The notes below the pieces were generated by a model that saw nothing but the letters and a program-made list of their open reading frames with translations, searched no databases and had not been told where the DNA came from. Made by a program: the position numbers and the translations under genes. Positions 1-64,000 of a stretch of DNA of 64,000 bases are shown piece by piece (within the stretch, counting starts at the first letter, position 1; each line of letters opens with the position of its first letter). The stretch is from contig CAYUIE010000003.1 of NCBI GenBank assembly GCA_964444665.1, positions 234,990 through 298,989 of the forward strand, read 5' to 3'. The stretch is from an uncultured Pirellulales bacterium (GTDB lineage: Bacteria; Planctomycetota; Phycisphaerae; Sedimentisphaerales; CAYZTY01).

Positions 1-7
1 GGGAAGA

Positions 8-460
8 ATGATACTTTGCGACGCTCTGGCATACGCAGCGGAGCAAAAGTGTGAACCAATCATTGACCTTGCGACACTGACCGGGGCGTGCGTAGTAGCG
101 CTGGGAAATTATATGGCGGGATTGATGGGTAATGATGAGAAACTTATAAAACAGCTCGAGAAGGCGGGCAAAGAAAGCGGTGAGAAACTCTGGCCTATGC
201 CGAGTGGTGAAGAGTACCTGGCGGAAATGAAAAGCAAGATTGCCGATTTGAAAAACATCGGCAGTAAATGGGGCGGGGCCTGTACGGCAGCGGCATTCCT
301 GAGCCAGTTCGTGAACAAGACAAAGTGGGCCCATATCGATATGGCGGGAATGATGGATATTAACAATCCCGACAAGACACTCACGGCAGAAGGAGCAAGC
401 GGATTCGGTGTTCGATTGCTCAGCTCATACCTTATCGGACTAATGAAAAAAAGGTCTTAG
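8..460 (+). CDS. pepA: Leucyl aminopeptidase (M17), C-terminal part; gene starts before the window
   Basis: Motifs ILCDAL, IDLATLTGAC, ADLKN, GGACTAAAFL, WAHIDMAG. Confidence 0.92.
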   Translation: MILCDALAYAAEQKCEPIIDLATLTGACVVALGNYMAGLMGNDEKLIKQLEKAGKESGEKLWPMPSGEEYLAEMKSKIADLKNIGSKWGGACTAAAFLSQFVNKTKWAHIDMAGMMDINNPDKTLTAEGASGFGVRLLSSYLIGLMKKRS

Positions 461-479
461 GGAATAAAAGGATAAGAGG

Positions 480-1070
480 ATGGAATCACAAAAGAAAACA
501 AATATAGATATCGAGAGAATCAAAAAGGCCGTCACAGAAATAATCGAAGCGGTCGGCGAAAATGTCGAACGCAAAGGATTAAAAAACACGCCCCGCCGGG
601 TAGCAATGATGTATGAGGAGCTTCTTGGAGGACTTAATGAAAAGCCAGAAAAATACCTGGAGACGGTTTTCAAGGAAAAATATGACGAGATAGTTTTACT
701 GCGCGATATATCTTTTTACAGTGTTTGTGAACATCACCTGATGCCGTTCATCGGAATGGCCCACGTCGCGTATATGCCAACCGGTTCCGTTGTTGGTGTA
801 AGTAAACTGGCTCGCATTGTAGACTGCTTCGCGCGAAGACTGCAACTTCAGGAACGCCTCACAGTACAGATAGCCGATTTTCTGATGGACAACATCAAGC
901 CTAAAGGAGTAGCGGTCGTACTGGAAGCGTCGCACAGTTGTATGACAATTCGCGGAATAAAAAAACCGGGCTCCGCAATGGTAACCAGCGCGCTTCGTGG
1001 GATATTCAAGAGCGACCCGCGAAGCAGAAGTGAGGTACTAAGCCTGATGCATGTTAACAGTCAAAAATGA
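480..1070 (+). CDS. folE: GTP cyclohydrolase I
   Basis: [36 protein letters not shown] motifs. Confidence 0.97.
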
Positions 1071-1148
1071 GAAACAAATCAGCAAAATAAAAAGAAAACC
1101 CAAGGTGGTTTTCCTCTTTTAATTTTTACATTCTATATTTGAATTAGT

Positions 1149-1955
1149 ATGCACAAGCTGGCCAGAGAAATCAGGTTTTCAATAAATCCTTTCTCGTTAC
1201 ACGCGGATGATGGATTCAATTCGTATGCGTCGAAGCCGACGTCCGAAGGGCTGTCGTTTTACTTCGGCCTTTGGGTGGAAGTAAGCGGTCAGGCCGACCC
1301 GGCTACTGGCTTCGTTGTTAACGTGTCGGATATCGACAAGGCCGTTCGCAAATACGCGGCACCGATTCTCAGCCGAATAATAAGAGAATCTTTTAAGAGC
1401 CGCCGGGACCTTTCGCTTGTGGATATAGTTGGATTCCTGAAAAACGCCTGGCGAGAACTTCAGGATAAGTTTGCACCGGCGCACTTGAGTAGATTGTGCC
1501 TGGAATTAAATCCATTCAGGAAAATAGCAGTTGATTCGGAGGACTGCAAAGTGGTTTATTTTAGTGAGAAATTTGAATTTGCCGCGGGGCATAAACTATG
1601 GAATGAAGAATTTTCCAATGAGCGTAATATAGAGCTGTTCGGCAAGTGTGCCAACCCGGCCGGGCACGGACATAACTATATTATAGAGGTTACGGTTAAA
1701 GGGCCTATAGAGCAGGACGGCCATAGTGCGGGAGAATTTGAAAAAATTGTCGAGGAGGCATTTATCAAGCTTGTCGACCACAAGAACCTGAATGTCGATG
1801 TGGCAGGATTTGAAAATATCAATCCTACGGTTGAAAATATCACCGCCTTTGCCTGGAGTAAACTCATGGGACAATTCGGGAAAAGGCAGCTGCATTGTGT
1901 GACTATCTGGGAGACGGACCGGACATACTGCTCTTACTACGGCAGTGACTCGTGA
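1149..1955 (+). CDS. 6-pyruvoyl/6-carboxy-tetrahydropterin synthase family, tandem two-domain form
   Basis: C-terminal domain has FAAGH, CANPAGHGHNY, LVDHKNLN, NPTVENI, IWETD; N-terminal half looks like a degenerate copy; follows folE. Confidence 0.85.
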   Translation: MHKLAREIRFSINPFSLHADDGFNSYASKPTSEGLSFYFGLWVEVSGQADPATGFVVNVSDIDKAVRKYAAPILSRIIRESFKSRRDLSLVDIVGFLKNAWRELQDKFAPAHLSRLCLELNPFRKIAVDSEDCKVVYFSEKFEFAAGHKLWNEEFSNERNIELFGKCANPAGHGHNYIIEVTVKGPIEQDGHSAGEFEKIVEEAFIKLVDHKNLNVDVAGFENINPTVENITAFAWSKLMGQFGKRQLHCVTIWETDRTYCSYYGSDS

Positions 1956-2118
1956 ATCGTATCTCATCGGGAAAAAAGCTTTACCATGCTGATTTTTATA
2001 GTATAGCCGTTTCACTCATAACCAGGCCTGATAAGGCTGTTGTGAACAGCGGACAACCGGTATAATACCTTCTCTACTCGCGGCCCAGGAAGCAACTGCC
2101 AGTCAGAGAATTTCAAAA

Positions 2119-2191
<73 letters not shown>

Positions 2192-2444
2192 AATAACATC
2201 ATACCCCCCTGCTTCCCGGCCTAACAGAGTGCCCAGAAAAATAAAACACTACCGCAAAAAAACAAGGTATGCAAGAAAATAAATGTTACCAAATAGCTGA
2301 TTTTCGTAAAGCCAAATGCCAAAATAGAGATCGCTATAATTAATTAGAAATAGCCGGATTAGACGGGGCTTGGCTTAAATAAATGCGAAGAAATCAATAT
2401 ATGAGTCCGGTCTGAAACAGATATTATAAAGCGATTGTGGTCTT

Positions 2445-3128
2445 TTATTTTGATTCTGCTGAATTAGATAATACCTGGGCAGACCTTATTGCTCGCGATA
2501 AACCGGGGATTATTGCTGTAATTTTATTTAATTCATCAGCACTAAGTTCCTTCTGCGCGGAGCGATAAACGAGCATAAAGCCAACACTATTACCACCCTG
2601 AGACAAAGGAACACCGGCAAAAGTAACTTTGTTTAATACCGACAAATTACCCTGAAGGCCCATAGTAAACATATCTTCGGCTAAACAGAGTTTATAGAAA
2701 TTACTAACGTTTCTGACAAGTTCAGCAGTAAAAATTTCTCCAAATTGCCCAGCATCTATGCCCACAGGTTTTTCGGACTCGAAAATGTGTATCTGAAAAT
2801 TGTGACCATCAAGTAGAAAAAAACCAACGCTTGCATCGGAAATAGCACTCTGAATAGCTTGTGCTGTTGCCCGCAGAATGGCAGTTAAATCGGTCAGGCC
2901 AACCACGACTTCATAGAAATCAACAACAAAGCTGAGCATCTGCAGTCTGGTAATAAAATCTCGCTGGGCGGTAATAATATCATTGCACAATATATCTATT
3001 TTCTTGGCCTGTGCCCGTCGAACTTTATTCAGCTTCCGTAGATATAAACGTAATCTTTTATGTCGTTGATTTTCCAATCCAGACTCACTCCTTGAGAGAG
3101 CCCCTTCTGAAAGGCTCTCTAAAAGCAA
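2445..3128 (-). CDS. Hypothetical protein, N-terminal coiled coil plus GAF-like domain
   Basis: C-terminal FAGVPL..SVGFMLVYR...ADELNKITAI pattern typical of GAF; downstream of the HDOD kinase. Confidence 0.6.
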   Translation of the reverse strand: MLLESLSEGALSRSESGLENQRHKRLRLYLRKLNKVRRAQAKKIDILCNDIITAQRDFITRLQMLSFVVDFYEVVVGLTDLTAILRATAQAIQSAISDASVGFFLLDGHNFQIHIFESEKPVGIDAGQFGEIFTAELVRNVSNFYKLCLAEDMFTMGLQGNLSVLNKVTFAGVPLSQGGNSVGFMLVYRSAQKELSADELNKITAIIPGLSRAIRSAQVLSNSAESK

Positions 3129-3302
3129 TTTCGACCCTCTCAGCCACAGTCTTTAAGGGCCTCTAAAGCCTTTTGAGGGCATAATCTTCCAGCCCTATAA
3201 ACTGCCGATTATTCCGATTATTAATCACTAAAAGGTTTCAGGATAATTCTCAGGAGGCTGAGAGCATGAAAATAGCTTTCCAGTACTTCACCGTTTTCGG
3301 AC

Positions 3303-5537
3303 TTATTTTCGGGGCAGAAGTACAGTTACTATTGTTCCACTGCCCTGCCGACTTGCCAAACGCAAGGAACCTTTGTTCAACTGCAGAACTCGATATGCAT
3401 ATGCAAGGCCCATGCCCCTTCTACGGCCTGCCGGCCTGTCCGAAAAGAAAGGCTTTGTGGCCTTCTGTAAAACCTCGGCGCTCATACCGCAACCGAAATC
3501 CGTGATTTGCAACCTGACAAAATCTCCTGATTCATCGCAGGCACCAATAATCCTGATAGGTCCCCTGCCACCAGGATACGAATCAAGCGCATTCGAAAGG
3601 ATTTTGACGAATGCAGATACCACCTGCCGGGAATCAATGAAAACATTCCCGATGTCATCAAGATTTTTTACCTGAACCTCAAGCGACTCGGTCTTGTACT
3701 CCTTAGCTGTCTCTTTTATTGCCTGTTTAAGTAGCTGTCTTACGCTGCTGGTCGTGGGAGCTGGTGGCAACGGGCGGGCATAATTGACTAAATCAACAAT
3801 AATCTCTGAGATTTCCTTCGTTTTCTCCTGAATCTGGCTGAGTATGCGTTTTTTCTCAGGGTCGGCCTCGGTTTTGGCAAGCAACTGAACTCGGCCGGAT
3901 ATTACCGCAAGTGGATTATTCAACTCGTGGGCCGCCCCGGAAGCCATTTCAGCCAAACCCGCCAGCGACTCAGACTCTATAGCGGCCCATCGTTCCTGCC
4001 GGACCCGTCCAAGAAACTCGGCAAATCGTTCGGAAAGACGAGCCTGCTGCTCACACCACAACCCAAGCGAAATAACAGCCGCACCAACCGAAGCCACTGT
4101 AGAAAAACCAGCCAGGCGATTCTCCAGCGCAATCGGATAGCGCTGCTCAAAAACAATAGCGCCAATTGCCCTGCCTTCTTTTAGCAATGGTGCTATTTTT
4201 GCCTTGCTTGAATTGAAAGGTATTTCCGTCTGCTCGAATAACCAGCCGGCACACTCAGAAGCATCCAAAATGGCAAAGTTTTCTTGCAGCCGGGTAGGTA
4301 TGGCAGAGAAACCCTCCGGCAGCTTAAGTATAAATGATTCTGCGAAACCCGACTCGTTAATTGCAACTGCCTCGAAAAATTGTTTCTGCTGAGCATCGAG
4401 AAGATAAATACAAACCGGACCGGTTTGATAAAACTTTTGCCACCGGACAGCGAATTTTTCTGCAACTTCGGTCGTGGTCATTTCAGGTCTGACTGAAGTT
4501 AAAAAGTCGGTTACCAAATTAAGATGAGCCAAATCGCCCATCAATTTTCGGTTTTCCATTGAAAGTTTCGTATTGTCTCCGGAGAGCTGAACAGATTTAC
4601 TACGTATAGTATCACAATAGGAGGCTAAAGAACCGTGGGCATCAAGACCCAGCACCCGACTTCTCTGCATAACTTCCTCATCGAGCTTTTCGCGCATCTG
4701 TCTTATTTGCTCGCCGCTTAATGAAAGAGACTCGGCCGTGCGGGAAATTGCTTCACCTGTAAAATCATAACTGCCCGATTCGCCTATGTTGGCTTCATGA
4801 GCGATTAAATCCGCCAGGTATACAAGAAGACTAATCTTACATAGCGGCAAACTCTTAGAAATCGTTTCAGTATCACTATGATGCAGCCAGATGGCAAAAA
4901 CCACCTCAGCCGGCAGATGCCACTTTTCGGCCAGATGCTTTCCAATTACCGTGTGGTCAAAACTTAAATACTTTTGTTCTACGATAGAGGAGCATAGACC
5001 TTGTGTTTTTGCTTCATTCACAATACGTTCAAAACTCTTCGGCATCACCTCGGCCAGGGCCAGTTTGCCGATGTCATGAAGAAGCCCTGCTGAAAACGCC
5101 AGCTGCCAATCCGATTCCGGCAAAAAATACTCGGCAATACTCTTAGTGCAACACGCTACTGCAAGCGAGTGAAAAGCAAGTTGCTTGTGGGACAGAATTC
5201 GGTCTCTATCAGTCTCACGGTTATCAATCTCAAAGACCTTCACGGATAAGGCCGCCTCACGCATAACCTCGAGAGGTAAGGCAAAAACAGCTTCACGGAC
5301 CGATGGTCTTGCTTCGGCAAAACGAACACCTTGCGTATGTGCCAATGAAAGAACTTTTATGCTTAGCGCTGGATCAGATTCTACAATCTGGGCCACAATT
5401 TCCGGACTTGAAAGTTGTGATAATAATTGCGTTATTACGGCGGGCAAAGTAGCAAGCGTATTCAAACGACGAACAATCATCTCAATACGGCGACTTGCTA
5501 CTGCTTTCGAAGTGAACTGTTCCATCAGTTTTATCAA
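3303..5537 (-). CDS. HDOD-domain signal transduction histidine kinase
   Basis: N-terminal LATLP/VESDPAL/AGLLHDIGKL (HDOD); C-terminal AHELNNPLAVI (H box), NALD, DFGCGM, FFS, GMGLA (HATPase). Confidence 0.9.
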   Translation of the reverse strand: MIKLMEQFTSKAVASRRIEMIVRRLNTLATLPAVITQLLSQLSSPEIVAQIVESDPALSIKVLSLAHTQGVRFAEARPSVREAVFALPLEVMREAALSVKVFEIDNRETDRDRILSHKQLAFHSLAVACCTKSIAEYFLPESDWQLAFSAGLLHDIGKLALAEVMPKSFERIVNEAKTQGLCSSIVEQKYLSFDHTVIGKHLAEKWHLPAEVVFAIWLHHSDTETISKSLPLCKISLLVYLADLIAHEANIGESGSYDFTGEAISRTAESLSLSGEQIRQMREKLDEEVMQRSRVLGLDAHGSLASYCDTIRSKSVQLSGDNTKLSMENRKLMGDLAHLNLVTDFLTSVRPEMTTTEVAEKFAVRWQKFYQTGPVCIYLLDAQQKQFFEAVAINESGFAESFILKLPEGFSAIPTRLQENFAILDASECAGWLFEQTEIPFNSSKAKIAPLLKEGRAIGAIVFEQRYPIALENRLAGFSTVASVGAAVISLGLWCEQQARLSERFAEFLGRVRQERWAAIESESLAGLAEMASGAAHELNNPLAVISGRVQLLAKTEADPEKKRILSQIQEKTKEISEIIVDLVNYARPLPPAPTTSSVRQLLKQAIKETAKEYKTESLEVQVKNLDDIGNVFIDSRQVVSAFVKILSNALDSYPGGRGPIRIIGACDESGDFVRLQITDFGCGMSAEVLQKATKPFFSDRPAGRRRGMGLAYAYRVLQLNKGSLRLASRQGSGTIVTVLLPRK

Positions 5538-5544
5538 TGCCCCC

Positions 5545-6120
5545 TCAGTCCATTTCTAAAATGCCTGTAATTCTTTCAACCACTTCAGTAATATTAAATG
5601 GTTTTCTTATGAAATCGACGGCACCTGATTTTAAGAGCTCTTCAATCTCGCTCTGATTGACTACGCCACTAATTATAATTATCTTTGTGTTCTCAAAGGC
5701 TGGGTTGCTTCGGATTGTTCTGCAAACTACATTCCCATTGACATCCGGCAGCATATAATCCAGGATTATTAGCTCCGGATGAAATTGCTGAGTCAAAACT
5801 CCTGCCTCATATCCTGTCTCTGCAGCTTTAACATCGAACCTACCATCACGAATCAGAATATCAACCATAAGTTCCACAATTTCCCTGTCATCATCTACAA
5901 TAAGCACTTTTCTCTTACCTGTTTCAAGCTCATCCAAAGGTATGTCATTTTCTTTCATAAATTTTAATAAGCTCTCACGAGGTATTCTGCGAAACTTTGA
6001 ACCTGGAACTTTGAATCCTTGTAGCTTACCAGCGTCAAAACACCGAATAATGGTCTGCTGACTAACTTTGCAAATCCTTGCAGCTTCACCCGTTGTAAAC
6101 AAGTCTTTATTCCTGTTCAT
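5545..6120 (-). CDS. Response regulator with N-terminal excisionase-like HTH
   Basis: FTTGEAARICKVSQQTIIRCFD HTH; VLIVDDD, LDYMLPD and KPF receiver motifs. Confidence 0.9.
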   Translation of the reverse strand: MNRNKDLFTTGEAARICKVSQQTIIRCFDAGKLQGFKVPGSKFRRIPRESLLKFMKENDIPLDELETGKRKVLIVDDDREIVELMVDILIRDGRFDVKAAETGYEAGVLTQQFHPELIILDYMLPDVNGNVVCRTIRSNPAFENTKIIIISGVVNQSEIEELLKSGAVDFIRKPFNITEVVERITGILEMD

Positions 6121-6504
6121 CCCTTATCCCTTCTGAAAAGTCTCGCCTCCATAATTCTGCCCATTTTGCCTTTTCTCTCCAGTTTAACCATTTTTCAAAT
6201 GACTGTCAAGCCCTAATAAAATCCCTAAAAAACATTTTTCTTTTTGAAAAATCTTGAATCAGTCGGCATTCAGTACAATAACGTTTTGTGCAAATATCTA
6301 AAGATTGTTTAGATTTTGCCACAAAGTTGTCTGAAACCAATTTTAATTTCTAATGTTCAGAATACTTTACTTTACGTTTGTAATTACGTTTGTAATGATT
6401 AACACTTCAAACTGTAAAAGGGGATTAAGCGGAAGATGTTTAGCGTAAGAATATATATCTACTTACTTTGTAGCAATAAAAAGCAGCACAATTATATGTG
6501 TCAT

Positions 6505-6834
6505 TTACGAAATCAAAGATTCGGTAAACTGTACTGCAATGTCTATGCTTGCATTATCGAGCAATCTCTTTCTATCGACACGGACAACTTTGCCGCTTTT
6601 GATCCTAGCGAAACTTCCTTTATATTTCGCCAAATCTTTAGTGCGTGGAAAGTTTATTTCAACAATGTGACCCGTCCGAACAGGTACCGCTATAGGAGCT
6701 GATAACAATGCACCGCCTTTACTTATGTTTATACTTCGTACGTTAAAAAACCTGTTAACTTCCGGCAACCACAAACTGACAGGCCAATTTAATTCCGTCC
6801 GTGCATTTCTACGCTGCTCTACAAAAGTTTCCAT
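6505..6834 (-). CDS. PilZ domain protein (c-di-GMP receptor)
   Basis: RRNAR (RxxxR) and NISKGG (D/NxSxxG) motifs intact. Confidence 0.85.
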   Translation of the reverse strand: METFVEQRRNARTELNWPVSLWLPEVNRFFNVRSINISKGGALLSAPIAVPVRTGHIVEINFPRTKDLAKYKGSFARIKSGKVVRVDRKRLLDNASIDIAVQFTESLIS

Positions 6835-7262
6835 ATCTTCACTCTCCGTTAATTTTTATTCTTTTCATATAAATAAAATTATCGGCATTGTCAAGACAGG
6901 CAATTTAGGGTAATTAGAAAATATAAATGCTTTGCAGCACTTTTTTTTGCTATTAATTCTTATTCATACTACAACAGCATTTTTTATCGGTCGTAGTATT
7001 GAATTATATTCGTTAATATTGAAATGATTTAGAAATGCTTAAGATAATCATTAATTGAATGTGCACTACTTTTTTGAAGGCACTTAAGATTTAAGAGAAA
7101 ATTTAGATTTAAAAAACAATGATATAATCTATACAGATGACCTGACTGCAAATTTTATTGAAGTTTATTCAAAAAGGAGTTTAAATATTCAAAGATTAAA
7201 ATATTTTAAAAAGTCAAACCCACCACAAAAAGGATTAAGGTTTCACTTTAAGTAAAAAACGA

Positions 7263-7676
7263 ATGATTAAAAAATTAGCATATACTTTGGAACATTCTTT
7301 TATCAAATTTGCCATCGTAGGTTCTTTAGGAGCTTTAACAAATCTCTCAATTTTTTATGTTTTCGTCGATATTCTCCATTTTTGGGCAAATGTTATCTCC
7401 GTGGCTGCTTTTATAATAGCCGGTATACAAAATTATATTTTACATCATATCTGGACTTTTAGAAAAATAACTTACGGCAATAAAATGTCTTTTCGTAACT
7501 GGGTAAAATTCAATGTAACCACGTCGTTCGGGCTGGGAATAAACCTAATTGTATTGAATTTAATATTATACTTTTATACCGTTAATCAGAAGGTAATTGC
7601 GCAGGCTTGTGGCGTTGTCTGCGGCATGATATTCAACTACTTAGGTTCAAAGTATTTTGTTTTTAATAAAAAATAA
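7263..7676 (+). CDS. GtrA family membrane protein
   Basis: FIKFAIVGSLG start, four hydrophobic segments, NYLGSKYFVF end; AT-rich context. Confidence 0.88.
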   Translation: MIKKLAYTLEHSFIKFAIVGSLGALTNLSIFYVFVDILHFWANVISVAAFIIAGIQNYILHHIWTFRKITYGNKMSFRNWVKFNVTTSFGLGINLIVLNLILYFYTVNQKVIAQACGVVCGMIFNYLGSKYFVFNKK

Positions 7677-7729
7677 ACTTAGAAGAAAAGAAGAATTTGT
7701 TGAAAAATTCTACGTTTGAAAAATCATTT

Positions 7730-8001
7730 TGATATTACCCCTGCTCATGTCCAAACCGTGATTAGAGAAGCATTCACGTTTCGTGCCGTGGATTACCCAA
7801 GCGGAAGCGTAGCAGAGGCCGCAGCAACAAATTCGCCAGCAAAATGTGGCGGGATCTTGTACCCCCCAAACTATGTGGTCGACGATGACTGTATTCCAGA
7901 CGCCACTGCTCGGTAAACACCTTCGCATCGGCAATAAACTCCAGACAATTGTCACTGCGAATAAACTTCGGCGTGCTCCGAAGCGTGAATAGATACCACA
8001 A
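7730..8001 (-). pseudogene. IS3-family transposase relic with right end
   Basis: IRSDN(C)LEFIA fused to EQWRLEYSHRRPHSLG (integrase core with internal deletion); minus-strand terminus ...TGGACATGAGCAGGGGTAATATCA resembles an IS3 IRR. Confidence 0.7.
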
Positions 8002-8047
8002 AACTGCAATCAGATATCTAACCTTTATAATTGGTTAGAAGTGAAAG

Positions 8048-8260
8048 CCAATACCGGCAAAACAGGGCAGTCCTATGGACTCCTCATGTAGGATGCGTAA
8101 CGGCACTTAGTGGACTTACGGAGAGTCGCCCTTTATGATTACGAATACAAACGTAACGGTATATCCTTTTTTTTGATGCTTTAACTATTGGCCCCCAGGC
8201 GATATGTGCAGGTTACCGACACAAGAACAAATGTAGATTTTGCTCTTGTATTTTTTACCT
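8048..8260 (+). pseudogene. IS630-family transposase relic
   Basis: Manual translation: PIPAKQGSP (8048-8074), ~60 bp interruption, then YDYEYKRNGISFFLML*LLAPRRYVQVTDTRTNVDFA (from 8134), matching the IS630 PIPAKPG..YDYEYKRNG..RHVKVTDRRT..DFA pattern, with an in-frame stop. Confidence 0.7.
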
Positions 8261-8812
8261 GTCGCTGTCCATTTTTCAAGAAGATTCCTACTATTTACCA
8301 CGATATTATAGGATTAGGTACAAATAAATTCCGGAGTTAAGATGAAGTTATATTTATGGAATAAAACCGTGAAAAAGAGTATGTAAGCCCTTACAATTGA
8401 GCAAAAAGCAGGTAATCACCTTATGAAAGCCTTTTTACCCAATGAATTCGAACTTGGGCTATCAAGGCAACGTAAAATTGTTGTGCGAATTTAGGAGTGG
8501 AGATAGGTTTTCAATCGCCCCTTTACTAAAGCTATGTTCAGTATCTGCCGATAGTTACGTTAAGTCAGTATGAATTACAAGGGAATTTTTGCGCGGCCGA
8601 CGGGGACAGAGTCTAAGTAAAGTATCGGTGAGAGAATACTTGGTCTTTCCAAAATAAGTCTATTTGCAATTATCGAGCATTTTAGGTATATAAATAAGAG
8701 TTGTGCGAAGGGAAAAACTCGGCCGTAAGGGAGGGAGCTTTATTATATAAGCCAGCCAAAAGCGAGCTGGTAAAAAACGAAACGAGTTATTTTAATCTGA
8801 AGGACAAGTAGC

Positions 8813-9778
8813 TTGAAAACACTCATTACTGGCGGGGCGGGATTTATCGGTTCTAATCTCGCAGAAGAGTTGCTGCGTGCGGGCCAAGAGGTAGCAGTGG
8901 TAGATGACCTGAGCACAGGCAGCCTGAAAAATATCGAGGGAATAAGGCAGAAAAAAGGTTTTATGTTTGTGCGGGACAATGTCCGCAACGCATCGACAAT
9001 GACAATGCTGATAGAACAGTCTGATGTGGTCATCCATCTGGCTGCGGCCGTTGGCGTTAATCTAACGGTAGATGAGCCGGTACACACGATAGAAACTAAC
9101 GTTCACGGGACAGAAGTCGTACTCGATATAGCGAACAAATTCGGGAAGAAAGTGCTTATAGCCTCAAGCAGCGACGTATACGGAAAAAGTAATGCGGTAC
9201 CCTTCCGTGAAGATGACGATAGCGTGCTTGGAAGTACAAGATTTTCCCGATGGGCGTATGCATGCAGCAAGGCGATTGACGAATTTTTAGGATTGGCTTA
9301 CTTCGAGCAGTATGGCCTTGAGGTTATCGTAATAAGATTCTTCAATACAATAGGGCCAAGGCAAACAGGCAAGTATGGGATGGTTGTCCCACGGTTTATC
9401 AACTGGGCGCTTAGGGATGAGCCATTGCTCATTTACGGAACGGGCCAACAAAGCCGCTGCTTCAGCTATGTAGGCGACGTAGTGGAGGGAGTCGTGGAAT
9501 TGATAAACTGTTCCGGAGCAGCTGGAAGAGTTTATAACCTCGGCTCAACCGAAGAGATTACAATCGAGTCTCTGGCGGATAAAATCATCGCGATGACCGG
9601 AAGCAAAAGCAAAAAGCGATTCATTTCATACGAGGAGGCCTTTAATAAACCTTCAGATGATATGATGCGACGGGTGCCGTGTGTGGAGCGCATCAAAGAA
9701 ACTACAGGCTGGGTACCGAAGACAACTTTGGAAGAAGCTTTACAAACTATTATAGGCGAATTCAGAAAACTAACGTGA
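8813..9778 (+). CDS. NAD-dependent epimerase/dehydratase (extended SDR, nucleotide-sugar)
   Basis: ITGGAGFIGS, YACSK (YxxxK), RFFNTIGPRQ; TTG start. Confidence 0.92.
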   Translation: MKTLITGGAGFIGSNLAEELLRAGQEVAVVDDLSTGSLKNIEGIRQKKGFMFVRDNVRNASTMTMLIEQSDVVIHLAAAVGVNLTVDEPVHTIETNVHGTEVVLDIANKFGKKVLIASSSDVYGKSNAVPFREDDDSVLGSTRFSRWAYACSKAIDEFLGLAYFEQYGLEVIVIRFFNTIGPRQTGKYGMVVPRFINWALRDEPLLIYGTGQQSRCFSYVGDVVEGVVELINCSGAAGRVYNLGSTEEITIESLADKIIAMTGSKSKKRFISYEEAFNKPSDDMMRRVPCVERIKETTGWVPKTTLEEALQTIIGEFRKLT

Positions 9779-9793
9779 GATGGAGAAATCTCT

Positions 9794-11119
9794 ATGAAAA
9801 TATCGGTAATCGGGATTGGTTATGTTGGTCTGGTGGCTGCTGGTTGCCTTGCGGACGGCGGTAATCACATCATTTGTATCGACAAGGACAAAAAGCTAAT
9901 CGACAAGCTACAAAAAGGGACAATTCCGATTTATGAGCCGGGTCTGGCGGAAATTATAAAACACAATGAAGCGGCAGAACGATTAGTATTCACTACAGAC
10001 TTAAAGTACGGTATAGATAATTCGTCAGTAATCATACTGGCAGTAGGAACCCCATCGGCAGAAGACGGCTCGGCGGACATTTCGTCCGTGCTCAGTGTTG
10101 CGGACCAGATAGCAAAGTATATGAAGGAATACAAAATCATTGTAACTAAAAGTACCGTGCCGGTCGGGACTTACAAGAAGGTTTGTGAGCTAATTGCCGG
10201 CAAAACCAAGCAATCATTCGATTACGTAAGCAATCCTGAGTTTCTTAAAGAAGGTTCGGCAGTGGACGATTTTTTGAAACCTGACCGGGTTATAATCGGC
10301 ACGGAAAGCCCGAGGGCAATGGAGCTAATGAGGCAACTTTATGCACCATTTATGCGTAAAAGCAGCCGAATGATATTTATGGACCCTGCCTCAGCGGAGA
10401 TGACAAAGTATGCTGCTAATACGATGCTTGCAACGAAAATATCATTGATGAACGAACTGTCAGCATTGTGTGAAAAGCTCGGTGCGGACATCGAGAAAGT
10501 ACGAGTGGGAATAGGCAGTGATTCGCGAATAGGAAGCGCATTTCTTTTCCCCGGCATTGGATATGGGGGCAGCTGCTTTCCGAAAGACGTAAGAGCACTA
10601 ATTTACATGGGCCAAAAAAATGACTGTACTATGACGATACCGCAAGCGGTTCAAGCAGCAAATTATTTACAGCAGGACAGGTTTGCACAACGGATAATCG
10701 ATTATTTTGGCGGCCAGGCCGGGCAGAAAAGGCTTGGTGTATGGGGTCTGGCTTTCAAGGCCAGAACGGACGACGTTCGAGAATCCCCGGCGATACGGTG
10801 CATTGAGAAGCTACTGGAAGCGGGTATTAAAATAACGGCATACGACCCCGAAGCAATGCCGGCAGCAATTGAAAAGCTTGACAGAAGAATTGATACGGCA
10901 GACGAGGCGTACGCAGCACTGGAGGGAGCTGATGGATTAGTGATACTCACAGACTGGCAGGAATTCAGAGCACCGGACTTTGAGCTGATTTTATGTAAGC
11001 TTAAAAGGCCGGTTATCTTCGACGGACGGAATCTATACAACAAGCAGTACGTACAAAAGCAGGGCCTGGAATACTACAGCATTGGAAGAGCAATAGTTCA
11101 GGATAAAAGTAAAACGTAA
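9794..11119 (+). CDS. ugd: UDP-glucose 6-dehydrogenase
   Basis: GIGYVGL, IYEPGL, KSTVPVG, SNPEFLKEG, GYGGSCFPKD, GLAFKARTDDVRES. Confidence 0.96.
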   Translation: MKISVIGIGYVGLVAAGCLADGGNHIICIDKDKKLIDKLQKGTIPIYEPGLAEIIKHNEAAERLVFTTDLKYGIDNSSVIILAVGTPSAEDGSADISSVLSVADQIAKYMKEYKIIVTKSTVPVGTYKKVCELIAGKTKQSFDYVSNPEFLKEGSAVDDFLKPDRVIIGTESPRAMELMRQLYAPFMRKSSRMIFMDPASAEMTKYAANTMLATKISLMNELSALCEKLGADIEKVRVGIGSDSRIGSAFLFPGIGYGGSCFPKDVRALIYMGQKNDCTMTIPQAVQAANYLQQDRFAQRIIDYFGGQAGQKRLGVWGLAFKARTDDVRESPAIRCIEKLLEAGIKITAYDPEAMPAAIEKLDRRIDTADEAYAALEGADGLVILTDWQEFRAPDFELILCKLKRPVIFDGRNLYNKQYVQKQGLEYYSIGRAIVQDKSKT

Positions 11120-11127
11120 GGGCAACT

Positions 11128-12081
11128 TTGGAAATTCTGGTCACAGGAGCAGCGGGATTTATTGGCTCTCATCTGGCCGAGCGATTGACGGCGGAGGGAC
11201 ATATAGTCAGGGGTCTGGACTGCTTTACGGATTATTATCCAAAAACGCTTAAGGAATTAAACGTCCAGGATATTACAGATAAGGGCGTAAGGTTTCTCGA
11301 GCTTGATTTGGCAAGTGATGACCTGCAAGCCGCAATTGCAGACGTTGAAGTAGTTTATCATTCGGCGGCGCAGCCCGGGATTTCGGCCGAGACGCCGTTT
11401 GAGGTGTACGTTAGAAATAATATCACGGCCACTTACAGACTGCTGGAAAGTATCGTAAATTCAAAGACCCTCAAATGCTTAATCAACATCTCGACTTCAT
11501 CGGTCTACGGCGAGAAGGCAACAGGGACGGAAGATGCGCAGCCGAGGCCAAATTCCTATTACGGCGTTACCAAACTCGCAGCAGAACAATTAGTGATGGC
11601 TTACCACCGTCAGCGAGAAATGCCGGCCTGTTCACTCCGACTCTTTTCAGTTTATGGTGAAAGAGAAAGGCCTGAAAAACTTTACCCCAAACTCATAAGA
11701 AGCATTTTAGAAAACAGTCAATTCCCGCTGTATGAAGGAAGTGAAGAACACTGCCGGTCTTTTACATATATCAGTGACGTGGTAGATGGTCTGCTCGGTG
11801 TTCTGGGTAATCTTGAGAAATGCGTGGGTGAAATATTCAACATAGGCTCAGATAAAGAAATGACAACAGGCCAGGGAATAAGAATCGTGGAAGAGATAAT
11901 CGGAAAAAAGGCGAGAATGATTAAGGCACCAAAACGGCCGGGCGACCAATTAAGGACACGGGCAAACATCGAGAAAGCCCGAAAGTTTTTCGGCTATAAC
12001 CCAAAGACAATCCCGGAAGAAGGCCTTAGGGCTGAAGTTGAGTGGTATAAGAAAAGGATTCTCAACAAGATTGAATACTAA
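11128..12081 (+). CDS. NAD-dependent epimerase (UDP-glucuronate 4-epimerase-like)
   Basis: VTGAAGFIGS, STSSVYG, YGVTK, FSVYGERERP. Confidence 0.88.
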   Translation: MEILVTGAAGFIGSHLAERLTAEGHIVRGLDCFTDYYPKTLKELNVQDITDKGVRFLELDLASDDLQAAIADVEVVYHSAAQPGISAETPFEVYVRNNITATYRLLESIVNSKTLKCLINISTSSVYGEKATGTEDAQPRPNSYYGVTKLAAEQLVMAYHRQREMPACSLRLFSVYGERERPEKLYPKLIRSILENSQFPLYEGSEEHCRSFTYISDVVDGLLGVLGNLEKCVGEIFNIGSDKEMTTGQGIRIVEEIIGKKARMIKAPKRPGDQLRTRANIEKARKFFGYNPKTIPEEGLRAEVEWYKKRILNKIEY

Positions 12082-12100
12082 GGAAAGTTGCACATAGATA

Positions 12101-13225
12101 TTGCAGCCGCAAATCATGATAAAAGTTATATGCGTATGTGGTGCCAGGCCCAACTTTATGAAAATATCTCCTCTGATGAAGGTCTTCAAGGCAAACGGCA
12201 GGTTTGAGACACTGCTGGTTCACACCGGACAACACTACGATGAAAATATGAGCAAGTGGTTCTTCGATGACCTTGAGATTCCACGCCCTGATATAAATCT
12301 GGAGGTTGGTTCTGGTAGTCACGCGGCTCAGACAGCGGATATTATGAAGCGGTTCGAGCCGGTCGTTTTGGAATATAAGCCGGATTATGTCCTGGTCGTA
12401 GGAGATGTAAACAGCACTATTGCCTGCGGTCTGGTCGCAGTGAAACTGGGAGTGAAATTGATACATGTGGAGGCGGGTCTTCGAAGCTTTGACCAGAGTA
12501 TGCCGGAAGAGATTAACCGCATACTTACCGACCGGATAAGCAACTTGCTGTTCGTAACGGAACAATCAGGCATCAATAATCTAAAAAATGAGGGGATAGA
12601 CCAGCACAGGATCCATCTTGTAGGCAATGTGATGATAGACACACTGCTTGCGAACCGCGAAAAGGCAAAGAAGTCGACTATTCTACATAAGCTGAAACTA
12701 TCCGCCAAACAATACGGCGTCATTACACTTCACAGGCCGAGTAACGTTGACGATCCAAAGCAGTTCGAGATAATATTGCGGGCATTCGACGAGATTCAAC
12801 AGGATTTAAAACTTGTTTTTCCAATTCATCCGCGTTCACACAAGAACATTAACAGCCCTAATCTGCAGAAGCTCGTTGAAAAAATGGCGAACCTGTTGCT
12901 TATTGAGCCCGTAAGTTACCTCGACTTTTTATGTTTGATGAGCCAGGCCGCTTTGATGATAACGGATTCAGGGGGGATACAGGAGGAAACAACAATTTTA
13001 GGTATTCCCTGCTTAACACTTCGTAAAAGTACCGAACGGCCGATAACAATTGAGCAGGGTACAAACCGGCTTGTGCCATTAACAACCGAGGGCATCGTCA
13101 ACAGCTTTCGGGCAATTATCGCTGAAGACAAAGACAATATTTGCAAGATTCCGGAGCTATGGGACGGCAAGGCGGCAGAAAGAATCGTCAAAATCATCGG
13201 ATACCACCACAATAAGGCAGGATAG
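12101..13225 (+). CDS. wecB: UDP-N-acetylglucosamine 2-epimerase (non-hydrolysing)
   Basis: GARPNFMK, HTGQHYD, GDVNST, HVEAGLRS, TDSGGIQEE; true start probably the MIKV ATG a few codons in. Confidence 0.95.
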   Translation: MQPQIMIKVICVCGARPNFMKISPLMKVFKANGRFETLLVHTGQHYDENMSKWFFDDLEIPRPDINLEVGSGSHAAQTADIMKRFEPVVLEYKPDYVLVVGDVNSTIACGLVAVKLGVKLIHVEAGLRSFDQSMPEEINRILTDRISNLLFVTEQSGINNLKNEGIDQHRIHLVGNVMIDTLLANREKAKKSTILHKLKLSAKQYGVITLHRPSNVDDPKQFEIILRAFDEIQQDLKLVFPIHPRSHKNINSPNLQKLVEKMANLLLIEPVSYLDFLCLMSQAALMITDSGGIQEETTILGIPCLTLRKSTERPITIEQGTNRLVPLTTEGIVNSFRAIIAEDKDNICKIPELWDGKAAERIVKIIGYHHNKAG

Positions 13226-13265
13226 AAGACATAGAAAAAACCTGCATTACCTGCGAGAGTAGATT

Positions 13266-15674
13266 ATGCCGAGATGGTATTTCATTCTTTTAGTGCTTCT
13301 GTCAGTTAATCATTTTGAATCGGTTTTAATCGCCGATAACGTCGCGCTACGCAAACGTTATACTCTTTCGCCAACGCCAAACTATCCACACTGTACTGAC
13401 CCGGACGATAAAGTGCAGCTAACCGACGGTAAAACTCATAGTTGTAAATGGTTAAAAAAGAGTACAGTAGGCTGGATGAAAGCGTCTCCAACGGTTGATA
13501 TAGTTGTGGACCTCGGTGAGAAGTTAGCCGTATATGAAGTTCGGATTCATACCGTGGGTGGAGGTTTTGCCGGTGTATATTTTCCCAGATATCTTGCCGT
13601 GCTGATAAGTGATGACGGCAGAGAATTTCACCTTTGTGGGATTGAAAGCGATAAGAAATTAACAAATTTGCAAAATACTCGCAAATCGGCACGCCCCGCC
13701 GTGATGAATGTCAAGGATATAAACGCGGCAGGTAGATACGTCAAACTTGTGATGAGGCCGAATGTGCGTTTTCTATTCCTTGACGAGATAGAAGTAATTG
13801 GGGAACCACTTGCAACCAGTAAAAAATTAACACCGACAAATAAGCTTTATAAACCCAAGACGATAGAAGAACTCCTCGGAAAGATTGAATCTATAGTGCA
13901 GCTCAGGGAAGCAATCAGTGAAACAACCGAAAGTATAAAGGGAAATAATGTTAAGCTTAAACTTCCGTCCTCATTAAGTGCAAAACTATTAAATGAAACC
14001 GAGCGTATTTCAGATGCTGCTACAATTGAGATAAAAGAAGTACTTCAAAAGGACAATCTGGATAATACCAGGAACAAGTTAGGTATAATACGTTCAGGAA
14101 TATACCGGCAATATTATAAAAAGCCTTTCGTTTGTCTGCCTGCCAATCCAATGGAAATTCTTTATGAGAAAGAGATGATTTTCAATGAGAGCCCCGCCAA
14201 AATAGATCTAAATTTATGGCAAGGCGAGTATGAATCTGCCGCCTTCAATATCATAAACTGCTGCGATGAGCCTCTTGAAATAACTGTTTCCATATCTCCG
14301 TTAACAGGTCCAAGGGGGCAAACGATAGCCAGTAACAACGTTTTCACAATCAGAAGAGCGATATACGTCCAGGCAAACAAGGCCGGTTCGATTGGTGACG
14401 CTCTTATTCTACAAAACGAAAAACCTTTTACAATTGCTCCCGGCCAATTAACTCAGATATGGCTTAGCTTTTTTAATCCCACATTAAAAGCCGGCGAGTA
14501 TAAGGGCAAGATTGCAGTTTTGGCGACGAGAGCCAACGGTCAAACGTTACCAATAGAAACTGTTGAGGTCCTTGCTCATATCAGCGAGAATAAATTTCCC
14601 GAAAAAATAGCACTTAACGTATGTAATTGGGCATATTATCGTGCTGGAACTGAAGCCGAAACAGCTCAAGACCTTAATAATCATTACACAAATGTATGTG
14701 TCTTCGGTTCAGGGGATATACCTTTTCCAAGACTGACATCCGACCGGCCGGGAATTTTCAGGAAACCTGATTATTCAAAAATAGATAAAATCCTGGCACG
14801 CCATAAATATGCCAGAACACATTTTCTATTTCTGAATTTCAGAGAAGACAAAAAAGACTGGGGCAGGTTCGGTAAATGGATGACACAGGAATGGAAAACA
14901 AGGTTTTCTTTATGGCTTTGGAACCTGGTAAATTATCTAAAAAAATCCGGCCTTAGTTATGAGCAGTGGGCCTTGCATCCATTCGATGAAACTTTGTGTG
15001 ACGAGTTTTATGATTTAGCCAAACTCGTAAAAAAAATTGACCCGAACATCAGAATTTATGCAAATTCTTTTGGCAAGAATGAAAAGCAGATAAAGAGATT
15101 CCGCAATTTAGTTGACATTTGGTGTCCGCTGGACAACCACTGCAAGATGCATCCTGACAAGCTGAAACTCGTAAAGAGCTTTGGCAAGGAAGTCTGGACA
15201 TATGCAGCTCGTGGACCCGGCAAAGCTAATGACCCGTACCAATACTATCGTCTTCAACCGTGGCGAGCTTTTAAGCGAGGACAGAACGGCGTCGGATTCT
15301 GGGTTTATCACGACGGAGGAAAATGGAAGAATATTGCGACACCCTGGGACGATACTACTATGGCAATGGGGCACTATGGAGTTATTTATGGCGGGGCCAG
15401 AAGCCCTCTGGGAAAACTCGCTGAAAATATCATTCCTTCAAGGAGATGGGAGGCCTGGCGAGAAGGTATCGAAGATTATCAATACCTGTGCGAAGTGCAA
15501 CGTGAAATCACTGAGACTAAAAAAACTGCTCCTATAAAATCGGCTAAAGCACAGCAGCAACTGGACAGTCAAATCGACCAGGTGCTGCGTAATCCGAAAG
15601 ATAAAGACGCAGTGTATAAAACCAGAAGGAATTTATCAGAATTACTGCTGTCCCTAAAAAACAAGACAGATTAA
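13266..15674 (+). CDS. Secreted protein, discoidin-like N-terminus plus DUF4091/GH123-like C-terminus
   Basis: Signal peptide; LTDG..VDLG..GRYVKL..FLDEIEV discoidin pattern; SRRWEAWREGIEDYQYL motif. Confidence 0.65.
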   Translation: MPRWYFILLVLLSVNHFESVLIADNVALRKRYTLSPTPNYPHCTDPDDKVQLTDGKTHSCKWLKKSTVGWMKASPTVDIVVDLGEKLAVYEVRIHTVGGGFAGVYFPRYLAVLISDDGREFHLCGIESDKKLTNLQNTRKSARPAVMNVKDINAAGRYVKLVMRPNVRFLFLDEIEVIGEPLATSKKLTPTNKLYKPKTIEELLGKIESIVQLREAISETTESIKGNNVKLKLPSSLSAKLLNETERISDAATIEIKEVLQKDNLDNTRNKLGIIRSGIYRQYYKKPFVCLPANPMEILYEKEMIFNESPAKIDLNLWQGEYESAAFNIINCCDEPLEITVSISPLTGPRGQTIASNNVFTIRRAIYVQANKAGSIGDALILQNEKPFTIAPGQLTQIWLSFFNPTLKAGEYKGKIAVLATRANGQTLPIETVEVLAHISENKFPEKIALNVCNWAYYRAGTEAETAQDLNNHYTNVCVFGSGDIPFPRLTSDRPGIFRKPDYSKIDKILARHKYARTHFLFLNFREDKKDWGRFGKWMTQEWKTRFSLWLWNLVNYLKKSGLSYEQWALHPFDETLCDEFYDLAKLVKKIDPNIRIYANSFGKNEKQIKRFRNLVDIWCPLDNHCKMHPDKLKLVKSFGKEVWTYAARGPGKANDPYQYYRLQPWRAFKRGQNGVGFWVYHDGGKWKNIATPWDDTTMAMGHYGVIYGGARSPLGKLAENIIPSRRWEAWREGIEDYQYLCEVQREITETKKTAPIKSAKAQQQLDSQIDQVLRNPKDKDAVYKTRRNLSELLLSLKNKTD

Positions 15675-15705
15675 AATTTAAGTACAGGCTCGACGAACGT
15701 TTCTA

Positions 15706-15734
15706 TTGACAAAAAGGAAGTTATCTGGTATCAT
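15706..15734 (+). promoter_or_regulatory. Sigma70-type promoter
   Basis: TTGACA-17 nt-TATCAT upstream of ORF 15846. Confidence 0.6.
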
Positions 15735-15845
15735 CAATTTTCAAAGAGTAGGCAGGGAACGGATAAAAGTAATGAACCTATACTCCACCCGTGTTTGAGT
15801 GGGTCCCATAACTGATATTCAGACAAATTAAAATCAAGAGGACGG

Positions 15846-17855
15846 ATGATGAAAAGAGAATCTATATCAATTGCCGCAATAATTGTAATTTTATTCCTGC
15901 TTGTCGAGACCGCTAATGCCGCTTTAAATTATTACGTAGACCCCAACCAACCTGACGACACCGGTGACGGGCTTTCACCGTTAACCGCAAAAAAGACAAT
16001 TGATGCAGCATACGAAGCAGCAGTCGCTGCAGGAGAAGACAACATAATTAACTTTATGCCTGGTGTTTACGACGATACAACGCAGGGGACAAATTTTAAT
16101 ATTCTATTAGATAAAGATACTGCCGTTACATTTCAGTCATATACATCTCAAGTTACATTAACAACTAATGATAGCCCTGGATGCGTCAAAGCCACTCAGA
16201 CTACATCAACAAAACAGATAAGTTTCAAAAATATAAAGTTTACCAAAGGAGAGTTGGGCAATAGATTTATTTATATAGCGAATGATTGCGTGTATCATTT
16301 GTACTTTGAAGATTGTGAATTTGACGCAATAGTAGATAAACCTCTGATATTAACAGGTACAGATACTTCTAAGTTAAGAAAGCTTTCCTTTATTAATTGT
16401 ACGCACACCTGTTCAGCATCATCAGACATAAGGATAGATGGCGCCAGACTTCTATATATTAAAAATTGTGCGTTTACTAACAACTATACATCATACGGAT
16501 ATGGAATATTTGATTTGCGGGGAGTTATCTATGCAGTAGTTCTTAAAGATAGTACACTGCAGTCCGCCGAGGGCGTGTTTTATCCCTCTCATAGCAGCTT
16601 GAACCGTATCGAGCAGTTGCATATTGAGAGCAATAATATCATATTGGCGTCAATTGCAGCAGGGCCGTTTTATGGAGTGAAGACACGTGATTCTATTTTT
16701 CGCTCTATTGTAATTAAGGATAATACTTTTAGTTCGCCGAATCCCACGCATAGACCATTCTTCATAGTAATCGGAGGTGAAAATTTTACAAATGGACACC
16801 TATATACAATTATAGGCAACAGTTTTATTACCGGTAATTTGGGCCAAGGCGTGGGAATAAGGACAGGAAATGGATGTGTGGGAACAATTTCTCACAATTA
16901 CTTCGAGAATCTAAGATGGGGCACTTTCACTTATGACACATGTTTGATTACAAATAATATCATATCCAGCTGTGTCAACGGATCATTTGTTCAAGGACAT
17001 CAATCTTTTATAATCAATAATACTTATATTTCAAAGGACCATTCTATCAATGATAGTAGAGCCATCCTTCTCAATCGAAGGACCTTTATGAGTCAGTCCA
17101 ACAGCACAATATTTACAGCGACAACAGCGACATTTGGAGACAGCCCTATTTTGACAAACTCTATGGTGGGAATGTTAGTACCTGTATCTGATAACTGGGG
17201 TGGAGACTTTGAGTACTATGGAGTAATAAATGCCATCAATGATGATACTGATACTGTTACTGTTGACGAATGGCGTAAAATAAGTGATGATAGCATTGAA
17301 ACACCCGGAGATACGAGTTATGCTACAATAGTGCAGTTCCCTCGTAACGTAACAATTTTCAACAACATCTTCGATGCTTTCGACGCCCTTTTTACCATCA
17401 CATTCGATTACTCTCCGATTGCAGCAGGCATTGTTTGTGACTACAACTTATACGTCCCTGGAATAGTAATGTTATCAAATCTTGGGAAAAACCTGGGAGG
17501 CAAAATTAGTGTAACTACGCTGGCAGGTTTGCAAACGAGATGGACCGAATTTGCAGATAGCTACCCATGCTTTACGATTAATGATACCCATAGTATTGAA
17601 GCAGACCCAATGTTTATAGACCCAAATGTCGGTGATTTCAGATTAGACACGAATTCTCCTTGTATCAATGAGGGTATTCCGACGGTCTTAGATGGCTACA
17701 CAACAATTGGTGCGTGGCAGGGAGCAGTTCGCAAGACGTTGCCGCCGGATAATTGCAGCAACTGGATAGAAGAAGACCTGAGCGGTGATTGTATAGTCGA
17801 TTTAGCTGACTTTGCGATATTCGCGGACCATTGGCTCGAAGATAACAGCGAATAA
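15846..17855 (+). CDS. Secreted parallel beta-helix (pectin lyase-like) protein with C-terminal dockerin-like motif
   Basis: Signal peptide; YYVD..GDD.GDG.S..A.KTI start; Asn/Ile-rich repeats; GDFRLDTNSPCINEG; C-terminal DLSGDCIVDLADFAIFADHWLE. Confidence 0.72.
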   Translation: MMKRESISIAAIIVILFLLVETANAALNYYVDPNQPDDTGDGLSPLTAKKTIDAAYEAAVAAGEDNIINFMPGVYDDTTQGTNFNILLDKDTAVTFQSYTSQVTLTTNDSPGCVKATQTTSTKQISFKNIKFTKGELGNRFIYIANDCVYHLYFEDCEFDAIVDKPLILTGTDTSKLRKLSFINCTHTCSASSDIRIDGARLLYIKNCAFTNNYTSYGYGIFDLRGVIYAVVLKDSTLQSAEGVFYPSHSSLNRIEQLHIESNNIILASIAAGPFYGVKTRDSIFRSIVIKDNTFSSPNPTHRPFFIVIGGENFTNGHLYTIIGNSFITGNLGQGVGIRTGNGCVGTISHNYFENLRWGTFTYDTCLITNNIISSCVNGSFVQGHQSFIINNTYISKDHSINDSRAILLNRRTFMSQSNSTIFTATTATFGDSPILTNSMVGMLVPVSDNWGGDFEYYGVINAINDDTDTVTVDEWRKISDDSIETPGDTSYATIVQFPRNVTIFNNIFDAFDALFTITFDYSPIAAGIVCDYNLYVPGIVMLSNLGKNLGGKISVTTLAGLQTRWTEFADSYPCFTINDTHSIEADPMFIDPNVGDFRLDTNSPCINEGIPTVLDGYTTIGAWQGAVRKTLPPDNCSNWIEEDLSGDCIVDLADFAIFADHWLEDNSE

Positions 17856-18038
17856 ATACAGATTTTAGTATTATTTTCACTCTACATATCCTCATCATTT
17901 GCAGGTTAATTGTGCAGATACCCAGTTTGGCATACTTGTGATATCCCTATAAAACCGGTTAAAAATTTAATATTGACCTTAAAAACAATTGCCGGGATTT
18001 TCCCTTAGATTTAAAACCGGTCCGCCAAAAAGAAACAA

Positions 18039-19478
18039 ATGAATATGAGTCATTTATTTAATACCATAAGAGAGTTTTGGCTTAAGAATAAAGCTCTAAT
18101 TCTAATTATTATCCTCTCATTGCTTATACGGACGGCGTTTTTTTGCCAAAGACAATCCTGGAAACAAGAAGTTGTAGAGCACAAGATTATACACGGCGAC
18201 GCAATTCAGTACCATGAACGTTCTTTGCGTATTCTCGAAACCGGCTCACTTTCCTGGTTTCCGTCCGTCAGAACTCCAGGATACAATCTATTTATCGTTC
18301 CTTTCTATTACCTCTTTGGGGCAAGGATTTGGGTCGTTCTGTTAGCCCAAAACCTGCTTGACGTCGGTATCACGATAATGACCTTTTTTCTCGCAAGAAT
18401 GCTTTTTAAATCGAAACTTGTCTCACTGGTAGCAGCATTTCTCTATGCAGTAAACTGGTTGACGCCTCTTTATGCCAACACCCTTCTTAGTGAAATCCCA
18501 TATACATTTATTTTTACGCTAAGTATGATAATTTTTGTGTATGCTCTGCAGCAAGATAAACCTTCTTATACAAATATAATATTATCGAGTTTTCTACTTG
18601 GCGTGGCGACGTTCATACGGCCTCTATTCCAATATTTCATTGCGATTTTTATGTTTTTATTGTTACTTCAGAAACAACAGTTATCTCGTAAGTTGGTTAG
18701 TGTCGCTGTAGTATTTCTGGTATTTGCCGCAGTTCTAATGCCCTGGCAATTGTATAATCTGACTCGGTTTGGGAAATACTCCCTGACCACTACCTTCAAT
18801 GGGACCTTATGTTATTGGATTGCGCCAAGACTGAAGGCAAATGTAGAGAATATAAGCTATGAACAGGCCAGATTAGAGTTCTTAGTTGCTAGCGCAGGAA
18901 AGGAAACAACTATTGCAGAGCAAAAAGAAATATGGGAACAAGCACCTATCGAATTATGGAGCCAGGAAAGAACTGAATTGGCCGGTAAAATAGCAAAAGA
19001 GTATATTTCAAAACATCCCAAGAAGTTTATCGCTCTGCATTTAAGGGGTATGATTGTTTATTTTATGGGGGTAGGTGAAGGTGGAATGAGAGAGCTATTT
19101 GGATTGCGCAAAATACAGGCCGATTCTAAATCATCACTTAGTATTTTAGGCAGACTGCGTAAGTTATTCCGTGATTCTCGTGATGAGTATTTTCTGATTC
19201 CAATACTGCTGCTGATACTGATGATAGAATATGTATTTATGATTATCGGTGCGGTTATAATGTGGGTCAGAAAACTCCAACGCCCTTATCTTGTGCTATT
19301 TATACTAAGCGCCCTCTATTCTCCTTCGATAATAGGTAGTAATTGTGTTGCCAGATATCGAGTGCCTATAGTTGCGCTCTATCTTGTACTCACCGCATTT
19401 GGCATAGTTGAATCTCTTGGCTTTCTAAAAAAAAAGCTTTTCAGCTCACCTGTAATTGCGCACGAGTCAGGTAAATAA
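18039..19478 (+). CDS. GT-C fold membrane glycosyltransferase (ArnT/PMT, GT39-like)
   Basis: GDAIQY, RTPGY, LLSE, TFIRP, ARYRVP motifs; many TM helices. Confidence 0.8.
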   Translation: MNMSHLFNTIREFWLKNKALILIIILSLLIRTAFFCQRQSWKQEVVEHKIIHGDAIQYHERSLRILETGSLSWFPSVRTPGYNLFIVPFYYLFGARIWVVLLAQNLLDVGITIMTFFLARMLFKSKLVSLVAAFLYAVNWLTPLYANTLLSEIPYTFIFTLSMIIFVYALQQDKPSYTNIILSSFLLGVATFIRPLFQYFIAIFMFLLLLQKQQLSRKLVSVAVVFLVFAAVLMPWQLYNLTRFGKYSLTTTFNGTLCYWIAPRLKANVENISYEQARLEFLVASAGKETTIAEQKEIWEQAPIELWSQERTELAGKIAKEYISKHPKKFIALHLRGMIVYFMGVGEGGMRELFGLRKIQADSKSSLSILGRLRKLFRDSRDEYFLIPILLLILMIEYVFMIIGAVIMWVRKLQRPYLVLFILSALYSPSIIGSNCVARYRVPIVALYLVLTAFGIVESLGFLKKKLFSSPVIAHESGK

Positions 19479-19686
19479 GACAGGTAAAAGTAATCTGAAA
19501 GACCAAAACGTTCTATACTTTTTACGAAAGTGAACAATAATTAAATCCAATTCCAATCAAGTACTACGTTTGTGAATTTTGTAGCTGGACTAATTCCGGC
19601 CACCTTCATATTATCTTGACAGCATATGCATACCCACATACAGTAAACGAAGTGCATCATTAAGAATCAACAGCCGGGAGAAAAAT

Positions 19687-20850
19687 GTGAAACTCGGTTA
19701 TGTAACTGTTTTTGACCCTAATAATATTAAGTACCACTCAGGAACACCTTATTACATGGCGAAAGCACTTCAGGCTCAATCCATATCACTTGAGTATCTT
19801 GGTCCCTTGAAAGAAAACTTTTCACTGCTGTTTAAGGCAAAACAGTACCTGCACAACCATTTGTTTAGTAAAAGGTATAGAAGAGACAGAGAGCCTTTGA
19901 TTCTTAAGGGCTATGCGTATCAAGTTTCCAAAAAATTATCTGGTACCGACATAGACGTAGTATTCAGCCCAAGTTCACTTCCAATCGCTTACCTTGAGTG
20001 CAACAAGCCTATTGTTTTCTGGAGAGATGCGACGTTCAGTGGATTAAAGGACTTTTATGTTGATTGCAGTAATTTATGTGAACAAACAATCAGAGCCGGA
20101 CATGCGCACGAGCAGGCTGCCTTAAATAAATGCAGATTGGCTATCTATTCATCTGAATGGGCTGCTAAGATGGCTATCAATGATTATCAAGTCGACCCTT
20201 CGAAAGTAAAAGTCGTCCCCTTCGGAGCAAACATAGAGTGTAATAGAACTGTTGATGACATCAAAAAAATAGTCGACGCAAGGCCTATAGACAAATGCAA
20301 GTTGCTGTTTCTTGGCGTATATTGGACCAGAAAAGGCGGAGACGTTGCCCTCAAAGTGACGAAAGAATTAAATAAATTAGGATTAGATACGGAACTAACA
20401 GTAATCGGATGCCAACCACCTATAAAAGAAACCTTACCCGGTTTTGTTAAACCTTTAGGCTTCATAAGCAAATCCACCACACAAGGAAGAGAACAACTTG
20501 ACAGAATAATTGCCGAATCTCACTTTTTGATTTTGCCTGTACAGGCGGAGTGTTATGGTGTAGTCTTCTGTGAAGCCAACTCTTTCGGTGTCCCCTGCTT
20601 AACATCTAATGTCGGCGGCATCCCTACAATAATCAAAAGGGATGTAAATGGGAAGCTATTTAGTAAACAAGCCAATACTGACGAATACTGCCAGTATATT
20701 TGTAACTTATTTGATAAATACTCGGAATATAAGGAACTGGCTTTATCTTCATTTAACGAATATCAAACCCGTCTTAACTGGACGGTAGCTGGACAAAGCG
20801 TCAAGAAATTATTGACAGAAGTTATTGGTCCCAAAGCCTCCTACAAATGA
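19687..20850 (+). CDS. Glycosyltransferase family 4
   Basis: KGGD, ECYGVVFCEANSFGVP, GGIPTII. Confidence 0.9.
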   Translation: MKLGYVTVFDPNNIKYHSGTPYYMAKALQAQSISLEYLGPLKENFSLLFKAKQYLHNHLFSKRYRRDREPLILKGYAYQVSKKLSGTDIDVVFSPSSLPIAYLECNKPIVFWRDATFSGLKDFYVDCSNLCEQTIRAGHAHEQAALNKCRLAIYSSEWAAKMAINDYQVDPSKVKVVPFGANIECNRTVDDIKKIVDARPIDKCKLLFLGVYWTRKGGDVALKVTKELNKLGLDTELTVIGCQPPIKETLPGFVKPLGFISKSTTQGREQLDRIIAESHFLILPVQAECYGVVFCEANSFGVPCLTSNVGGIPTIIKRDVNGKLFSKQANTDEYCQYICNLFDKYSEYKELALSSFNEYQTRLNWTVAGQSVKKLLTEVIGPKASYK

Positions 20851-21043
20851 TGAAAACCAACGTAGCAAGGGGCTCTTCAGCCGTAAATTTGAATTCCACT
20901 TATTCAGTCGTATAGCTCTCAAATGATGATGTTAAGCTCCATAAGCTAAGGTGGGATTAATTAAATAGACTTGAATTATAGGCTATCTATCACGCAATTT
21001 TGCAGCAATGCGAATCAAAAAAAACTAAGTATAGTTTGAAAGT

Positions 21044-22585
21044 TTGAGAACTGGCATGTCTCTACGAAGACGTATAGTGATAAGCGCAGGATCGAATTGG
21101 ATTTTAACGTTTGTAAACACGTTTGTTGCGTTAATCTTAGTTCGTATCATAATAACCAGTATCGGCGAGACAAACTTTGGAATATGGTGTTTGCTTGCCT
21201 TTGGATTGTCTTATCCTAGGATTCTGGAAAACGCTTTCGTACTGGCGATGAATCGTTTCGCGGCTTTTTACCGTGACCATCTCGAGAATCTAAATCGCTT
21301 TTTGTCGGCATCATTTCTGATTCTTGGGTCCATGGCCGTAATAGTGCTGGTTGTAGCGGTTATATTATCATTTTTTGTTTCGGACATCTTTGCGGCAATC
21401 CCCCCTGAGTCTGCCAAAGACGCACAGATTACTTGCATACTCGTTGGTTTTACGCTGGCGGCAAAGATGTTAGGAGCAACCTTTAGCGGTGGATTGAAGG
21501 GCTTTCAGTACTACACTCGGTGTAACAATGCTATGATTGTAGGCTCGCTGCTCCGAGCAATTTTAACTGTAGGGCTGCTTTTTCTTTGGAAGAGCATTAT
21601 TGCAGTACAATTAGCGCACTTGGTGTCGGCGTCAATCTCTTCATTGTTGCTGTTTATTGTTGCACAAAAGTCCATCATCGGCCTTCGAGTTAATTTCAGA
21701 CTAATCAACAAACAAACAATACGGGAACTGTGGCAGTATACATACCACTCAGTTGCTCGTTCAGGTAGCTCGATTGTTATGTATAACACACTGAATTTGT
21801 TAGTTGGCTACAAAGGTACCGCTGTGGACGTAGCAGCATACAACATCGCTCTCAAGATACCAGCTTTTTTGCGTGGCTTACTTGCGTCAGCCCAGGTTGT
21901 TTTTCTTCCCGCCGTAACCACTCTTTTTGCGAATAAACAAATTGAAGGCATAAAGTCCGTTGTAAAGAAGGCAACTCGGATAAGTTTTGTTTTGACCTGT
22001 GCCTCATCGATTATACTGTTTGTCTTTGCGAAAGAAATTCTGTTTCTTTGGTTAAAAGATTCCGTTCCAGAAGGAACGATTAGATTGATGCAAATGTTAA
22101 TTATATCGATGGTTCCGTGTGGACTTTTCGGAATATGGCTGCCGGTATTGGTTGGGATGGGATATCTTCGTGGCCTGAGCATCGCAGCAATCGCCACTAC
22201 ATTAATCACAATTGTACTAACACTGATTCTTTTTCAGACATCTATTGCAATTACGACGGTTCCAGCAATAGCACTGATATTGGTCCTATGGATAGAACTG
22301 GGACTTTGGCTGCCCCTTTACGGATTGGGCAAATTAAAAATATGTCTTAGAGAATACTTAAAAGACGGTTTATGTCAACCACTGACAGCAACGGCAGTTT
22401 CAATTGCAGCGATATGGGGGCTGAATTACATACTTCCCAAAGAGAACACCGCCTGGCTAATAAGGCTTACGGCATTCACGGCCGTAATAGTGGTAAGTTT
22501 CATAACCATCTCATTACGGAGAGAAACTGCTGATTTAGTGGCCGTAGTCAAAAGGAAAATCGGCGGCAGAAAGGAACTCCGGTAA
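21044..22585 (+). CDS. wzx: Wzx-type polysaccharide flippase
   Basis: ~513 aa, about 12-14 TM segments, located in the polysaccharide locus. Confidence 0.8.
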   Translation: MRTGMSLRRRIVISAGSNWILTFVNTFVALILVRIIITSIGETNFGIWCLLAFGLSYPRILENAFVLAMNRFAAFYRDHLENLNRFLSASFLILGSMAVIVLVVAVILSFFVSDIFAAIPPESAKDAQITCILVGFTLAAKMLGATFSGGLKGFQYYTRCNNAMIVGSLLRAILTVGLLFLWKSIIAVQLAHLVSASISSLLLFIVAQKSIIGLRVNFRLINKQTIRELWQYTYHSVARSGSSIVMYNTLNLLVGYKGTAVDVAAYNIALKIPAFLRGLLASAQVVFLPAVTTLFANKQIEGIKSVVKKATRISFVLTCASSIILFVFAKEILFLWLKDSVPEGTIRLMQMLIISMVPCGLFGIWLPVLVGMGYLRGLSIAAIATTLITIVLTLILFQTSIAITTVPAIALILVLWIELGLWLPLYGLGKLKICLREYLKDGLCQPLTATAVSIAAIWGLNYILPKENTAWLIRLTAFTAVIVVSFITISLRRETADLVAVVKRKIGGRKELR

Positions 22586-23868
22586 TGAAGGTTCTAATTA
22601 TTAATCAGTGTGCCACCAATAAAGGCGATAGAGCGGTTTTATTTTTAGTGCTGAAAGAACTGGAACGAAACGGCCTTAAAGATATTGTAGTATCCACAAC
22701 CATTCCAAAATACTGGGAAGATAATCCTGATGTTCCAGATATGGAGGTAAAATTTGTTCCCTGGGGCTGGGGTCCAGGTCGAAAGAAGAATCCCAGTTTC
22801 CTGGATAAAGTGACTTATCGTATAAAGTCTAATATAAGACGGCGTATCATTTTTCCGATAATAAGAAATGCCCTACTTGCAGGGAAAAAACCAGGCTATA
22901 TTAGTATTTTATGCAATAAAGAATACCTTAATGCGTTGGACCAATCGGATATAGTTATAAGTACAGGCGGTCATCACGTAACAACGATAATTGCCGGCTG
23001 TATGGCTACCGGACAGATTCTTGATATGGCGCTGGCTTTAATATATGACAAGCCTTTATTACTCTGGTCACAATCTATTGGCACATTTGACTTCAAAGAC
23101 CCAAAGAACAAACTAATGGTCCAGAAAATCCTTTCGGAAGCCAGCCAGATATTTATTCGCGATATAGCTTCAGAGCTGGAAATAAAAAAACTCGGTGTTT
23201 CCGTGGACCATGTGCATAAAACCCGTGAATCGGTATTTGGACTTTACGAGCTTGTAAAGGCACGAATCAAACCGAGCGAACGCGAGGCCGTAATGGGACT
23301 TTCCGTATGGACCGGCCGCAAAGCCGACCCAAAAGTACGACAGCACTACATTGACTCTTTAGTAATGCTGGTCAACCATGCCATAGATGCAGGATACAAA
23401 ATCCTGTTTTTCCCGATGGAACTGGAAGGATATGATTTGCCTTTCTTGCGCGATATAATGAATAACTGCCAAAATAAACAGAGATGTAAAATACTGGAAG
23501 ACTGGCCCAATACAACAGAGCATATTAATGCTCTTTCACGATGCAGGATTTTTACCGGTCATAAGACCCACTCAGTGATATTTTCACTCACAACCGCAAC
23601 ACCGCTGGTTGCAATTGCATATCATAAAAAAACCGTGGATTTTATGACTCAGTTTGGAATAGAGGATTACGCCATTCCCGAAGAGAATCTTACGGGCTCC
23701 AGGCTTATTGAAATATTTGACAATGTCAACAGCAATCTCGATGCCATTAATCAGAAAGAAGAACAGACGGCGCTAAGGTTCAGCAGGCAGGTTGTCGATG
23801 ATTTTGCAAAGATGATTGAGCAAAGTAAAAAACTGATTTCTACCGGACGCGAAGATATATCCCAGTAG
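22585..23868 (+). CDS. Polysaccharide pyruvyl transferase (WcaK-like)
   Basis: NKGDRA, QSIGTF, IFIRD..S, H..IFSL, AIAYHKK. Confidence 0.85.
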   Translation: MKVLIINQCATNKGDRAVLFLVLKELERNGLKDIVVSTTIPKYWEDNPDVPDMEVKFVPWGWGPGRKKNPSFLDKVTYRIKSNIRRRIIFPIIRNALLAGKKPGYISILCNKEYLNALDQSDIVISTGGHHVTTIIAGCMATGQILDMALALIYDKPLLLWSQSIGTFDFKDPKNKLMVQKILSEASQIFIRDIASELEIKKLGVSVDHVHKTRESVFGLYELVKARIKPSEREAVMGLSVWTGRKADPKVRQHYIDSLVMLVNHAIDAGYKILFFPMELEGYDLPFLRDIMNNCQNKQRCKILEDWPNTTEHINALSRCRIFTGHKTHSVIFSLTTATPLVAIAYHKKTVDFMTQFGIEDYAIPEENLTGSRLIEIFDNVNSNLDAINQKEEQTALRFSRQVVDDFAKMIEQSKKLISTGREDISQ

Positions 23869-23913
23869 AAATCCGAAGAGCATTTTTAAACAATTTCTTT
23901 AATAGGTCGGCTT

Positions 23914-25287
23914 ATGGCCACAACAATAGCATTTATCTGCATTTTAGTCATGATATTGAGTATCCCGCTGATTTTACTGAAACCTCAGTTGGTTTTCTAT
24001 ATATTTTTGTTTTTTAAAATCTTCGAGAATATATTCGGCGGATATATCGCAGCTGCCAATAATCTTGGCTTTCCCAGAACCTGGCTGCCGGGAGATACAT
24101 TGTGGTTTACTACCCTTATTGCGGCGTTTTTTGTACAATATGAAAAGCGATTTGACACGGACACCGTTGGAAAATGCCTGAGCATAATATTTTTCATCAG
24201 CATCTTTTCCCTGATTCAAGGAACTATTATGTTTTTTGAATCAGCTTTGACTTACTCACGCGTAATTCACTTTGTGGCAGCAATTATTTTTGGTCTTAGA
24301 TACTTCACAAACTATCGTCGGACCAATGCACTCTTTAAGTTCCTGATTTTCAGTATTATAGTAATGTTCGTCCTACAAGTTCTCATAAGATTCGGTCTGT
24401 TTACTCCCCCTATATCTGAACAGATTAAAACTACATCCTTGAGCGGCGAACGAGGTACATACGCTCTCGTTCCCTTGCTGTACATTGCACTGATAGCCAT
24501 CGCCATTGGCCGGCTGGTGACTAAGTCCGGTTCCCGTACAATATCTTTTATTGCTATTTTAGCCAGCATATCTGGTGTATTACTGAGTGAGACAAGGTCG
24601 ACATATGGAGCAGTGGGCGTACTTTTCCTCTCATCTATGATTTTTATCAGGGGCAGGATTAAAACCCTGGTACTTTTCGGCCTTATGACCATAATGGCAG
24701 TTTATATTGCTAACCAAATAGGTTTCGAGTTTCTGGCAAGATTTGAGCAAGATTCCAGTCCTGTGGCCACGGCCATTTCAGCCTTTAAGGGAACAACCTG
24801 GCGTGCGAAAGAGTATGGAATTTTAGCTAATGTCTACAAGGAAACTCCCGGATTTATACTGACCGGACGAGGTGTTGGGGCTCTTCACCAATCAACTGGC
24901 CGTGGTTTAAAGTACGGTGGACAGATTGGCTATTACCATTCAGAGTATCTGGGTTGGCTGGACAGGTGCGGCCTTATCGGATTATTCGCGCTAATTTCTT
25001 TGATGGTGACCGCCACTTGGAGGAGTTTTATTTTGACCAAAAATGAAATTCCACAGATACGCTGTTATGCGATAACCACTTTTTTGCTATTTATATCTTT
25101 AATGGCGGAAGGCCTCTTTCATCCGATATTTTCAAACTCCCGAGCCGCGTCAATTTTAATATGCTTTGCCGTGATTATAGCTAACTGGCAATATATTTAC
25201 TATGATTTCTATGAATGGCAGGATGCTTCGTCGACTTATGAACCTCAAGAAAATGTTCCTCATCAACTCGACGTTGATTTCGCTTAA
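23914..25287 (+). CDS. O-antigen ligase/Wzy polymerase family membrane protein
   Basis: Multi-TM; LLSETRS, periplasmic loop with GRGVG and HSEY..WL..CGLIG. Confidence 0.75.
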   Translation: MATTIAFICILVMILSIPLILLKPQLVFYIFLFFKIFENIFGGYIAAANNLGFPRTWLPGDTLWFTTLIAAFFVQYEKRFDTDTVGKCLSIIFFISIFSLIQGTIMFFESALTYSRVIHFVAAIIFGLRYFTNYRRTNALFKFLIFSIIVMFVLQVLIRFGLFTPPISEQIKTTSLSGERGTYALVPLLYIALIAIAIGRLVTKSGSRTISFIAILASISGVLLSETRSTYGAVGVLFLSSMIFIRGRIKTLVLFGLMTIMAVYIANQIGFEFLARFEQDSSPVATAISAFKGTTWRAKEYGILANVYKETPGFILTGRGVGALHQSTGRGLKYGGQIGYYHSEYLGWLDRCGLIGLFALISLMVTATWRSFILTKNEIPQIRCYAITTFLLFISLMAEGLFHPIFSNSRAASILICFAVIIANWQYIYYDFYEWQDASSTYEPQENVPHQLDVDFA

Positions 25288-25342
25288 TTGTAAGAGATTT
25301 TCGTTTTAAGATGCATTAAGTCTGTAAGGACATATTCATTAA

Positions 25343-26491
25343 ATGCGTGTTTTAATGGTTGAGACTGGAGGTAGAGGCGGATTATATTCATACACGGATG
25401 GTTTGTGTCGCGGTTTGTGTGAAATCGGCGCCGATGTGACTGTGCTGACTAACTCATTATGGCCGGACCTCCCACAGCCATTCAAGATTGAAAGAAATCT
25501 GTTTGAAATTATAGACCCGGAAAAAAAGTGGTCCAAGTTACATTGGGCGTTTGACAGATTTTGGCGAAGCCTTAGTAATAGCCTGCGGCGCAACAGATTT
25601 GCGGAGAAGAATAAATTCGACATAGTTCATATCCAAATTGGAATGCCGTTGATAGACCAGTTCCTGCTAAAACCTTTAGCACGGCGTTTGCCTGTAGTGC
25701 TCACGATACACGATGTTCAACCTCACTCCAGACGTTTTCACTCCATGCATGCATTCTTAAAACGTTATTTTAAGATTCCCAATCGTCTGATAGTTCATTA
25801 TGAGGGCGGCAAGAAGCAATTGGTCGACAAGTATGACATCAGCGCCGAGCATATCAACGTAATTTGTCATGGTATGACACCTCTGTGCAATCCCGCTGTA
25901 CCGTCAGATGCGCGAAAAAAGTTAAATCTTCCTTTAGAGCGCGATATATTGCTTTTTTTCGGCACGATTCGCGCTGACAAGGGCTTAGATATTCTCCTCA
26001 AAGCGTTACAAATACTACGAACACATAATCCTCGTATTTTATTGGTAATTGCCGGACCTACCCCCCGCGAAGTCAGCTTTGAGACATACTCTAATATGAT
26101 TAAAAAGTATAATTTGTCGGCTTATGTGCAAACCTTTATCCGCTTTATCAATGATGAAGACGTAGATTATTTCTTTGCGGCCTCTGATATTGTTGTATTA
26201 CCCTATCTCAGATTTGAATCACAAAGCGGTGTACTACTTCGTGCATATACGCATAAAAAACCTGTAGTAGTCAGCAATGTCGGGGCAATTGGCGAATCAG
26301 TCTATGCGGACAAAATAGGGCTGGTGGTTGAGCCCGGCAATCCGGAATCTCTGGCTAAGGCTATTATAAGTTTATTAAATAATCTTGAAAAATTTAAGTC
26401 CCACTATAGTCCTGAACTCGAAAAAAAGTATAGCTGGAAACACGTTGCCGAACTGACTATGCGCACCTACGAACTGGCTATCGAAAAATAG
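25343..26491 (+). CDS. Glycosyltransferase family 4
   Basis: FFGTIRADKGLD, LPY..ESQSGVLL, VVSNVG. Confidence 0.92.
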   Translation: MRVLMVETGGRGGLYSYTDGLCRGLCEIGADVTVLTNSLWPDLPQPFKIERNLFEIIDPEKKWSKLHWAFDRFWRSLSNSLRRNRFAEKNKFDIVHIQIGMPLIDQFLLKPLARRLPVVLTIHDVQPHSRRFHSMHAFLKRYFKIPNRLIVHYEGGKKQLVDKYDISAEHINVICHGMTPLCNPAVPSDARKKLNLPLERDILLFFGTIRADKGLDILLKALQILRTHNPRILLVIAGPTPREVSFETYSNMIKKYNLSAYVQTFIRFINDEDVDYFFAASDIVVLPYLRFESQSGVLLRAYTHKKPVVVSNVGAIGESVYADKIGLVVEPGNPESLAKAIISLLNNLEKFKSHYSPELEKKYSWKHVAELTMRTYELAIEK

Positions 26492-26672
26492 CAACCCCAG
26501 CTGATAATTATTATGGATTCAGGGAGTTTTGTGACAAATATTTCCTACGGTCACATATTTTAAAATTACAAATGGTATTTTAAAAACAAAGGCGAATGCT
26601 ACCGGAAAATCCGTTATTTTTTCTGCTTAGGAAAATTGGAAAAAGTTTTGATGAAGGTTGTAAAGAACGCCT

Positions 26673-27638
26673 ATGAATCCAGATATTACTGAAAATCTGC
26701 TTTTTCGGTCAAGACAGATGTGGTACTGGTGGAAAATGCTCACGGGCAGAAGTTATTACCATAAAATTCAGAAAATGGGGAAGCTCTTTGTGCCTAATGA
26801 ATTAAAGGGATATTTCAATGATTTAACCGGCAAAATACACTGGACAGGGGAAGTTGACCGTGACGGCGTTCCTGTCAGCACTTTATCTGATGGCAGAAAG
26901 ATTCAATTTCCAATTTTGTTAACGCAAAAAGCTCTTGGACATTACGACCAGTGGCTTGCAGAAAAAGACGATAAAAACAGATTGCAGTTTTTAACATTGT
27001 GCCGCTGGCTTTCAGAACACCAAGACGAAAGTGGAGGCTGGAATACATGGCAGGCTCTTTTTGGACCGAAGTATCCGAAATATTCCGCGATGACACAGGG
27101 CCAGGCGCTATCGGTTTTGTCGCGGGCATTGAAATTAACAAACGACTCAAGATTTCAGCAAACAGCCGAAAAGGCGTTTAATCTATTTCTTATTGACGTA
27201 AAGGAGGGAGGTGTAACTTACTTTGAAGAAAATGGGATTTTTCTCGAGGAACTACCTTCACAACCAAGAAATACAGTTCTCAATGGATGGATATTCGCTT
27301 TATTTGGTCTTTATGACTACAATCTGATTGTTAATGAGTCCAAAGTGAGGGATATGTTTGAGCAATCCATCGATACTCTTGCCCAACACCTTGCCGACTA
27401 CGACTGTGGCTATTGGTCATACTACAACTCCAAAAAATCTATAAGTAGTCCTTTTTACCACAGCTTACACATAAGCCAGCTCGAGGCACTAAACCTAATC
27501 AGCCAGAATCCCATATTCAAGCAATATAACCAGCAGTGGAACATCTACCAACACAAGTTCATCAACAAAACCCGGGCTTTTATTGTAAAGACAATTCAGA
27601 AATTAAAAGAGCCGGCAAGAATTACCATCACGAAATAA
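26673..27638 (+). CDS. D-glucuronyl C5-epimerase family protein
   Basis: YSAMTQGQALSVL, FLEE, VLNGWIFALFGLYD, YDCGYWSYY, FYHSLHISQL motifs. Confidence 0.88.
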   Translation: MNPDITENLLFRSRQMWYWWKMLTGRSYYHKIQKMGKLFVPNELKGYFNDLTGKIHWTGEVDRDGVPVSTLSDGRKIQFPILLTQKALGHYDQWLAEKDDKNRLQFLTLCRWLSEHQDESGGWNTWQALFGPKYPKYSAMTQGQALSVLSRALKLTNDSRFQQTAEKAFNLFLIDVKEGGVTYFEENGIFLEELPSQPRNTVLNGWIFALFGLYDYNLIVNESKVRDMFEQSIDTLAQHLADYDCGYWSYYNSKKSISSPFYHSLHISQLEALNLISQNPIFKQYNQQWNIYQHKFINKTRAFIVKTIQKLKEPARITITK

Positions 27639-27753
27639 TAGTGAAAACAGCATAGTTTCTCACGTTTTTTAAAAGTTAGTTTGACTTCTGTCATTAATAA
27701 ACTCAAAACATACTAAAAGCCCGATTGAAAAACATCACGGCCGATGAGTTGTC

Positions 27754-29094
27754 TTGTTGACAAGGCAGCATAAAGAAAAAAACAGGAACAAATGGATCAG
27801 AGCAGTAAACAGAGAAAACACTATGACAAAACTCACAAGCCCAATTATGAGAAATACCTCAAAAATCCTGACAGAAAGAGGTAAACAGAAGCGGACATAT
27901 AGCAGAGATGGAGGTCCGGTTCGGCAGCCCTGCGAACGGCAGCGGATCTTACACATCGCACCAATGCCGCCAGCTATTGGAGGGATGGTAACTTACTTCC
28001 AGGAATTTCTAAATTCCGGCGTCTCTGAAAAATTTGAGATGCACATCGTTCCCAGCGACCTTGTCAACAAGCTCGCCTGCAAAGGTTTTCACAGAAGTGT
28101 GATGAACATCGTAAACGGTGTGGTAGTTGTCTTCGCTGTATTATGGCAGTTGATAATCTTTCGTCCCAAAATTGTTCACATTCAAGCGAATTCCGGGCCC
28201 GGTTTTTTCGAAAAGTCATTTATATCGTTGCTTGGCCGTTTACTCCGACGTAAGGTGGTAATGCATATGCACGGAGGAGGATTTGGAGATTTCTACCGAC
28301 GTGCTTCACATTTCTCAAAGTGGCTGATTAGGAAATGTATCAATTTAAATCACTATATAGTAGCTGTCTCGCCACAGATGCGTCAAATCCTTATAGAGAT
28401 TGGCACATCACCGGGAAGGGTCCAATTAATAAGAAATGCTATCGTCATACCACCAGAGACTGTTTGGAAACAAAAAGATGCTGTACAAATCAGCAATGCA
28501 TTACCAAGTATAGTGACGGTTTTGTTTCTAAACAGAATTTCAATTGCCAAGGGTGTGATTGAACTCATTGAAGCAGCTAAGCTTGTACATAAGAAATTTC
28601 CATCGGTATTCTTTCGCATAGTTGGAGTTGAATCTGCCGATTGTGAATTTATCAGAAAACATATTGCTGACGCGGGGGAAGAGAAAATTCAACTCTTCGG
28701 TCCGGTTTTCGGTCAGGCCAAGGAAAACGAGTTTATGAATGCAGACATCTATGTTCTTCCAAGCCATTTAGAGGATTTACCTTACGGCCTGATGGAAGCA
28801 ATGTCGCTGGGCTTGCCTTGTATAGCATCGGATGTTGGAGGCATACCAAGCCTGATTGAAAACGAAAGAAGCGGACTACTCGTTAAGCCAAAAGATGTCA
28901 GCACCCTACATCAAGCGCTGGAACTTCTCGTCTCTGATGAGAAACTTAGACGGCGAATAGGTCTCGAGGCAAGGACAAGAATTGAAAAATTGTTTAATTG
29001 GTCTGATCGCGCAGGGGAAATAACAGAGTTCTATAACAAGGTGCTTGGCAGCTACACAACCAAAACTACAGAGCATAATCACGCCGAAAATTAA
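27754..29094 (+). CDS. Glycosyltransferase family 4 (true start probably downstream of 27754)
   Basis: HMHGGGF, KGVIELI, YVLPSHLEDLPYGLMEAM, SDVGGIP. Confidence 0.9.
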   Translation: MLTRQHKEKNRNKWIRAVNRENTMTKLTSPIMRNTSKILTERGKQKRTYSRDGGPVRQPCERQRILHIAPMPPAIGGMVTYFQEFLNSGVSEKFEMHIVPSDLVNKLACKGFHRSVMNIVNGVVVVFAVLWQLIIFRPKIVHIQANSGPGFFEKSFISLLGRLLRRKVVMHMHGGGFGDFYRRASHFSKWLIRKCINLNHYIVAVSPQMRQILIEIGTSPGRVQLIRNAIVIPPETVWKQKDAVQISNALPSIVTVLFLNRISIAKGVIELIEAAKLVHKKFPSVFFRIVGVESADCEFIRKHIADAGEEKIQLFGPVFGQAKENEFMNADIYVLPSHLEDLPYGLMEAMSLGLPCIASDVGGIPSLIENERSGLLVKPKDVSTLHQALELLVSDEKLRRRIGLEARTRIEKLFNWSDRAGEITEFYNKVLGSYTTKTTEHNHAEN

Positions 29095-29113
29095 CCTTGG
29101 TATATGTAACAAA

Positions 29114-30514
29114 ATGGCATCGCTAAAAGAAAAAATCTACTGGAAAATGCCTTTTTTTTGTAAGAACTGGATGGCTTCGTGGAATGCCCGACGGCTTAAC
29201 CGCGAAAGGTTTGGTCCGGATTATGACCGTGCTCTCCAGGAGATTGCCGAGCACGATAACTGGTCGGCTGAACAATTTGTAGACTATCAGCGACGTGAGC
29301 TTTGCAGCCTGATTCGGCACGCAGCCAAAAATGTACCGTATTATCGTAAGCAATTTACTGAGGCAGGTATTAGACCGGATAGCATTTGCGGACCGGAGGA
29401 CCTCAGACATTTGCCTATTCTCGAAAAAAGAACGGTGCAAGCAGAGCCGCCAGCTTTTCTGGATGAGACCCTGAGTAAACGCCAATTGGTAACTTTGTAC
29501 ACTTCGGGCACTACTGGTACGCCACTCACCATATATCGGGATGTGCGGCTTTATTCGGCCGGGTTTGCATATCTCGACGCGAGGTGGCACGCTGTGTCTG
29601 GGATGCGCAGGCGAGTTAACCGGTCTGTCAGCCTTGGTGGACATCTGATTACTGCACCCAATCGGAACAGACCTCCCTTCTGGGTCTATAACAAACGCTG
29701 GAAACAGTTGTATATGTCCAGTTACCGACTCTCGCCAAAGTATCTTGATTACTATGTCGATGAATTGCGGAATTTTAATGGCGAATACATCGAAGGTTAT
29801 CCATCGAGTATATATGCCGTTGCCCAATATATAGTGGACAAGAAACTTGAGCCGATACCATTCAAAGCCTGCTTTACGACGGCTGAGACTCTGTTTGACC
29901 ATCAACGTCAGATGATAAGTGAGGCATTTTGCTGCAGAACTTACAACCAGTATGGCTGCGGAGAACAGGTAGTATTTGCCGCTGAGTGCGAAAACGGCTC
30001 GATGCACCTGAGCCCGGAGATTGGAATCGTCGAGGTACTTGATGATAATGATAAGCCGGTTCAGCCGGGGAAAATAGGACAGTTGGTCTGCACAAGCCTG
30101 ATTAACCGGGTGCAACCATTCATTCGTTATCGGCTGAATGATATTGCCTCGTTACTGCCCGGGCGCTGTTCGTGCGGCAGTTCTTTGCCAATGCTCGGTC
30201 ATATCGAGGGCAGAGTTGACGCGGTACTTATCACACGCGATGGGCGAAAGATAGGCCGTCTCGACCCTGTTTTCAAAGGAGCCAAGGGTATCGCGGAGGC
30301 TCAGATTGTGCAGAATGATTATGACAAGTTCGTAATTAGAATTGTTCCTGGAAATGATTACAGCGCGTCTGACGGTCAAAATGTTATTCAAAATCTGGGG
30401 AATCGCGTGGGAGAGGCTGATATTCGCATTGAAATTGTTGGCCGGATAGAACGAACCTCGGCTGGCAAGTTCAAAGCTGTAGTGTGTAATTTACCTAAGG
30501 AGCGCGCCTGTTAA
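29114..30514 (+). CDS. Phenylacetate-CoA ligase family (PaaK/CapK-like adenylate-forming) protein
   Basis: TSGTTGTP, YGCGE, PFIRYRLND, IEGRVD, RTSAGKFK; start set at MASL ATG 29114 to avoid overlap. Confidence 0.85.
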   Translation: MASLKEKIYWKMPFFCKNWMASWNARRLNRERFGPDYDRALQEIAEHDNWSAEQFVDYQRRELCSLIRHAAKNVPYYRKQFTEAGIRPDSICGPEDLRHLPILEKRTVQAEPPAFLDETLSKRQLVTLYTSGTTGTPLTIYRDVRLYSAGFAYLDARWHAVSGMRRRVNRSVSLGGHLITAPNRNRPPFWVYNKRWKQLYMSSYRLSPKYLDYYVDELRNFNGEYIEGYPSSIYAVAQYIVDKKLEPIPFKACFTTAETLFDHQRQMISEAFCCRTYNQYGCGEQVVFAAECENGSMHLSPEIGIVEVLDDNDKPVQPGKIGQLVCTSLINRVQPFIRYRLNDIASLLPGRCSCGSSLPMLGHIEGRVDAVLITRDGRKIGRLDPVFKGAKGIAEAQIVQNDYDKFVIRIVPGNDYSASDGQNVIQNLGNRVGEADIRIEIVGRIERTSAGKFKAVVCNLPKERAC

Positions 30515-30593
30515 AAAAGTATAACAATATAGATTAGTTTTCCGGATCAAAACTATAAATATCAAATGAGACCCCCGGTTTTGAGGGCATTAA

Positions 30594-31691
30594 ATGCGCA
30601 TTTGCTTTATCTCACAGGGACAATTTCTCCATACTGACGCCTACCTGGATTATTTTAAGAGCAGCGGATATGAAGTGCATTATATTTCGCTAACTCCTAC
30701 TCCGGAAAGAGAAGTACCAACTTATAATCTGGGGTTTGGTAAGAAATATTCAAACACTGAGGGTAAATGGAAATATCCTATTAGCATGCTTCGAGCAAGA
30801 AGGCTGGTCCAAAGGTTAAAGCCGGACATTGTACACACACACTATGCTTCAAGCGGCGGCTTGGCGGGTCTTGTTTGTAACCTTCATCCTACAATTGTAA
30901 CGGTGCACGGAACTGACCTAATGGTTAAGATAAAATCTGGAATATGGCGACTTTTACTGAAAGCCGTATTTAACCATGCAGATTGCATTAACACAGTCTC
31001 AGAAGACCTCAAAAATATGACCTTAAGCCTCGGCATTCCTCCCGACAAAATCAAGACGTTCACGCTGGGAATTAATACCGAAAAATTCTCTTTTCTTGAA
31101 CGGCCGATTATTAATAGAAATCAGCCGCTAAAGTTTGTCTGCACAAGAGCTCTGGCCCCAGTTTATGACCATCCCACCATAATAAACGCCCTTGGTATTT
31201 TGAAACGTAAAGATATTGATTTCCGTACGACTTTTGTTGGGACAGGAGATATGAAGGAAAAACTCGAGCAACAAACTGCCGATTTGGGTCTTACAGACCG
31301 GGTAACTTTCCTGGGAAGTGTCGAAAATAATGAATTGCCTAAAATATTGCATGGAAACGATGCTTATCTATCCTCTTCCATAAGGGACGGAACAAGTCTT
31401 TGTTTGCTTGAAGCAATGGCAACAGGAATATTTCCAATTGTCTCTCGTATAAAAGCAAATACCGCATGGTTGGACGATGGTGAAAGTGGTTTATTATATA
31501 AAGTTGGTGACGCAGATGATTTGGCAAAGTGCATTATGAAACTGCTTAACCAGCCGGAAATTGCTGTAGAAGCTGCACGACGCAATAGAAAAAAGGTGGT
31601 TGAAAAAGGGGATAGAAATAATAATATGAAGTGCCTGGAGCGAATTTATAAAGATTTGATTGATAAAACGCATACAGGCGAGACTGAATAA
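30594..31691 (+). CDS. Glycosyltransferase family 4
   Basis: VTVHGTD, DGTSLCLLEAMATG. Confidence 0.9.
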   Translation: MRICFISQGQFLHTDAYLDYFKSSGYEVHYISLTPTPEREVPTYNLGFGKKYSNTEGKWKYPISMLRARRLVQRLKPDIVHTHYASSGGLAGLVCNLHPTIVTVHGTDLMVKIKSGIWRLLLKAVFNHADCINTVSEDLKNMTLSLGIPPDKIKTFTLGINTEKFSFLERPIINRNQPLKFVCTRALAPVYDHPTIINALGILKRKDIDFRTTFVGTGDMKEKLEQQTADLGLTDRVTFLGSVENNELPKILHGNDAYLSSSIRDGTSLCLLEAMATGIFPIVSRIKANTAWLDDGESGLLYKVGDADDLAKCIMKLLNQPEIAVEAARRNRKKVVEKGDRNNNMKCLERIYKDLIDKTHTGETE

Positions 31692-32040
31692 AAACATATA
31701 AACCTTACTTTGGCAGCGGATATCCCCAAAAACTCATTTGTATATCTATCAGGATAATGGCACACAGCCATCAGGAAAAAGCAGGAGGTAGCACATCCAT
31801 ATATTAGTTGTACATCAGTACTACCTACATAATGGCAAGGCTGGAGGCTCACACTGGAATCAATTCGCGAAGTTTGGGGCGAAGGCAGGTCTTGTAAACG
31901 CCCTGATGCTATTAACAAAGGCACATCATTACTCTAAGTAAGTAAGTTCGATTGATAACTCTGGTTAAAGCGACTTGATAACTCGTATAAAAAGACTTTT
32001 TGGATTAATCGGTCATCCCGGGAAATTATGGAGGTAACGA

Positions 32041-33291
32041 GTGAATATTTTGCTAATCCATCAATACTTTATGAAAAGCATGCAGGTAGGAGGCGGTTCG
32101 AGATGGAACGAGATGACGAAAGTATGGGCAGAACAAGGGCATAAAATCACCGTAATAGCCGGTATGTACTGTCTTTCTTTGGGCAAAAAGAATCCCGAAT
32201 ACGAAGGCAAATTATTCAAGCAAGAAAGTGTTCAAGAAGGATTAAGAGTAATCCGTGTCCATACTTCTTCCAAATATAATAAAAACTATCTTTGGCGAAG
32301 CTGGGCGTATATTAGCTTTATTTTGTTTGGCTTGGTTGGCAGTTTACTTTTTGCGCGCCGTAGTTTTGATGTGGTAATTGCTTCCAGTCCACCTTTAACT
32401 GTAGGGCCGCTTGGAGTAGTGATTTCTTGGTTCAAAAGATGTCCCTTTATATTCGAAGTTAGGGATCTTTGGCCGGAATCCGCAATTGACACCGGCGTTT
32501 TGACGAACAAATGGCTTATCAAGCTGATGTACTTCATGGAGAAGATTTCTTACAAAAAATCTTCCGCTATAAATGTGCTTACACCAGCTTTCCGAAAAAG
32601 CATCAGTGAAAGAAAAAAAATCTCTCCTGATAAAATCTGGATGATACCAAACGCAGCGGATTTGGAACTGGTAAAGCCGGGACCGATGCAAAATGAAATA
32701 CGAAAGAGACATAACTGGGATGACAAATTTGTCGGATTATATATAGGAGCACACGGAAAAGCCAACTATCTGTGGCAACTGATCCAAACTGCAGAACTGT
32801 TGAGAAACGACCCTGAGTATCTTATAGTTTGTGTAGGCAATGGAATGGAGCGCGACGCATTGATCCAAAAAGCTAAACAAGATAATTTGACAAACATTCA
32901 ATTCCTTCCATCGGTTGCAAAACGCGATGTCTACAAATATTTGAATGCCTGTAATGTGTCACTGATAGTATTGAAAAAGGTGGAATCTTTTAAAACCGTC
33001 TATCCAAACAAGATGTTTGATTCAATGGCCGCGGCCCGTCCTGTTATTCTTGCAATCGATGGAGTCGCACGAAAGCTTATCGAAGATGGAAAAGCAGGAA
33101 TTTATGTCGAGCCGGAGAATGCAGAAGAAATTGCCAATGCGATGAAATTTTACAGGTCATCACCGGAAACCGCCATGCAGCACGGGCAAAATGGATACGA
33201 ATTTGCAAAACAAAACTACGACCGTCGTAACTTAGCAGCTAAATATATAAAATTAATAGAAGAAAAAGTTATTAGAAATCCTAATAAATGA
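32041..33291 (+). CDS. Glycosyltransferase family 4 (WbuB-like)
   Basis: ASSPPL, FEVRDLWPES, YIGAHG.AN, PNKMFDSMAA. Confidence 0.9.
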   Translation: MNILLIHQYFMKSMQVGGGSRWNEMTKVWAEQGHKITVIAGMYCLSLGKKNPEYEGKLFKQESVQEGLRVIRVHTSSKYNKNYLWRSWAYISFILFGLVGSLLFARRSFDVVIASSPPLTVGPLGVVISWFKRCPFIFEVRDLWPESAIDTGVLTNKWLIKLMYFMEKISYKKSSAINVLTPAFRKSISERKKISPDKIWMIPNAADLELVKPGPMQNEIRKRHNWDDKFVGLYIGAHGKANYLWQLIQTAELLRNDPEYLIVCVGNGMERDALIQKAKQDNLTNIQFLPSVAKRDVYKYLNACNVSLIVLKKVESFKTVYPNKMFDSMAAARPVILAIDGVARKLIEDGKAGIYVEPENAEEIANAMKFYRSSPETAMQHGQNGYEFAKQNYDRRNLAAKYIKLIEEKVIRNPNK

Positions 33292-33464
33292 AATCGGCCT
33301 TTACTCCTGACTTTGTTATCTTTGGCTGGTGCAGTATAGTATATACGATTATACGGTCACCTGGATGAAGGGATACAGGTGTTTATGTGCGTGATGCTTC
33401 GTCGTTAGCAATGTAGCTTTCATAAATGGCTTTGGATGTATAAACAAAGCTGCCGGAGAAACAA

Positions 33465-34658
33465 ATGCGTTGTGATGCGCTAGTTGGATATGCCTGGTGT
33501 CGTTCAAGCTACGTTGCTATTCGCAGTCTTAGTCAATTAGGACTCCACGTAGCGGCAGCCGACACCACAAGATTTGGAATGGGACAGTGCTCTAAGCACA
33601 CTTCCGCCCGTTATGTCCACGCAAATCCTCGAATCGACCCAGAGCAATTCATAACAGATATAATACAAATACTGAAGGACTGCCAAGCTTATTTTTATCT
33701 TCCGGGACATGATGAAGGCGAGATTGTGGTTCGCTACCGCAACCGACTTCCCAAAGATGTCGTTGTCCCCCTTGCTGGCTATGACACTTTAGTTCTGGCA
33801 AACGACAAAATGCAAACAGCCAAAATTGCCTCGGAACTTGATATACCCACACCCCGTTTGATACATTGGCAAAATATGGATGAACTAAAAAATGCCGTCG
33901 AAAAAATTGATAAACCAATGGTTATAAAGCTCCGCCGAGGCTCCGGAGCGAAAGCAGTCTTCTATGCTCACGGCTCTGAGGAAGTGGTTTCCACAGCGAA
34001 TTCGCTTATAAAACGATACAACTTATCACCGGAACGCTATCCGATAGTACAGGAGCGCGTATCAGGTGAAGGCTGGGGCGTGTCGTGCCTTTACTGGAAC
34101 GGTGAACGAATCGCTTCTTTTACTCATCGCCGGCTGCGCGAGAAGATTACTACCGGAGGAACGAGTACCCTGCGCCAGTCTATACACAATCAGTCGATAG
34201 AGGCATACGCACACAGGCTCTTAGACCGCCTCCGCTGGCATGGACTGGTAATGGTTGAGTTTAAGTGGGATCCTGTCGAAAAACAATCCTGGTTCATTGA
34301 GATTAATCCACGACTTTGGGGCAGTATCGCCCTACCTGTTGCATGTGGTGTAGACTTCCCGGCAATGACCTACATTGCAGCCACTCGGGGATTAAAGGAA
34401 GCACGCAAGCTGTATCACGGGTACCCGGATGGAATCGTAGCTCGTTGGTATTTGGGAGACCTTATACTCAGTGCCACTCTCTTAGCAAAACTACATCCTA
34501 TAGCTGCACTGAGATTACTGCTGCCGGGCGGGGCAGATGTATATGATGACCTGTTATGGGATGACCTCGGCGCAACCGCATCCGAATTTGCATCGTATTT
34601 TATAAGATTTCTAAAGTATCGCTCAACAAATCCACCGGCTCAAGGTGCTCTTGGTTAG
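33465..34658 (+). CDS. ATP-grasp (carboxylate-amine ligase-like) protein
   Basis: LANDK, MVIK, IVQERVSG, GGTSTLR, VEFK, FIEINPRLWGS, GVDFP. Confidence 0.88.
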   Translation: MRCDALVGYAWCRSSYVAIRSLSQLGLHVAAADTTRFGMGQCSKHTSARYVHANPRIDPEQFITDIIQILKDCQAYFYLPGHDEGEIVVRYRNRLPKDVVVPLAGYDTLVLANDKMQTAKIASELDIPTPRLIHWQNMDELKNAVEKIDKPMVIKLRRGSGAKAVFYAHGSEEVVSTANSLIKRYNLSPERYPIVQERVSGEGWGVSCLYWNGERIASFTHRRLREKITTGGTSTLRQSIHNQSIEAYAHRLLDRLRWHGLVMVEFKWDPVEKQSWFIEINPRLWGSIALPVACGVDFPAMTYIAATRGLKEARKLYHGYPDGIVARWYLGDLILSATLLAKLHPIAALRLLLPGGADVYDDLLWDDLGATASEFASYFIRFLKYRSTNPPAQGALG

Positions 34659-34714
34659 CAGTTTGGTGGTGGATTGATGGGTATAATTATTTTATTATTC
34701 AGGAAACAGAGTAT

Positions 34715-35410
34715 ATGAAAGGTATTGATCCTCGCAAACACAAGTATGAACAACTGGAGCCTCGCTGCATTCCTCAGGATTACTACGACTTTTCTTTCTA
34801 CATCTCAAAGGAACGGATGATTACATATTGGTATCAGGTCAAAGAAATCCTGGGAAAACAACCTGATAAAGTACTTGAAGTTGGTATTGGAAACGGAATT
34901 GTTACCAGCATTCTCAAGTCTTATGGTATCAAAACCACCACAGCGGATATCAATGAATCCCTCAGCCCCGACGTGGTGGTATCGATTACGGAATTGGATA
35001 CCGGTTTTAAGAAGGGACAATTTCCATTTATACTTTGCGCCAGAGTATTACAACATTTGCCCTTTTCTGAATTTGACCGGGCATTGTCCCAGTTATGCTA
35101 TGTTACACAAAAGTATGTATTGCTGACCCTACCAGTTGAAACTTTGCGCCTGTATTTACGATTCAGAGTTACGGGCAGTAAAGCAGTTACTGTATCAGTT
35201 CGGTTCCCCCTGATTGTAAAACAAATCCTGCAACGGTTTCTCAAAGTTGCCGATGATAGTAAGACCCAGAACTTCTGGAAAATTAACCAAAGGCGCGAAG
35301 TATCAATGCCCAATGTATGTCGAATCATACAAAATCATTTCCTCATCGAGAAGACCTATCAAGTACCTGAAGATATGAGCCATGCGTTCTTTATTCTACG
35401 GAAAAAGTGA
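34715..35410 (+). CDS. Class I SAM-dependent methyltransferase
   Basis: VLEVGIGNG motif I, TTADI, LCARVLQHLP. Confidence 0.85.
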   Translation: MKGIDPRKHKYEQLEPRCIPQDYYDFSFYISKERMITYWYQVKEILGKQPDKVLEVGIGNGIVTSILKSYGIKTTTADINESLSPDVVVSITELDTGFKKGQFPFILCARVLQHLPFSEFDRALSQLCYVTQKYVLLTLPVETLRLYLRFRVTGSKAVTVSVRFPLIVKQILQRFLKVADDSKTQNFWKINQRREVSMPNVCRIIQNHFLIEKTYQVPEDMSHAFFILRKK

Positions 35411-35454
35411 GGGAAACAAATTTTATGTGTAATACGTGGAGTTAAACAAAAGAT

Positions 35455-36342
35455 ATGCCCACATCTAATGTTATTTCTATCGACGTTGAAGATTGGTATC
35501 ATTCTTCGCTTGACCTCTTTAAGGACAGCGACGTTCCGCACGGCTCAAAACCCGAGCCAAGCGTTGTAAATAACACGCTTCAGACTTTAGATTTGCTTTC
35601 AGAAACAGGCAACAAAGCAACTTTTTTCATCTTGGGAACCGTTGCAGAACACTATCCGAATATTGTAAAAGAAATACTCTCCAGGAAACATGAAGTTGCC
35701 ACCCATGGGTATTCCCATAAATTAGTTTATAATATGAAGCCAGAGGAATTCAAGGATGACCTGAAAGTTTCCTTAGAGCATTTAAATAATGCCGGCTGCG
35801 GGCGGATTTTAGGCTACAGAGCACCGTATTGGTCCATCACTAAACGCTCTTTATGGGCACTGGATGTCTTAAGCAAGCTCGGCTTCAAATATGACTCAAG
35901 CATCTTTCCTATAAAACGTGGTTTGTATGGTATTCCGGATGCGCCGACCGTACCGCACAAACTACCGCAAGGCCTGTGGGAATTTCCACCCACAACTATC
36001 AGATTTCCGGGGATAAATATACCGATTGCCGGCGGTGGTTATCTTCGTCTGACTCCATATTGGATAGTAGCCTCAGCAATACGCAAATCCTCCAGTCAGC
36101 ATGTCAGAGTATTCTATTTTCATCCTTACGAATTGGACCCAACGGACATCAAAGTAAAACACAAAGTTAGATCTGCCGGTTCGTTCGCCTATTGGTTACA
36201 GCAGATAGTCGGCCGAAGGTCAAACCCCGATAAGCTCAAGAAACTTTTATCAGAGTTTACATTTACATCAATCAGGCAAATCCTTGAGACTTTGGAAGGA
36301 GACAAACCTTTAAACTCAAATGAGAATATTAGTAATAACTGA
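35455..36342 (+). CDS. Polysaccharide deacetylase family (DUF3473-type)
   Basis: SIDVEDW, ATFFILG, HGYSH, GYRAP, YDSS, AGGGYLRL, YFHPYELDP. Confidence 0.9.
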   Translation: MPTSNVISIDVEDWYHSSLDLFKDSDVPHGSKPEPSVVNNTLQTLDLLSETGNKATFFILGTVAEHYPNIVKEILSRKHEVATHGYSHKLVYNMKPEEFKDDLKVSLEHLNNAGCGRILGYRAPYWSITKRSLWALDVLSKLGFKYDSSIFPIKRGLYGIPDAPTVPHKLPQGLWEFPPTTIRFPGINIPIAGGGYLRLTPYWIVASAIRKSSSQHVRVFYFHPYELDPTDIKVKHKVRSAGSFAYWLQQIVGRRSNPDKLKKLLSEFTFTSIRQILETLEGDKPLNSNENISNN

Positions 36343-37096
36343 AGAAGATGAGTATTATCTACCCCTCTCTATAGACTACCTCCTCAAGAATTGCAGTGAA
36401 CAGATTGTAGGGGTTGTTTGTGCAAGGAATCCGCTCTTGCCAGGCAAATTTAAAGCTGCTCGCAAGTTTTACAAGGTTTTCGGATTCCGCCCGGTACTAA
36501 TCCATGGATTGCGACTGGCTAAAGCCAAATTACTTGATGCCTTTAACCGGCTTAATTTTACTGGACGATATTACTCTGTTAAACGTGTATGTAAGGCACA
36601 TAAAACGCCTTTTGTATTTTCTGATAATATTAATTCGCCGGAATTTTTACAATACTGTAATGATCTAAATATTAATTTGATTGCTTCCGTTTCACCCACT
36701 CAAATATTCAAGGAAGACCTAATAAACCTGCCCAAATACGGTTGCATCAACATACATACAGCCAAACTGCCGATGTATCGCGGCCTATATCCTACCTATT
36801 GGGCGATGGCACTCGGCGAGAAAACTATAGGTATTACTATCCACTACATTGAAAAGGGGATTGATACCGGCAAGATTATATTACAGGTCGATGTCGAAGT
36901 GCCGCCACATACCACGCTGGACGATATGTTAAAGGTAACTAAACTCAAAGGTGCAGAGCTTTTAGTTAAGGCAATCACGCAAATAGTAAATGGTACGGTG
37001 CAGTCTTTCTATCCAGAAGGCCAGGGTTCTTACTATTCATTCCCGACACCGGATTCCTACAAACAGTTTATAAATCGCGGTTACAAATTGTGGTGA
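36320..37096 (+). CDS. Formyltransferase family (nucleotide-sugar N-formyltransferase-like)
   Basis: INIHTAKLPMYRG (N-x-H), TIHYIEKGIDTGKII. Confidence 0.88.
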   Translation: MRILVITEEDEYYLPLSIDYLLKNCSEQIVGVVCARNPLLPGKFKAARKFYKVFGFRPVLIHGLRLAKAKLLDAFNRLNFTGRYYSVKRVCKAHKTPFVFSDNINSPEFLQYCNDLNINLIASVSPTQIFKEDLINLPKYGCINIHTAKLPMYRGLYPTYWAMALGEKTIGITIHYIEKGIDTGKIILQVDVEVPPHTTLDDMLKVTKLKGAELLVKAITQIVNGTVQSFYPEGQGSYYSFPTPDSYKQFINRGYKLW

Positions 37097-37210
37097 TGTG
37101 TAATAAAAGGCCGTTTTTTCCCCCACTTTAAAGCAAAATTTAGTAGTTCAAATACACGATAATAGCTACACACAATAGCTTATTCTTTTGTTACAAGGCC
37201 CCTTTTGTCC

Positions 37211-37240
37211 TTGACTAAAACGGGGCTTTTTATTATACTA
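37211..37240 (+). promoter_or_regulatory. Sigma70-type promoter upstream of the KamA-family gene
   Basis: TTGACT-18 nt-TATACT. Confidence 0.55.
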
Positions 37241-37335
37241 TGAGTATTCATAAGGGAGTGGGGGAAAGCGTCACAACTTGCGTTAGCTAAATAGGTTATC
37301 TCGCTGACACTAAGTATTACAGAGGAGGGCGCATT

Positions 37336-38454
37336 ATTAAGCTCAGGTACGTTACAAACGTAGGCAGGATACCGCAACTAAGCACGAGTGAGAAGCTCAT
37401 TCTCGGCGAAGTGGCCCAGCGATTCGCCTTTCGGTCAAACAACTATTACCTGTCACTTATCGACTGGGAGGACGAAAAGGACCCCATCCGTCGAATAATA
37501 ATTCCTCAGACGGCGGAGCTTGAAAACTGGGGCCGACTCGACCCATCAAATGAGCACAGGTACACGGTTATGCGCGGCCTGGAGCACAAGTACCCCTCAA
37601 CGGCACTATTGCTGGTAAGCAATGTTTGCGACGGGTTTTGCCGATACTGCTTCCGAAAACGGGTCTTTATGAAAAACTGCCAGGAGGTTCTCCGCGACAT
37701 ACCTGCGGCAATACAATACATCCGCGAACACAGGGAGATAACCAATGTGCTGCTGAGCGGCGGCGATCCACTAAGTCTATCTACACAAAAACTGCATAAA
37801 ATTATTAAGCAGCTGCGCCAGATTGAGCACATCGGAATAATTCGTCTGGGAACGAAAATCCCGGCATATAATCCATATCGAATACTAAACGATCGCCATC
37901 TTATAAAAACCATCAACAAATACAGTACGCCGCAGAAAAGGATATATGTTATTACACACTTCGACCACCCGAGAGAGATAACAGATGTAGCAATCAAGGC
38001 GATAGCACTTTTACACAAGGCCGGCGCGGTGATGGAAAATCAAACGCCGCTTATACGCGGCATCAACGACGACCCCTTTGTGCTGGCAGAGCTATTCAGG
38101 ACGCTGTCTTTCATCGGTATCTCGCCATACTATGTCTTCCAGTGTCGCCCGACAGTAGGCAATAAACCTTATGCCGTTCCAGTCGAAGAGGGATACGACA
38201 TTTTCGAGTCTGCTAAGTCGATGGTCTCGGGCCTGGCGAAAACGGCTCGTTATATAATGAGCCACACCACGGGTAAGATTTCAATCGCTGGAAAAACCGA
38301 AGACCATATTTTCTTCAAGTATCACCGGACTGCAGATGACGAAGATAACAGCCAAATGATTGTTGCCGCAAGCAATCCACAGGCTTACTGGTTCGAGGAC
38401 TACCCGGAACTAATTGAATACCGCGAATTTGTAGAACAACAAATTATTGGTTAG
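37336..38454 (+). CDS. KamA-family radical SAM protein (aminomutase-like); start placed at ATT 37336
   Basis: LEHKYP, CDGFCRYC (CxxxCxxC), LSGGDPL, QTPLIRGINDD; frame is open upstream of GTG 37411 (IKLRYVTNVGRIPQLS...) with GGAGG at 37324-37328. Confidence 0.85.
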   Translation: MKLRYVTNVGRIPQLSTSEKLILGEVAQRFAFRSNNYYLSLIDWEDEKDPIRRIIIPQTAELENWGRLDPSNEHRYTVMRGLEHKYPSTALLLVSNVCDGFCRYCFRKRVFMKNCQEVLRDIPAAIQYIREHREITNVLLSGGDPLSLSTQKLHKIIKQLRQIEHIGIIRLGTKIPAYNPYRILNDRHLIKTINKYSTPQKRIYVITHFDHPREITDVAIKAIALLHKAGAVMENQTPLIRGINDDPFVLAELFRTLSFIGISPYYVFQCRPTVGNKPYAVPVEEGYDIFESAKSMVSGLAKTARYIMSHTTGKISIAGKTEDHIFFKYHRTADDEDNSQMIVAASNPQAYWFEDYPELIEYREFVEQQIIG

Positions 38455-38519
38455 ACTAACAGGGTCAAATTCACTACAATAAGCAACAGAAAAGATTAAA
38501 ATATAAAAGGGCCGGGTGA

Positions 38520-39191
38520 TTGCGAACCATTTTAAGCTGTTTTCTTAAATCGGGGACAATGGCCAAGGCAAATCTAAAACTCAGGTCTTTCTTTAAGCGA
38601 ATCTTCGATATTTGCGCGGCTGCAGTGGCGTGCATTATATTGGCGCCGATTTTCCTGTTGGTCTTTGCGGCAATCAGGCTGAGCAGCCTGGGACCAGCTA
38701 TTTTTAAGCAACAGCGAGCAGGTAAAGACGGTAAAGCATTCACCTTTTATAAATTTCGTACAATGAAAATTAATGTTGGACCGTTTGGCCCAAGTCCGAA
38801 ATCAGACCAGGACCCTCGTTTAACAAGAGTGGGTAAATTTCTGCGGGAATACTCACTGGATGAGTTGCCGCAGCTTTTTAATATTCTGAAAGGCGATATG
38901 AGTATAGTTGGACCCCGGCCGTTATATATCTCGCAAATGGCAGAATGGAATGAAAGACAGAAGAAACGGCTTCTGGTTAAACCAGGCCTGACGGGCCTTG
39001 CCCAGATTTCAGGCCGAGGTGAACTTACACGTGAAGCAAAGTTAGAGCTTGACGTTCAATACGTGGAAAAAGCAAATCTATGGCTCGATATAAAAACAAT
39101 CTGGGCCACACTCACCCAAATCACAGGCAGAAAAAGTATCTACGAGAAGAAATACTCTGAAAGCGAATATACCCGCGGAGAAAAACCTTGA
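38520..39191 (+). CDS. Initiating sugar-phosphate transferase (Bac_transf)
   Basis: KRIFDI, FKQQRAG, KFRTM, SLDELPQL.NIL.GDMSIVGPRP, KPGLTGLAQ. Confidence 0.95.
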   Translation: MRTILSCFLKSGTMAKANLKLRSFFKRIFDICAAAVACIILAPIFLLVFAAIRLSSLGPAIFKQQRAGKDGKAFTFYKFRTMKINVGPFGPSPKSDQDPRLTRVGKFLREYSLDELPQLFNILKGDMSIVGPRPLYISQMAEWNERQKKRLLVKPGLTGLAQISGRGELTREAKLELDVQYVEKANLWLDIKTIWATLTQITGRKSIYEKKYSESEYTRGEKP

Positions 39192-40774
39192 GGCTCGAAA
39201 GACGTATAATCGCGGCTTTTATTGCAAATCTTTTTTTCGTATCAGCATTATTCGGCCTGGAGCCAAATGAAATACTCCTTATCGCCAATAGCAATTTACC
39301 GGCATCGGTACGCATCGCCGGATATTACTGTAAAAAACGTGGCGTACCTCCGAAAAACATACTTGCCCTGCCGCTTGGCCCGGAAGCCGTCGATACTATC
39401 AACCGAGCCGAATACCAAAGCCAATTGGCCGCCCCTATTCGCAGCAAATTATCGAGCCCTGAATTTTCCGGCAAAATTAAATGTCTACTGACCACATACG
39501 GCGTACCATTTAAGGTCGAGGGCCACGGCCCCATAAAAGGTCAAGAGGAAAATATCAAACGACTGGAGAAACTGGCCGAACAGCAAGCCAGCCAGCTCAA
39601 AGATATAATAGAAAAATTAGCGGTTCTATGCAACAAGCAGAACTCATCAAGACCTCAAATCGGTTCAGGCCAAAACATAAAAGTCCTTTTCAAAGATGCT
39701 GAGGTCAAGAGTAAGGCCGCACTGGCACGAATACGGTCGCTCAAGAATAAGACGCAACAAAAACAGGATTATTGGCGATGGTTTAAGTCTTATGGACAAA
39801 TTTTTGGCAAAGCCAGGGCATTTCACTTAGCTAAAGACAATACTTCGTTGAGGTTAAATATATCTCCTGCTGAAACAAGAAAATTTCAAAGGGACCGTGA
39901 TTTAATTAAACAGGCCCGCAACAACAACCAGAACATAGCTGAAAGAATCCGGAGCGATTATTATGATTCAGTTGCTAACGTTAACGGCCTTCTTGAATCA
40001 ATTAGTGTCCTGACCGTTGATATAGGTCGGCTTAAAGGCCAGGAGTCAAGTGCCTCTGTCGACAGTGAATTGTCGATGGTTCTCTTTGATAATTATGAAT
40101 TATACAGATGGCAACCAAACGAGTTTAACACTCGTATCATCTGGACGGGGCTCAAGACACTTATGGTCTGCAGGCTTGACGGGCCAAGCGAACAGATAGC
40201 AAAAGGTCTTGTGGATAAGGCGATAGCGGCAGAACAAAATGGTCTCAGAGGAACAGCATATATAGATTCGAGAGGTCTGAAGGATGAAAAGGCATTCAAT
40301 TCACCCGGCTATTTTGACAAGTCTCTGCGGGATACGGCTCTGCTGATAAAGAATCATACGCAGATACCGGTGGTCGAAGAGCGAACCGATAAGCTTTTCC
40401 AGCCCGGTCAATGTCCCCAAACGGCGATATACTGCGGCTGGTACAGTGTGAAGAATTACATAGACGCGTTTGATTTTGTTGACGGGGCGGTCGGCTATCA
40501 TATTGCAAGCTGGGAAGCGGTGGACCTGCGAGACCCGAACAGCCACCAGTGGTGCCCTGCGATGCTGACCGATGGAATCACCGCCACCATCGGCGCAGTG
40601 GCTGAACCATATCTACATTCATTCCCAAATCCACGAGCATTCCTCAGCGGACTTCTTGCGGGACAATGTTTGGTTGAAGCATACTACAGGACTAAACCGT
40701 TCAATTCCTGGCAACTGGTCTTGATTGGCGAGCCGTTATACAGACCATTTAAACAACCTGAAAAAGACAGATAA
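39188..40774 (+). CDS. TIGR03790-family protein
   Basis: IAGYYCKKRGVP, ASVDSEL, VCRLDGP, YCGWYS, GAVGYHIASWE, GAVAEPY, EAYY..PF.SWQ...GEPLYRPF. Confidence 0.8.
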   Translation: MRLERRIIAAFIANLFFVSALFGLEPNEILLIANSNLPASVRIAGYYCKKRGVPPKNILALPLGPEAVDTINRAEYQSQLAAPIRSKLSSPEFSGKIKCLLTTYGVPFKVEGHGPIKGQEENIKRLEKLAEQQASQLKDIIEKLAVLCNKQNSSRPQIGSGQNIKVLFKDAEVKSKAALARIRSLKNKTQQKQDYWRWFKSYGQIFGKARAFHLAKDNTSLRLNISPAETRKFQRDRDLIKQARNNNQNIAERIRSDYYDSVANVNGLLESISVLTVDIGRLKGQESSASVDSELSMVLFDNYELYRWQPNEFNTRIIWTGLKTLMVCRLDGPSEQIAKGLVDKAIAAEQNGLRGTAYIDSRGLKDEKAFNSPGYFDKSLRDTALLIKNHTQIPVVEERTDKLFQPGQCPQTAIYCGWYSVKNYIDAFDFVDGAVGYHIASWEAVDLRDPNSHQWCPAMLTDGITATIGAVAEPYLHSFPNPRAFLSGLLAGQCLVEAYYRTKPFNSWQLVLIGEPLYRPFKQPEKDR

Positions 40775-40785
40775 TTACTGTCATA

Positions 40786-41511
40786 TCAGCCGACTTGCCT
40801 CTGACGGCGTAAAGCAAAGACATATAGAGTAGCAACAACCACGATACCGGCGACAGCGGAAATCACATCAGCAATCGCTGGACCACGGGCAGTTATGAGC
40901 GAGAAAAGCTTTACAACCAGCAAGAAACCAATCGGCAGAACCGACGCATAGATAATCCACCCTGCCCGGGGTGCCTTATGCGATAGGAAACGTTGAAGGT
41001 ATTGGACCCAAAGTAAGGTAAGAAAAGCGTAAGCAAACAAATGAAATATCGCGCTGGCAAAGGGAAAAAATGAAGCCATAGACACACGGAACACATTCGT
41101 AGAAACAAAGATAATTGTCCCCGTAACGATAATGGAGGCGGGCCAAAAACTTAAGAGTGAAAGCAGAACCAGCCCGGCGGTTGTTCCCATAAGATTGGCG
41201 AGAAAATCACTTGCATCAGTGCTTCGACCCACATAGCCCTGAAGCCATTCATCAATCACACCATACCAGACCATTATCAACAATGTCCACCAAACCGGCG
41301 CCCTTCGCCAATTGACTTTCCTGTCAGGACTAATAGCAAACCACCATAAAGAAACCAGGGCGAGATAGGCAATGAAATGCGCGGATTTGTCGGATACTTG
41401 TGCCCTGCGCATCCAATATGGTATCGCCGGCCAATGTGTAGCAATAAAAATAACCGGCCAATAAATTAACAGTGCTGTTAATATTACCTTTTGTCTTCGA
41501 AAGAAAGTCAC
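40786..41511 (-). CDS. VanZ family membrane protein
   Basis: DKSAHFIAY, DEWLQGYVGRS...DFLAN. Confidence 0.85.
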   Translation of the reverse strand: MTFFRRQKVILTALLIYWPVIFIATHWPAIPYWMRRAQVSDKSAHFIAYLALVSLWWFAISPDRKVNWRRAPVWWTLLIMVWYGVIDEWLQGYVGRSTDASDFLANLMGTTAGLVLLSLLSFWPASIIVTGTIIFVSTNVFRVSMASFFPFASAIFHLFAYAFLTLLWVQYLQRFLSHKAPRAGWIIYASVLPIGFLLVVKLFSLITARGPAIADVISAVAGIVVVATLYVFALRRQRQVG

Positions 41512-41656
41512 AAAAACACCTTAATTGCTTCAAAATGCAACACTTACGATAGACGCCCCGCAGTAAATAATATTGTTTCCGATTAACCAACGCTTTCATT
41601 TTATTCGGTAAAAAGCTATTATGTAACAAATAAATTATGGTTTCTGGAGAAATTAA

Positions 41657-41980
41657 ATGTTGCAAAGACTAATACAGGAAATTACAGCGGAGCCGACGTG
41701 GGGAATGATAGGCTTCCTGGGACAGGCGGTCTTCGGTACAAGATTCATACTCCAGTGGATAGTCAGCGAATACAAGAAAAAATCGCATGTGCCAACGGCT
41801 TTTTGGTTTCTATCACTGCTGGGAAGCCTTATACTGCTCGTCTATTCCATTCACAGAGAAGAGCCGGTATTTATCTTGGGATTTTCGCTCAACACTTTCA
41901 TCTACCTGCGCAACATTCATTTAATATACACTAATTCCAAAGCCAGTAAGGAAACGTCCATCGTTCAAGAGGTGGACTAA
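41657..41980 (+). CDS. Lipid-A-disaccharide synthase N-terminal (LAB_N)-domain membrane protein
   Basis: GFLGQAVFGTRFILQW..SE..KKS..P..FW.LSL.GS, YLRN. Confidence 0.88.
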   Translation: MLQRLIQEITAEPTWGMIGFLGQAVFGTRFILQWIVSEYKKKSHVPTAFWFLSLLGSLILLVYSIHREEPVFILGFSLNTFIYLRNIHLIYTNSKASKETSIVQEVD

Positions 41981-42008
41981 AAGACACATTATGTAGAGGG
42001 CGTACAAA

Positions 42009-43382
42009 ATGAAAACCGCGATTCCAATAACGATTTTTATTTTGTTATCCTGTGCGGTCTTTTCTGTACAGGGAGAGGAAACAACAGAAACTGAAATCAG
42101 CAGGCCGGCTGTTACACCTCTGAGGAAATTGCAGCTTCCGGAGCCGAAGCTGACCGGCATTTTAAGTGTTGAAGAAGCACTGGCTGCTCGTCGGAGTATA
42201 CGGCAGTTTACCAAAGAAGAACTGGACTTGGAACAGGTAGCCCAGCTCGCATGGGCGGGACAGGGAATAACACAAAAGGAAACTGGCTATCGGACGGCAC
42301 CCTCCGCCGGCGCGATTTATCCGATAAGGCTTTACTTTATCATTAAGGGCGGGATGTATGTCTACGAGCCAGGCACGCACAGCCTCGAGAAACTAATTAA
42401 CCGGGACCTGCGAAACGCAATCTCACAGGCGGCATTAAGGCAACAGTCTCTTGCGAAAGCGGCCTGTAATATTCTTATCGCCGGCTCGGTGAAAAAAGTC
42501 GCAGCCAAATATGGGCTAAGGGCACGCCAATATATGCTTTTGGAAGCCGGACATATTGCCCAGAATATTCATCTTCAGGCAGTAAGTTTGGGGCTGGGCT
42601 CGGTACCAATTGGCGCTTTTGAGGACCGGAAGGTTGAAAAAATTTGCGGACTGCCCTCTGAAGAGCAGGCAATTTACCTGCTTGCCGTTGGTCATCCTGC
42701 AGGTGTAGTGCCAACACACAGAAAAAAAGTTGACAAGCGACAAATCCCAGCTCAATCAAAAAACCTTGAAGCGAAAAAAACGCTATTGATAATCGCCGAA
42801 GAAGAATTTCAGGACCAAGAGTTTTTCGACATTCAGGATATTCTCGATATAGCAGGAATCCAGACAACAGTAGCAAGCTGGCAATTGGGAATACTGACCG
42901 GTGAAATGGAAGGTAAAATCGAAGCAACGGTTCTTGTAAATGATGTTAATGTTGATGATTACGACGCGATAGTCATTATTGGCAGTTCTGAGTTAAAAAA
43001 ACACTCTGAGGATGAAGCCGTATTAGACATGGTCCGGCAGGTAGTTAAAAAACAGAAAATTCTTGCGGCAATCGATGAAGGACCAAGGATTCTGGCTGAA
43101 GCAGGTGTGCTCCGAGGTGTTATAGCCACATGCGTCAGGAGTCAGCGACGGCAATTACTCAAAGCCCAGGCCAAGTATACAGGCGGCAGTGTAGAGCAAG
43201 ATGGGCTGATAATAACTGCAGACGGGCAAAAGTCTACAAGCCAATTCTCGCGGACGCTCATCGGGGCCATGCTCGGCATAGGACCGAAACCGAGAGATGA
43301 ACAAGATATTGGTCGATACGTACACAGAAAAATTAAGGAACGCCGAGAAAAATACCAGACTCAGACTCCGGAAGAAAAATAA
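42009..43382 (+). CDS. SagB/ThcOx-type nitroreductase fused to a DJ-1/PfpI-like domain, with signal peptide
   Basis: RRSIR, YRTAPSAGAIYP, LEAGHIAQN..L..VSLGLGSVPIGAF; C-terminal DDYDAIVIIG, AAIDEGP, QDGLIITA. Confidence 0.85.
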   Translation: MKTAIPITIFILLSCAVFSVQGEETTETEISRPAVTPLRKLQLPEPKLTGILSVEEALAARRSIRQFTKEELDLEQVAQLAWAGQGITQKETGYRTAPSAGAIYPIRLYFIIKGGMYVYEPGTHSLEKLINRDLRNAISQAALRQQSLAKAACNILIAGSVKKVAAKYGLRARQYMLLEAGHIAQNIHLQAVSLGLGSVPIGAFEDRKVEKICGLPSEEQAIYLLAVGHPAGVVPTHRKKVDKRQIPAQSKNLEAKKTLLIIAEEEFQDQEFFDIQDILDIAGIQTTVASWQLGILTGEMEGKIEATVLVNDVNVDDYDAIVIIGSSELKKHSEDEAVLDMVRQVVKKQKILAAIDEGPRILAEAGVLRGVIATCVRSQRRQLLKAQAKYTGGSVEQDGLIITADGQKSTSQFSRTLIGAMLGIGPKPRDEQDIGRYVHRKIKERREKYQTQTPEEK

Positions 43383-43478
43383 AGGCAAAAATAACAGGAC
43401 CCAGAGGATGATAGCTTGTGGCGGCCTTCGAATTACCGTGGCCGGTTTATTGAAGACATTATTACTGGATTCTGCATA

Positions 43479-44249
43479 CTACCTTCTGACGGGGATTTGG
43501 TTTTCGGCAAGATAATCCTTCACATCTTTTATAGTATATTCACCATAGTGAAAAATGGATGCGGCCAGCACGGCGTCGGCATTTCCTTCCTTGAGGACAT
43601 GGACCATACTGTCCAATGAGCCTGCACCTCCCGAGGCGATAACGGGAATATTAACGGCATCGGCGACCGCGGCGGTTAGCTCGACGTCGTAGCCCGCTTT
43701 TGTTCCATCAGCATCCATACTGGTAAGCAATATCTCGCCGGCACCAAGCTTCTCCGCTTTTGCAGCCCATTCAACGGCATCAAGGTCGGCCGGTTCAGAA
43801 CCCGCCTTTATACATACCTGCCAACGACCTTCATCTTTCTCAGAACGTCTTGCATCGATAGCAAGAACCACACACTGATTGCCGAATCGCTCGGCGGCCT
43901 TTGTAATCATACTCGGATTCTGAACAGCGGCGGTATTAACGGAAACCTTCTCGGCACCGCTTCTTAAAAGCAAGTCGACTTCATCATCTGTCGTTATACC
44001 CCCACCAACTGTAAAGGGGATGAAGACGTTTTCGGCAACTCTCTCGACCAGCTCCACAATCGTTTTACGGGAGCGGATAGTGGCGGTAATATCCAGAAAG
44101 ACCAGTTCATCGGCTCCGGCCTGGCTATACTGCGCACCCAGCTCGACAGGGTCTCCGGCGTCACGAAGATTGAGGAAACTTACGCCCTTTACGACACGGT
44201 TGTCTTTCACATCCAAGCAGGGGATAACTCTTTTAGTCAGCATTTTCAA
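43479..44249 (-). CDS. hisF: Imidazole glycerol phosphate synthase, cyclase subunit
   Basis: [45 protein letters not shown]. Confidence 0.97.
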
Positions 44250-44866
44250 CCAACCTCACGACAAATCCTTTCGAAATTGCGTAAAACTTTCAATCCGACT
44301 TCACCGCTCTTTTCCGGATGAAACTGTACACCGAAGATGTTTCCCTTCTGCACCGTCGCGGGAAGCTTGAAACCATAATCGGTATACCCAACGTATGTAT
44401 CGATATCGCTCGGTTCGGCATAATAAGAGTGAGCGAAGTAAAAATACTCCTTGTCCCTTAGTCCCTTGAATAATTCCATTTCGGACGGGAATGTAACCAT
44501 GTTCCAGCCCATATGTGGAACAATTTGCTGGGGCGGTAACGGCCGGACATTTCCTCTAATCAGTCCAAGGCCTTTATGCCGGCCGTGCTCAGAGCTTTGT
44601 TCGAAAAGCAACTGATGGCCGACACAGATACCAAGCAGAAACTTGCCGGCAACAACGGCTTCTTTTATCAACTGAGCAGTGAGACCGAGCTGGCTCATTG
44701 CATAGCCGAACGCCGCAACTCCGGGAAGGATAATGCCGTCAGCTTTTTTAATCCTCTCCGGTTTGCTGGACAGTTCCACTTCACAACCGATATGGGAAAG
44801 GGCATTACACACGCTTTTGACATTGCCTACGTTGTAATCGATTACGAGTATCACCAAAATATCCAA
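44246..44866 (-). CDS. hisH: Imidazole glycerol phosphate synthase, glutaminase subunit (start near 44866 TTG or 44854 GTG)
   Basis: [35 protein letters not shown]. Confidence 0.95.
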
Positions 44867-44873
44867 ATGAAAA

Positions 44874-46520
44874 TCAGGGGCTTGTTTGGTCGGCATAACG
44901 GTTGGTAATAGGAAGTCTGCGGTCCCTTCCAAAAGCCTTGGGTGTGATTTTAACGCCGGGCGGTGACTGCCTGCGTTTATATTCATTGTTGTCAACCATA
45001 CGAACAACGCGATTTACCTCCTCGGCCGGCAGGCCCTGCTCGACGAGCTGCCTGGCGGATTTGTCCTGTTCGACATAGGCCTTCAGGATTTTGTCTAACA
45101 ACTGATAATCGGGCAGCGAGTCGGTATCCTTCTGGTTGGGGCGAAGCTCGGCAGTGGGCGGCCTTTTTATTACGCTGGCAGGTATTACTTCACGGCCGGC
45201 GGTGCGATTTATGTATTCGGCAATCTGGTAAACCATTGTCTTGGGGACGTCCTTTATCACGGCGAAGCCGCCGGCAGTATCACCATATAAGGTCGTATAA
45301 CCTACGGCAATCTCGCTTTTATTGCCGGTGGTCAAGACCATCCAGCCGAATTGATTACTTAGGGCCATCAGGATACAGCCGCGAATCCTGGCCTGCAGGT
45401 TTTCATAAGCAATGCCGTTTCTATCCCAGCCTGTAACGTCACTCAAGGTCCTGTGAAACTCGTCAAGGCAGGGCTCTATCGGAATGGTTAAAAGCCGAAC
45501 ACCAAGGTTCTGGGCCTGTCTGGCGGCATCGGCTATTGTCTCCGGATGGTTAAAATTCGAAGGCATCGTAACGGCAGTTACGTTCTCAGAACCGAGAGCT
45601 GCGACCGCAATCGCAGAGGTTACCGAGGAATCTATACCTCCGCTTAAACCGAGCACAACCTTTTCGAAGCTGTTTTTCCTGATATAATCTCGGGTCCCGA
45701 GTACAAGCGCAAGGTAAACTTCCTGCATAAGCTCCACAGGCTCAAATGCAGGTCTATCGACGGCCTTGAGATTAATGGTGCCAGCCTGGTCAGGGACAAG
45801 CTCGGATATCAGCAAATCCTCTTCAAAGGCCTTCGCACAGGCAAGTACCCCCCCTGCCGAATCGACGAACATACTCTGGCCGTCAAAAACCAGCTCGTCC
45901 TGGCCGCCAATAATATTGCAGTAGCCCACTGGACAGTTAAACATTTTGGCACACCGGCTTAGAATTTCCCGCCTCTGGTCTATCTTACCGATGTGGAAAG
46001 GAGAAGCCGAGATATTCAAGATGCACTTTTTCTTCGGGGAGTCTTCAAAAAACCGCTGAACTTGTTCGCCCTGCCATATATCCTCGCAGATTGTAACAAT
46101 AAAATTGATGCCCTTAATATCTACGTTCACGGTTTCAGTGCCGGGCTGAAAATACCTTTTTTCGTCAAACACACCGTAGTTTGGCAGCACTCTCTTTCGA
46201 TAAACTTTCTCGATTAGGCCACCGGCCAATATAGCGGCGGCATTGTAGCAGACCTCCTTCGAGCGTTCGGCAAAGCCGGCAACGATTGTCATTTCGGGAC
46301 ACTCGGCCGCGAGCTTCTTAACGGCTGAGTAATTATCCTGCAAAAAATGTTCTTTTAGCAGCAAGTCTTCCGGCGGATAGCCGCAAACGGCAAGCTCGCC
46401 AAAGACGAGTAAATCAAGCCGTTGGCGAAGAGCCTTCTCGTAGATTTTGCGCATCGACTCGATGTTGCCGGCAAAATCACCCAAAGCGGGATTAAATTGT
46501 CCCAGTCCTACTCGCAACAA
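44874..46520 (-). CDS. nadE: Glutamine-dependent NAD+ synthetase
   Basis: Nitrilase domain (GELAVCGY, ICEDIW) plus GLSGGIDS, ENLQARIRG, TGNKSE, AELRPNQKD. Confidence 0.96.
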   Translation of the reverse strand: MLRVGLGQFNPALGDFAGNIESMRKIYEKALRQRLDLLVFGELAVCGYPPEDLLLKEHFLQDNYSAVKKLAAECPEMTIVAGFAERSKEVCYNAAAILAGGLIEKVYRKRVLPNYGVFDEKRYFQPGTETVNVDIKGINFIVTICEDIWQGEQVQRFFEDSPKKKCILNISASPFHIGKIDQRREILSRCAKMFNCPVGYCNIIGGQDELVFDGQSMFVDSAGGVLACAKAFEEDLLISELVPDQAGTINLKAVDRPAFEPVELMQEVYLALVLGTRDYIRKNSFEKVVLGLSGGIDSSVTSAIAVAALGSENVTAVTMPSNFNHPETIADAARQAQNLGVRLLTIPIEPCLDEFHRTLSDVTGWDRNGIAYENLQARIRGCILMALSNQFGWMVLTTGNKSEIAVGYTTLYGDTAGGFAVIKDVPKTMVYQIAEYINRTAGREVIPASVIKRPPTAELRPNQKDTDSLPDYQLLDKILKAYVEQDKSARQLVEQGLPAEEVNRVVRMVDNNEYKRRQSPPGVKITPKAFGRDRRLPITNRYADQTSP

Positions 46521-46580
46521 CTTACTAATCCTTGAATCAAATTCGAAATGACAACCCGCAGATTCTATTCCGACGAAACA

Positions 46581-47918
46581 CTACAGAATCGGCAGATATT
46601 TATCTATCTCATACTGGTGGACGTGACTGCGGTATTCAGCCCACTCGATTTTTTTACTGGCGATGAACTTCTCAAAAATATGCTCACCAAGCGCTTCCCG
46701 GACAAGCTGGCTATTTTCGGTGCAGGTGATCGCCTCGCCGAGACTGCCCGGTAACGATTCTATGCCCTTAGCGCTAAGCTCGCTGTCGGTCATACCATAA
46801 ATATCCTGCTCGACAGGCTCGGGCAAAGGATATTTTTCCTCGATTCCCTTCAATCCCGCGGCCAGCATAACCGAAAAGGCCAGGTAAGGATTGCAGGCGG
46901 GGTCCGGACAGCGAAATTCTATCCTCGTAGCCTTTTCCTTTCCGGGTTTGTACATCGGCACACGGACAAGGGCCGAGCGGTTACGCCTGCCCCAGGAAAT
47001 ATAGACCGGCGCCTCATAGCCCGGCACAAGGCGTTTGTAACTGTTGACCCACTGAGCCACGACGGAACTCATCTCCCTCGCATGGGCCAGTATTCCTGCG
47101 ATATAATGCCTGGCCACCTCGCTCAAATGATATTCGTCATTCGCGTCGAAAAAGGCGTTACGCTCATCGCGGAAAAGCGATTGATGCGTGTGCATACCGC
47201 TACCGTTCTGGCCGGCGACGGGTTTCGGCATAAAGGTGGCGTAGATTCCGTGTTTGAGGGCAACCTCTTTAAGAATCAGCCGATAGGCCATAGTGGTGTC
47301 TGCCATTTTCAGCGCCTCGGCATACCGCAGGTCAATTTCATGCTGACTGGGCGCAACCTCGTGGTGGCTGTACTCGACCGGAATATCCATATCATGCAGG
47401 GCCTCGATAGTATCTCTTCGCCAGCGGCTGGCCAAATCAAGTGGCGTCATATCGAAGTACCCGCCGAGGTCAAGGAAATCGGTGCCCGCGGAATTCTTGA
47501 AATAGAAAAACTCCAGCTCAGGGCCGACATAAAATGTGTAACCGAGCTGCTCAGCCTTTTTCAGATTACGTTTGAGCGCTCCTCGCGGGTCGCCGATATA
47601 ATCGGAGCCGTCAGGGTTGAGAATGTCGCAAAACATTCGTGCCGTTTTTCCCCGTCCGCCGTCAGCCCAGGGAAGAATCACAAATGTCGACAGGTCGGGC
47701 TTTGCCACCATATCACTCTCATCGATACGTGCGTAGCCCTGGATACTGGAGCCATCGAAACCCATCCCCTCGTCGATAGCGTTTTCCAGCTCATCCGGTG
47801 TTATCTCAAAGCTTTTAAGGAATCCCAAAACATCGGTGAACCACAATCTAATGCTGTGAATCTCCTGGTCCTTGACTGTCCTGAGAATACCGGCTTTTTC
47901 TTTGGCAAACTGTGACAT
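46581..47918 (-). CDS. glnA: Glutamine synthetase type I
   Basis: FDGSSI, GPELEFF, HHEVA, TFMPKP, NGSGMHTH, RIEFRCPD. Confidence 0.97.
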   Translation of the reverse strand: MSQFAKEKAGILRTVKDQEIHSIRLWFTDVLGFLKSFEITPDELENAIDEGMGFDGSSIQGYARIDESDMVAKPDLSTFVILPWADGGRGKTARMFCDILNPDGSDYIGDPRGALKRNLKKAEQLGYTFYVGPELEFFYFKNSAGTDFLDLGGYFDMTPLDLASRWRRDTIEALHDMDIPVEYSHHEVAPSQHEIDLRYAEALKMADTTMAYRLILKEVALKHGIYATFMPKPVAGQNGSGMHTHQSLFRDERNAFFDANDEYHLSEVARHYIAGILAHAREMSSVVAQWVNSYKRLVPGYEAPVYISWGRRNRSALVRVPMYKPGKEKATRIEFRCPDPACNPYLAFSVMLAAGLKGIEEKYPLPEPVEQDIYGMTDSELSAKGIESLPGSLGEAITCTENSQLVREALGEHIFEKFIASKKIEWAEYRSHVHQYEIDKYLPIL

Positions 47919-47994
47919 AACTTAACCCTTTATTTTACAGTGGCAGATTTAATTTTACGTCCTTCACGTAGAAAAGGCCTTAGACCATTTCCAT

Positions 47995-48083
<89 letters not shown>

Positions 48084-48280
48084 AAAATACTCCGCAAAAA
48101 TGGTTGCGTTGTAAAGGTACACATAGTTAATCGATTTTGCAAGAAGATTGAGCTGTGATTTACTCTTTAAGAACGGTTAAAAGCTGCTTACTTCTTAAAA
48201 ACCGCCCGAATTTAGTTGAAAGCCCAGGGATCAATCTCTAAAATCGCGATGTAAATCGCAGACAACAGGGAGTAGAAAAA

Positions 48281-49003
48281 ATGTACGTTATACCAGCAAT
48301 TGACCTTATATCAGGCAAGTGTGTAAGGCTCATTCAGGGTGAATATGACCGAGAAATCACCTATGAAGAAAACCCGGTCAGGCAGGCCCATCAGTTTATA
48401 TCAGAAGGCGCTGAGTGGCTGCACATAGTGGACCTCGACGGGGCCCGGATGGGAAAGCCGGTCAATATTGAGCCGGTGCGGGCTATAGCAGAGCTTGGGC
48501 AGTTAAAGATTGAACTTGGCGGTGGAATTCGAGATAAAGCCTCTATTGCCCGGATGCTTGATATGGGTCTTGAGCGTTTGATAATCGGGACGAAGGCGGT
48601 TCAAGATTTCGACTGGTTCAGTCAAATGGCAACCGAATTCAGCGGCAGAATCGTCTTAGGGCTGGACGCCCGCGGCGCTAAACTGGCATCCGACGGCTGG
48701 ACAGAAGACACTAAAGGGGAGCTGATTGAATTCGCAAAGCAGGCGATAAAGCTGCCCATTGCCGCTATAATTTATACTGATATCAGCAAAGACGGAATGC
48801 TCGCCGGACCGAACCTTGAGCGAACAAAAGCTGTAGTAAATGCGGTTGATGTGCCGGTAATAGCGGCAGGCGGCGTAAGCAGCACAGAAGACATAAAAGC
48901 TCTGGCGCAAGCAGGCGTTTCGGGCGCGATAATCGGCCGGGCTCTTTATGAAGGCCGGCTGACCCTGACCGAGGCTATCAAGACGGCAAAAGAATGTAAA
49001 TAA
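48281..49003 (+). CDS. hisA: ProFAR isomerase
   Basis: IPAIDL..GKCVRL.QG, LHIVDLDGA, GGGIR, YTDISKDGML.GPN, AAGGVSS. Confidence 0.96.
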   Translation: MYVIPAIDLISGKCVRLIQGEYDREITYEENPVRQAHQFISEGAEWLHIVDLDGARMGKPVNIEPVRAIAELGQLKIELGGGIRDKASIARMLDMGLERLIIGTKAVQDFDWFSQMATEFSGRIVLGLDARGAKLASDGWTEDTKGELIEFAKQAIKLPIAAIIYTDISKDGMLAGPNLERTKAVVNAVDVPVIAAGGVSSTEDIKALAQAGVSGAIIGRALYEGRLTLTEAIKTAKECK

Positions 49004-49063
49004 AACCCTCAAAAGTAACGATATTGTAATAACTCAGGCCGGCATAGTTTTGTAACAGCATAT

Positions 49064-49092
49064 TTGCAATTTGGCTGACGATGCAGTATAAT
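49064..49092 (+). promoter_or_regulatory. Sigma70-type promoter of ssrA
   Basis: TTGCAA-17 nt-TATAAT upstream of the tmRNA 5' end. Confidence 0.65.
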
Positions 49093-49119
49093 ATTGTCGG
49101 CGGGTTGAAAAGTAAATAC

Positions 49120-49472
49120 GGGGGCGAATGGCTTCGACCGGACAGGTTGACGGATAAGTGGCATGTCCAGGACGCCGGTTGGCCTGGCTAATCATCCGGC
49201 ACAAAAATTAATTGGCAACTACCAGTTGCGTATGGCTGCGTAACTAACGCGGCCCGCCCTGTCGAGTCTTTCCTGCGGGCACGGCAAGGGCGCCAAACAG
49301 CAGGATAGCCCAGCCGGTTTTTTCGGGCCGGTGGGGTGAAAATTATCCGAAATAGCCGACTCAGGGGCCTGTCGTTCGGCATCTGATAAGGCGAAACTCA
49401 ATCGACCGACTAAACATGTAGAGGCTTATCCTGAAGTGTCACGGGACGGGGGTTCGAATCCCCCCGCCTCCA
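49120..49472 (+). ncRNA. ssrA: tmRNA; tag (A)GNYQLRMAA*
   Basis: 5' GGGGGCGAATGGCTTCGAC; tag ORF 49214-49243; 3' GGGGGTTCGAATCCCCCCGCCTCCA T-arm/acceptor. Confidence 0.96.
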
Positions 49473-49498
49473 TTCTCTTCGTTTCTCCAATTTTTTAC

Positions 49499-49527
49499 TT
49501 GACAAAGACTTACATCACACCTATTCT
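49499..49527 (+). promoter_or_regulatory. Sigma70-type promoter of the island integrase
   Basis: TTGACA-17 nt-TATTCT immediately after the ssrA 3' end. Confidence 0.65.
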
Positions 49528-49565
49528 GCCATGAAATGCTTATGGGAGCATAAAGGGAGTATTTT

Positions 49566-50657
49566 ATGGCATTTTTATTTGCACGGAAGCATCAGCGTGG
49601 CAAGACGTGGTATGTGGGTTACTACGTTGATGGCAAGCTCGTCCGCAAGAAGATTGGCCGAAGTAAAACACTGGCTGAGAAGGCCCGGGGGGACATTGAA
49701 GCCAGAATCGAGAGAGGTGAAGCAGGTCTTCTAAATAGAGACTACCCTATCCGTAGATTCTTCCAGGAGTATCTTGGACGGACAAAAACCAGGCACTCCG
49801 CATCCTACCACGACAGAAACAGAAGAGTCATAAAACAGTTCGAAAGATTTCTTGATGCCGAAAGACCATATCTGACCAGACTATCTCAACTAAAGCATGC
49901 CGTTATTGAAGCATACCAGCGGTTCAGATTGAATGAGACCGTCCCAAATAGCGGCAAACCCGTCAAAAAGAGAACCGTGAATATCGAGGTCAGCAGTCTT
50001 AAAACTTTCTTGAACAAAGCAGTAAAGTGGGATATGCTCTCCAGTAATCCCCTCGACAACGTGGAATACCTGAAAGAAAACGACAGCAAGAACATTCGAG
50101 CACTGACAGAAGAAGAAGTGCAAAAACTGCTTGAAGAAGCTAACGGCTGGTTCAGACCAGTACTTTTAACGGCACTTTACTCGGGCCTGAGAGAAGGGGA
50201 ATTAATAAATCTGGAGTGGGACGATGTTGACCTCAAACGTGGCGTGATACGAATACGCCGTAAGGTTGGCTGGGTACCCAAATCAAGCGGGAGAAGTATT
50301 CGTGAAAGGGACGTGGCCATCCCGAAGCAACTCGTGGAATTCCTGGAAAAGTACAAGAAACATCCGAGCTATGACGATGGCAAAGTGTTTCATAACAAGT
50401 TCGGTGATGAACTGAAGCCCGGGTTACGGAAGATCCTAATGAGGCTCACAAGAAGATGCGGCTTCCCCGAGGTTACGCAGTTCCATGCTCTAAGGCATAC
50501 ATACGCGACGCATCTGATTAAAGCGAGCAAGGATTTGCAGGTTGCAATGGACCAGTTAGGGCATGCTGATATTCGCACGACAATGCGGTACTCTGACATG
50601 ACCCTGGAGAGAAAGCGTAAAGCTGCAGAGAGGCTAAAATATGAAACAAGCAAGTGA
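49566..50657 (+). CDS. Tyrosine integrase (bacterial, arm-binding N-terminus)
   Basis: WYVGYYVDGKLVRK N-terminus; catalytic SGLREGE (R), FHALRHTYA (HxxR), LGHAD (H), TMRY (Y). Confidence 0.95.
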   Translation: MAFLFARKHQRGKTWYVGYYVDGKLVRKKIGRSKTLAEKARGDIEARIERGEAGLLNRDYPIRRFFQEYLGRTKTRHSASYHDRNRRVIKQFERFLDAERPYLTRLSQLKHAVIEAYQRFRLNETVPNSGKPVKKRTVNIEVSSLKTFLNKAVKWDMLSSNPLDNVEYLKENDSKNIRALTEEEVQKLLEEANGWFRPVLLTALYSGLREGELINLEWDDVDLKRGVIRIRRKVGWVPKSSGRSIRERDVAIPKQLVEFLEKYKKHPSYDDGKVFHNKFGDELKPGLRKILMRLTRRCGFPEVTQFHALRHTYATHLIKASKDLQVAMDQLGHADIRTTMRYSDMTLERKRKAAERLKYETSK

Positions 50658-50739
50658 CAACTGTAAAAAGATATTAATACTGTGGCCATATATCAAAATA
50701 GATTTGGTGGGCTCTTAGCGAGTATTCGGAGATGATTAC

Positions 50740-52416
50740 ATGGCTAAAAACAAGTTAAACGATATTCCAAAAAAAGGTACACTTGAAATCAAAGTTGACA
50801 AGGCGGTGGTTAAGCACCTGAGCATCGGCCTATACCGCAACTATGCACTCGCCATAAAAGAATTGGTCTCTAACGCGTACGATGCAGGAGCAACAGAGGT
50901 GAAGATAAAACTGGATTTGAAGAGGAAGAGAATCGTAATTCGAGACAATGGGCGAGGCATGGACTACGATGACTTAGATAACGAATATCTCTGCATCGGC
51001 CTGCATAAAGCACCCTCCAGAAAGCCGGACGAATTGGGTCGAATGCGGATTGGCACTTTTGGGATTGGCTTTCTTGCACCTCTTCCATATTGCAAGCGAA
51101 TGACCGTAATTACTAAGAAACGGGGAAGCGACAGTGTCTTTCAGGCAACAATTAAGGCTACGAACTTCTTTAGCAAGGGCAATTGGGACATCAAAGACGA
51201 GAAAGTAGAATACGAAATCACAGACAGTGACCTTCCCCGAAAATCTGGTGAGACAATCGTGATTTTGGAGGAGATAGAGCCACAAATAGCGGAGGATTTA
51301 AATAGAAGCCGGAAGAAGGCAAAGGCCAAGATCGATCAGCTTGGTGGGTTCGATAAATTCAAATGGACTCTGTCTCAATACTGCCCGATCGAGTTTCCCC
51401 CTGAATGGAAGGAGTTGAGGAAATTCTTTGCTTATCCCGAAAGGATTCCGATGCGGCTGTGGCTTGATGGAAAAGAGCTTTTTAGAAATGTGCCTGAGGC
51501 GTGTGAGATTCTCGAAAAAGACGAGAAGGTCTTTGGGAATATTCACGTCAAATATGTGATATTGACACCTTACCACACTGTCAAGCCTGAGGAAGCAAGG
51601 GGTCTCCAGCTACGTCTCAGAGATGTGGCAATTGGATTCCCTCAGGATTTTGACGTCACAAAACTGGGAAGAGTCTTGGGAAAATTGAATCAGTTATGCG
51701 GAGAAGTCCACATTCTCAAAGGCCTAGACAATGCTCTAATGATTACAAGGGATACTTTTAACTATACCGAGGAAGTTTCCGAGCTGTACAAGTTCTTTAG
51801 AGAGAAGCTTACGAAGTGGAACAACTGGCTTGCAGACGAGGCAGATGCGACAAAGAAAGTGTATGAAGCCCTGCCCCCAGACAAAGCAGATGCAATAGCG
51901 GAGACTCTAAGGGAGGCAGATGTTGTTAAATTTCCAAAGGAGAGATTCCGCCTGCCTAAGTTTCCTATATCGAGCAGGCGCAAAGGTGAAATCTCCGCAC
52001 CTTCACAGCAACTAAAGGAGGCGCTCAAATCAAGACGAGGATTTTCTGTAGTATCTAGTAAGGCCAAGAGGACTAAAGACCAGCCTGCCATTGAGGTTGA
52101 TAAGAAGCGGAAATCCGTAACCGTTTACGACGAGCACCCTTCTTTTCTTGATTCTATTGAGGTAGAAAATAAGAAAATACTTGTGAGTTACGACAAATGG
52201 GAGGTCACTGGAACGCCCTATTCGATCTGCAAATACGACCGGAGACATAACAAGGCGGTGTTCAATACGGACCATCCACTCTTTAAAGCAAAAGTCAGTG
52301 ACAAAGTAGTGAAGCAGCTATCCTTGGGTATCTTGATATTGTTGGAAGGAACCAAGGAAAAAGAGCGAATTGTATCCAGATTCAATCGCATGCTTGAGGA
52401 TGTGTTCCAGGGGTAG
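50740..52416 (+). CDS. GHKL (Hsp90/MutL/MORC-like) ATPase
   Basis: KELVSNAYDA (N box), RDNGRGM (G1), RIGTFGIG (G2), followed by S5-like region. Confidence 0.88.
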   Translation: MAKNKLNDIPKKGTLEIKVDKAVVKHLSIGLYRNYALAIKELVSNAYDAGATEVKIKLDLKRKRIVIRDNGRGMDYDDLDNEYLCIGLHKAPSRKPDELGRMRIGTFGIGFLAPLPYCKRMTVITKKRGSDSVFQATIKATNFFSKGNWDIKDEKVEYEITDSDLPRKSGETIVILEEIEPQIAEDLNRSRKKAKAKIDQLGGFDKFKWTLSQYCPIEFPPEWKELRKFFAYPERIPMRLWLDGKELFRNVPEACEILEKDEKVFGNIHVKYVILTPYHTVKPEEARGLQLRLRDVAIGFPQDFDVTKLGRVLGKLNQLCGEVHILKGLDNALMITRDTFNYTEEVSELYKFFREKLTKWNNWLADEADATKKVYEALPPDKADAIAETLREADVVKFPKERFRLPKFPISSRRKGEISAPSQQLKEALKSRRGFSVVSSKAKRTKDQPAIEVDKKRKSVTVYDEHPSFLDSIEVENKKILVSYDKWEVTGTPYSICKYDRRHNKAVFNTDHPLFKAKVSDKVVKQLSLGILILLEGTKEKERIVSRFNRMLEDVFQG

Positions 52417-52422
52417 GGCTGA

Positions 52423-53151
52423 ATGGGTAACAGCAGTAGTTTGAAAGACGAGATGATCGAGAAATTATGGCTCCCAAAAGCTAAGGAGGCGTGGAGTATC
52501 ATTTGTCCCAGGCGGAAGAAACATGCTCGGATGTGTATGCTTACACTGTCGGATGGCCTTGACTTGGGCGAGGTGTCTAAGTTGGAGGAGGCGAATTTGA
52601 TTACGCGGGAAGACTCTGTGGGCTGGGTCTCTTCAATGAATAAGCGATGGAGGGTCGAAGCAGAAAATATTGGACTGGTCATTGACGGGCATGTATATGA
52701 TTCGTCATTTCTCACGCCATCTTGCCCACTGGTAAGCCATTTCCCTTTTGACATCCTCAATCTGGATTTTGGCTCCCAAGACGCCGACATGAATGAGGGA
52801 CGGACGGAAACCGAACTCATGGCGTTTGAAAAATTCATCGATCTTCAGGGACAAAATGGCAAACGCAAATTTCTCGTCATCTTCACTGTTCCAATCAACT
52901 CCTGCGATCTGGATTGCGCAAGGGTCGCGAGGGGATCTGACGCAACGAGAGTCAATGGCTGGGGCGGACTTAGATTGGACGAATACTCCGAGCATATTGC
53001 AGAACAAAGCGAAAAGACGGACTTCATCCAAGCTATTGCAGACAGTGTTATCCGGAAATATGGCTATAGTTGTAGTAACGGTTTAGTACCGCTATTATGT
53101 TCCGACTCTAACAGGATTCTGTTCTCCGTCGCAGGAGTCCTGGTGAGGTAG
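52423..53151 (+). CDS. Hypothetical protein, possibly degenerate SAM-methyltransferase-like fold
   Basis: Tightly packed in operon; MLTLSD and FPFDILNLDF segments; fold guess only. Confidence 0.55.
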   Translation: MGNSSSLKDEMIEKLWLPKAKEAWSIICPRRKKHARMCMLTLSDGLDLGEVSKLEEANLITREDSVGWVSSMNKRWRVEAENIGLVIDGHVYDSSFLTPSCPLVSHFPFDILNLDFGSQDADMNEGRTETELMAFEKFIDLQGQNGKRKFLVIFTVPINSCDLDCARVARGSDATRVNGWGGLRLDEYSEHIAEQSEKTDFIQAIADSVIRKYGYSCSNGLVPLLCSDSNRILFSVAGVLVR

Positions 53152-53154
53152 AAA

Positions 53155-53934
53155 ATGGCTAAGTTTAATATTGACAAATTGCCACCACTGGCGAGAAGCA
53201 TGTTTGAAAGCCAGTCGAAGTGGGCAGACAAAAACTGGAAAGATACCTTGAGATTGCGTGCGCGTGAAATCAATACTCTCTTGGATAACATAAGCATTTT
53301 CGATCTCTGGAAGAAAGTGCTTGGAGACGAATACGGTAAAATTGGGCAAGATTTGTTGCCTGAAATTTATATGGACGCCTATGTGTCAGTACATTTCGCT
53401 TGTATGGGTCTGTACAAGCAAAGCCATGTATGTTTGAGATCCGAACTAGAGAATGCTCTGCGTCTGGTCTACTTTGCAGTGCACCCTGTTGAGTATGGCT
53501 GGCGGCGGTCTGGGAAGGATTTCTTCAAAAAAAAGGATGTGTGGGCAGACGATTATCGCTATTTTCGGCAACTTGATGAGGTCCAGAAGTTTCAGCAGAT
53601 TTGTAAAAAGGATGGAAACAATGTTATTGTCTTTGACGCTGTAAGAAATCTTTATAGTAAACTATCTCAATATGTTCATACAGGGCCTACTACTTTTATA
53701 ACTACACCTAATCGCTTTGCTCCCAAATACAAAAAACCAGAATTCGGAAAATGGCTAAATGCCTTTAAGGAGACGCAGAAGTGTATAAATCTAATTCTTG
53801 TCTTGGGATTCACCGAAGATTTCAAGAAGTTGACCCTGCCTAAGAAGAAGGGAATCTTGAAAAAAACCGGTGACAAAAAAGTCAAGAAAGGTCTACGTAA
53901 ATCCATACCAGTAAAATTCGTGGGGGCTATCTGA
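53155..53934 (+). CDS. HEPN-like (DUF5677-type) helical protein
   Basis: LRSELE and LYSKLSQYVH motifs with helical character. Confidence 0.55.
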   Translation: MAKFNIDKLPPLARSMFESQSKWADKNWKDTLRLRAREINTLLDNISIFDLWKKVLGDEYGKIGQDLLPEIYMDAYVSVHFACMGLYKQSHVCLRSELENALRLVYFAVHPVEYGWRRSGKDFFKKKDVWADDYRYFRQLDEVQKFQQICKKDGNNVIVFDAVRNLYSKLSQYVHTGPTTFITTPNRFAPKYKKPEFGKWLNAFKETQKCINLILVLGFTEDFKKLTLPKKKGILKKTGDKKVKKGLRKSIPVKFVGAI

Positions 53935-53935
53935 T

Positions 53936-55009
53936 ATGATAATAAAGAAGGAAGATATCTTTAAGAAAGCTCCTTCGACAAGATATCAAGGTAGCAAGAG
54001 AAGGATTCTGCCTTGGCTTTACGATAATCTCAAAGACTTGGACTTCCACACAGTTTTTGATGGTTTTGGAGGAACTGGAAGTGTTAGTTATTTATTTAAG
54101 TTAATGGGTAAAAAAGTTACTTTCAATGATATATTAGCTTCGAATTATTTGGCTGGTGTAGCTTTGATTGAAAATGAGTCTGTCAAATTAGACCGAGATG
54201 ATGTTGATTTTATTTTACATGAAAATGGTTTTAATTATCCTAGTTTTATCGAGGACAATTTCAGGGGGACCTATTATTTGTCTCGGGAGAACAGATGGCT
54301 AGACGTTGTATCTCTTAACATCCGAATGCTTTCTCAAAAGTATAAAGGTGATATCTTAAGGAAAAAGCAGGCTTTAGCCAATCATATTTTATTTCAAGCT
54401 TGTTTATGTAAACGCCCCTTTAATCTTTTTCACAGAAAAAACTTATATTTGAGAACAGCACGAGTAAAAAGGAGTTTTGGAAATAAAAAAACATGGAACA
54501 CAAGTTTCCAAAGGTTGTTTCTAAAATTTAATGAAGAAATCTCTCAAAAGATTTTTTCTACTAAATTGAAGCATACCGCTCTTTGCGAAGATATTATGAA
54601 AGTCAGAAGGAAAAAGTTTGATCTTGTGTACTTAGATCCGCCGTATGCTAGGAAAAATGAAAGACATCCCAAAGATTATCATTCTTTATATCATTTTTTT
54701 GAAGGAATGCTTGATTATGATAATTGGGCGGAAAGAATTAATTGGAACACTAGAAATCATTGTTTAGTTCAGGAAAAGACAGGATGGGATAAGGATTCAA
54801 TCGAGGAGAATTTTGATAAATTATTTAGGAAATTTCAAAATTCGATTATAGTTGTTTCCTACGGTAGTCCAGGTGTCCCTTCCATTGATACAATCAGAAA
54901 GCTCCTGAATAAATACAAATCTGTGGTCTATATTAAACAAAGGCAGTATTGTTATAAATTGAACCGTAAAAATGGTGGTTTATACGAGGTTTTATTGATA
55001 GGCAAATAA
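53936..55009 (+). CDS. DNA adenine methyltransferase (Dam/D12 class)
   Basis: RYQGSK, FDGFGGTGSVS (motif I), FND, YLDPPY (motif IV). Confidence 0.92.
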   Translation: MIIKKEDIFKKAPSTRYQGSKRRILPWLYDNLKDLDFHTVFDGFGGTGSVSYLFKLMGKKVTFNDILASNYLAGVALIENESVKLDRDDVDFILHENGFNYPSFIEDNFRGTYYLSRENRWLDVVSLNIRMLSQKYKGDILRKKQALANHILFQACLCKRPFNLFHRKNLYLRTARVKRSFGNKKTWNTSFQRLFLKFNEEISQKIFSTKLKHTALCEDIMKVRRKKFDLVYLDPPYARKNERHPKDYHSLYHFFEGMLDYDNWAERINWNTRNHCLVQEKTGWDKDSIEENFDKLFRKFQNSIIVVSYGSPGVPSIDTIRKLLNKYKSVVYIKQRQYCYKLNRKNGGLYEVLLIGK

Positions 55010-55093
55010 CTTTTCTGAAGCCATACAAGAGGTATCTTTCATTTTCTTCAACAGCGAAATAAGTGTCACTTTTATATTCCAAGCAAAGAAGAT

Positions 55094-55891
55094 TCACCAC
55101 TTCTCGCACATCCCCTGATATCCACAGTTTCCGCATAGATAGCCTTCGTTTGGATAATAGAAGCCGCCCCGTATTGCGTTTTCGACCTGTCCCGCAAGGC
55201 GGGAGAAACGATCGATGTCCGCCTGTGTCCTTTTCCCGTATAGCTGCTGGATCTTCGGCTGTTTGTTTCTTACCATTACGTCGAGACGGACACCTTTTTC
55301 TTCCTGGCCGTAGAGCGTGCGGAAGGCCAGCGAATAGGCAGTCAACTGAACATCCTTTTCTGCCGTGTTTTCCGGGAAGCTCCGTTTAGTCGTCTTGTGG
55401 TCGATGATGCACTGCTTATCGTCGATAAGGTCGATATATCCTTTAAGGGGAAGCTTGGTTCCAACCGTGTCAATGAGGAATTCCCGCTCGACTTCGACCG
55501 GCTGGACGCTTGGAGCAACCTGATCGAAGTATGCCTTCAGAAGATTCACGCCGTCATCTTTGAGCTTCCCAGGATTCTCTCCGTCTTTGAACTCCGTTTC
55601 CCCGACTTCACGTTCCCAGTACTCGCTGAAGAGTTCAGTAATATGAGAAACAATAATATCATGGCCGGTCTTTATTTTCTGCCTGTAGTTATCTTTAAGG
55701 GTATGATGAATCGTCCGGCCAAGAGTCAGGTCTCCTGTCGGCGGAGTCTTAATATCACATATGTATCGGAAAAAGTATGAAAGAGGGCAACGAATGTACA
55801 TCTTAAGCTGGGAGACGGACAGGTGGGGCCTTATCGTCGAGACGGTTCCCACCTGCCCATCTGAAGAGAATTCACTGTCGGCCTCTGTCAT
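55094..55891 (-). CDS. PD-(D/E)XK nuclease, RecB/AddB/Cas4-like with four-Cys cluster
   Basis: LSVSQLKMYIRCP, GRTIH, VERE, GYIDL, IIDHKT, QLTAY, C-terminal CGNCGYQGMC; start at MTEAD ATG 55891 after GGGGG. Confidence 0.88.
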   Translation of the reverse strand: MTEADSEFSSDGQVGTVSTIRPHLSVSQLKMYIRCPLSYFFRYICDIKTPPTGDLTLGRTIHHTLKDNYRQKIKTGHDIIVSHITELFSEYWEREVGETEFKDGENPGKLKDDGVNLLKAYFDQVAPSVQPVEVEREFLIDTVGTKLPLKGYIDLIDDKQCIIDHKTTKRSFPENTAEKDVQLTAYSLAFRTLYGQEEKGVRLDVMVRNKQPKIQQLYGKRTQADIDRFSRLAGQVENAIRGGFYYPNEGYLCGNCGYQGMCEKW

Positions 55892-56309
55892 TGTTCCCCC
55901 CGCCATTGTTATCCTGTGCCGGAGTCTCCGGTTCACCCTCGAAGACGTAGCGTTCAAAGAATCTCGCCGTCTCGATGGTCAGATCCTTCTTGGCATCAGG
56001 GTCAAGCTGAACGGGTGCAAGAATCTCGCTGGCGGATTTCAGGCACGACATCCTTGCGATCTGCCTGTCCTTGCCGTTTGGCCGGTATTGCGGCAGTTCG
56101 TTGCCGTTACCATTCACCGGCTCTATATCCGTCATGTTCTTGAAATTTCCGCTCTGCCTGAAGTCGTAGTCGATGGTTACGCCTTCCTGGAGCGTGTCAA
56201 AGTACTTGTCGTCCCAGACGCTGTATCTCTCTCCCCCGACCTGGACGGTCAGGTATTTCTGTCCCTTTCTGCTCTCGTTCTCCCAGACCTGCTCAATAGC
56301 CCCTCTCAT
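55872..56309 (-). CDS. Hypothetical, putative OB-fold ssDNA-binding protein of mobile elements
   Basis: Beta-rich N-terminus (KYLTVQVGGERYSVWD..FKNMTDI), RQIARMSCLKSA helix, acidic/Gly tail; GGAGGTG SD before ATG 56309. Confidence 0.55.
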   Translation of the reverse strand: MRGAIEQVWENESRKGQKYLTVQVGGERYSVWDDKYFDTLQEGVTIDYDFRQSGNFKNMTDIEPVNGNGNELPQYRPNGKDRQIARMSCLKSASEILAPVQLDPDAKKDLTIETARFFERYVFEGEPETPAQDNNGGGNNDRGRQ

Positions 56310-56328
56310 ATTACACCTCCACACTTCT

Positions 56329-56592
56329 TCAAGGCAGCTCCTCAACGGTTGTCCCGTCTTCAAGAATTGATTTCGGGCAGAAGCGGCGACACTGCTTCAC
56401 CTCCTTGGAAGACGGAATCTTCTTCAACACGGCACACCAGATGCCTCTGCCGTTTTCAATTCCGCAGATGCAACCTTCACACTTTGCCGGGTATGGATCC
56501 TCCGATTTGTAGCTGCCTGCCATTACAGGAGGTTTCTCAGGTCGGCATTTTAGGGTATCGGAGAAAGGGTATGCGATTCGTGCTGTTGCCAT
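56329..56592 (-). CDS. Small Cys-rich hypothetical protein
   Basis: CEGCIC..WC..CRRFC; co-oriented between the recombinase and the SSB-like gene. Confidence 0.5.
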   Translation of the reverse strand: MATARIAYPFSDTLKCRPEKPPVMAGSYKSEDPYPAKCEGCICGIENGRGIWCAVLKKIPSSKEVKQCRRFCPKSILEDGTTVEELP

Positions 56593-56608
56593 GTAAGGAG
56601 AATGATGA

Positions 56609-57808
56609 TTAATCGTCGGTTTCAGGGTTTGTGAGTTCCCCGATCTTCCGTGCGAGTATGTCCCGGAAGTCCTGGTCCTGAATTAGCCTGTCCATAATTT
56701 GGTCGGCTTTGTTCCGCTCAAGGTTCTTCTTGATGATTTCACTAGCCGTTTTCTGATCTAACACTGTGCCACAACGGCTGCAAAATTTGTTCGTTGATGC
56801 GTTTTCTACCTTGCACCGTGGACAAGCTTTTGGCCTTAACTTGCCCTCCGGTCTCCGGCTCGTGTCAGTAGCAATACCGTAGGTCTTTAGCAGAGCGTTG
56901 TCAACGTCACGCCCCGAAAGGTGAACGTATATGGATGGCATGTTTGAGCCCTGGGTCCATCCGAAGACTTCATTCATCTGTGCTTCGGTGAGATGGTTGG
57001 CCAGGTGTGTCGCCCTGCTGTGGCGAAATGAATGCGGGTTGATTCTCTTCTTAATTCCAGCTCGTTTCGCTGCTGCATCCAGTATGTCGCGTATCCTCTT
57101 ATAACTCAGACGGGACGCTCTGTAGTCTTTTGAAACCCACAGGTATTCCTGTGGTTGTGACTTCTTAGGGTGAATGTTAAGCCAGTCGGTCATATATGGA
57201 GCTGATGTGATTATTAGTAATCTTCTTGTTCCTGTCTTTCCTGATACGATGATTCGAAAACCATGAATGTGTGGAAGAACATGCTTTATTCTCATCGATG
57301 CAATTTCCCCTATTCTGCACCCGGTCTCGTAAAGAATCGATACGAGGGCCCTGTCCCTGGGATCATGGCATGCCTCAATTAGCCTGGAAATGTCCTCTTC
57401 CGTAAGAAGTTCATCAGGAAGCCTGTTGTTGCAGTTACGGCGGCTGAGCTTAATCCACGCCGTTTCCTGCGGATCTTCATTAACTCCCCGGAGCCAGCGA
57501 TAGAATTTCTTTATCGTAAGCTTGAGGTCCTGTTTTGTCCATTCGGAATAACCGGACTGCTGAATGGTTCTTACGAGCGTCTCAATGTCAGCTTTAGTGG
57601 CATCAGCGAAGTCCTTTTTAAAGAGAGAAGCGAGGCACTTGAGATGGCCGACATATTTCTCCACGCGTGGAATGCTCAGTCCCTCGGAGAAACAGTAATC
57701 GGAAAAATCCAGAATGGCACGTTTGTTTTTCGGAGAGAAGTTAGACTTCTTGATTAGCTCTATTCTTCTCTCCAGCTTACGTTCATAGTTATGGAAGCTA
57801 TCATCCAT
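56609..57808 (-). CDS. Tyrosine recombinase of archaeal type with C-terminal zinc ribbon
   Basis: YSEWTKQDLKLTIKKFYRWL, ETGCRIGE (R), GKTG (K), PHSFRHSRAT (HxxR), FGW, YVHLSGRDVD (Y), CPRC..N..KFCSRCG. Confidence 0.92.
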   Translation of the reverse strand: MDDSFHNYERKLERRIELIKKSNFSPKNKRAILDFSDYCFSEGLSIPRVEKYVGHLKCLASLFKKDFADATKADIETLVRTIQQSGYSEWTKQDLKLTIKKFYRWLRGVNEDPQETAWIKLSRRNCNNRLPDELLTEEDISRLIEACHDPRDRALVSILYETGCRIGEIASMRIKHVLPHIHGFRIIVSGKTGTRRLLIITSAPYMTDWLNIHPKKSQPQEYLWVSKDYRASRLSYKRIRDILDAAAKRAGIKKRINPHSFRHSRATHLANHLTEAQMNEVFGWTQGSNMPSIYVHLSGRDVDNALLKTYGIATDTSRRPEGKLRPKACPRCKVENASTNKFCSRCGTVLDQKTASEIIKKNLERNKADQIMDRLIQDQDFRDILARKIGELTNPETDD

Positions 57809-58153
57809 GAAGATTCACCCACGCCAGGCTTTTAAGACCTGACGTGGGCACCGTGCTTTTCACCCCACGCCGAGGATGGGTGTTCAACGAAAAGTACAAC
57901 GCCCACAGAATTCAGACCTTAAAGCCTATGAGAAATAGTTAACTGAAGAGATATTTAAGCCTTGCGCTCGTAAGAATATTGGTTAGAAATGCAGGATAGA
58001 ACAAACTTTACCCATTCCGGAGTTCTGATCGCCCGGTCATTCTCACTTTCCATGCTGAAATATAGGTGAATGCCTTTTTTCATCCTTCTTTCCACATGTT
58101 GCGCACCATGCCAGTAAAGCGCAAATGGGTGCACCGAAATCGCGTCAAATTCC

Positions 58154-58702
58154 CTATTCGGCTACCATCGTTGCCGATAGCTTCTTTCGCACCCATAACG
58201 AGAACCACATCGAGAAGACACATAAGGCAAATGCCGGAGGGAGTACGACGAGTGTGTTAGCTACAGGGTTATCACATAGGAGGAAGCCCTGTACAGGCTC
58301 AGGAGAGCGTGCTCTACTGACAAGATACTCACCACAGAATGCGTTGCTTACTGGACTGTAAGGATTTGAATAGAAAATCCGTATGACACTGTAGGAAGGG
58401 CTCTGTGAATGGAAGAGATTCAGTCCTACCGGATTGATTACCAATGTCACGATGGCAACGGAGGTAACAATGATTAGTAATGCCGCGACAAGGTAATCCT
58501 TGAATGTGGCACGAAGCAGAAAGGCAACCCCAAATGGAATGGCAATGCAGTTTATGGCAGGAAGGATCATGCTGAACTGAAGGTTTATAGCTCCGAGAAA
58601 GTCCAGAAGAAGGACGAACCACAGCAAACCCGCAAGCAATGAGAATACCCACCAGAGTAGAAAGACTTTGCCCACAGTTCGGACGTTATTGATATCCTTC
58701 AT
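58154..58702 (-). CDS. Hypothetical membrane protein (about 4 TM)
   Basis: Hydrophobic segments; divergent from ORF 58758. Confidence 0.6.
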   Translation of the reverse strand: MKDINNVRTVGKVFLLWWVFSLLAGLLWFVLLLDFLGAINLQFSMILPAINCIAIPFGVAFLLRATFKDYLVAALLIIVTSVAIVTLVINPVGLNLFHSQSPSYSVIRIFYSNPYSPVSNAFCGEYLVSRARSPEPVQGFLLCDNPVANTLVVLPPAFALCVFSMWFSLWVRKKLSATMVAE

Positions 58703-58726
58703 GTTTTAGTATATAATATTGACGAA

Positions 58727-58741
58727 TTATTAAGCTATCGG
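58727..58741 (-). promoter_or_regulatory. Archaeal BRE+TATA-like motif (possibly bidirectional TATA)
   Basis: Minus strand CCGATAG-CTTAATAA starting 39 nt before ATG 58702; plus strand GACGAA-TTATTAAG with TATA at -31..-24 of ATG 58758. Confidence 0.5.
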
Positions 58742-58757
58742 CGAAAGGGACAGGAAG

Positions 58758-60281
58758 ATGAAGACTGGTTTGTTTCTGGCGCTATGCGTGTTTCTTACAC
58801 TCTTATCTATCACATCAGCTTCCTCTGGCAAGGGATTCCCTCCAAAATGGATCGAAGGAGATGCATATGTGACTCAGGGAGAAGTGATTGACGGAAAACC
58901 AGTAAGTGGGAGAGGTGTCAAGGTTTCTATAACACGTTCTAAGGGAGCCGAATCCAGTGGACCATATCACTACACTGTAAGAATTCAGCCAGGCGATCCA
59001 TGGGAACATGGTACAGCAAGCGGAAGGACAGTATGGATTGAGGGACATGGTATCAGCCAGATCATCATCTCTCTGCCGGTCGATACGGCGGAAATTACAA
59101 ATACCAGAGTCTTGATAATCGGAAAGACCAGAGAACAAACAATGAGGGAGCTACAGGCAATTATGACAGAGGGGTTCAAGGGGTATGCCGAGGAACAAAT
59201 AAGGCAAGCAGCGGACAAGGCCAAGGATATTGTGTTTGGAATTCCAACCTCCTACATTGAGTTGGAAGAACCGTTTGAACTAAGTCCTCGAGATGGTCTC
59301 ATTATACTGAAGTGTGATTTCGAAGGAGCCAATGTCAGTCAGCGTTTTGACAAAATTGAAGAAGTTGTCGTTTCCTTCGATCTAACCTATAAGAAACCAA
59401 GCAAGCATTATATAGTAATAACTCCAGACATCAGAGCTACAGGCAACCTAGTTGATACATCATTACCTCTGAGGGGGAGCATAGGTGGTTACTACCTCAT
59501 TGAATACAGACAGGAGTTCATTCTAACACATAGTGGTGACTTTGAGAGTCGTCAAAACTCGGAAGGTCACCCGTATTTTCCGCTGACTGTGGGCAACAAA
59601 TGGACATACGATACGCGTGTGCAAATGGTGGTTCCGGGGTTCATGGAGAACCCCCCTAAAGAGGGTTCAACTACCTTTGCGGTCGCAGATAAGAAAAGGG
59701 TCAGCGACAAAGACTGCGTAGTAATTAGAGAGGGTATGAACGAAAGCTACTACTATATTGAAGACGGGTGTGTGATGTTAGCTGGTTCGCGCGGATGGGC
59801 CAGCATTGAGGAGTTTCTGTCACAGCAGGGTCTAAAAATCAAGTTCCCCACGAAGTATTTGGAGAATTCACTAACAACCGGTAAGTCATGGATAAGGGAA
59901 CATATTATTGGCTCTCATCCTGATGCTAGTTTAGTATCACGAGTTTTGTGTGTCGAAACTGTTACTGTCCCTGCAGGAACATTCCAAGACGCCATCAAGA
60001 TTAAAAATCGTCTTTCTGTGGGTAGTATGGGAGAGGTAGTTGTTATTGAATGGTTGGTAAAAGGTGTTGGAAGAGTAAAGGGCTCTATGTTAAGCCGCTT
60101 GGGGGGAAATAATAGTGGTGCTATGCCCGTGCAAGTTAAAATGGAATACGAACTTAGCTCATATGATATTGCTATGGGCGATCACAAAAGGAATAGTGAA
60201 GAGAAAGATAAACAGCAACACAAGGAAAAAAAGATTGGATGCAGTTTCACCGATGAACTTTCACCCGGCGGAGTAGGTTAG
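58758..60281 (+). CDS. Secreted hypothetical protein, C-terminal DUF3108/TapB-like beta domain
   Basis: Signal peptide MKTGLFLALCVFLTLLSITSA; YFPLTVGNKWTY ... ETVTVPAGTFQDAIKI pattern. Confidence 0.65.
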   Translation: MKTGLFLALCVFLTLLSITSASSGKGFPPKWIEGDAYVTQGEVIDGKPVSGRGVKVSITRSKGAESSGPYHYTVRIQPGDPWEHGTASGRTVWIEGHGISQIIISLPVDTAEITNTRVLIIGKTREQTMRELQAIMTEGFKGYAEEQIRQAADKAKDIVFGIPTSYIELEEPFELSPRDGLIILKCDFEGANVSQRFDKIEEVVVSFDLTYKKPSKHYIVITPDIRATGNLVDTSLPLRGSIGGYYLIEYRQEFILTHSGDFESRQNSEGHPYFPLTVGNKWTYDTRVQMVVPGFMENPPKEGSTTFAVADKKRVSDKDCVVIREGMNESYYYIEDGCVMLAGSRGWASIEEFLSQQGLKIKFPTKYLENSLTTGKSWIREHIIGSHPDASLVSRVLCVETVTVPAGTFQDAIKIKNRLSVGSMGEVVVIEWLVKGVGRVKGSMLSRLGGNNSGAMPVQVKMEYELSSYDIAMGDHKRNSEEKDKQQHKEKKIGCSFTDELSPGGVG

Positions 60282-60332
60282 GCGTTTGTCGCTAGTTGGA
60301 TCGAAAGCCACAGGTCTTGGGTACGAAGTGGA

Positions 60333-60701
60333 TTGTGTGGCACAAAAGATGAAAAGCCTTGTTGGCTTCTGGGATATCTCGAAAGAGGTCCTAAACTTGA
60401 GTTCCATCTTACTTTTTGCGGTAGCGGGGGGTCTCCAAAAGTCCATCTACAACCAAGAATATGGTCTATAACGTTTGAGGGAAAGAGATCGTACTGGACA
60501 GAAGTTTGGGATAGCCGTTCGAGACGACGCTATACAGTCGTTGTGGATGTTGATTTCTGTGGTCGTGACAGATTCGAAGTTAGAAGTGGGGAATACTGGG
60601 AGACCTTCAGGGTTGTTGGCGACAAGAATTTGGAAGTAGTAACTGAGAGCAAGACTCACATTAAGGCTCGATGGCATCTGCATATCGAACGGATGTATTA
60701 A
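60333..60701 (+). CDS. Possible hypothetical protein or degraded gene
   Basis: Fills the gap between convergent genes; beta-rich C-terminal half; no family recognised. Confidence 0.3.
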   Translation: MCGTKDEKPCWLLGYLERGPKLEFHLTFCGSGGSPKVHLQPRIWSITFEGKRSYWTEVWDSRSRRRYTVVVDVDFCGRDRFEVRSGEYWETFRVVGDKNLEVVTESKTHIKARWHLHIERMY

Positions 60702-60735
60702 CTTGGGACTTAGCATTTCAGAGACGTTGATAAGG

Positions 60736-61776
60736 TTAGCTTGAAACATTGAATTCTCTCACCTTTCCTTGTATCGCAGCCCGTTTCGCTCGTATTAAAC
60801 CTGTCTCAACAAGTTTGTTGCAGTAGTCTGAATAGGTGCGGATGGCTATAGGCTTAATTGCCTTCGATGTGCATGTCCTGAGATACAGCCGCCATAGGTC
60901 ACCCGACAGAATTCCCGGATTTCCTGCGATTAGCTCAAACAACAGCTTATGGTGGTCGGTCAGCTTGTGAAGGATGAACGCCTTTTTCAGGGTCTTCGAG
61001 TTGTTCCACGCCTGCTTAACATGGGAAGTCATAATTGGACCCTGGCCGTCTCTTTCAGCGATATAAACGGCATTTTTGAGGGTCTGTATGGCCACCCTCG
61101 CATCACCGGTTGCAAGCTGTGCTATGAGACGCAAAAGACCCTCGTCGCATGTTCCTGGTGTAAGAGCATATTGCGCCCGATGATTGAGAATGCTAAACAA
61201 CTCATCGCAAGAGTAATCCTTAAAGAATACCTGAGCAGGATTGAGCCTGGATTTCACTCTTTCCTCAAGGCCGAAATAAACGTGCTCGGAATTGCAAGCA
61301 CAGATTAGACCAACTGTCGGAAGGTCCGAAAGGTTATATAGAATTGAATGCCTTTCCTTCGGAGGTGGCTGATTTATTTCATCGAGAATGATGACCAAAC
61401 GCTCCCTGGAAATATGCCTTTTGAGTCTCTCCAGTTTGAATGAGGTGCTGAGCTTATCGGCGCCCAGCATACGCAACTCAATCGCAATACGCTCGAGCAC
61501 CGAGAAGAAGGTCGGATTCTCCCAGCAGTTAACGTATATGCCTTTGATCCCTGCTTCCTGATGAAGCTTTTTTAAGATAAGTCGGGCTATGACGGTCTTG
61601 CCAGTGCCGGGTTTTCCGTGAAGCCAAGTGTGTATGGGCTTTCTGCCTTCGGTAATCGGCCGAAGGCACAGTGCAATCTCCTTCAAGTGAGATTCACGCT
61701 TGAGAGTTTCCTCTGGAATATGGCTTTCGCTGAAGAAATCTGGGTCCAGCAGAATTGGTTGTCCTTCAGGAGGCAT
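60736..61776 (-). CDS. cdc6: Orc1/Cdc6-family replication initiator (archaeal type)
   Basis: FSESHIPE..LKRESH.KEIA.CL.P N-terminus; Walker A GKPGTGKT; YVNC; Walker B IILDEI; Arg finger RVKSRL; F..YS.DEL..IL..RA; sensor II GDARVAI; C-terminal winged helix. Confidence 0.9.
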   Translation of the reverse strand: MPPEGQPILLDPDFFSESHIPEETLKRESHLKEIALCLRPITEGRKPIHTWLHGKPGTGKTVIARLILKKLHQEAGIKGIYVNCWENPTFFSVLERIAIELRMLGADKLSTSFKLERLKRHISRERLVIILDEINQPPPKERHSILYNLSDLPTVGLICACNSEHVYFGLEERVKSRLNPAQVFFKDYSCDELFSILNHRAQYALTPGTCDEGLLRLIAQLATGDARVAIQTLKNAVYIAERDGQGPIMTSHVKQAWNNSKTLKKAFILHKLTDHHKLLFELIAGNPGILSGDLWRLYLRTCTSKAIKPIAIRTYSDYCNKLVETGLIRAKRAAIQGKVREFNVSS

Positions 61777-61799
61777 ATCTATGATTCGCGCTGCATGGG

Positions 61800-61814
61800 A
61801 ATATATCTTTCGGT
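61800..61814 (-). promoter_or_regulatory. Archaeal BRE+TATA-like motif upstream of orc1/cdc6
   Basis: ACCGAAAG-ATATATT; CCGAAAG begins 37 nt before ATG 61776; no SD. Confidence 0.6.
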
Positions 61815-61903
61815 ACTACACAGCTTGCGGTTTATGCGGATAAAGGTGGAGGTTTAGACAATAGTTCGGAATGTATAAACCGGGGATGATACGCTCTACT
61901 TTT

Positions 61904-62236
61904 CTACCGTGCGCGATATTTAAATATCCTCTCGTACTCTTTGTGTGAACACCAATCGAGAATTATGGCTATGATTTCTATGCCCTCCCGGCCCAGGGAA
62001 TACAGCAACCTCCATGCATTTGGAAGGTCATATTTGTACAGGTTATTTATGCTATACAGTTTTATATATCTCTTGGGTATCAATCGCTTTGGTATCGCAG
62101 TACCACAATCAGGTTTGAGCTTGATGTCCTCTATGGCCCGCAGAATGAATCTGTAAAGCTCTCTGAGTTCTTCGTTGGTTTTCAGTTTAAGAAAGTTCTT
62201 CTCTGCCTTTCGGTCAACGAAGTATACCTCCACCAT
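61904..62236 (-). CDS. RelE/ParE-superfamily toxin-like protein, archaeal style
   Basis: NLYKYDLPNAWRLLYSL...IILDWCSHKEYERIF; coupled to the upstream wHTH gene. Confidence 0.7.
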   Translation of the reverse strand: MVEVYFVDRKAEKNFLKLKTNEELRELYRFILRAIEDIKLKPDCGTAIPKRLIPKRYIKLYSINNLYKYDLPNAWRLLYSLGREGIEIIAIILDWCSHKEYERIFKYRAR

Positions 62237-62535
62237 TAAACCACCTTTAGATCAGGTCTCGATTTATACTCTCTGACCAGAAGAGGATTATATACCCAGA
62301 CTATCTTTCCCTCTCTGTCAGACATAACGAAGCCTTTCGCGTAGAAGTATTCGATTATCAGTTTAAGAGTGGGGTAGATGACTGTTCGTGGCAATGCTTT
62401 ATAGAGCTCGGTTATAGTACACGCTCCGAGCTGCTTTAGCGTCCCCTCTACCATCAGAACAGTGTCAAGTGTCGGAGAATGGGCATTTCTCCTCTTTTTT
62501 AATTCCATCGAACTGCATCTATCAAGCTTACTCAT
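62236..62535 (-). CDS. Small winged-helix protein, putative antitoxin/regulator, archaeal style
   Basis: HSPTLDTVLMVE..LK..G..T.TELYKALP...YPTL..I.EY...G......GKIVW.YNP; stop overlaps the RelE-like start. Confidence 0.65.
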   Translation of the reverse strand: MSKLDRCSSMELKKRRNAHSPTLDTVLMVEGTLKQLGACTITELYKALPRTVIYPTLKLIIEYFYAKGFVMSDREGKIVWVYNPLLVREYKSRPDLKVV

Positions 62536-62556
62536 GTATTTACATATAAATATTCA

Positions 62557-62575
62557 TACTTAAATATCTTTCGGT
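62557..62575 (-). promoter_or_regulatory. Archaeal BRE+TATA-like promoter
   Basis: ACCGAAAG-ATATTTAAGTA; TTTAAGTA at -29..-22 from ATG 62535; no SD. Confidence 0.65.
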
Positions 62576-63002
62576 GAAGCGAGGATGATAAATCGCCCAA
62601 AATAAATGGACTAGGACTGGAAACCATCAGGTTAAGGTAGTAGCTCTACTTTGGGAAGGCCAGATGGTTCAGAGTTCTTACGTAAAACGAACTTTTCGCT
62701 ATTCACAAGCCTCTTGGATCAGAAACTGAGAACATTCAAAGAAAAGCGGCCAACTATGAGCATCGGATCGACAGTCCGAATCGGGGCTTTATAAGTGTTT
62801 GTGAATAAATGGCTTGTGATGCTGACCGAAAGATAGCCGTAATGTAACTGAGGCCCAGACAAGCATAGTTGTCGCGCGCTTTGTTGCGTATCTCAGTGGC
62901 TGGCTTAATCCATTCTCGTTTATGCTCAAACGCGGGTTGGTTAGGCTGGTACTTTCAGGTTGGATTAAAGGCCTTCAACCATTTGTACTGACGGCATATA
63001 TT

Positions 63003-63205
63003 TTAACTGCCGTTTGGTAATTTGCTCAGGGTCCAATACGAATCAACTATCCTGATTGCCTCCGCGAACCCTTTATAATCAACAGGCTTTACTACATAAC
63101 CGGCAACGCTGAGCTTGAAGCTTTCGTCTATGTGCAACTCCTCATTGGAGGTGGTCAGCACCACAATAGGAATCTTTTTCAAGACATCATCAACCTTTAA
63201 AATTC
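63003..63205 (-). pseudogene. C-terminal half of a single-domain CheY/Rcp1-like response regulator, cut by IS66
   Basis: Manual translation ILKVDDVLKKIPIVVLTTSNEELHIDESFKLSVAGYVVKPVDYKGFAEAIRIVDSYWTLSKLPNGS*; homology ends at the IS terminus. Confidence 0.85.
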
Positions 63206-64000
63206 GTAAGCGTTCAGGCGGTTTTGGCTAAACAGCCTACAGTTTTTATTAACGATGGAGTTGGAATACCATCCAAATGACAACGACACGCATGATGCAA
63301 ATATTCAATAACACTTCGTCCTTGCAGGCGGCAAGTGGCGCAGGCGGTGAGGATCCGTTCCACATATCGTGCCCCGCGTTCGCTCTGCGTGCCGAAGCTG
63401 CCCTTACGCCACAAGACGGCCTGCCGCACCATCCGCTCGGCCAGATTATTGGTCGGCTCTACCCGCGCATCGTGCACGAATGTCCACAGATAATGCCGCT
63501 GGTTGAAAATGCGGCGGCATTGGCCCGACAAAGGCGAGCCACTATCGGCGCCTCGGGCCAGCAGCCTTTCCACCCGCTGCATCAGCGGCTCCATTCGACG
63601 TCGAAAAGTTTGCCAGCTAAGCGTTCCATCCCGCATCCGTTTGCGCAGGTGCAGGATTTGTTTGGACAAGGCAAACAATTTGCTCCCGATCCGGCCTATG
63701 GTCCCTTTCATCTCGCTGAAGGCTTGAAAATCTCGTTTCAGATGAGCCCAGCACAGTTGCCGCAGGCCGCCAAAGCAATTGTAGCCGCTCCAGCGGTCGC
63801 AATGCAGAATGCCGGCAAAGGTTCCCAGCAGTTTTTGAGCCGCTGTCTGCCCGCGTCCGGCCTGGATCAGAAAGACGGCCGCCGTGGTGCAACACAACGT
63901 CCAGAGCCAGCCTTTCTGCCGATTGCCGCGAGGCCAACCGGTTTCGTCAGCGTGGGCGATCGACTGCTGTTGCACATGTTCCAGCAGTTCTTGATGCGGG
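63206..64000 (-). mobile_element. IS66-family element, right end; continues beyond the window
   Basis: Terminal GTAAGCGTTCAG at 63206 (IS66 ends begin GTAA); visibly GC-richer DNA. Confidence 0.85.
63214..63975 (-). CDS. IS66 transposase TnpC, C-terminal part (5' truncated by the window)
   Basis: HADETGW, HCDRWSGY, QLCWAHLKRDF, EPTNNLAER, RKGSFGTQS. Confidence 0.93.
   Translation of the reverse strand: MQQQSIAHADETGWPRGNRQKGWLWTLCCTTAAVFLIQAGRGQTAAQKLLGTFAGILHCDRWSGYNCFGGLRQLCWAHLKRDFQAFSEMKGTIGRIGSKLFALSKQILHLRKRMRDGTLSWQTFRRRMEPLMQRVERLLARGADSGSPLSGQCRRIFNQRHYLWTFVHDARVEPTNNLAERMVRQAVLWRKGSFGTQSERGARYVERILTACATCRLQGRSVIEYLHHACRCHLDGIPTPSLIKTVGCLAKTA

Follow-up and report, generated by a model that had tools for sequence, protein, structure and literature searches.

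A horizontally mobile four-gene cassette with a GHKL ATPase and an adenine DNA methylase: a candidate restriction-like defence unit of bacteria and archaea

The closest described systems to the locus analysed here include the MORC and paraMORC restriction-modification (R-M) operons (Iyer, Abhiman & Aravind 2008, PMC2292703), among them Hma, which consists of a helicase, an m5C methylase and an ATPase (PMC8565338). These operons carry an intact GHKL ATPase with a middle domain next to a methylase, owe a sporadic distribution in bacteria and archaea to horizontal spread, and are set in defence islands. A GHKL region is also present in the BbrUII/HgiDII Type II enzymes (NF050001; PADLOC PDLC03485/03419), and another operon brings together an N6_N4 methylase, a GHKL protein and MjaV. 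MANTIS (Gao_RL) and BREX are multi-gene systems in which an AAA+ ATPase, a co-factor and a PglX-like adenine methylase serve self/non-self discrimination along with a helicase-nuclease effector. In MANTIS the methylase is loaded in an ATPase-dependent manner, MtsA and MtsB acting for MtsC (bioRxiv 10.64898/2026.09.23.753747). In PrrC/EcoprrI and the paraMORC-Ymh (HEPN) fusions, which belong to an R-M setting, the effector coupled to the NTPase is helical and of His/Arg type; a role analogous to that of PrrC has been suggested for GHKL-HEPN fusions that lie in R-M neighbourhoods (PMC3710099).

Here we describe a cassette of four genes, A-B-C-D, in a 64,000-nucleotide stretch of DNA (the window) from an uncultured Pirellulales bacterium; the source of the DNA is a salt-marsh metagenome. 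The features of the locus are as follows.

49120..49475 (end also given as 49472), + strand: tmRNA (ssrA) gene (ARAGORN; Rfam RF00023, 170.7 bits)
49566..50657, + strand: tyrosine integrase of the ssrA island (PF00589, E 1e-28)
50699..50739, + strand: conserved 41-nt leader upstream of A, including a GGAG ribosome-binding site (junction comparison with Pirellulales loci L008/L061)
50740..52416, + strand: gene A, putative paraMORC-like GHKL ATPase, 558 aa (PF13589, E 1.5e-22)
52423..53151, + strand: gene B, predicted class-I methyltransferase (Rossmann) fold, 242 aa (AlphaFold and Foldseek)
53155..53934, + strand: gene C, predicted all-helical protein, probable distant DUF5677 relative, 259 aa (AlphaFold; profile searches)
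53936..55009, + strand: gene D, putative D12-class N6-adenine DNA methyltransferase, 357 aa (PF02086, 67 bits)

The tmRNA and integrase genes are context and lie outside the cassette; the island that carries it is integrated at ssrA. All four cassette genes are intact and on the + strand, with gaps of 6, 3 and 1 nt in the open reading frame listing, which agrees exactly with the preliminary description of four co-oriented genes, 1-6 nt apart, behind an ssrA integrase. The integrase is syntenic with those of two related loci, L007 and L105 (75-79% nucleotide identity). The cargo of the ssrA island varies, L007 having an extra Type II R-M system between the integrase and A, and the operon, which is real and conserved, does lie in a variable-cargo island at ssrA.

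How closely do the four genes belong together? The A-B-C-D unit was found in unaltered form in approximately 35 bacterial and archaeal genomes. In the genome scan A, B and C are contiguous and D is adjacent in 16 of the 16 loci with enough flanking sequence, and in the metagenome scan B follows A in 36/36 loci with room for it and D is present in 23/23. On these counts gene order is kept far beyond chance, and the genes proposed earlier as an operon co-occur wherever this is checkable (16/16 genome and 23/23 metagenome loci). The hosts belong to many bacterial and archaeal phyla, from Planctomycetota to Thorarchaeota, and the flanks of the loci are unrelated; in plasmids of cultured organisms the cassette family was not found. 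Across 17 loci the intergenic gaps measure 2-8 nt between A and B, -4 to 15 nt between B and C and -1 to 57 nt between C and D. With the Pirellulales loci L008 and L061 the window shares precisely positions 50699-55011, with boundaries 41 nt before A and 2 nt after D, and the leader at 50699 and the stop codon of D mark the left and right ends of the transferred unit. Most of A has been lost together with B, C and D from the related island L105, and copies of the cassette disrupted by insertion sequences (IS) exist. All four genes move and are maintained together. Within this unit Spearman co-variation is 0.69-0.86 among A, B and C and 0.50-0.60 between D and A-C, so that D could be tied to the other three less tightly than in a genuine R-M system. 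Alleles of D are exchanged between near-identical A-B-C sets: A, B and C of L007 and L008 are 96-98% identical at the nucleotide level and D is only 68% identical. In other genomes the flanking regions abound in R-M, GmrSD and toxin-antitoxin genes, the flank genes including GmrSD, MjaV, BsuBI/PstI and EcoEI restriction genes and HepT/MNT, and N6_N4 methylases lie in the flanks at seven loci. The cassette neighbourhoods are defence islands, not plasmid-maintenance regions.

Protein A comprises a GHKL domain (residues ~1-190), a middle domain (~200-375) and a family-specific C-terminal domain (~455-558). It contains Bergerat-fold motifs I-IV (ExxxN, DxGxG, GxxGxG and a conserved Thr), which place it in the GHKL superfamily, and it matches PF13589 with 80.5 bits (cut-off 25). 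Across 27 sequences there is no variation in the ATP-binding residues E41, N45, D69, G71, G73, G105, G108, G110 and T125; the motif ELVSN, through which a GHKL ATPase had been recognised beforehand, includes the first two of these. The GHKL domain also matches MutL models, and residues 19-373 align with the GHKL protein of the N6_N4 methylase operon (hhalign 97%). That operon, found beside the cassette in locus L005, follows the same logic of methylase, GHKL protein and small partner(s), but the cassette has B and C instead of MjaV, and the methylase class and the C-terminal domains differ. R-M-associated GHKL proteins of paraMORC type are marked by an S5-like middle domain behind the GHKL domain and by methylase or nuclease genes as partners. 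We classify A, from its motifs and alignments, as a probable R-M-type, paraMORC-like GHKL ATPase. Like the MORC/paraMORC operons, Hma included, the cassette has an intact GHKL ATPase with a middle domain, a methylase neighbour, a sporadic horizontal distribution in bacteria and archaea and a defence-island context. In contrast to them, the unit has no SF-II helicase, which adjoins it in only 2/15 loci, and no recognisable RE-fold, HNH or Vsr nuclease; its methylase belongs to the D12 class and would target adenine rather than cytosine, and the partners are the unannotated families B and C. A MORC assignment sensu stricto was rejected, as the S5 motif GhXhhpXXRhl, common to prokaryotic and eukaryotic MORCs (PMC2292703), is absent and the segment at its site (G288-L-Q-L-R-L-R-D-V-A-I-G) misfits at the hydrophobic and Arg positions. 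Assignment to the BbrUII/HgiDII enzymes was also rejected, the NF050001 score of 95.6 bits covering profile positions 2-175 of 659 only and standing against a cut-off of 550: the N-terminal 175 residues of A are homologous to these enzymes, whereas the other 380 are unmatched and the nuclease half is lacking. A PDB profile search with residues 185-385 gave no match, nor did the C-terminal domain match PDB or Pfam entries, and the matches of A in PADLOC-DB v2.0.0 (REase_II, with E 5.8e-14, MzaB and TmtA) arise through the GHKL N-terminus only.

Protein D scores 67.2 bits against PF02086 (cut-off 22) and bears both FxGxG and DPPY motifs, with D42, F44, G46, D234, P235 and P236 invariant. It is an active-looking D12-class N6-adenine DNA methylase by these signatures, and the earlier reading of an adenine methyltransferase with DPPY is upheld. 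Against PADLOC, D matches the MTase_II model PDLC03261 (E 6.6e-49), mad2 weakly and otherwise generic MTase_II models. Its identity as a Dam orthologue (TIGR00571) was rejected on a partial match of 32.3 bits, 114.85 being required. Profile searches detected no recognised nuclease domain within the four genes, nor could a nuclease fold or motif be made out in any of A, B and C; the statement that a recognisable restriction endonuclease is missing from A-D stands, with only the N-terminal 175 residues of A resembling BbrUII/HgiDII. Searches of PADLOC-DB v2.0.0, Pfam and NCBIfam yielded no model for the whole system, in keeping with the preliminary description, which recognised no named system. 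By PADLOC-DB v2.0.0 criteria signature proteins of Mza, Hma, Gao_RL/MANTIS, MADS, BREX and other named systems were not detected, and no paper describing an A-B-C-D system was found in the literature. MANTIS and BREX are likewise built from an ATPase, a co-factor and an adenine methylase, but their PADLOC models do not match A, B or C, and the ATPase of the cassette is of the GHKL and not the AAA+ type; the PglX-like methylase and the helicase-nuclease effector of MANTIS and BREX set them further apart.

Protein B, previously listed as unknown, matches no Pfam family (methyltransferase families included) or PADLOC model, but a fold can now be assigned. The AlphaFold model (pLDDT 90, pTM 0.90) has the strand and helix order typical of a class-I methyltransferase, and all 38 Foldseek matches with E <= 0.001 are methyltransferases (probability 0.9-1.0, TM 0.25-0.46); against the PDB the top matches, again all methyltransferases, have E 4e-6 to 1e-3 and TM 0.40-0.46. 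The model thus predicts a seven-stranded Rossmann-like class-I methyltransferase fold, whose nearest structural neighbours are the tRNA/rRNA methyltransferases METTL6, Trm1, NpmA and Trm5a. The canonical SAM motifs are degenerate: no conserved glycine follows strand 39-42, the glycine-rich SAM loop being absent, strand 2 ends in W68 with no acidic residue there, and after strand 4 the usual (D/N/S)PP(Y/F/W) amino-methylase motif was not found and an invariant N113-L-D115-F116-x-S118-Q119 is present. By hhalign B is not related to D, and 13/16 B members weakly match NF047698.

Protein C is modelled as all-helical (pLDDT 87, pTM 0.86), and fold searches against the PDB and BFVD returned nothing significant. 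It is probably a distant relative of DUF5677 (PF18928), itself a family of no known function, the likeness consisting in consistent weak matches: C of the window scores 23.6 bits against a gathering cut-off of 27.1, 24/31 C members give sub-threshold matches and the distant relative P0209 rises above threshold at 31.5 bits. In Enterococcus, the active defences reported do not include a DUF5677 gene that had been put to the test (PMC12632615). Profile searches retrieved 753 related clusters (~750 at 50% identity). In 131 representatives of the superfamily R95, E99, S171 and H175 vary little or not at all; the YVH motif singled out earlier is present, and S171 and H175 are invariant. The accompanying label "HEPN-like" found no support. 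HEPN Pfam families gave no match to the 31 C members at E <= 1, hhalign found nothing against the HEPN protein HepT (probability 0.2%), and the HEPN entries 4nqf and 2q00 are insignificant in Foldseek (E 3-6, probability 0.28-0.38). The HEPN motif Rx4-6H occurs in the cassette clade as R103-x6-H110, but members of the wider superfamily do not keep R103, and the invariant R95 and H175 lie 80 residues apart on different helices. Distant C-like proteins are also found elsewhere, as the last gene of triads with a ParA-like ATPase and a small ORF; one such triad is flanked by an N6_N4 methylase gene and a gene for a PvuII endonuclease. A further C-like protein takes the place of the QatD nuclease behind a gene of the QueC family. 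These positions point to C as a candidate effector, whose chemistry we guess from its conserved residues.

What is the cassette for? We propose a defence role for A-B-C-D as a methylation-linked cassette of R-M type that is self-contained, moves horizontally and is organised around a MutL/MORC-like GHKL ATPase, and consider this somewhat likelier to be right than wrong. The R-M-associated type of A, the defence genes in the flanks, the positions of C-like genes elsewhere, the exchangeability of D and the behaviour of the four genes as a unit support it; the lack of a recognised nuclease in A, B and C and the weaker co-variation of D count against it. The cassette most likely represents a new, undescribed form of GHKL-associated, methylation-based restriction-like defence. 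As in the preliminary description, we infer a division of labour in which the methylase marks self, the ATPase senses and B or C is the effector. D would methylate the host DNA and may also provide sequence specificity, as in Type III systems, which might be why it can be safely swapped. A would dimerise and then clamp or switch in an ATP-dependent manner, as MutL does when licensing MutH, B might be a non-catalytic or atypical adaptor or reader with a methyltransferase fold, and C, perhaps a nuclease or RNase with R95/E99/S171/H175 as its active residues, would be unleashed on incoming DNA that lacks the methylation. In its most specific form the proposal is less likely than not to be right: a new restriction-like system lacking a classical nuclease, in which C belongs to a new effector superfamily with an invariant Arg/Glu/Ser/His site, used behind nucleotide-using partners of three unrelated kinds (GHKL ATPases, ParA-like ATPases and QueC-like enzymes), B is a pseudo-methyltransferase that reads adenine methylation and the exchangeable D gives sequence specificity like a Type III Mod.

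Rather unlikely, in our view, is an abortive infection module in which A-B-C is a latent toxin, with C as RNase and B as RNA-binding subunit, coupled to the methylase like PrrC/EcoprrI or paraMORC-Ymh, so that the infected cell is killed or arrested and the phage DNA stays uncut. The tRNA/rRNA methyltransferases next to B in fold space, the invariant Arg/His pair of C, typical of metal-independent RNases, the interchangeable D allele and the GHKL-HEPN precedent near R-M genes fit such a module. However, a TM of 0.4-0.46 to these structural neighbours is no guide to the substrate of B, C is a separate protein with no HEPN profile or significant fold match, as opposed to the effectors of PrrC and paraMORC-Ymh, and D, present in every complete locus, would not be needed by a pure Abi module. 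Slightly less probable still is a system for modification only, with an epigenetic or anti-restriction role and no restriction arm, in which A, B and C load, activate or regulate D, or B adds a second modification. The documented loading of MtsC, the lack of a recognisable nuclease and the methyltransferase fold of B with its conserved pocket-like motif after strand 4 are in line with this. D12-class methylases normally act alone, however, C-like proteins also occur beside ParA-like and QueC-like partners with no adjacent methylase, and swaps of D between near-identical A-B-C sets fit a dedicated loader poorly. Many R-M systems show post-segregational killing, and the wide spread of the cassette as a precise unit, the only losses seen being deletions of the entire cassette and disruptions by IS, would suit an element that mainly stabilises itself or its island in this way and brings little antiviral benefit; such behaviour is also compatible with defence, and with defence islands as neighbourhoods we judge this explanation improbable. 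A methyl-directed repair-like role, with A as MutL analogue, D as Dam analogue and B and C as novel genome-maintenance partners, is very improbable: the GHKL domain does match MutL models and D falls in the Dam superfamily, but MutS-like and MutH-like proteins are absent from the cassette, the distribution is sporadic, on islands and horizontally transferred, and D stays below the Dam equivalog cut-off (32 vs 115 bits).

What would a functional A-B-C-D defence cassette imply? If active, it would represent a widespread methylation-based immunity in bacteria and archaea whose restriction arm has no known nuclease. It would also give the first functional handle on the B family, with its methyltransferase fold and degenerate cofactor site, and on the DUF5677-like superfamily. 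Through its clean exchange as a module, the methylase gene provides an experiment of nature on the way in which the modification and restriction arms share specificity. An active cassette would moreover provide a compact prokaryotic model of how an effector is linked to the methylation status of DNA by MutL/MORC-type GHKL ATPases, a question shared with the eukaryotic MORCs.

The cassette is real and strongly conserved; judged from its sequence, it appears to represent a variant, not described so far, of defence linked to methylation and built on a GHKL ATPase. The preliminary description had placed four co-oriented genes behind the integrase of the ssrA (tmRNA) gene, and the ORF listing agrees with it exactly:

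49120-49475, tmRNA gene, upstream of the cassette
49566-50657, tyrosine integrase, between the tmRNA gene and gene A
50740-52416, + strand, gene A, ORF of 558 aa
52423-53151, + strand, gene B, ORF of 242 aa
53155-53934, + strand, gene C, ORF of 259 aa
53936-55009, + strand, gene D, ORF of 357 aa

The A-B, B-C and C-D spacers measure 6, 3 and 1 nt, and the gaps between cassette genes are tiny throughout the related loci. The limits of the ssrA island that holds the cassette were inferred from synteny with a Phycisphaerae MAG locus (L007) and a relative of the island itself (L105); no att site was recognized, and the 3' end of the tmRNA has no direct repeat downstream. The only stretch that the window shares with two Pirellulales loci, L008 and L061, is 50699-55011 (82% nucleotide identity), which runs from 41 nt before the start codon of A to 2 nt beyond the stop codon of D. 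Because homology is confined to this span and the flanks of both loci are unrelated to those of the window, the four genes constitute the mobile unit.

How constant is the gene set? Full-length homologues of A number more than 250, at 50-94% identity, and three long contigs whose flanks are unrelated repeat the A-B-C-D order. When one genome per species was scanned, 18 loci emerged, spread over bacteria (Planctomycetota, Pseudomonadota, Desulfobacteraceae, Gemmatimonadota, Omnitrophica, Dehalococcoidia, Chloroflexia and Cloacimonadales) and archaea (Aenigmatarchaeota, Thorarchaeota, Woesearchaeota, Methanoperedens and Methanophagales). This neighbourhood check establishes that the grouping first noticed in the window co-occurs elsewhere: A, B and C are contiguous and D is adjacent in 16/16 genome-scan loci with enough flank, D lying directly after the other genes in 14, divergently upstream in one and convergently downstream in one. 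Among metagenome loci in which A is complete and enough sequence follows it, a count that includes a few identical sequences seen twice, B is present in 36/36 and D in all 23 with room for it. Exceptions to the four-gene set are decayed copies, and transposases are found in or beside cassette genes:

L022:2343-3422, Mutator-family transposase inserted in C
L024:492-2429, DDE_Tnp_1 transposase inserted in A
L122:2104-3126, DDE transposase immediately 3' of A

The A genes of L099 and L100 are truncated. In L100 a 394-aa protein (3447-4631) matches only residues 2-375 of A, that is the GHKL and middle regions with no C-terminal domain; its neighbours are ORFs of 456, 464 and 276 aa without Pfam match, B, C and D are absent, and the protein has either decayed from a full copy or represents a distinct architecture. 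L105 lacks, as one block, everything between codon 160 of A and the end of D: when L105:312-4282 is compared with window 49105-56587, window positions 51218-55096 are replaced by about 370 bp and the flanking genes are kept. L105 represents a naturally occurring deletion form of the ssrA island.

The N-terminus of A is a GHKL ATPase domain (PF13589, E 1.5e-22), all of whose ATP-binding residues are invariant across 27 homologues. Residues 1-175 resemble the GHKL part of BbrUII/HgiDII restriction enzymes, the PADLOC REase_II models and MzaB, none of which matches A beyond that point, and the MORC-specific S5 motif is absent. In locus L005 the cassette adjoins an operon of N6_N4 methylase, GHKL protein and MjaV endonuclease, and hhalign matches residues 19-373 of A to that GHKL protein at 97% probability; this alignment argues that A is a ‘paraMORC-like’ ATPase of the R-M type that Iyer et al. 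2008 (PMC2292703) describe. Sequence and profile searches of the PDB returned no match for the middle region and only chance matches (E at least 0.23) for the C-terminal region, a domain of about 100 residues with the motif YDxW...SIC...FNxxHPxF that matched nothing in any collection searched. Gene B has no match in Pfam, PADLOC or PHROG, nor in the PDB by sequence and profile search. Its AlphaFold model (pLDDT 90, pTM 0.90) is a seven-stranded class-I methyltransferase fold, and every significant Foldseek neighbour is a methyltransferase (E down to 4e-6, TM 0.40-0.46). B homologues conserve neither the glycine-rich SAM loop nor the acidic residue that follows strand 2, and an invariant N-L-D-F-x-S-Q occupies the site of the (D/N)PP(Y/F) of amino-methylases. 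Profile comparison of B with D by hhalign detected no relation; the uncharacterised NCBIfam family PP_RS20740 is a weak match to B. Precomputed annotation records Pfam PF28273 on two divergent B homologues, P0135 and P0137.

Gene C had been described as HEPN-like with a YVH motif, and the two halves of that reading fare differently. The motif stands: R95 and H175 are invariant among 131 full-length representatives, in which E99, S171, Y167, E70, D74, H110 and E113 are nearly so, and this conservation marks ‘YVH’ as a real site, probably with a catalytic role. The HEPN assignment is not supported: none of 31 C members has a HEPN family match, hhalign against a HepT protein is negative and HEPN entries reach only E about 3 in Foldseek. 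The AlphaFold model is all-helical (pLDDT 87, pTM 0.86); fold searches of the PDB and BFVD gave nothing significant, and sequence and profile searches of the PDB a single chance match (E 3.4). Sub-threshold DUF5677 matches occur in 24/31 members, and a profile search of 1.8 billion representatives retrieved 753 clusters related to C, whose distant members likewise match DUF5677, one of them above threshold. C belongs to a different family, or at least is not demonstrably HEPN, and the name should give way to ‘DUF5677-like, invariant Arg/His’.

Gene D is a D12-class N6-adenine methylase with invariant FxGxG and DPPY motifs; it has no PDB match by sequence or profile and fails as a Dam orthologue. 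Pairwise identities among A, B and C are closely correlated (Spearman 0.69-0.86), and D co-varies less with them (0.50-0.60). Between L007 and L008, A-C are 96-98% identical in nucleotides and D only 68%. The window D (53936-55009) shares 70-80% amino acid identity with those of L007 (7983-9053) and L008 (3638-4711), and is thus more diverged than the other genes, since A and C reach about 90% in this comparison and B about 80%. Its G+C content is 0.33 compared with 0.41-0.48 across A-C (A and B about 0.45-0.48). The methylase gene is thus exchanged by itself, through recombination within a cassette that otherwise stays constant. Full-length D relatives at 29-42% identity lie on IMG/VR contigs (L123-L131), so members of this methylase subfamily may occur in phages, perhaps as a means of self-protection.

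The kind of system is already known: Iyer et al. (PMC2292703) predicted R-M operons with GHKL ATPases in 2008, and Hma, which combines a helicase, an m5C methylase and an ATPase, is a named candidate. The cassette differs from these in having no helicase and no recognisable nuclease, in a methylase that targets adenine and in two partner proteins from unannotated families. Neither B nor C has a PADLOC-DB v2 model, and no description of the cassette was found in the literature on GHKL/paraMORC plus methylase defence, DUF5677, Hma or MANTIS; within PADLOC-DB v2 and this literature, the earlier impression that the combination is not a named system is borne out. So is the view that the cassette encodes no recognisable restriction endonuclease, and a nuclease just downstream was ruled out as the missing enzyme. 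It belongs to a second module directly behind the cassette:

55094-57808, - strand, second module
55094-55957, - strand, PD-(D/E)XK Cas4-like nuclease
56609-57808, - strand, XerA-like tyrosine integrase with C-terminal zinc ribbon

The module, which also holds an 87-aa ORF overlapped by a 163-aa ORF, is conserved with the cassette in L007 and is probably a separate integrated element. The Cas4-like gene is found beside the cassette only in close relatives of the window and remains in L105 after cassette deletion, where it is kept with the two small ORFs but without the module's integrase.

The surroundings are rich in restriction genes. Recurrent families among 133 flanking ORFs of 15 loci are N6_N4 methylases, ResIII, GmrSD, BsuBI/PstI and EcoEI restriction subunits and integrases, and HepT/MNT borders the cassette in L003. 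The ssrA island of L007, the closest relative, has an extra Type II R-M pair between integrase and A (L007:1935-4476; a 534-aa NPPY methylase and a 314-aa BsuBI/PstI-type endonuclease), where the window has only about 100 bp. Downstream genes are common to both as far as 58023; window 58023-60741, with a 182-aa hydrophobic ORF (- strand) and a 507-aa ORF with a signal-peptide-like N-terminus, is absent from L007 and was either inserted in the lineage of the window or deleted from L007. Two candidates for a fifth component, an upstream methylase and a helicase, were rejected: N6_N4 methylases are present in only 7/15 loci, at varying position and orientation, and a SWI2/SNF2-HNH helicase in only 2/15. 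The latter, with HNH repeats, lies just upstream of A in L001:4124-7895 and L014:5279-7954, in L001 with an N6_N4 methylase between it and A; the arrangement recalls the MORC operons with a linked helicase in Iyer et al., but the helicase is not a constant partner. In PLSDB plasmids, from which the cassette is absent, A gave GHKL N-terminal matches only and C none, so that collection offers no annotated cultured example. IMG/VR viral contigs held no full-length A and a single distant C; the cassette is absent from them and thus not phage-borne. The window sequence was found in salt-marsh metagenome DNA runs, and no RNA run containing it was found.

Distant C-like proteins occur in other company, with A, B and D homologues absent from all such loci examined. 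In three independent loci (L030-L033, L149) a conserved triad comprises a ParA/CbiA-like ATPase, a small ORF and, last, the C-like protein. In L149 (1208-7156) the triad is followed by a 484-aa unknown protein, with genes for an N6_N4 methylase and a PvuII endonuclease on either side and a resolvase adjoining, an arrangement suggestive of a candidate system nested within an R-M pair. L147:206-3059, on a single 3.2-kb contig, carries a 248-aa ORF, a 454-aa QueC-family protein and then a C-like protein, an order that mirrors QatB-QatC-QatD of QatABCD with the C-like protein in place of the TatD-type QatD nuclease. Other distant C-like proteins stand alone.

What might the four proteins do together? 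We propose that D would methylate host adenines and, by analogy with Mod of Type III systems, also give target recognition, which is the easiest explanation of how D can be swapped safely. A would act like MutL, as a dimeric clamp or switch driven by ATP, and would license an effector as MutL does MutH; B, with its degenerate methyltransferase pocket, would serve as an adaptor or reader. C, proposed as the effector mainly from its recurring position behind a nucleotide-using enzyme, would attack invader nucleic acid through its Arg/Glu/Ser/His site. In rival readings the cassette would be an Abi-type module aimed at RNA, a module that only modifies DNA with the help of its ATPase, in the manner of the MANTIS loader, a module for addiction, or a system resembling repair. 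The cassette is worth experimental testing as a variant of defence.

What the first reader, a model, noticed from the sequence alone, without database searches (positions are those of the whole stretch)
56609..57808. Second, archaeal-style tyrosine recombinase: nested elements
Seen: two unrelated integrases in one island. The second has an N-terminal 'S.KNKRAILDF...SEWT..D....IKKFYRWL' region, a 'YVHLSGRDVD' catalytic segment and a C-terminal CxxC..CxxC ribbon, an architecture I associate with archaeal genomes. It has a GGTGA SD. Inference: the archaeal module is its own integrative element that inserted into or beside a bacterial ssrA island.
Basis: partly seen in the sequence, partly recalled or inferred. 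Interest (0 to 1): 0.62.

Follow-up and report, generated by a model that had tools for sequence, protein, structure and literature searches.

The report
Archaeal-type zinc-ribbon integrase in bacterial island
A bacterial genomic island inserted at the tmRNA gene carries, besides its ordinary bacterial integrase, an intact second integrase from a large, mostly archaeal and biochemically untested family with a zinc-ribbon tail, showing that this recombinase and its Orc1-type companion genes also live in bacteria.

Summary
IntB belongs to a large family (>3000 proteins; at least 590 species genomes) with an invariant R-E-K-H-R-W-Y set and an invariant C-terminal CxxC...CxxC ribbon. About 80% of the best 80 named loci are archaeal. 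Its closest viral relatives are all archaeal viruses (Archaeoglobi pleolipoviruses, a methanogen tailed virus, Halorubrum BJ1). It is not XerA, and not SSV-, pNOB8- or SNJ2-type.

In archaea the gene sits 50-180 nt after tRNA genes, as classical integrases do. In this bacterium it lies mid-way in a conserved backbone (wHTH-RelE-Orc1-IntB-Cys-rich-p163-Cas4-like nuclease).

That backbone lies inside an ssrA island bounded by tmRNA 3'-end repeats: attL at 49445-49472, attR on contig C1. The island's canonical integrase is IntA (49566-50657), an ssrA-specific bacterial family. IntA occurs at ssrA without the backbone elsewhere, and the backbone occurs without IntA elsewhere, so the two modules are separable.

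"Nested or composite elements" is therefore supported. No att of IntB's own was found, so an IntB-driven insertion is not shown. This is a new variant of a known kind, of moderate interest.

The parts
56609..57808 (-). IntB: 399-aa tyrosine recombinase of the zinc-ribbon (BJ1-like) family. Tyr294 codon at 56927-56929; CxxC...CxxC at 56771-56824.
   Evidence: dN/dS 0.11 against the G070 ortholog
57809..58023 (-). Upstream region of intB: GGTGA SD-like motif at 57815-57819, and a 94-nt stretch (57931-58024) that is 94.7% identical to the C27 paralog's upstream region and carries a CTTAAATATCT promoter-like motif.
56329..56592 (-). 87-aa Cys-rich protein, a conserved backbone partner.
   Evidence: 58-79% identical in L005, L006, L012, L013, L014
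55872..56363 (-). 163-aa protein (p163), a conserved backbone partner with no family hit.
55094..55957 (-). PD-(D/E)XK, Cas4-like exonuclease, a backbone partner.
58024..60740 (.). Window-specific 2.7-kb insertion between orc1 and intB (182-aa membrane protein, 507-aa secreted protein), absent from G070 and C27.
60736..61776 (-). Orc1/Cdc6-family protein, usually directly upstream of IntB in the bacterial loci.
   Evidence: (TIGR02928: 187 bits, cutoff 181)
61904..62535 (-). wHTH (62236-62535) and RelE-like (61904-62236) pair. The block shared with G070 ends at 62586.
49120..49475 (+). tmRNA gene (ssrA). The attL core is the 28 nt at 49445-49472, GACGGGGGTTCGAATCCCCCCGCCTCCA, repeated perfectly at G000 C1:368544-368571 (attR).
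49566..50657 (+). IntA: bacterial ssrA-island integrase in the canonical position next to attL.
50740..55009 (+). Cargo cassette (GHKL ATPase, two unknown proteins, adenine methylase) between IntA and the backbone.
63003..64000 (-). Response-regulator fragment (63003-63182) and IS66-family transposase (63214 onward). Contig C3 ends 1.6 kb beyond the window.

Best explanation
IntB is an intact, selectively maintained tyrosine recombinase of a large, mostly archaeal family. The family is defined by an R-E-K-H-R-W-Y active site, an invariant four-Cys zinc ribbon just after the catalytic Tyr, and a helical tail. Its archaeal and archaeal-virus members look like integrases of proviruses and integrative elements that insert at tRNA 3' ends.

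In this bacterium IntB is the recombinase of a conserved Orc1-type backbone (wHTH-RelE-Orc1-IntB-Cys-rich-p163-Cas4-like nuclease) that carries variable defence cargo. That backbone is embedded in a tmRNA (ssrA) island. The island's ends are 28-30-nt repeats of the tmRNA 3' end, and its integration is most simply explained by the unrelated bacterial integrase IntA next to attL.

So the island is a composite of two separable mobile modules.

Shown: family identity, conservation of the catalytic set and ribbon, island borders, and separability of the two modules.

Inferred: that IntB still moves the backbone, or resolves its replicated circles. Its own recombination sites were not found.
For: Intact ORF with the catalytic set and ribbon kept family-wide; dN/dS 0.11. 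The family forms a clade (SH-aLRT 98) apart from XerA, XerC/D and IntA, with 64 archaeal and 13 bacterial rows. The best virus hits are archaeal viruses only.

18 archaeal loci have a tRNA ending 50-180 nt upstream on the same strand. A perfect 20-nt copy of the tRNA-Leu 3' end lies 33 kb downstream in L066's genome. In the vir524 virus record a tRNA-Leu is annotated beside the integrase.

The backbone order is conserved in L005, L006, L012, L013 and L014.

attL: homology with same-genus G001 stops at 49476. attR: a perfect 28-mer on C1 with arms matching G070's attR arms. G070 has the same layout with perfect 30-nt repeats 50.7 and 59.3 kb away.

IntA homologs lie 93-103 nt after the tmRNA gene in L156, L157 and L158, and L156 and L157 show no IntB or Orc1 within 10 kb. 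The backbone on C27 sits in a tRNA-Arg(TCT) island array without IntA.
Against: No direct or inverted repeat brackets the backbone. No attR was found within 10 kb for any tRNA-adjacent archaeal locus.

The IntA-to-wHTH block is conserved as a unit in G070, and both integrases are equally absent from the host's relatives. That fits a single composite element as well as a nested one.

L159 pairs an IntA homolog with an Orc1-like gene and has no IntB. So Orc1 is not tied to IntB.

The C3-C1 gap is not closed.
Confidence: 0.6

Rival explanations
1. There is one composite element. IntA does all integration and excision at ssrA. IntB is not an integrase here but a Cre/Xer-like resolvase that resolves multimers of the excised, Orc1-replicated circle, or shuffles cargo cassettes at the variable slots beside it.
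For: IntB is usually directly downstream of Orc1 in the bacterial loci. No att of its own was found. The IntA-to-wHTH block is conserved as a unit in G070. Variable slots flank intB: the 58024-60740 insertion here, DUF4238 in L005 and L014, and 2.8 kb in L013. Wang et al. 2018 placed BJ1-like enzymes near Cre (PMC5861418). The closest solved structures are Xer resolvases.
Against: Archaeal members sit at tRNA genes and at the edges of provirus records, like true integrases. No dif- or lox-like inverted-repeat site was identified. The backbone exists without IntA elsewhere. The Cre grouping was not reproduced in the 2021 review (PMC8371274).
Confidence: 0.28
2. IntB is a functionless relic of an old element captured in the island.
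For: It has an internal position without att repeats. One relative, L015 in a complete Phycisphaerales chromosome, has two in-frame TAG stops.
Against: The 399-codon ORF is intact, all catalytic and zinc-ribbon residues are kept, dN/dS is 0.11 against the 94%-identical G070 ortholog, and the upstream region is conserved.
Confidence: 0.07
3. It is an ordinary bacterial phage integrase, or a housekeeping XerA/XerCD-type dimer resolvase.
For: It gives Pfam Phage_integrase and phrog_1/216 hits. Its best NCBIfam hit is XerA_Arch.
Against: It scores 118.9 bits against the XerA cutoff of 220. True XerA coexists with it in the same archaeal genomes. It is absent from 58 of 60 genomes of the host's order. 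Bacteriophage integrases match only the catalytic core at about 25%. It is outside the Xer/IntA group in the tree.
Confidence: 0.03
4. It is an assembly chimera or archaeal contamination in a bacterial bin.
For: The family is archaea-dominated. The labels of some MAG contigs in the family are doubtful.
Against: The gene lies on a 300-kb contig between a bacterial tmRNA gene and bacterial-type island ends. The same arrangement occurs next to the tmRNA gene in an independent assembly, G070. A paralog lies beside a chromosomal GH43 gene on C27.
Confidence: 0.02

Closest known systems
Integrase of Halorubrum virus BJ1 ('BJ1-like' archaeal virus integrases; Wang et al. 2018, PMC5861418; Badel et al. 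2021, PMC8371274)
   Same: The same catalytic pattern with Trp at position III (BJ1 is R-E-K-T-R-W-Y; IntB is R-E-K-H-R-W-Y) and the same four-Cys C-terminal ribbon. tblastn gives E=1e-25 over 75% of IntB. BJ1 lies inside the family clade, on a long branch.
   Different: Only 26.5% identity. BJ1 has Thr at the His-II position. BJ1 is on a haloarchaeal tailed virus and is reported to target a protein-coding gene, and its recombination has not been tested. IntB is bacterial, internal to an island, and next to Orc1.
Integrases of Archaeoglobi pleolipoviruses GacPV1 and ThalV2 and of Methanomicrobiales virus vir524 (GenBank BK065156, BK065158, BK063669)
   Same: These are the best matches in 50,697 virus records: 34-37% identity and up to 93% coverage. 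They have the identical REKHRWY set and four Cys. The pleolipovirus pair falls in the sister group of the 19-row clade that holds IntB.
   Different: They are viral, with the integrase as the first gene of a provirus record or beside a tRNA copy. IntB sits in a non-viral Orc1 and defence backbone in a bacterium.
Archaeal XerA (P. abyssi 4a8e, T. acidophilum 5hxy)
   Same: The closest solved structures by sequence profile (E=5.6e-26) and by fold, with the same two-domain core.
   Different: IntB is about 110 residues longer, with an N-terminal extension, a zinc ribbon and a helical tail. It scores below the XerA family cutoff. It coexists with true XerA. It is patchy and element-borne.
pNOB8-type (type II) archaeal integrases
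   Same: Topology only: an intact int gene with the tRNA att site just upstream, as in the archaeal members of this family (PMC5861418).
   Different: pNOB8-type enzymes have Tyr at the His-II position (R...Y-x-x-R...Y). This family has His (85 of 87).
Bacterial tRNA/tmRNA-targeting genomic-island integrases (IntA here)
   Same: Both are tyrosine recombinases in the same island.
   Different: IntA has a SAM-like N-terminal domain, scores 222 bits on phrog_1, lies 93 nt from the tmRNA gene, and belongs to an all-bacterial family. IntB shares only the box I/II motifs with it.

Membership tests
Tyrosine recombinase superfamily (Pfam PF00589) | Catalytic-domain match above the gathering score | tested here: met
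   102.2 bits against 27.1, residues 135-298
Tyrosine recombinase superfamily (Pfam PF00589) | Catalytic R, K, H-x-x-R, H/W and Y residues present | tested here: met
   R165, K191, H259, R262, W284, Y294, plus E168. 85-87 of 87 family members keep them.
Zinc-ribbon / BJ1-like archaeal integrase family (no curated model exists) | R-E-K-(H/T)-R-W-Y set plus a CxxC...CxxC ribbon after the Tyr helix | tested here: met
   The window, BJ1, GacPV1, ThalV2 and vir524 all show it.
Zinc-ribbon / BJ1-like archaeal integrase family (no curated model exists) | Groups with those integrases in a phylogeny, apart from Xer and phage-type integrases | tested here: met
   Family clade SH-aLRT 98, with XerA, XerCD and IntA outside. 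BJ1 lies on a long branch.
Zinc-ribbon / BJ1-like archaeal integrase family (no curated model exists) | Acts as an integrase: int at the element edge beside a tRNA att, with an attR repeat | tested here: inconclusive
   18 archaeal loci have a tRNA directly upstream. There is one plausible 20-nt attR at 33 kb. No attR lies within 10 kb. For the window's copy no att was found.
XerA (NCBIfam NF040815) | Score at or above the curated cutoff (220 bits) | tested here: not met
   118.9 bits
XerA (NCBIfam NF040815) | The housekeeping dimer resolvase of its genome | tested here: not met
   Separate, better-scoring XerA genes (up to 263 bits) are found in 4 of the 7 archaeal genomes searched. Methanoperedens holds several further family copies beside its XerA. 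IntB is absent from 58 of 60 relatives of the host.
SSV-type ('suicidal') integrases | Lys at the His-II position; the int gene is split by integration | tested here: not met
   H259. ORFs are intact beside tRNAs. For contrast, a true split integrase was found in L071's Prim-Pol element.
pNOB8-type integrases | Tyr at the His-II position | tested here: not met
   His in 85 of 87 members; signature taken from PMC5861418.
SNJ2-type integrases | Gly/Ala at Glu/Asp-I and Ala/Val at His/Trp-III | tested here: not met
   E168 and W284 are invariant; signature taken from PMC5861418.
SNJ2-type integrases | Dependence on small accessory proteins Orf2 and Orf3 | not testable with these tools
   Needs a genetic or biochemical assay.
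ssrA-specific bacterial island integrases (IntA family) | Gene directly downstream of the tmRNA 3' end; SAM-like N-terminal domain | tested here: not met
   IntB is 7 kb from attL. It shares only the box motifs with IntA. It is IntA homologs that sit 93-103 nt after the tmRNA gene.

The most novel reading that the evidence does not exclude
IntB-type elements are one cross-domain family of Orc1-encoding integrative elements that move between archaea and bacteria. The zinc-ribbon recombinase works in both domains, and the ribbon plus helical tail is a previously unrecognised targeting or assembly domain. In bacteria these elements would ride inside classical tRNA/tmRNA islands and seed defence islands.
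Probability: 0.3. Interest if true: 0.75.

Novelty: new variant of a known kind. Interest (0 to 1): 0.52.

Why it matters
Tyrosine integrases are the main markers used to find and classify mobile elements. This family is large (over 3000 clusters) and spans most archaeal phyla and several bacterial phyla. It includes integrases of archaeal viruses. Yet the zinc ribbon is not mentioned in the two reviews and the classification paper I could read, and no member has been tested biochemically.

Two points follow from finding it intact in a bacterial chromosome, tied to an Orc1-type protein and defence cargo, inside an island served by a different bacterial integrase:
- It gives a concrete, clonable case for asking how archaeal-type mobile-element machinery functions in bacteria.
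- It shows how composite defence islands are built from separable integrase modules.

Tried and rejected
1. I looked for a repeat of the tmRNA or tRNA-Ser 3' end inside the window and found none. attR turned out to lie on another contig.

2. I searched for exact repeats of 15 nt or more bracketing intB in the window and in about 80 loci, and found only chance-level hits. A fine search of all intergenic regions of the island returned only promoter-like motifs.

3. I looked for attR within 10 kb of the 19 tRNA-linked archaeal loci (18 with the tRNA within 180 nt, plus L079), both exactly and with blastn-short. I found none.

4. The 43-nt tRNA 5' repeat in L071 first looked like an IntB att. I rejected that, because the 8.4-kb element between the repeats has its own split, SSV-like integrase.

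5. The tRNA-Arg(TCT) junction arm motifs (GACTGACGCA...TGACGCA) are absent from the window's island.

6. I tried to use G001's gene downstream of ssrA to locate the far chromosomal flank. No ortholog was found.

7. Contig-end overlaps did not join C3 to C1 or C27 to C34.

8. Tandem islands behind the extra tmRNA repeats carry no IntA- or IntB-type integrase, so they did not discriminate.

9. The 82-86% identity of the nuclease and p163 to an 'Aenigmatarchaeota' contig cannot be taken as recent inter-domain transfer. That contig's ThiC has only bacterial named relatives.

Full report
**Observation.** The ORF at 56609-57808 on the minus strand is intact and encodes 399 aa.
- A GGTGA lies 6 nt upstream of the ATG.
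- Pfam gives a clear Phage_integrase match (102 bits, residues 135-298). The zinc-ribbon models match residues 329-351 only weakly, below their cutoffs.
- A second integrase, IntA (49566-50657, plus strand), starts 93 nt after a tmRNA gene at 49120-49475.
- The two proteins share only the box I and box II motifs (E=0.001). They are very distant members of one superfamily.

**What the protein is.** A search of 5.8 billion proteins found more than 3000 relatives of about 395-400 aa. Named members come from both archaea and bacteria.

An alignment of 32 members, and later of 87, shows conserved catalytic and ribbon residues:
- R165, E168, K191, R262, W284 and Y294 are kept in all 87.
- H259 is kept in 85 of 87.
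- The four ribbon cysteines are kept in 86 of 87.
- The ribbon is followed by a conserved helical tail.

The AlphaFold model has mean pLDDT 79. It shows a helical N-terminal domain, the catalytic domain, a low-confidence Tyr/ribbon segment, and two long C-terminal helices. The closest solved structures are archaeal XerA (4a8e, 5hxy), both by profile (E=5.6e-26) and by fold. IntI, XerH and Cre follow.

*It is not XerA.*
- It scores 118.9 bits against a cutoff of 220.
- Separate, better-scoring XerA genes, 162-263 bits against 100-130 bits for the IntB type, are found in four of the seven archaeal genomes searched.
- Methanoperedens holds several further family copies beside its XerA.

*Catalytic signatures from Wang et al. 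2018 (PMC5861418) exclude three other archaeal families:*
- SSV-type has Lys at the His-II position.
- pNOB8-type has Tyr there.
- SNJ2-type has Gly/Ala at Glu-I and Ala/Val at position III.

The pattern matches the untested BJ1 integrase (R-E-K-T-R-W-Y), which also has the four Cys.

**Who carries it.** A scan of one genome per prokaryotic species found at least 590 relatives. Of the best 80, about 66 are archaeal and 14 bacterial.
- The archaeal ones include Aenigmatarchaeota, Nanoarchaeota, Bathyarchaeia, Thermoplasmata, Methanoperedens, Micrarchaeota, Woesearchaeota, Nitrososphaeria, Hodarchaeaceae and Geoglobus.
- The bacterial ones include Phycisphaerae, Sedimentisphaerales, other Planctomycetota, Elusimicrobia, Zixibacteria, Ignavibacteria, Thermotogaceae, Bacillota and Verrucomicrobiota.

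Among 50,697 phage and virus records, the best matches are all archaeal viruses:
- Geoglobus and Archaeoglobus pleolipoviruses, at 36-37% identity and about 90% coverage
- a Methanomicrobiales tailed virus
- Halorubrum BJ1, Humcor1 and HRTV-27

Bacteriophage integrases match only the catalytic core, at about 25%.

A 98-sequence tree (IQ-TREE quick search, SH-aLRT support) gives the following:
- The family forms a clade with support 98, apart from XerA, XerC/D and IntA.
- Supported branches force at least 7 changes of domain label.
- The window's protein falls in a 7-member clade (support 99). Its partners there are G070 (a Phycisphaerae MAG, 94% identical), two metagenome or 'bacterium' sequences, the paralog on contig C27, a Sedimentisphaerales sequence, and one 'Aenigmatarchaeota' sequence.

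The immediate lineage is nevertheless already bacterial.

Caveat: MAG labels are not all reliable. The 'Aenigmatarchaeota' contig's ThiC has only bacterial named relatives. Some 'bacterial' members on short contigs sit next to archaeal sequences in the tree.

**What the family does in archaea.** In 18 of 60 scanned loci, all of them archaeal, a tRNA gene ends 50-180 nt upstream of the integrase on the same strand. The tRNAs include Thr, Glu, Ser, Arg, Pro, Gly, Asn and Leu. The provirus records start with this integrase, or carry a tRNA copy beside it. That is the classical layout of a tRNA-targeting integrase with an intact gene.

I found no attR within 10 kb. However, the related proviruses are 13-38 kb long. 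In one Methanoperedens genome a perfect 20-nt copy of the tRNA-Leu 3' end lies 33.2 kb downstream on the same strand.

A 43-nt tRNA 5' repeat in L071 belongs to a different element, a Prim-Pol element with its own split SSV-like integrase.

**Context in the window.** IntB sits in a backbone that recurs in the bacterial loci: (wHTH-RelE)-Orc1-IntB-[variable slot]-87-aa Cys-rich protein-p163-Cas4-like PD-(D/E)XK nuclease. Opposite-strand defence cargo follows. The own genome has a second copy on contig C27, with IntB 55% and Orc1 91% identical. The family is absent from 58 of 60 other genomes of the host's order.

**Island borders.**
- Homology with the same-genus genome G001 stops exactly at the tmRNA 3' end, position 49476.
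- Contig C3 ends 1.6 kb past the window, in an IS66 element.
- A perfect 28-nt copy of the tmRNA 3' end lies at C1:368544-368571, 465 nt from that contig's end. Two degenerate copies lie further in.
- In G070 the tmRNA is 80% identical. The same island starts at the tmRNA 3' end, and perfect 30-nt repeats lie 50.7 and 59.3 kb away.
- The 170-390 nt inside attR are conserved between C1 and both G070 sites.

So the backbone lies inside a classical ssrA island. The block from IntA to wHTH (13.4 kb) is shared with G070 at uneven identity: IntA 73% nt, GHKL-to-IntB 86%, orc1 67%, relE-wHTH 78%. The window also has a private 2.7-kb insertion at 58024-60740.

**Which integrase serves ssrA, and are the modules separable?** IntA belongs to a small family whose named members are all bacterial. 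Homologs at 61-72% identity lie 93-103 nt after tmRNA genes with three different tag peptides (L156, L157, L158). The islands behind two of them, one Druantia-like and one with a type I R-M system, have no IntB or Orc1 within 10 kb.

Conversely, the C27 backbone lies beside a chromosomal GH43 gene, behind a truncated tRNA-Arg(TCT). It is part of an array of four partial copies, all broken at tRNA position 43. The intact tRNA and a different integrase are on C34. The backbone's orientation relative to the target RNA is opposite in the two islands.

The two modules are therefore separable, and the island is composite. Against a simple 'nested insertion by IntB':
- No repeat brackets the backbone.
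- The composite is conserved as a unit in G070.
- IntA is as patchy as IntB among the host's relatives.
- L159 pairs an IntA homolog with an Orc1-like gene and has no IntB.

**Mechanism.** IntB is very likely active. The ORF is intact, the catalytic and ribbon residues are all present, dN/dS is 0.11 against the G070 ortholog, and the upstream region is conserved.

My best reading, at about 0.6, is that IntB is the recombinase of an Orc1-type element that now resides inside an IntA-served ssrA island. Whether it still integrates and excises that sub-element is inferred, not shown.

The main rival, at about 0.28, is that it serves as a Cre/Xer-like resolvase or cassette-exchange enzyme for a single composite element.

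**Novelty.** The SNJ2 paper, the 2021 review of archaeal tyrosine recombinases, and the Smyshlyaev classification do not mention a zinc-ribbon family. They treat BJ1's integrase as untested. The superfamily and the idea of composite islands are well known. The family definition, its breadth, and its bacterial, Orc1-linked lineage appear undescribed. I rate it a new variant of a known kind, with interest about 0.5.

**Limits.**
- The tree used a quick search with SH-aLRT support only.
- MAG taxonomy is taken from submitters' titles.
- The host's taxonomy was not independently checked. Earlier notes call it a planctomycete, and the nearest island-bearing genome is labelled Phycisphaerae.
- The island's right half is not assembled.

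Noticed in passing
G000 contigs C27:2783-2825, C25:~783, C26:~13145, C8:~147290, C34:5765-5838: One intact tRNA-Arg(TCT) gene plus four partial copies, all broken exactly after position 43 (the end of the anticodon stem). Three share about 320 nt of flanking arms with GACTGACGCA-N-TGACGCA motifs. This looks like a tandem array of islands at one tRNA, fragmented by the assembly. An IntA-like integrase (26% identity) lies beside the intact tRNA on C34.
   Followed up: partly
L071 1372-9868 (Bathyarchaeia contig): An 8.4-kb Prim-Pol/PriCT element is bounded by perfect 43-nt repeats of the tRNA-Thr 5' part. Joining its ends gives a continuous 383-aa tyrosine-recombinase-like ORF across the att site, that is, an SSV-style split ('suicidal') integrase. 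It lies on the other side of the same tRNA from the IntB-type gene.
   Followed up: partly
window 58024-60740: A 2.7-kb insertion between orc1 and intB is private to this genome. It encodes a 182-aa multi-pass membrane protein (58154-58702, -) and a 507-aa secreted protein with a weak DUF3108-like match (58758-60281, +). G070 has 127 nt at this position.
   Followed up: no
G070 contig C56:13295-72593 (L012, L154, L155): The ssrA island is 50.7 kb, with a second 8.5-kb island in tandem behind another 30-nt repeat. Cargo beyond the wHTH gene includes an AAA_15 ATPase, a radical-SAM enzyme, an adenosine deaminase, a NUDIX-deoxynucleoside kinase fusion and a PRTase-CE protein. A type II R-M-like pair sits between IntA and the GHKL cassette.
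   Followed up: partly
L159 (24.7-kb metagenome contig): An IntA homolog (75% identity) lies with an Orc1-like gene (42%) and many small ORFs. The 18 kb read shows no tmRNA and no IntB. It may be an unintegrated form of a related element.
   Followed up: no
L015 / G068:C1:1729520-1730218 (complete Phycisphaerales chromosome): The IntB-family gene there has two in-frame TAG stops and is probably a pseudogene.
   Followed up: no
L014 / L008 ('Aenigmatarchaeota' contig JAFGSV010000024.1): p163 and the nuclease are 86% and 82% identical to the window's. The contig's ThiC, however, has only bacterial named relatives at 58-61%. Either the contig is mis-binned, or a DPANN archaeon has acquired bacterial genes.
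   Followed up: partly
window 63003-63182 and 63214-64000: A 59-aa C-terminal fragment of a CheY-like receiver lies directly beside an IS66-family transposase. The IS probably truncated the gene, and it also ends the contig.
   Followed up: no
window 57949-57959, 61803-61814, 62559-62575: The short motif CTTAAATATCT(TTCGGT) recurs upstream of intB (in the opposite orientation), orc1 and the wHTH gene. This agrees with the promoter-like signals noted by an earlier follow-up.
   Followed up: partly
G063 (Methanoperedens genome of L062): The genome has several (about six to eight) IntB-family copies with 386-418-aa frames, plus a separate true XerA. These elements seem to multiply in that lineage.
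   Followed up: no

What the first reader, a model, noticed from the sequence alone, without database searches (positions are those of the whole stretch)
58702..62575. Repeated archaeal BRE+TATA promoter signature ahead of SD-less genes
Seen: the identical 12-mer ACCGAAAGATAT lies on the minus strand at 62575-62564 and 61814-61803; a variant CCGATAG-CTTAATAA lies at 58741-58727. The CCGA starts 39, 37 and 39 nt before ATGs 62535, 61776 and 58702, each followed by an AT-rich TATA-like box, and none of the three genes has a Shine-Dalgarno. Known: archaeal promoters have a purine-rich BRE directly upstream of a TATA box centred near -26/-27, and leaderless mRNAs are common. By contrast, the island integrase and ssrA have clean TTGACA/TATAAT-type promoters. 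Inference: the module still carries TBP/TFB-type signals, so acquisition is recent, and these genes may be silent or read differently by bacterial RNA polymerase. This is independent non-coding evidence of archaeal origin.
Basis: partly seen in the sequence, partly recalled or inferred. Interest (0 to 1): 0.85.

Follow-up and report, generated by a model that had tools for sequence, protein, structure and literature searches.

The report
Archaeal-style promoters on a bacterial island
A mobile element in a planctomycete chromosome carries an archaeal-type replication initiator (Orc1/Cdc6), and its genes sit behind promoter-like signals built like archaeal BRE/TATA promoters for leaderless mRNAs; the same signals are conserved in relatives across many bacterial phyla, so they are maintained features, not leftovers of a recent transfer.

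Summary
ACCGAAAGATAT lies at 62575-62564 and 61814-61803 on the minus strand, and CCGATAG-CTTAATAA at 58741-58727. CCGA starts 39, 37 and 39 nt before ATGs that have no Shine-Dalgarno. I found a fourth copy (CCGATAC-CCTAAAAT, 56561-56547) 38 nt before ATG 56523.

The sites belong to a conserved integrative-element backbone: Orc1/Cdc6, tyrosine integrase, p64, p145, PD-(D/E)XK nuclease. It lies in a Phycisphaerae-like chromosome downstream of ssrA.

In 38 distinct relatives of the Orc1 gene, an AT-rich box occupies -31..-24 from the ATG, and most closer relatives have 22-23 nt between box and ATG. There is also an A-rich stretch upstream, a pyrimidine at -1 and almost no SD. Orc1 genes of DPANN archaea show the same geometry, which is the published geometry of archaeal leaderless promoters.

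Nearly all relatives at 39% identity or more are in bacterial genomes, labelled with about nine to ten phyla and including a closed 4.3-Mb chromosome. The "recent acquisition, probably silent" inference therefore fails. The signal is selectively maintained: one promoter is 88% identical between two elements, against 76-78% for its coding DNA.

What reads these sites in bacteria is unknown.

The parts
62560..62575 (-). Promoter-like site 1: ACCGAAAG (BRE-like) plus ATATTTAA (TATA-like), 24 nt before ATG 62535 of the wHTH gene
   Evidence: The 15-mer ACCGAAAGATATTTA and its distance to the ATG are identical in relative L043. Conservation starts exactly at ACCGAAAG.
62236..62535 (-). 99-aa winged-helix protein gene, first gene of a two-gene cassette; no SD
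   Evidence: Weak Pfam Penicillinase_R hit. Found only in the window and L043, at 82% identity.
61904..62236 (-). 110-aa gene, second in the cassette, overlapping the wHTH stop; has the SD-like AAGGTGG
   Evidence: No family hit. The C-terminus looks RelE/ParE-like by eye only.
61799..61814 (-). Promoter-like site 2: ACCGAAAG plus ATATATTC, 22 nt before ATG 61776 of Orc1/Cdc6
   Evidence: The homologous slot in 38 relatives holds an AT-rich box at -31..-24.
61823..61843 (-). Distal conserved box TTTATCCGCATAAACCGCAAG (core GCAyrAAyCGCA), 12 nt upstream of CCGAAAG
   Evidence: Conserved in relatives down to 39-41% identity. A similar box GCACGAATCGCA precedes the p64 promoter. Candidate initiator or regulator binding site; not tested.
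61852..61880 (-). Conserved AT-rich blocks GTTTATAC...TGTCTAAAC upstream of the distal box
   Evidence: Present in most relatives of at least 63% identity. Possible origin or DUE-type element; not tested.
60736..61776 (-). Orc1/Cdc6-family AAA+ protein gene (346 aa)
   Evidence: Pfam Cdc6_lid 2.9e-16 plus AAA domains. Full-length match to Sulfolobus Cdc6-1 (2QBY_A, 1e-32) and Aeropyrum ORC1 (2V1U, 3e-31).
58727..58741 (-). Promoter-like site 3: CCGATAG plus CTTAATAA, 24 nt before ATG 58702 of a 182-aa membrane protein gene
   Evidence: This gene has no relative in any fetched locus, so conservation could not be tested. It is the weakest of the sites.
58154..58702 (-). 182-aa predicted membrane protein gene (cargo, window only)
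58689..58717 (+). Near-consensus sigma-70 promoter TTGATA-17-TATAAT for the divergent 507-aa secreted-protein gene (58758-60281)
   Evidence: 11 of 12 matches. It shows that bacterial-type promoters coexist inside the element.
57829..57837 (-). TATA-like box TCTTAAAAG, 20 nt before ATG 57808 of the backbone tyrosine integrase, flanked by the inverted repeat CCCACGTC / GGCGTGGG
   Evidence: An AT-rich box lies 20-24 nt before the ATG in 11 of 12 relatives, and 22-23 nt in three Micrarchaeota relatives. 0 of 12 fit TANNNT. 7 of 12 have an SD-like GGTG.
56609..57808 (-). Backbone tyrosine integrase (399 aa) with a C-terminal zinc ribbon
   Evidence: Pfam Phage_integrase 3.6e-29. Relatives lie next to Orc1 relatives in more than 20 loci. 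Micrarchaeota loci carry 40-44% identical copies.
56546..56561 (-). Promoter-like site 4 (new): CCGATAC plus CCTAAAATG, with CCGA at -38 from ATG 56523 of p64
   Evidence: ctCCGAcAgCCTAAAATG plus 22-23 nt plus ATG is shared by most of the 12 relatives, with variants in the rest. 0 of 12 have an SD-like motif.
55094..56523 (-). Backbone operon: p64 (56329-56523), p145 (55872-56309, SD GGAGGTG) and PD-(D/E)XK / Cas4-like nuclease (55094-55891)
62825..62836 (+). Third, inverted near-copy ACCGAAAGATAG with no gene start behind it
   Evidence: It argues that the exact 11-mer may also be a protein-binding site.
49064..49527 (+). Contrast: sigma-70-type promoters of ssrA (49064-49092) and of the ssrA-side integrase (49499-49527)
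   Evidence: tmRNA lies at 49120-49475.

Best explanation
The sites are the core promoters, or control sites that coincide with them, of the transcription units of a conserved integrative element. The backbone is Orc1/Cdc6, tyrosine integrase, p64, p145 and PD-(D/E)XK nuclease, with variable defence cargo. The element lies in a Phycisphaerae-like planctomycete chromosome, inside an island downstream of ssrA.

Each first gene is preceded by CCGAnAn, an AT-rich 8-mer, 20-24 nt of spacer, and an ATG without SD. Internal genes carry SDs. This is the architecture of archaeal BRE/TATA promoters that make leaderless mRNAs.

I infer that it was inherited together with the archaeal-type Orc1 module and has been kept by selection while the family spread through many bacterial phyla. 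Its likely job is to start transcription at or next to the ATG, so that translation does not depend on SD; leaderless mRNAs are translatable in all domains (established knowledge).

Shown: the sites exist, they are specific to element genes, their position is fixed, they are conserved, and archaeal Orc1 genes show the same geometry. Inferred: that they are promoters, that the transcripts are leaderless, and the archaeal descent. Unknown: which machinery reads them in a bacterium. It could be bacterial RNA polymerase using the AT-rich box, possibly helped by an element protein bound at CCGAnAn or at the distal GCAyrAAyCGCA box.
For: - Four sites in the window share the motif at -39, -37, -39 and -38 from SD-less ATGs.
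- The composite motif gives 12 hits against 1.3 expected over 471 kb. Eleven precede element genes and none precede host genes of the window.
- In 38 distinct Orc1 relatives, AT content is at least 0.87 at -29..-25. The stretch -38..-33 is purine/A-rich, -1 is a pyrimidine in 87%, and only 8% have an SD-like 4-mer.
- The spacer is 22-23 nt in most relatives of 55% identity or more (range 20-25), although its sequence differs between subfamilies.
- 60-61 archaeal (mostly DPANN) Orc1 genes have AT of at least 0.82 at -29..-22. A TTTAAATCTT matrix trained on them places its best hit at -31..-27 in 35 of 61 archaeal and 25 of 38 bacterial-family upstreams.
- The published geometry is a box about 26 nt (22-24 in H. 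salinarum) from leaderless archaeal gene starts, against a 6-8 nt spacer in bacteria (PMC6028130). The proposed haloarchaeal BRE is CGAAA (PMC4983044).
- The wHTH promoter is 88% identical between the window and L043. The cassette CDSs are 76-78% identical and the upstream flank 55%.
- There is no sigma-70 -35/-10 pair upstream of these genes.
- TANNNT is not enriched in the box: 37% against 48% expected for Orc1, and 0 of 12 for the integrase.
- Host genes mostly have an SD (31 of 42). Host-type sigma-70 promoters are visible at ssrA and at the first integrase.
Against: - No transcription start has been mapped, so 'promoter' and 'leaderless' rest on geometry alone.
- Bacteria are not known to have TBP or TFB.
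- The window's own boxes (ATATATTC, ATATTTAA, CTTAATAA) score under 8 bits with the archaeal-trained matrix. That matrix is also unspecific, with 130 hits in the window.
- A loose 'AT-rich box at gap 20-25' criterion is met by 13 of 42 host ORFs.
- Site 3 has no relatives to test.
- The p64 box TAAAAT is also a good sigma-70 -10 element (8 of 12 fit TANNNT).
- The integrase has an SD-like GGTG in 7 of 12 relatives, so it may be made from a leadered transcript.
- A third, inverted copy of the 11-mer without a gene behind it, and the conserved distal boxes, point to binding of a specific protein.
- The relatives are phylogenetically related, so counts are not independent.
- Host labels of MAG contigs are those of the depositors.
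Confidence: 0.55

Rival explanations
1. These are ordinary bacterial promoters with operators. The AT-rich box is a sigma-70 -10 element, transcription starts about 7 nt downstream and gives a 15-17 nt SD-less leader. CCGAnAn and the distal GCAyrAAyCGCA box are binding sites of an element-encoded regulator (Orc1 through its winged helix, or the wHTH protein) that replaces the missing -35 contact or represses. On this view the likeness to BRE/TATA is convergent or only historical.
For: - The host is a bacterium (tmRNA; NadE relatives) and the family lives in bacteria, so bacterial RNA polymerase must be the enzyme.
- TATATT (Orc1 site) and TAAAAT (p64 site) are good -10 hexamers.
- The distal box would overlap the -35 position of such a promoter (my own position count).
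- The identical 12-mer at two promoters, plus an inverted third copy without a gene, looks like an operator.
- Inverted repeats flank the box at the integrase.
Against: - There is no -35 element.
- TANNNT, the two best-conserved -10 positions, is not enriched in the box for Orc1 (37% against 48% expected) and is absent in 12 of 12 integrase boxes.
- This view does not explain the fixed 22-23 nt to the ATG across subfamilies with unrelated spacers, the pyrimidine at -1 in 87%, the lack of SD in a host that mostly uses SD, or the same geometry in archaeal Orc1 genes.
Confidence: 0.25
2. One reading: these are fossil TBP/TFB promoters in a module recently acquired from an archaeon, silent or misread in the bacterium and not under selection.
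For: The BRE/TATA-like sequence and the leaderless geometry. An archaeal-type Orc1/Cdc6.
Against: - The family is spread over bacterial genomes labelled with about nine to ten phyla, with Orc1 identities from 39 to 91% and the same upstream architecture.
- The promoter is more conserved than the coding DNA between two planctomycete-resident copies.
- GC content of the module (0.42-0.47) is within the host range.
- No close archaeal donor was found. Archaeal relatives are 35% identical or less, except for two contigs with unverified 'Aenigmatarchaeota' labels.
Confidence: 0.05
3. The Orc1-proximal site is part of the element's replication origin. The CCGCA-type boxes would be initiator-binding (ORB-like) sites, and the AT-rich blocks, including the TATA-like box, would be unwinding elements rather than promoter elements.
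For: - Archaeal orc1/cdc6 genes commonly lie next to origins (PMC1868953 abstract).
- About 110-200 nt upstream of Orc1 is conserved in blocks: GTTTATAC, TGTTTAAAC, TTATCCGCAyAAACCGCA.
- Micrarchaeota Orc1 genes have paired TTCCGCGGAA boxes in the same place.
Against: The same CCGAnAn plus box plus fixed spacer occurs before p64 and the wHTH gene, and in looser form (box and spacer only) before the integrase, where no origin is expected. The box keeps a fixed distance to the ATG, which an unwinding element need not do. This reading is compatible with the best explanation, since promoter and origin may overlap.
Confidence: 0.1

Closest known systems
Archaeal BRE/TATA core promoters driving leaderless mRNAs (e.g. 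Haloferax volcanii, Halobacterium salinarum, Sulfolobus)
   Same: An A/purine-rich CGAAA-type element directly upstream of an AT-rich box. The box lies 22-24 nt from the start codon. There is no SD on first genes and there are SDs on internal genes. Position -1 is a pyrimidine and position -11 tends to be A/T.
   Different: The host here is a bacterium, which is not known to have TBP or TFB. No start sites are mapped. The window's boxes are weaker TATA matches than the TTTAAA type seen in most relatives.
Archaeal cryptic integrated elements and plasmids encoding Orc1/Cdc6 plus a tyrosine integrase (e.g. thaumarchaeal NitAQ6f-E1, PMC6563490)
   Same: An integrase plus an Orc1/Cdc6 as the only replication protein, a small size, and cargo genes. 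Micrarchaeota contigs carry an Orc1 relative (30-33% identity) with a 40-44% identical integrase within 8 kb.
   Different: Resident in bacterial chromosomes of many phyla. The backbone also holds p64, p145 and a Cas4-like nuclease, which were not detected in the archaeal loci. The cargo is bacterial-type defence, including R-M, TIR and BREX-like genes.
Bacterial defence-carrying integrative islands at ssrA/tRNA genes (e.g. pipolins, PMC11551731)
   Same: A tyrosine integrase, a self-encoded replication protein, and a variable defence cargo next to a conserved backbone. In the window the island lies next to ssrA.
   Different: The replication protein is an archaeal/eukaryotic-type initiator rather than a polymerase or a bacterial Rep. 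The backbone promoters lack sigma-70 -35/-10 pairs. No tRNA or tmRNA gene lies within the fetched flanks of 27 related loci.
Bacterial leaderless genes (Actinobacteria, Deinococcus; GeneMarkS-2 group C)
   Same: First genes without SD, and an ATG start.
   Different: In that class the -10 box lies 6-8 nt from the start codon (PMC6028130). Here TANNNT in that slot occurs in only 26% of Orc1 relatives against 12% expected, and in none of the window's sites by my reading.

Membership tests
Archaeal BRE/TATA promoter | AT-rich TATA box of about 8 bp centred about 26-27 nt upstream of the transcription start | tested here: inconclusive
   The box lies at -31..-24 from the ATG in the family, and the window sites have 22-24 nt spacers. 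This fits only if the start is at the ATG, and no start has been mapped.
Archaeal BRE/TATA promoter | Purine/A-rich BRE directly upstream of the TATA box (CGAAA in haloarchaea) | tested here: met
   CCGAAAG at two sites, and CCGATAG and CCGATAC at two more. The family profile is purine-rich at -38..-33, but with low information of 0.1-0.36 bit. The consensus is from PMC4983044.
Archaeal BRE/TATA promoter | Recognition by TBP and TFB, and transcription by archaeal RNA polymerase | not testable with these tools
   The host is bacterial by tmRNA and by NadE relatives. The rest of the 336-kb contig was not searched for TBP or TFB.
Archaeal leaderless gene start (GeneMarkS-2 group D) | First gene of an operon without SD and with the promoter box about 22-26 nt from the start codon; internal genes with SD | tested here: met
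   No SD-like 4-mer at the four window sites. 8% of Orc1 relatives and 0 of 12 p64 relatives have one. The internal genes p110 (AAGGTGG) and p145 (GGAGGTG) have SDs. The definition is from PMC6028130.
Bacterial sigma-70 promoter | -35 TTGACA-like and -10 TATAAT-like hexamers 16-18 nt apart | tested here: not met
   No site upstream of ATGs 62535, 61776, 58702, 57808 or 56523 reaches 9 of 12 matches. Positive controls were found at ssrA, at the first integrase and at the 507-aa gene.
Bacterial sigma-70 promoter | -10 hexamer with A at position 2 and T at position 6 (TANNNT) | tested here: inconclusive
   Within the box region: Orc1 14 of 38 (expected 0.48), integrase 0 of 12, p64 8 of 12. The window's Orc1 site has TATATT.
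Orc1/Cdc6 initiator family | AAA+ module with Walker A, Cdc6-type lid and a C-terminal winged helix | tested here: met
   GKPGTGKT motif, Cdc6_lid 2.9e-16, and Cdc6_C 1.3e-4 (below the Pfam cut-off). Full-length alignment to 2QBY_A and 2V1U_A, including the winged helix.
Archaeal Orc1-encoding integrated element | Integrated in an archaeal genome | tested here: not met
   The window contig carries tmRNA and planctomycete-like genes. Relatives of 39% identity or more are almost all in bacterial genomes.
Archaeal Orc1-encoding integrated element | Flanking att direct repeats | tested here: inconclusive
   The only candidate is a 9-mer TCCATTCTC at the tmRNA 3' end (49469) and at 62909, with 0.3 such matches expected by chance.

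The most novel reading that the evidence does not exclude
The element family is a trans-domain integrative element. It would keep TBP/TFB-type core promoters and leaderless mRNAs because these allow expression on both sides of the Archaea/Bacteria divide, or because an element-encoded factor lets bacterial RNA polymerase use BRE/TATA-like promoters. It would then move between DPANN-type archaea and many bacterial phyla, carrying an Orc1/Cdc6 initiator that works without archaeal MCM.
Probability: 0.15. Interest if true: 0.9.

Novelty: new variant of a known kind. Interest (0 to 1): 0.66.

Why it matters
Promoter and translation-start signals are usually taken as the barrier that makes gene transfer from archaea to bacteria hard to express. 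Here a whole family of bacterial integrative elements appears to have kept an archaeal-type initiator gene together with archaeal-style, SD-free gene starts through a radiation across many phyla.

If the starts map to the ATGs, this would be a natural case of domain-neutral gene expression, with an AT-rich box plus leaderless mRNA. It would also give a handle on how Orc1/Cdc6 can work in a bacterial cell. If they map elsewhere, it is a warning that BRE/TATA look-alikes can be bacterial control sites.

Either way, it corrects the reading of this island as a recent archaeal import. I found no description of Orc1/Cdc6-encoding bacterial elements in the held literature, though that library is incomplete.

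Tried and rejected
- **Archaeal-trained matrix as a window-wide test.** A TATA matrix learned from archaeal Orc1 upstreams gave 130 hits of at least 8 bits in the window. The window's own sites scored below that, so it does not discriminate host from island.
- **Loose 'AT-rich box at gap 20-25' criterion.** It is met by 13 of 42 host ORFs, so it is too unspecific on its own.
- **Att repeats of the island.** Only a 9-mer was found. No tRNA or tmRNA gene lies in the flanks of 27 related loci.
- **Verifying the 'Aenigmatarchaeota' contigs.** Neither could be verified as archaeal. L054 flanks carry a DNA methylase, AbiEii and a DDE transposase. For L008/L044, a flanking radical-SAM protein has relatives labelled both archaeal and bacterial, and the neighbours (RelA_SpoT, ABC transporter) are uninformative. 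The result is inconclusive.
- **Transcript-like short contigs that might reveal 5' ends.** All carried long upstream DNA, so they gave no information.
- **Viral contigs.** No relatives.
- **Bacterial leaderless geometry, TANNNT ending at -10..-6.** 26% against 12% expected, confined to one subfamily, so rejected as the general rule.
- **CCGAAA as a -35 or ECF-type element, by eye.** No consistent -10 partner across the four sites.
- **Shared bidirectional TATA box at 58727-58734.** Considered for the divergent 182-aa and 507-aa genes. It was set aside because the + gene has a near-consensus sigma-70 promoter.
- **Function of small proteins.** PHROGs and PADLOC gave nothing for p64, p145, p110 or the wHTH protein.

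Full report
**1. The observation**

On the minus strand, ACCGAAAGATAT occupies 62575-62564 and 61814-61803, and CCGATAGCTTAATAA occupies 58741-58727.

None of the three genes has an SD-like 4-mer in -18..-4. The sigma-70 scan finds no -35/-10 pair upstream of them. It does find TTGCAA-17-TATAAT before ssrA and TTGACA-17-TATTCT before the ssrA-side integrase.

An identical 12-mer alone is not remarkable: the window holds 230 such pairs, against about 150 in shuffles. However, among 160 ATG-started ORFs, the wHTH/Orc1 pair is the only pair of distinct starts sharing a 12-mer in the -42..-25 zone.

**2. What the genes are and where the window comes from**

The window is part of a 335,869-bp JGI metagenome contig. 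It carries a tmRNA gene at 49120-49475, which is a bacterial feature. Its NAD synthase is 66-67% identical to proteins labelled Phycisphaerae, Sedimentisphaerales or Planctomycetota. Most host ORFs have SD-like motifs (31 of 42).

Downstream of ssrA, the genes run as follows:

| Coordinates | Strand | Feature |
|---|---|---|
| 49566-50657 | + | Tyrosine integrase |
| 50740-55009 | + | R-M-like cargo (HATPase-type enzyme, two unknown ORFs, D12 methylase) |
| 55094-55891 | - | PD-(D/E)XK / Cas4-like nuclease |
| 55872-56309 | - | p145 |
| 56329-56523 | - | p64 |
| 56609-57808 | - | Second tyrosine integrase, with zinc ribbon |
| 58154-58702 | - | 182-aa membrane protein |
| 58758-60281 | + | 507-aa secreted protein |
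| 60736-61776 | - | Orc1/Cdc6 protein |
| 61904-62236 | - | 110-aa protein (p110) |
| 62236-62535 | - | 99-aa winged-helix protein (wHTH) |

The Orc1 assignment is solid. It rests on Cdc6_lid at 2.9e-16 and full-length alignments to Sulfolobus Cdc6-1 (1e-32) and Aeropyrum ORC1.

**3. The family is bacterial-resident and old**

About 500 relatives of the 346-aa Orc1 exist in metagenomes.

In species-representative genomes, the relatives at 39% identity or more are labelled as follows:
- Phycisphaerae and Pirellulales
- Armatimonadota
- Aminicenantes (two copies in a closed 4.3-Mb chromosome)
- Acidobacteriia
- Eubacteriales
- Dehalococcoidales
- Zixibacteria
- Ignavibacteria
- Binatia
- 'Deltaproteobacteria'
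- plus Latescibacterota

Only two contigs are labelled Aenigmatarchaeota, and I could not verify those labels. Relatives at 35% identity or less are archaeal, mostly DPANN. That list is biased by the seed peptides used in the scan.

The backbone Orc1, integrase, p64, p145 and nuclease recurs in about 20 loci, followed by variable defence cargo. Three Micrarchaeota contigs carry an integrase 40-44% identical to the window's within 8 kb of their Orc1 gene. This suggests an archaeal counterpart of the Orc1-integrase pair.

**4. The promoter-like architecture is a family trait**

Upstream of Orc1, relatives share this layout:

GTTTATAC ... TGTTTAAAC ... TTATCCGCAyAAACCGCA ... A-rich stretch ... 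AT-rich 8-mer ... spacer ... ATG

Most members of 55% identity or more have 22-23 nt between box and ATG (range 20-25), even though the spacer sequence differs between subfamilies.

Profiles anchored on the ATG give the following:

| Feature | 38 distinct bacterial-family upstreams | 60-61 archaeal Orc1 upstreams |
|---|---|---|
| AT-rich box | AT at least 0.87 at -29..-25 | AT at least 0.82 at -29..-22 |
| -38..-33 | Purine/A-rich | No clear signal |
| -11 | 79% A/T | 66% A/T |
| -1 | 87% pyrimidine | 69% pyrimidine |
| SD-like motif | 8% | 21% |

A matrix learned from the archaeal set (TTTAAATCTT) puts its best hit at -31..-27 in 35 of 61 archaeal upstreams and in 25 of 38 bacterial-family upstreams.

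This is the published geometry of archaeal leaderless gene starts: a box about 26 nt from the gene start, or 22-24 nt in H. salinarum. Bacterial leaderless genes have the -10 box 6-8 nt from the start (PMC6028130). CGAAA is the BRE proposed for haloarchaea (PMC4983044).

**5. More sites and specificity**

The p64 operon has the same signal. In the window it is CCGATAC-CCTAAAATG, with CCGA at -38 from ATG 56523. Most of the 12 relatives share ctCCGAcAgCCTAAAATG plus 22-23 nt plus ATG, and the rest carry variants; none has an SD.

The integrase gene has an AT-rich box 20-24 nt before its ATG in 11 of 12 relatives, and 22-23 nt in the Micrarchaeota relatives. The box is flanked by inverted repeats.

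A composite search asked for CCGAnAn at -40..-36 of an ORF-opening ATG, followed by an AT-rich box. Over 471 kb it gives 12 hits against 1.3 expected. Eleven precede element genes (wHTH twice, Orc1 twice, p64 six times, the 182-aa gene once), and none precede host genes of the window.

**6. Selection**

The wHTH-p110 cassette occurs only in the window and in a Phycisphaerae MAG, L043. The comparison between the two copies is:

| Region | Identity |
|---|---|
| 40 nt before the wHTH ATG | 35 of 40 (88%) |
| wHTH and p110 coding sequences | 76-78% |
| -200..-41 | 55% (near the background for this alignment) |

Conservation begins exactly at ACCGAAAG. The site is therefore under purifying selection in elements that reside in planctomycetes. 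Together with the breadth of the family, this contradicts 'recent acquisition' and 'silent'.

**7. How it probably works, and the limits**

I conclude that these are the element's core promoters, or control sites that coincide with them. They have archaeal architecture and are positioned to give transcripts that begin at or next to the ATG. Internal genes use SDs: p110 has AAGGTGG and p145 has GGAGGTG.

The reading machinery in a bacterium is unknown.

Against a plain sigma-70 reading:
- There is no -35 element.
- TANNNT is not enriched in the box: Orc1 37% against 48% expected, and integrase 0 of 12.
- The fixed distance to the ATG and the pyrimidine at -1 would be left unexplained.

For a bacterial reading:
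- The host is a bacterium.
- TATATT (Orc1 site) and TAAAAT (p64 site) are usable -10 hexamers.
- The conserved distal box GCAyrAAyCGCA lies 10-12 nt upstream of CCGAnAn at both the Orc1 and p64 promoters. It would sit where an activator could replace the -35 contact.
- An inverted one-mismatch copy of the 12-mer without a gene (62825-62836) suggests a specific binding protein.

The Orc1-proximal region may also be the element's origin, because orc1 genes commonly lie next to origins. That reading does not account for the same signal at p64 and the wHTH gene, or for the box and spacer at the integrase.

**8. Weak points**

- No start sites are mapped.
- The generic TATA matrix and a loose AT-box criterion are unspecific in the window.
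- Site 3 (58741-58727) has no relatives to test, and its divergent neighbour has a near-consensus sigma-70 promoter.
- Counts over relatives are not phylogenetically independent.
- MAG host labels are those of the depositors.

**9. Novelty**

Orc1/Cdc6-encoding integrated elements are known in archaea (PMC6563490). Defence-carrying integrative islands are known in bacteria (for example pipolins).

I found no description of Orc1/Cdc6 elements in bacteria, or of archaeal-style gene starts conserved in a bacterial element family, in the held library. I rate it a new variant of a known kind. The unexplained question of what transcribes these genes in a bacterium raises its interest.

Noticed in passing
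window 57843-57906 (minus strand), upstream of integrase ATG 57808: A conserved hairpin or inverted repeat of about 60 nt (GGGCG..CTTTTCG / GAAAAG..TGCCC). In 12 relatives, 8 of 18 predicted pairs keep pairing through changes on both sides. It could be a 5'-UTR RNA element or a DNA site for recombination control.
   Followed up: partly
window 61904-62535 (minus strand): The wHTH (99 aa) and p110 (110 aa) genes overlap by one base and occur as a cassette only here and in L043. By eye, the C-terminus of p110 resembles RelE/ParE toxins, which would suggest a toxin-antitoxin module. No family hit was found in Pfam, PHROGs or PADLOC.
   Followed up: partly
window 49469-49477 and 62909-62917: TCCATTCTC occurs at the 3' end of the tmRNA gene and again about 370 nt beyond the wHTH gene. 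It may be the att core of a 13.4-kb composite island. About 0.3 such matches are expected by chance.
   Followed up: partly
window 63003-64000 and beyond (L001 1-8800): An IS66-family transposase splits a response-regulator gene. A gas-vesicle gvp gene cluster lies just beyond the window end.
   Followed up: no
window 62666-62682 (minus strand): The conserved element CGTAAGAAnnCTGAACC is found upstream of the GTTTATAC block in many relatives. In the window and L043 the wHTH-p110 cassette is inserted between the two. It may mark an element end or an origin part.
   Followed up: no
window 56572-56583 and 61826-61837 (minus strand): Similar distal boxes GCACGAATCGCA and GCATAAACCGCA lie 10-12 nt upstream of the CCGAnAn motif of the p64 and Orc1 promoters. 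They are conserved in relatives. They are a candidate common regulator or initiator site.
   Followed up: partly
window 50740-55009 (+ strand): The cargo between the ssrA-side integrase and the backbone looks like a restriction-modification unit. It has a HATPase_c_3 protein matching PADLOC type II REase models and a D12 adenine methylase, with two unknown ORFs between them. Relatives carry other defence cargo at the same place, including TIR, BrxC-like and type I or IIG R-M genes.
   Followed up: partly
L096 and L047/L050 (public genomes): A Micrarchaeota MAG with a related Orc1-integrase pair and the Aminicenantes chromosome with two copies of the bacterial family carry the same sample prefix (MFD04408) in their record titles. 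Archaeal and bacterial carriers may therefore share a habitat.
   Followed up: no
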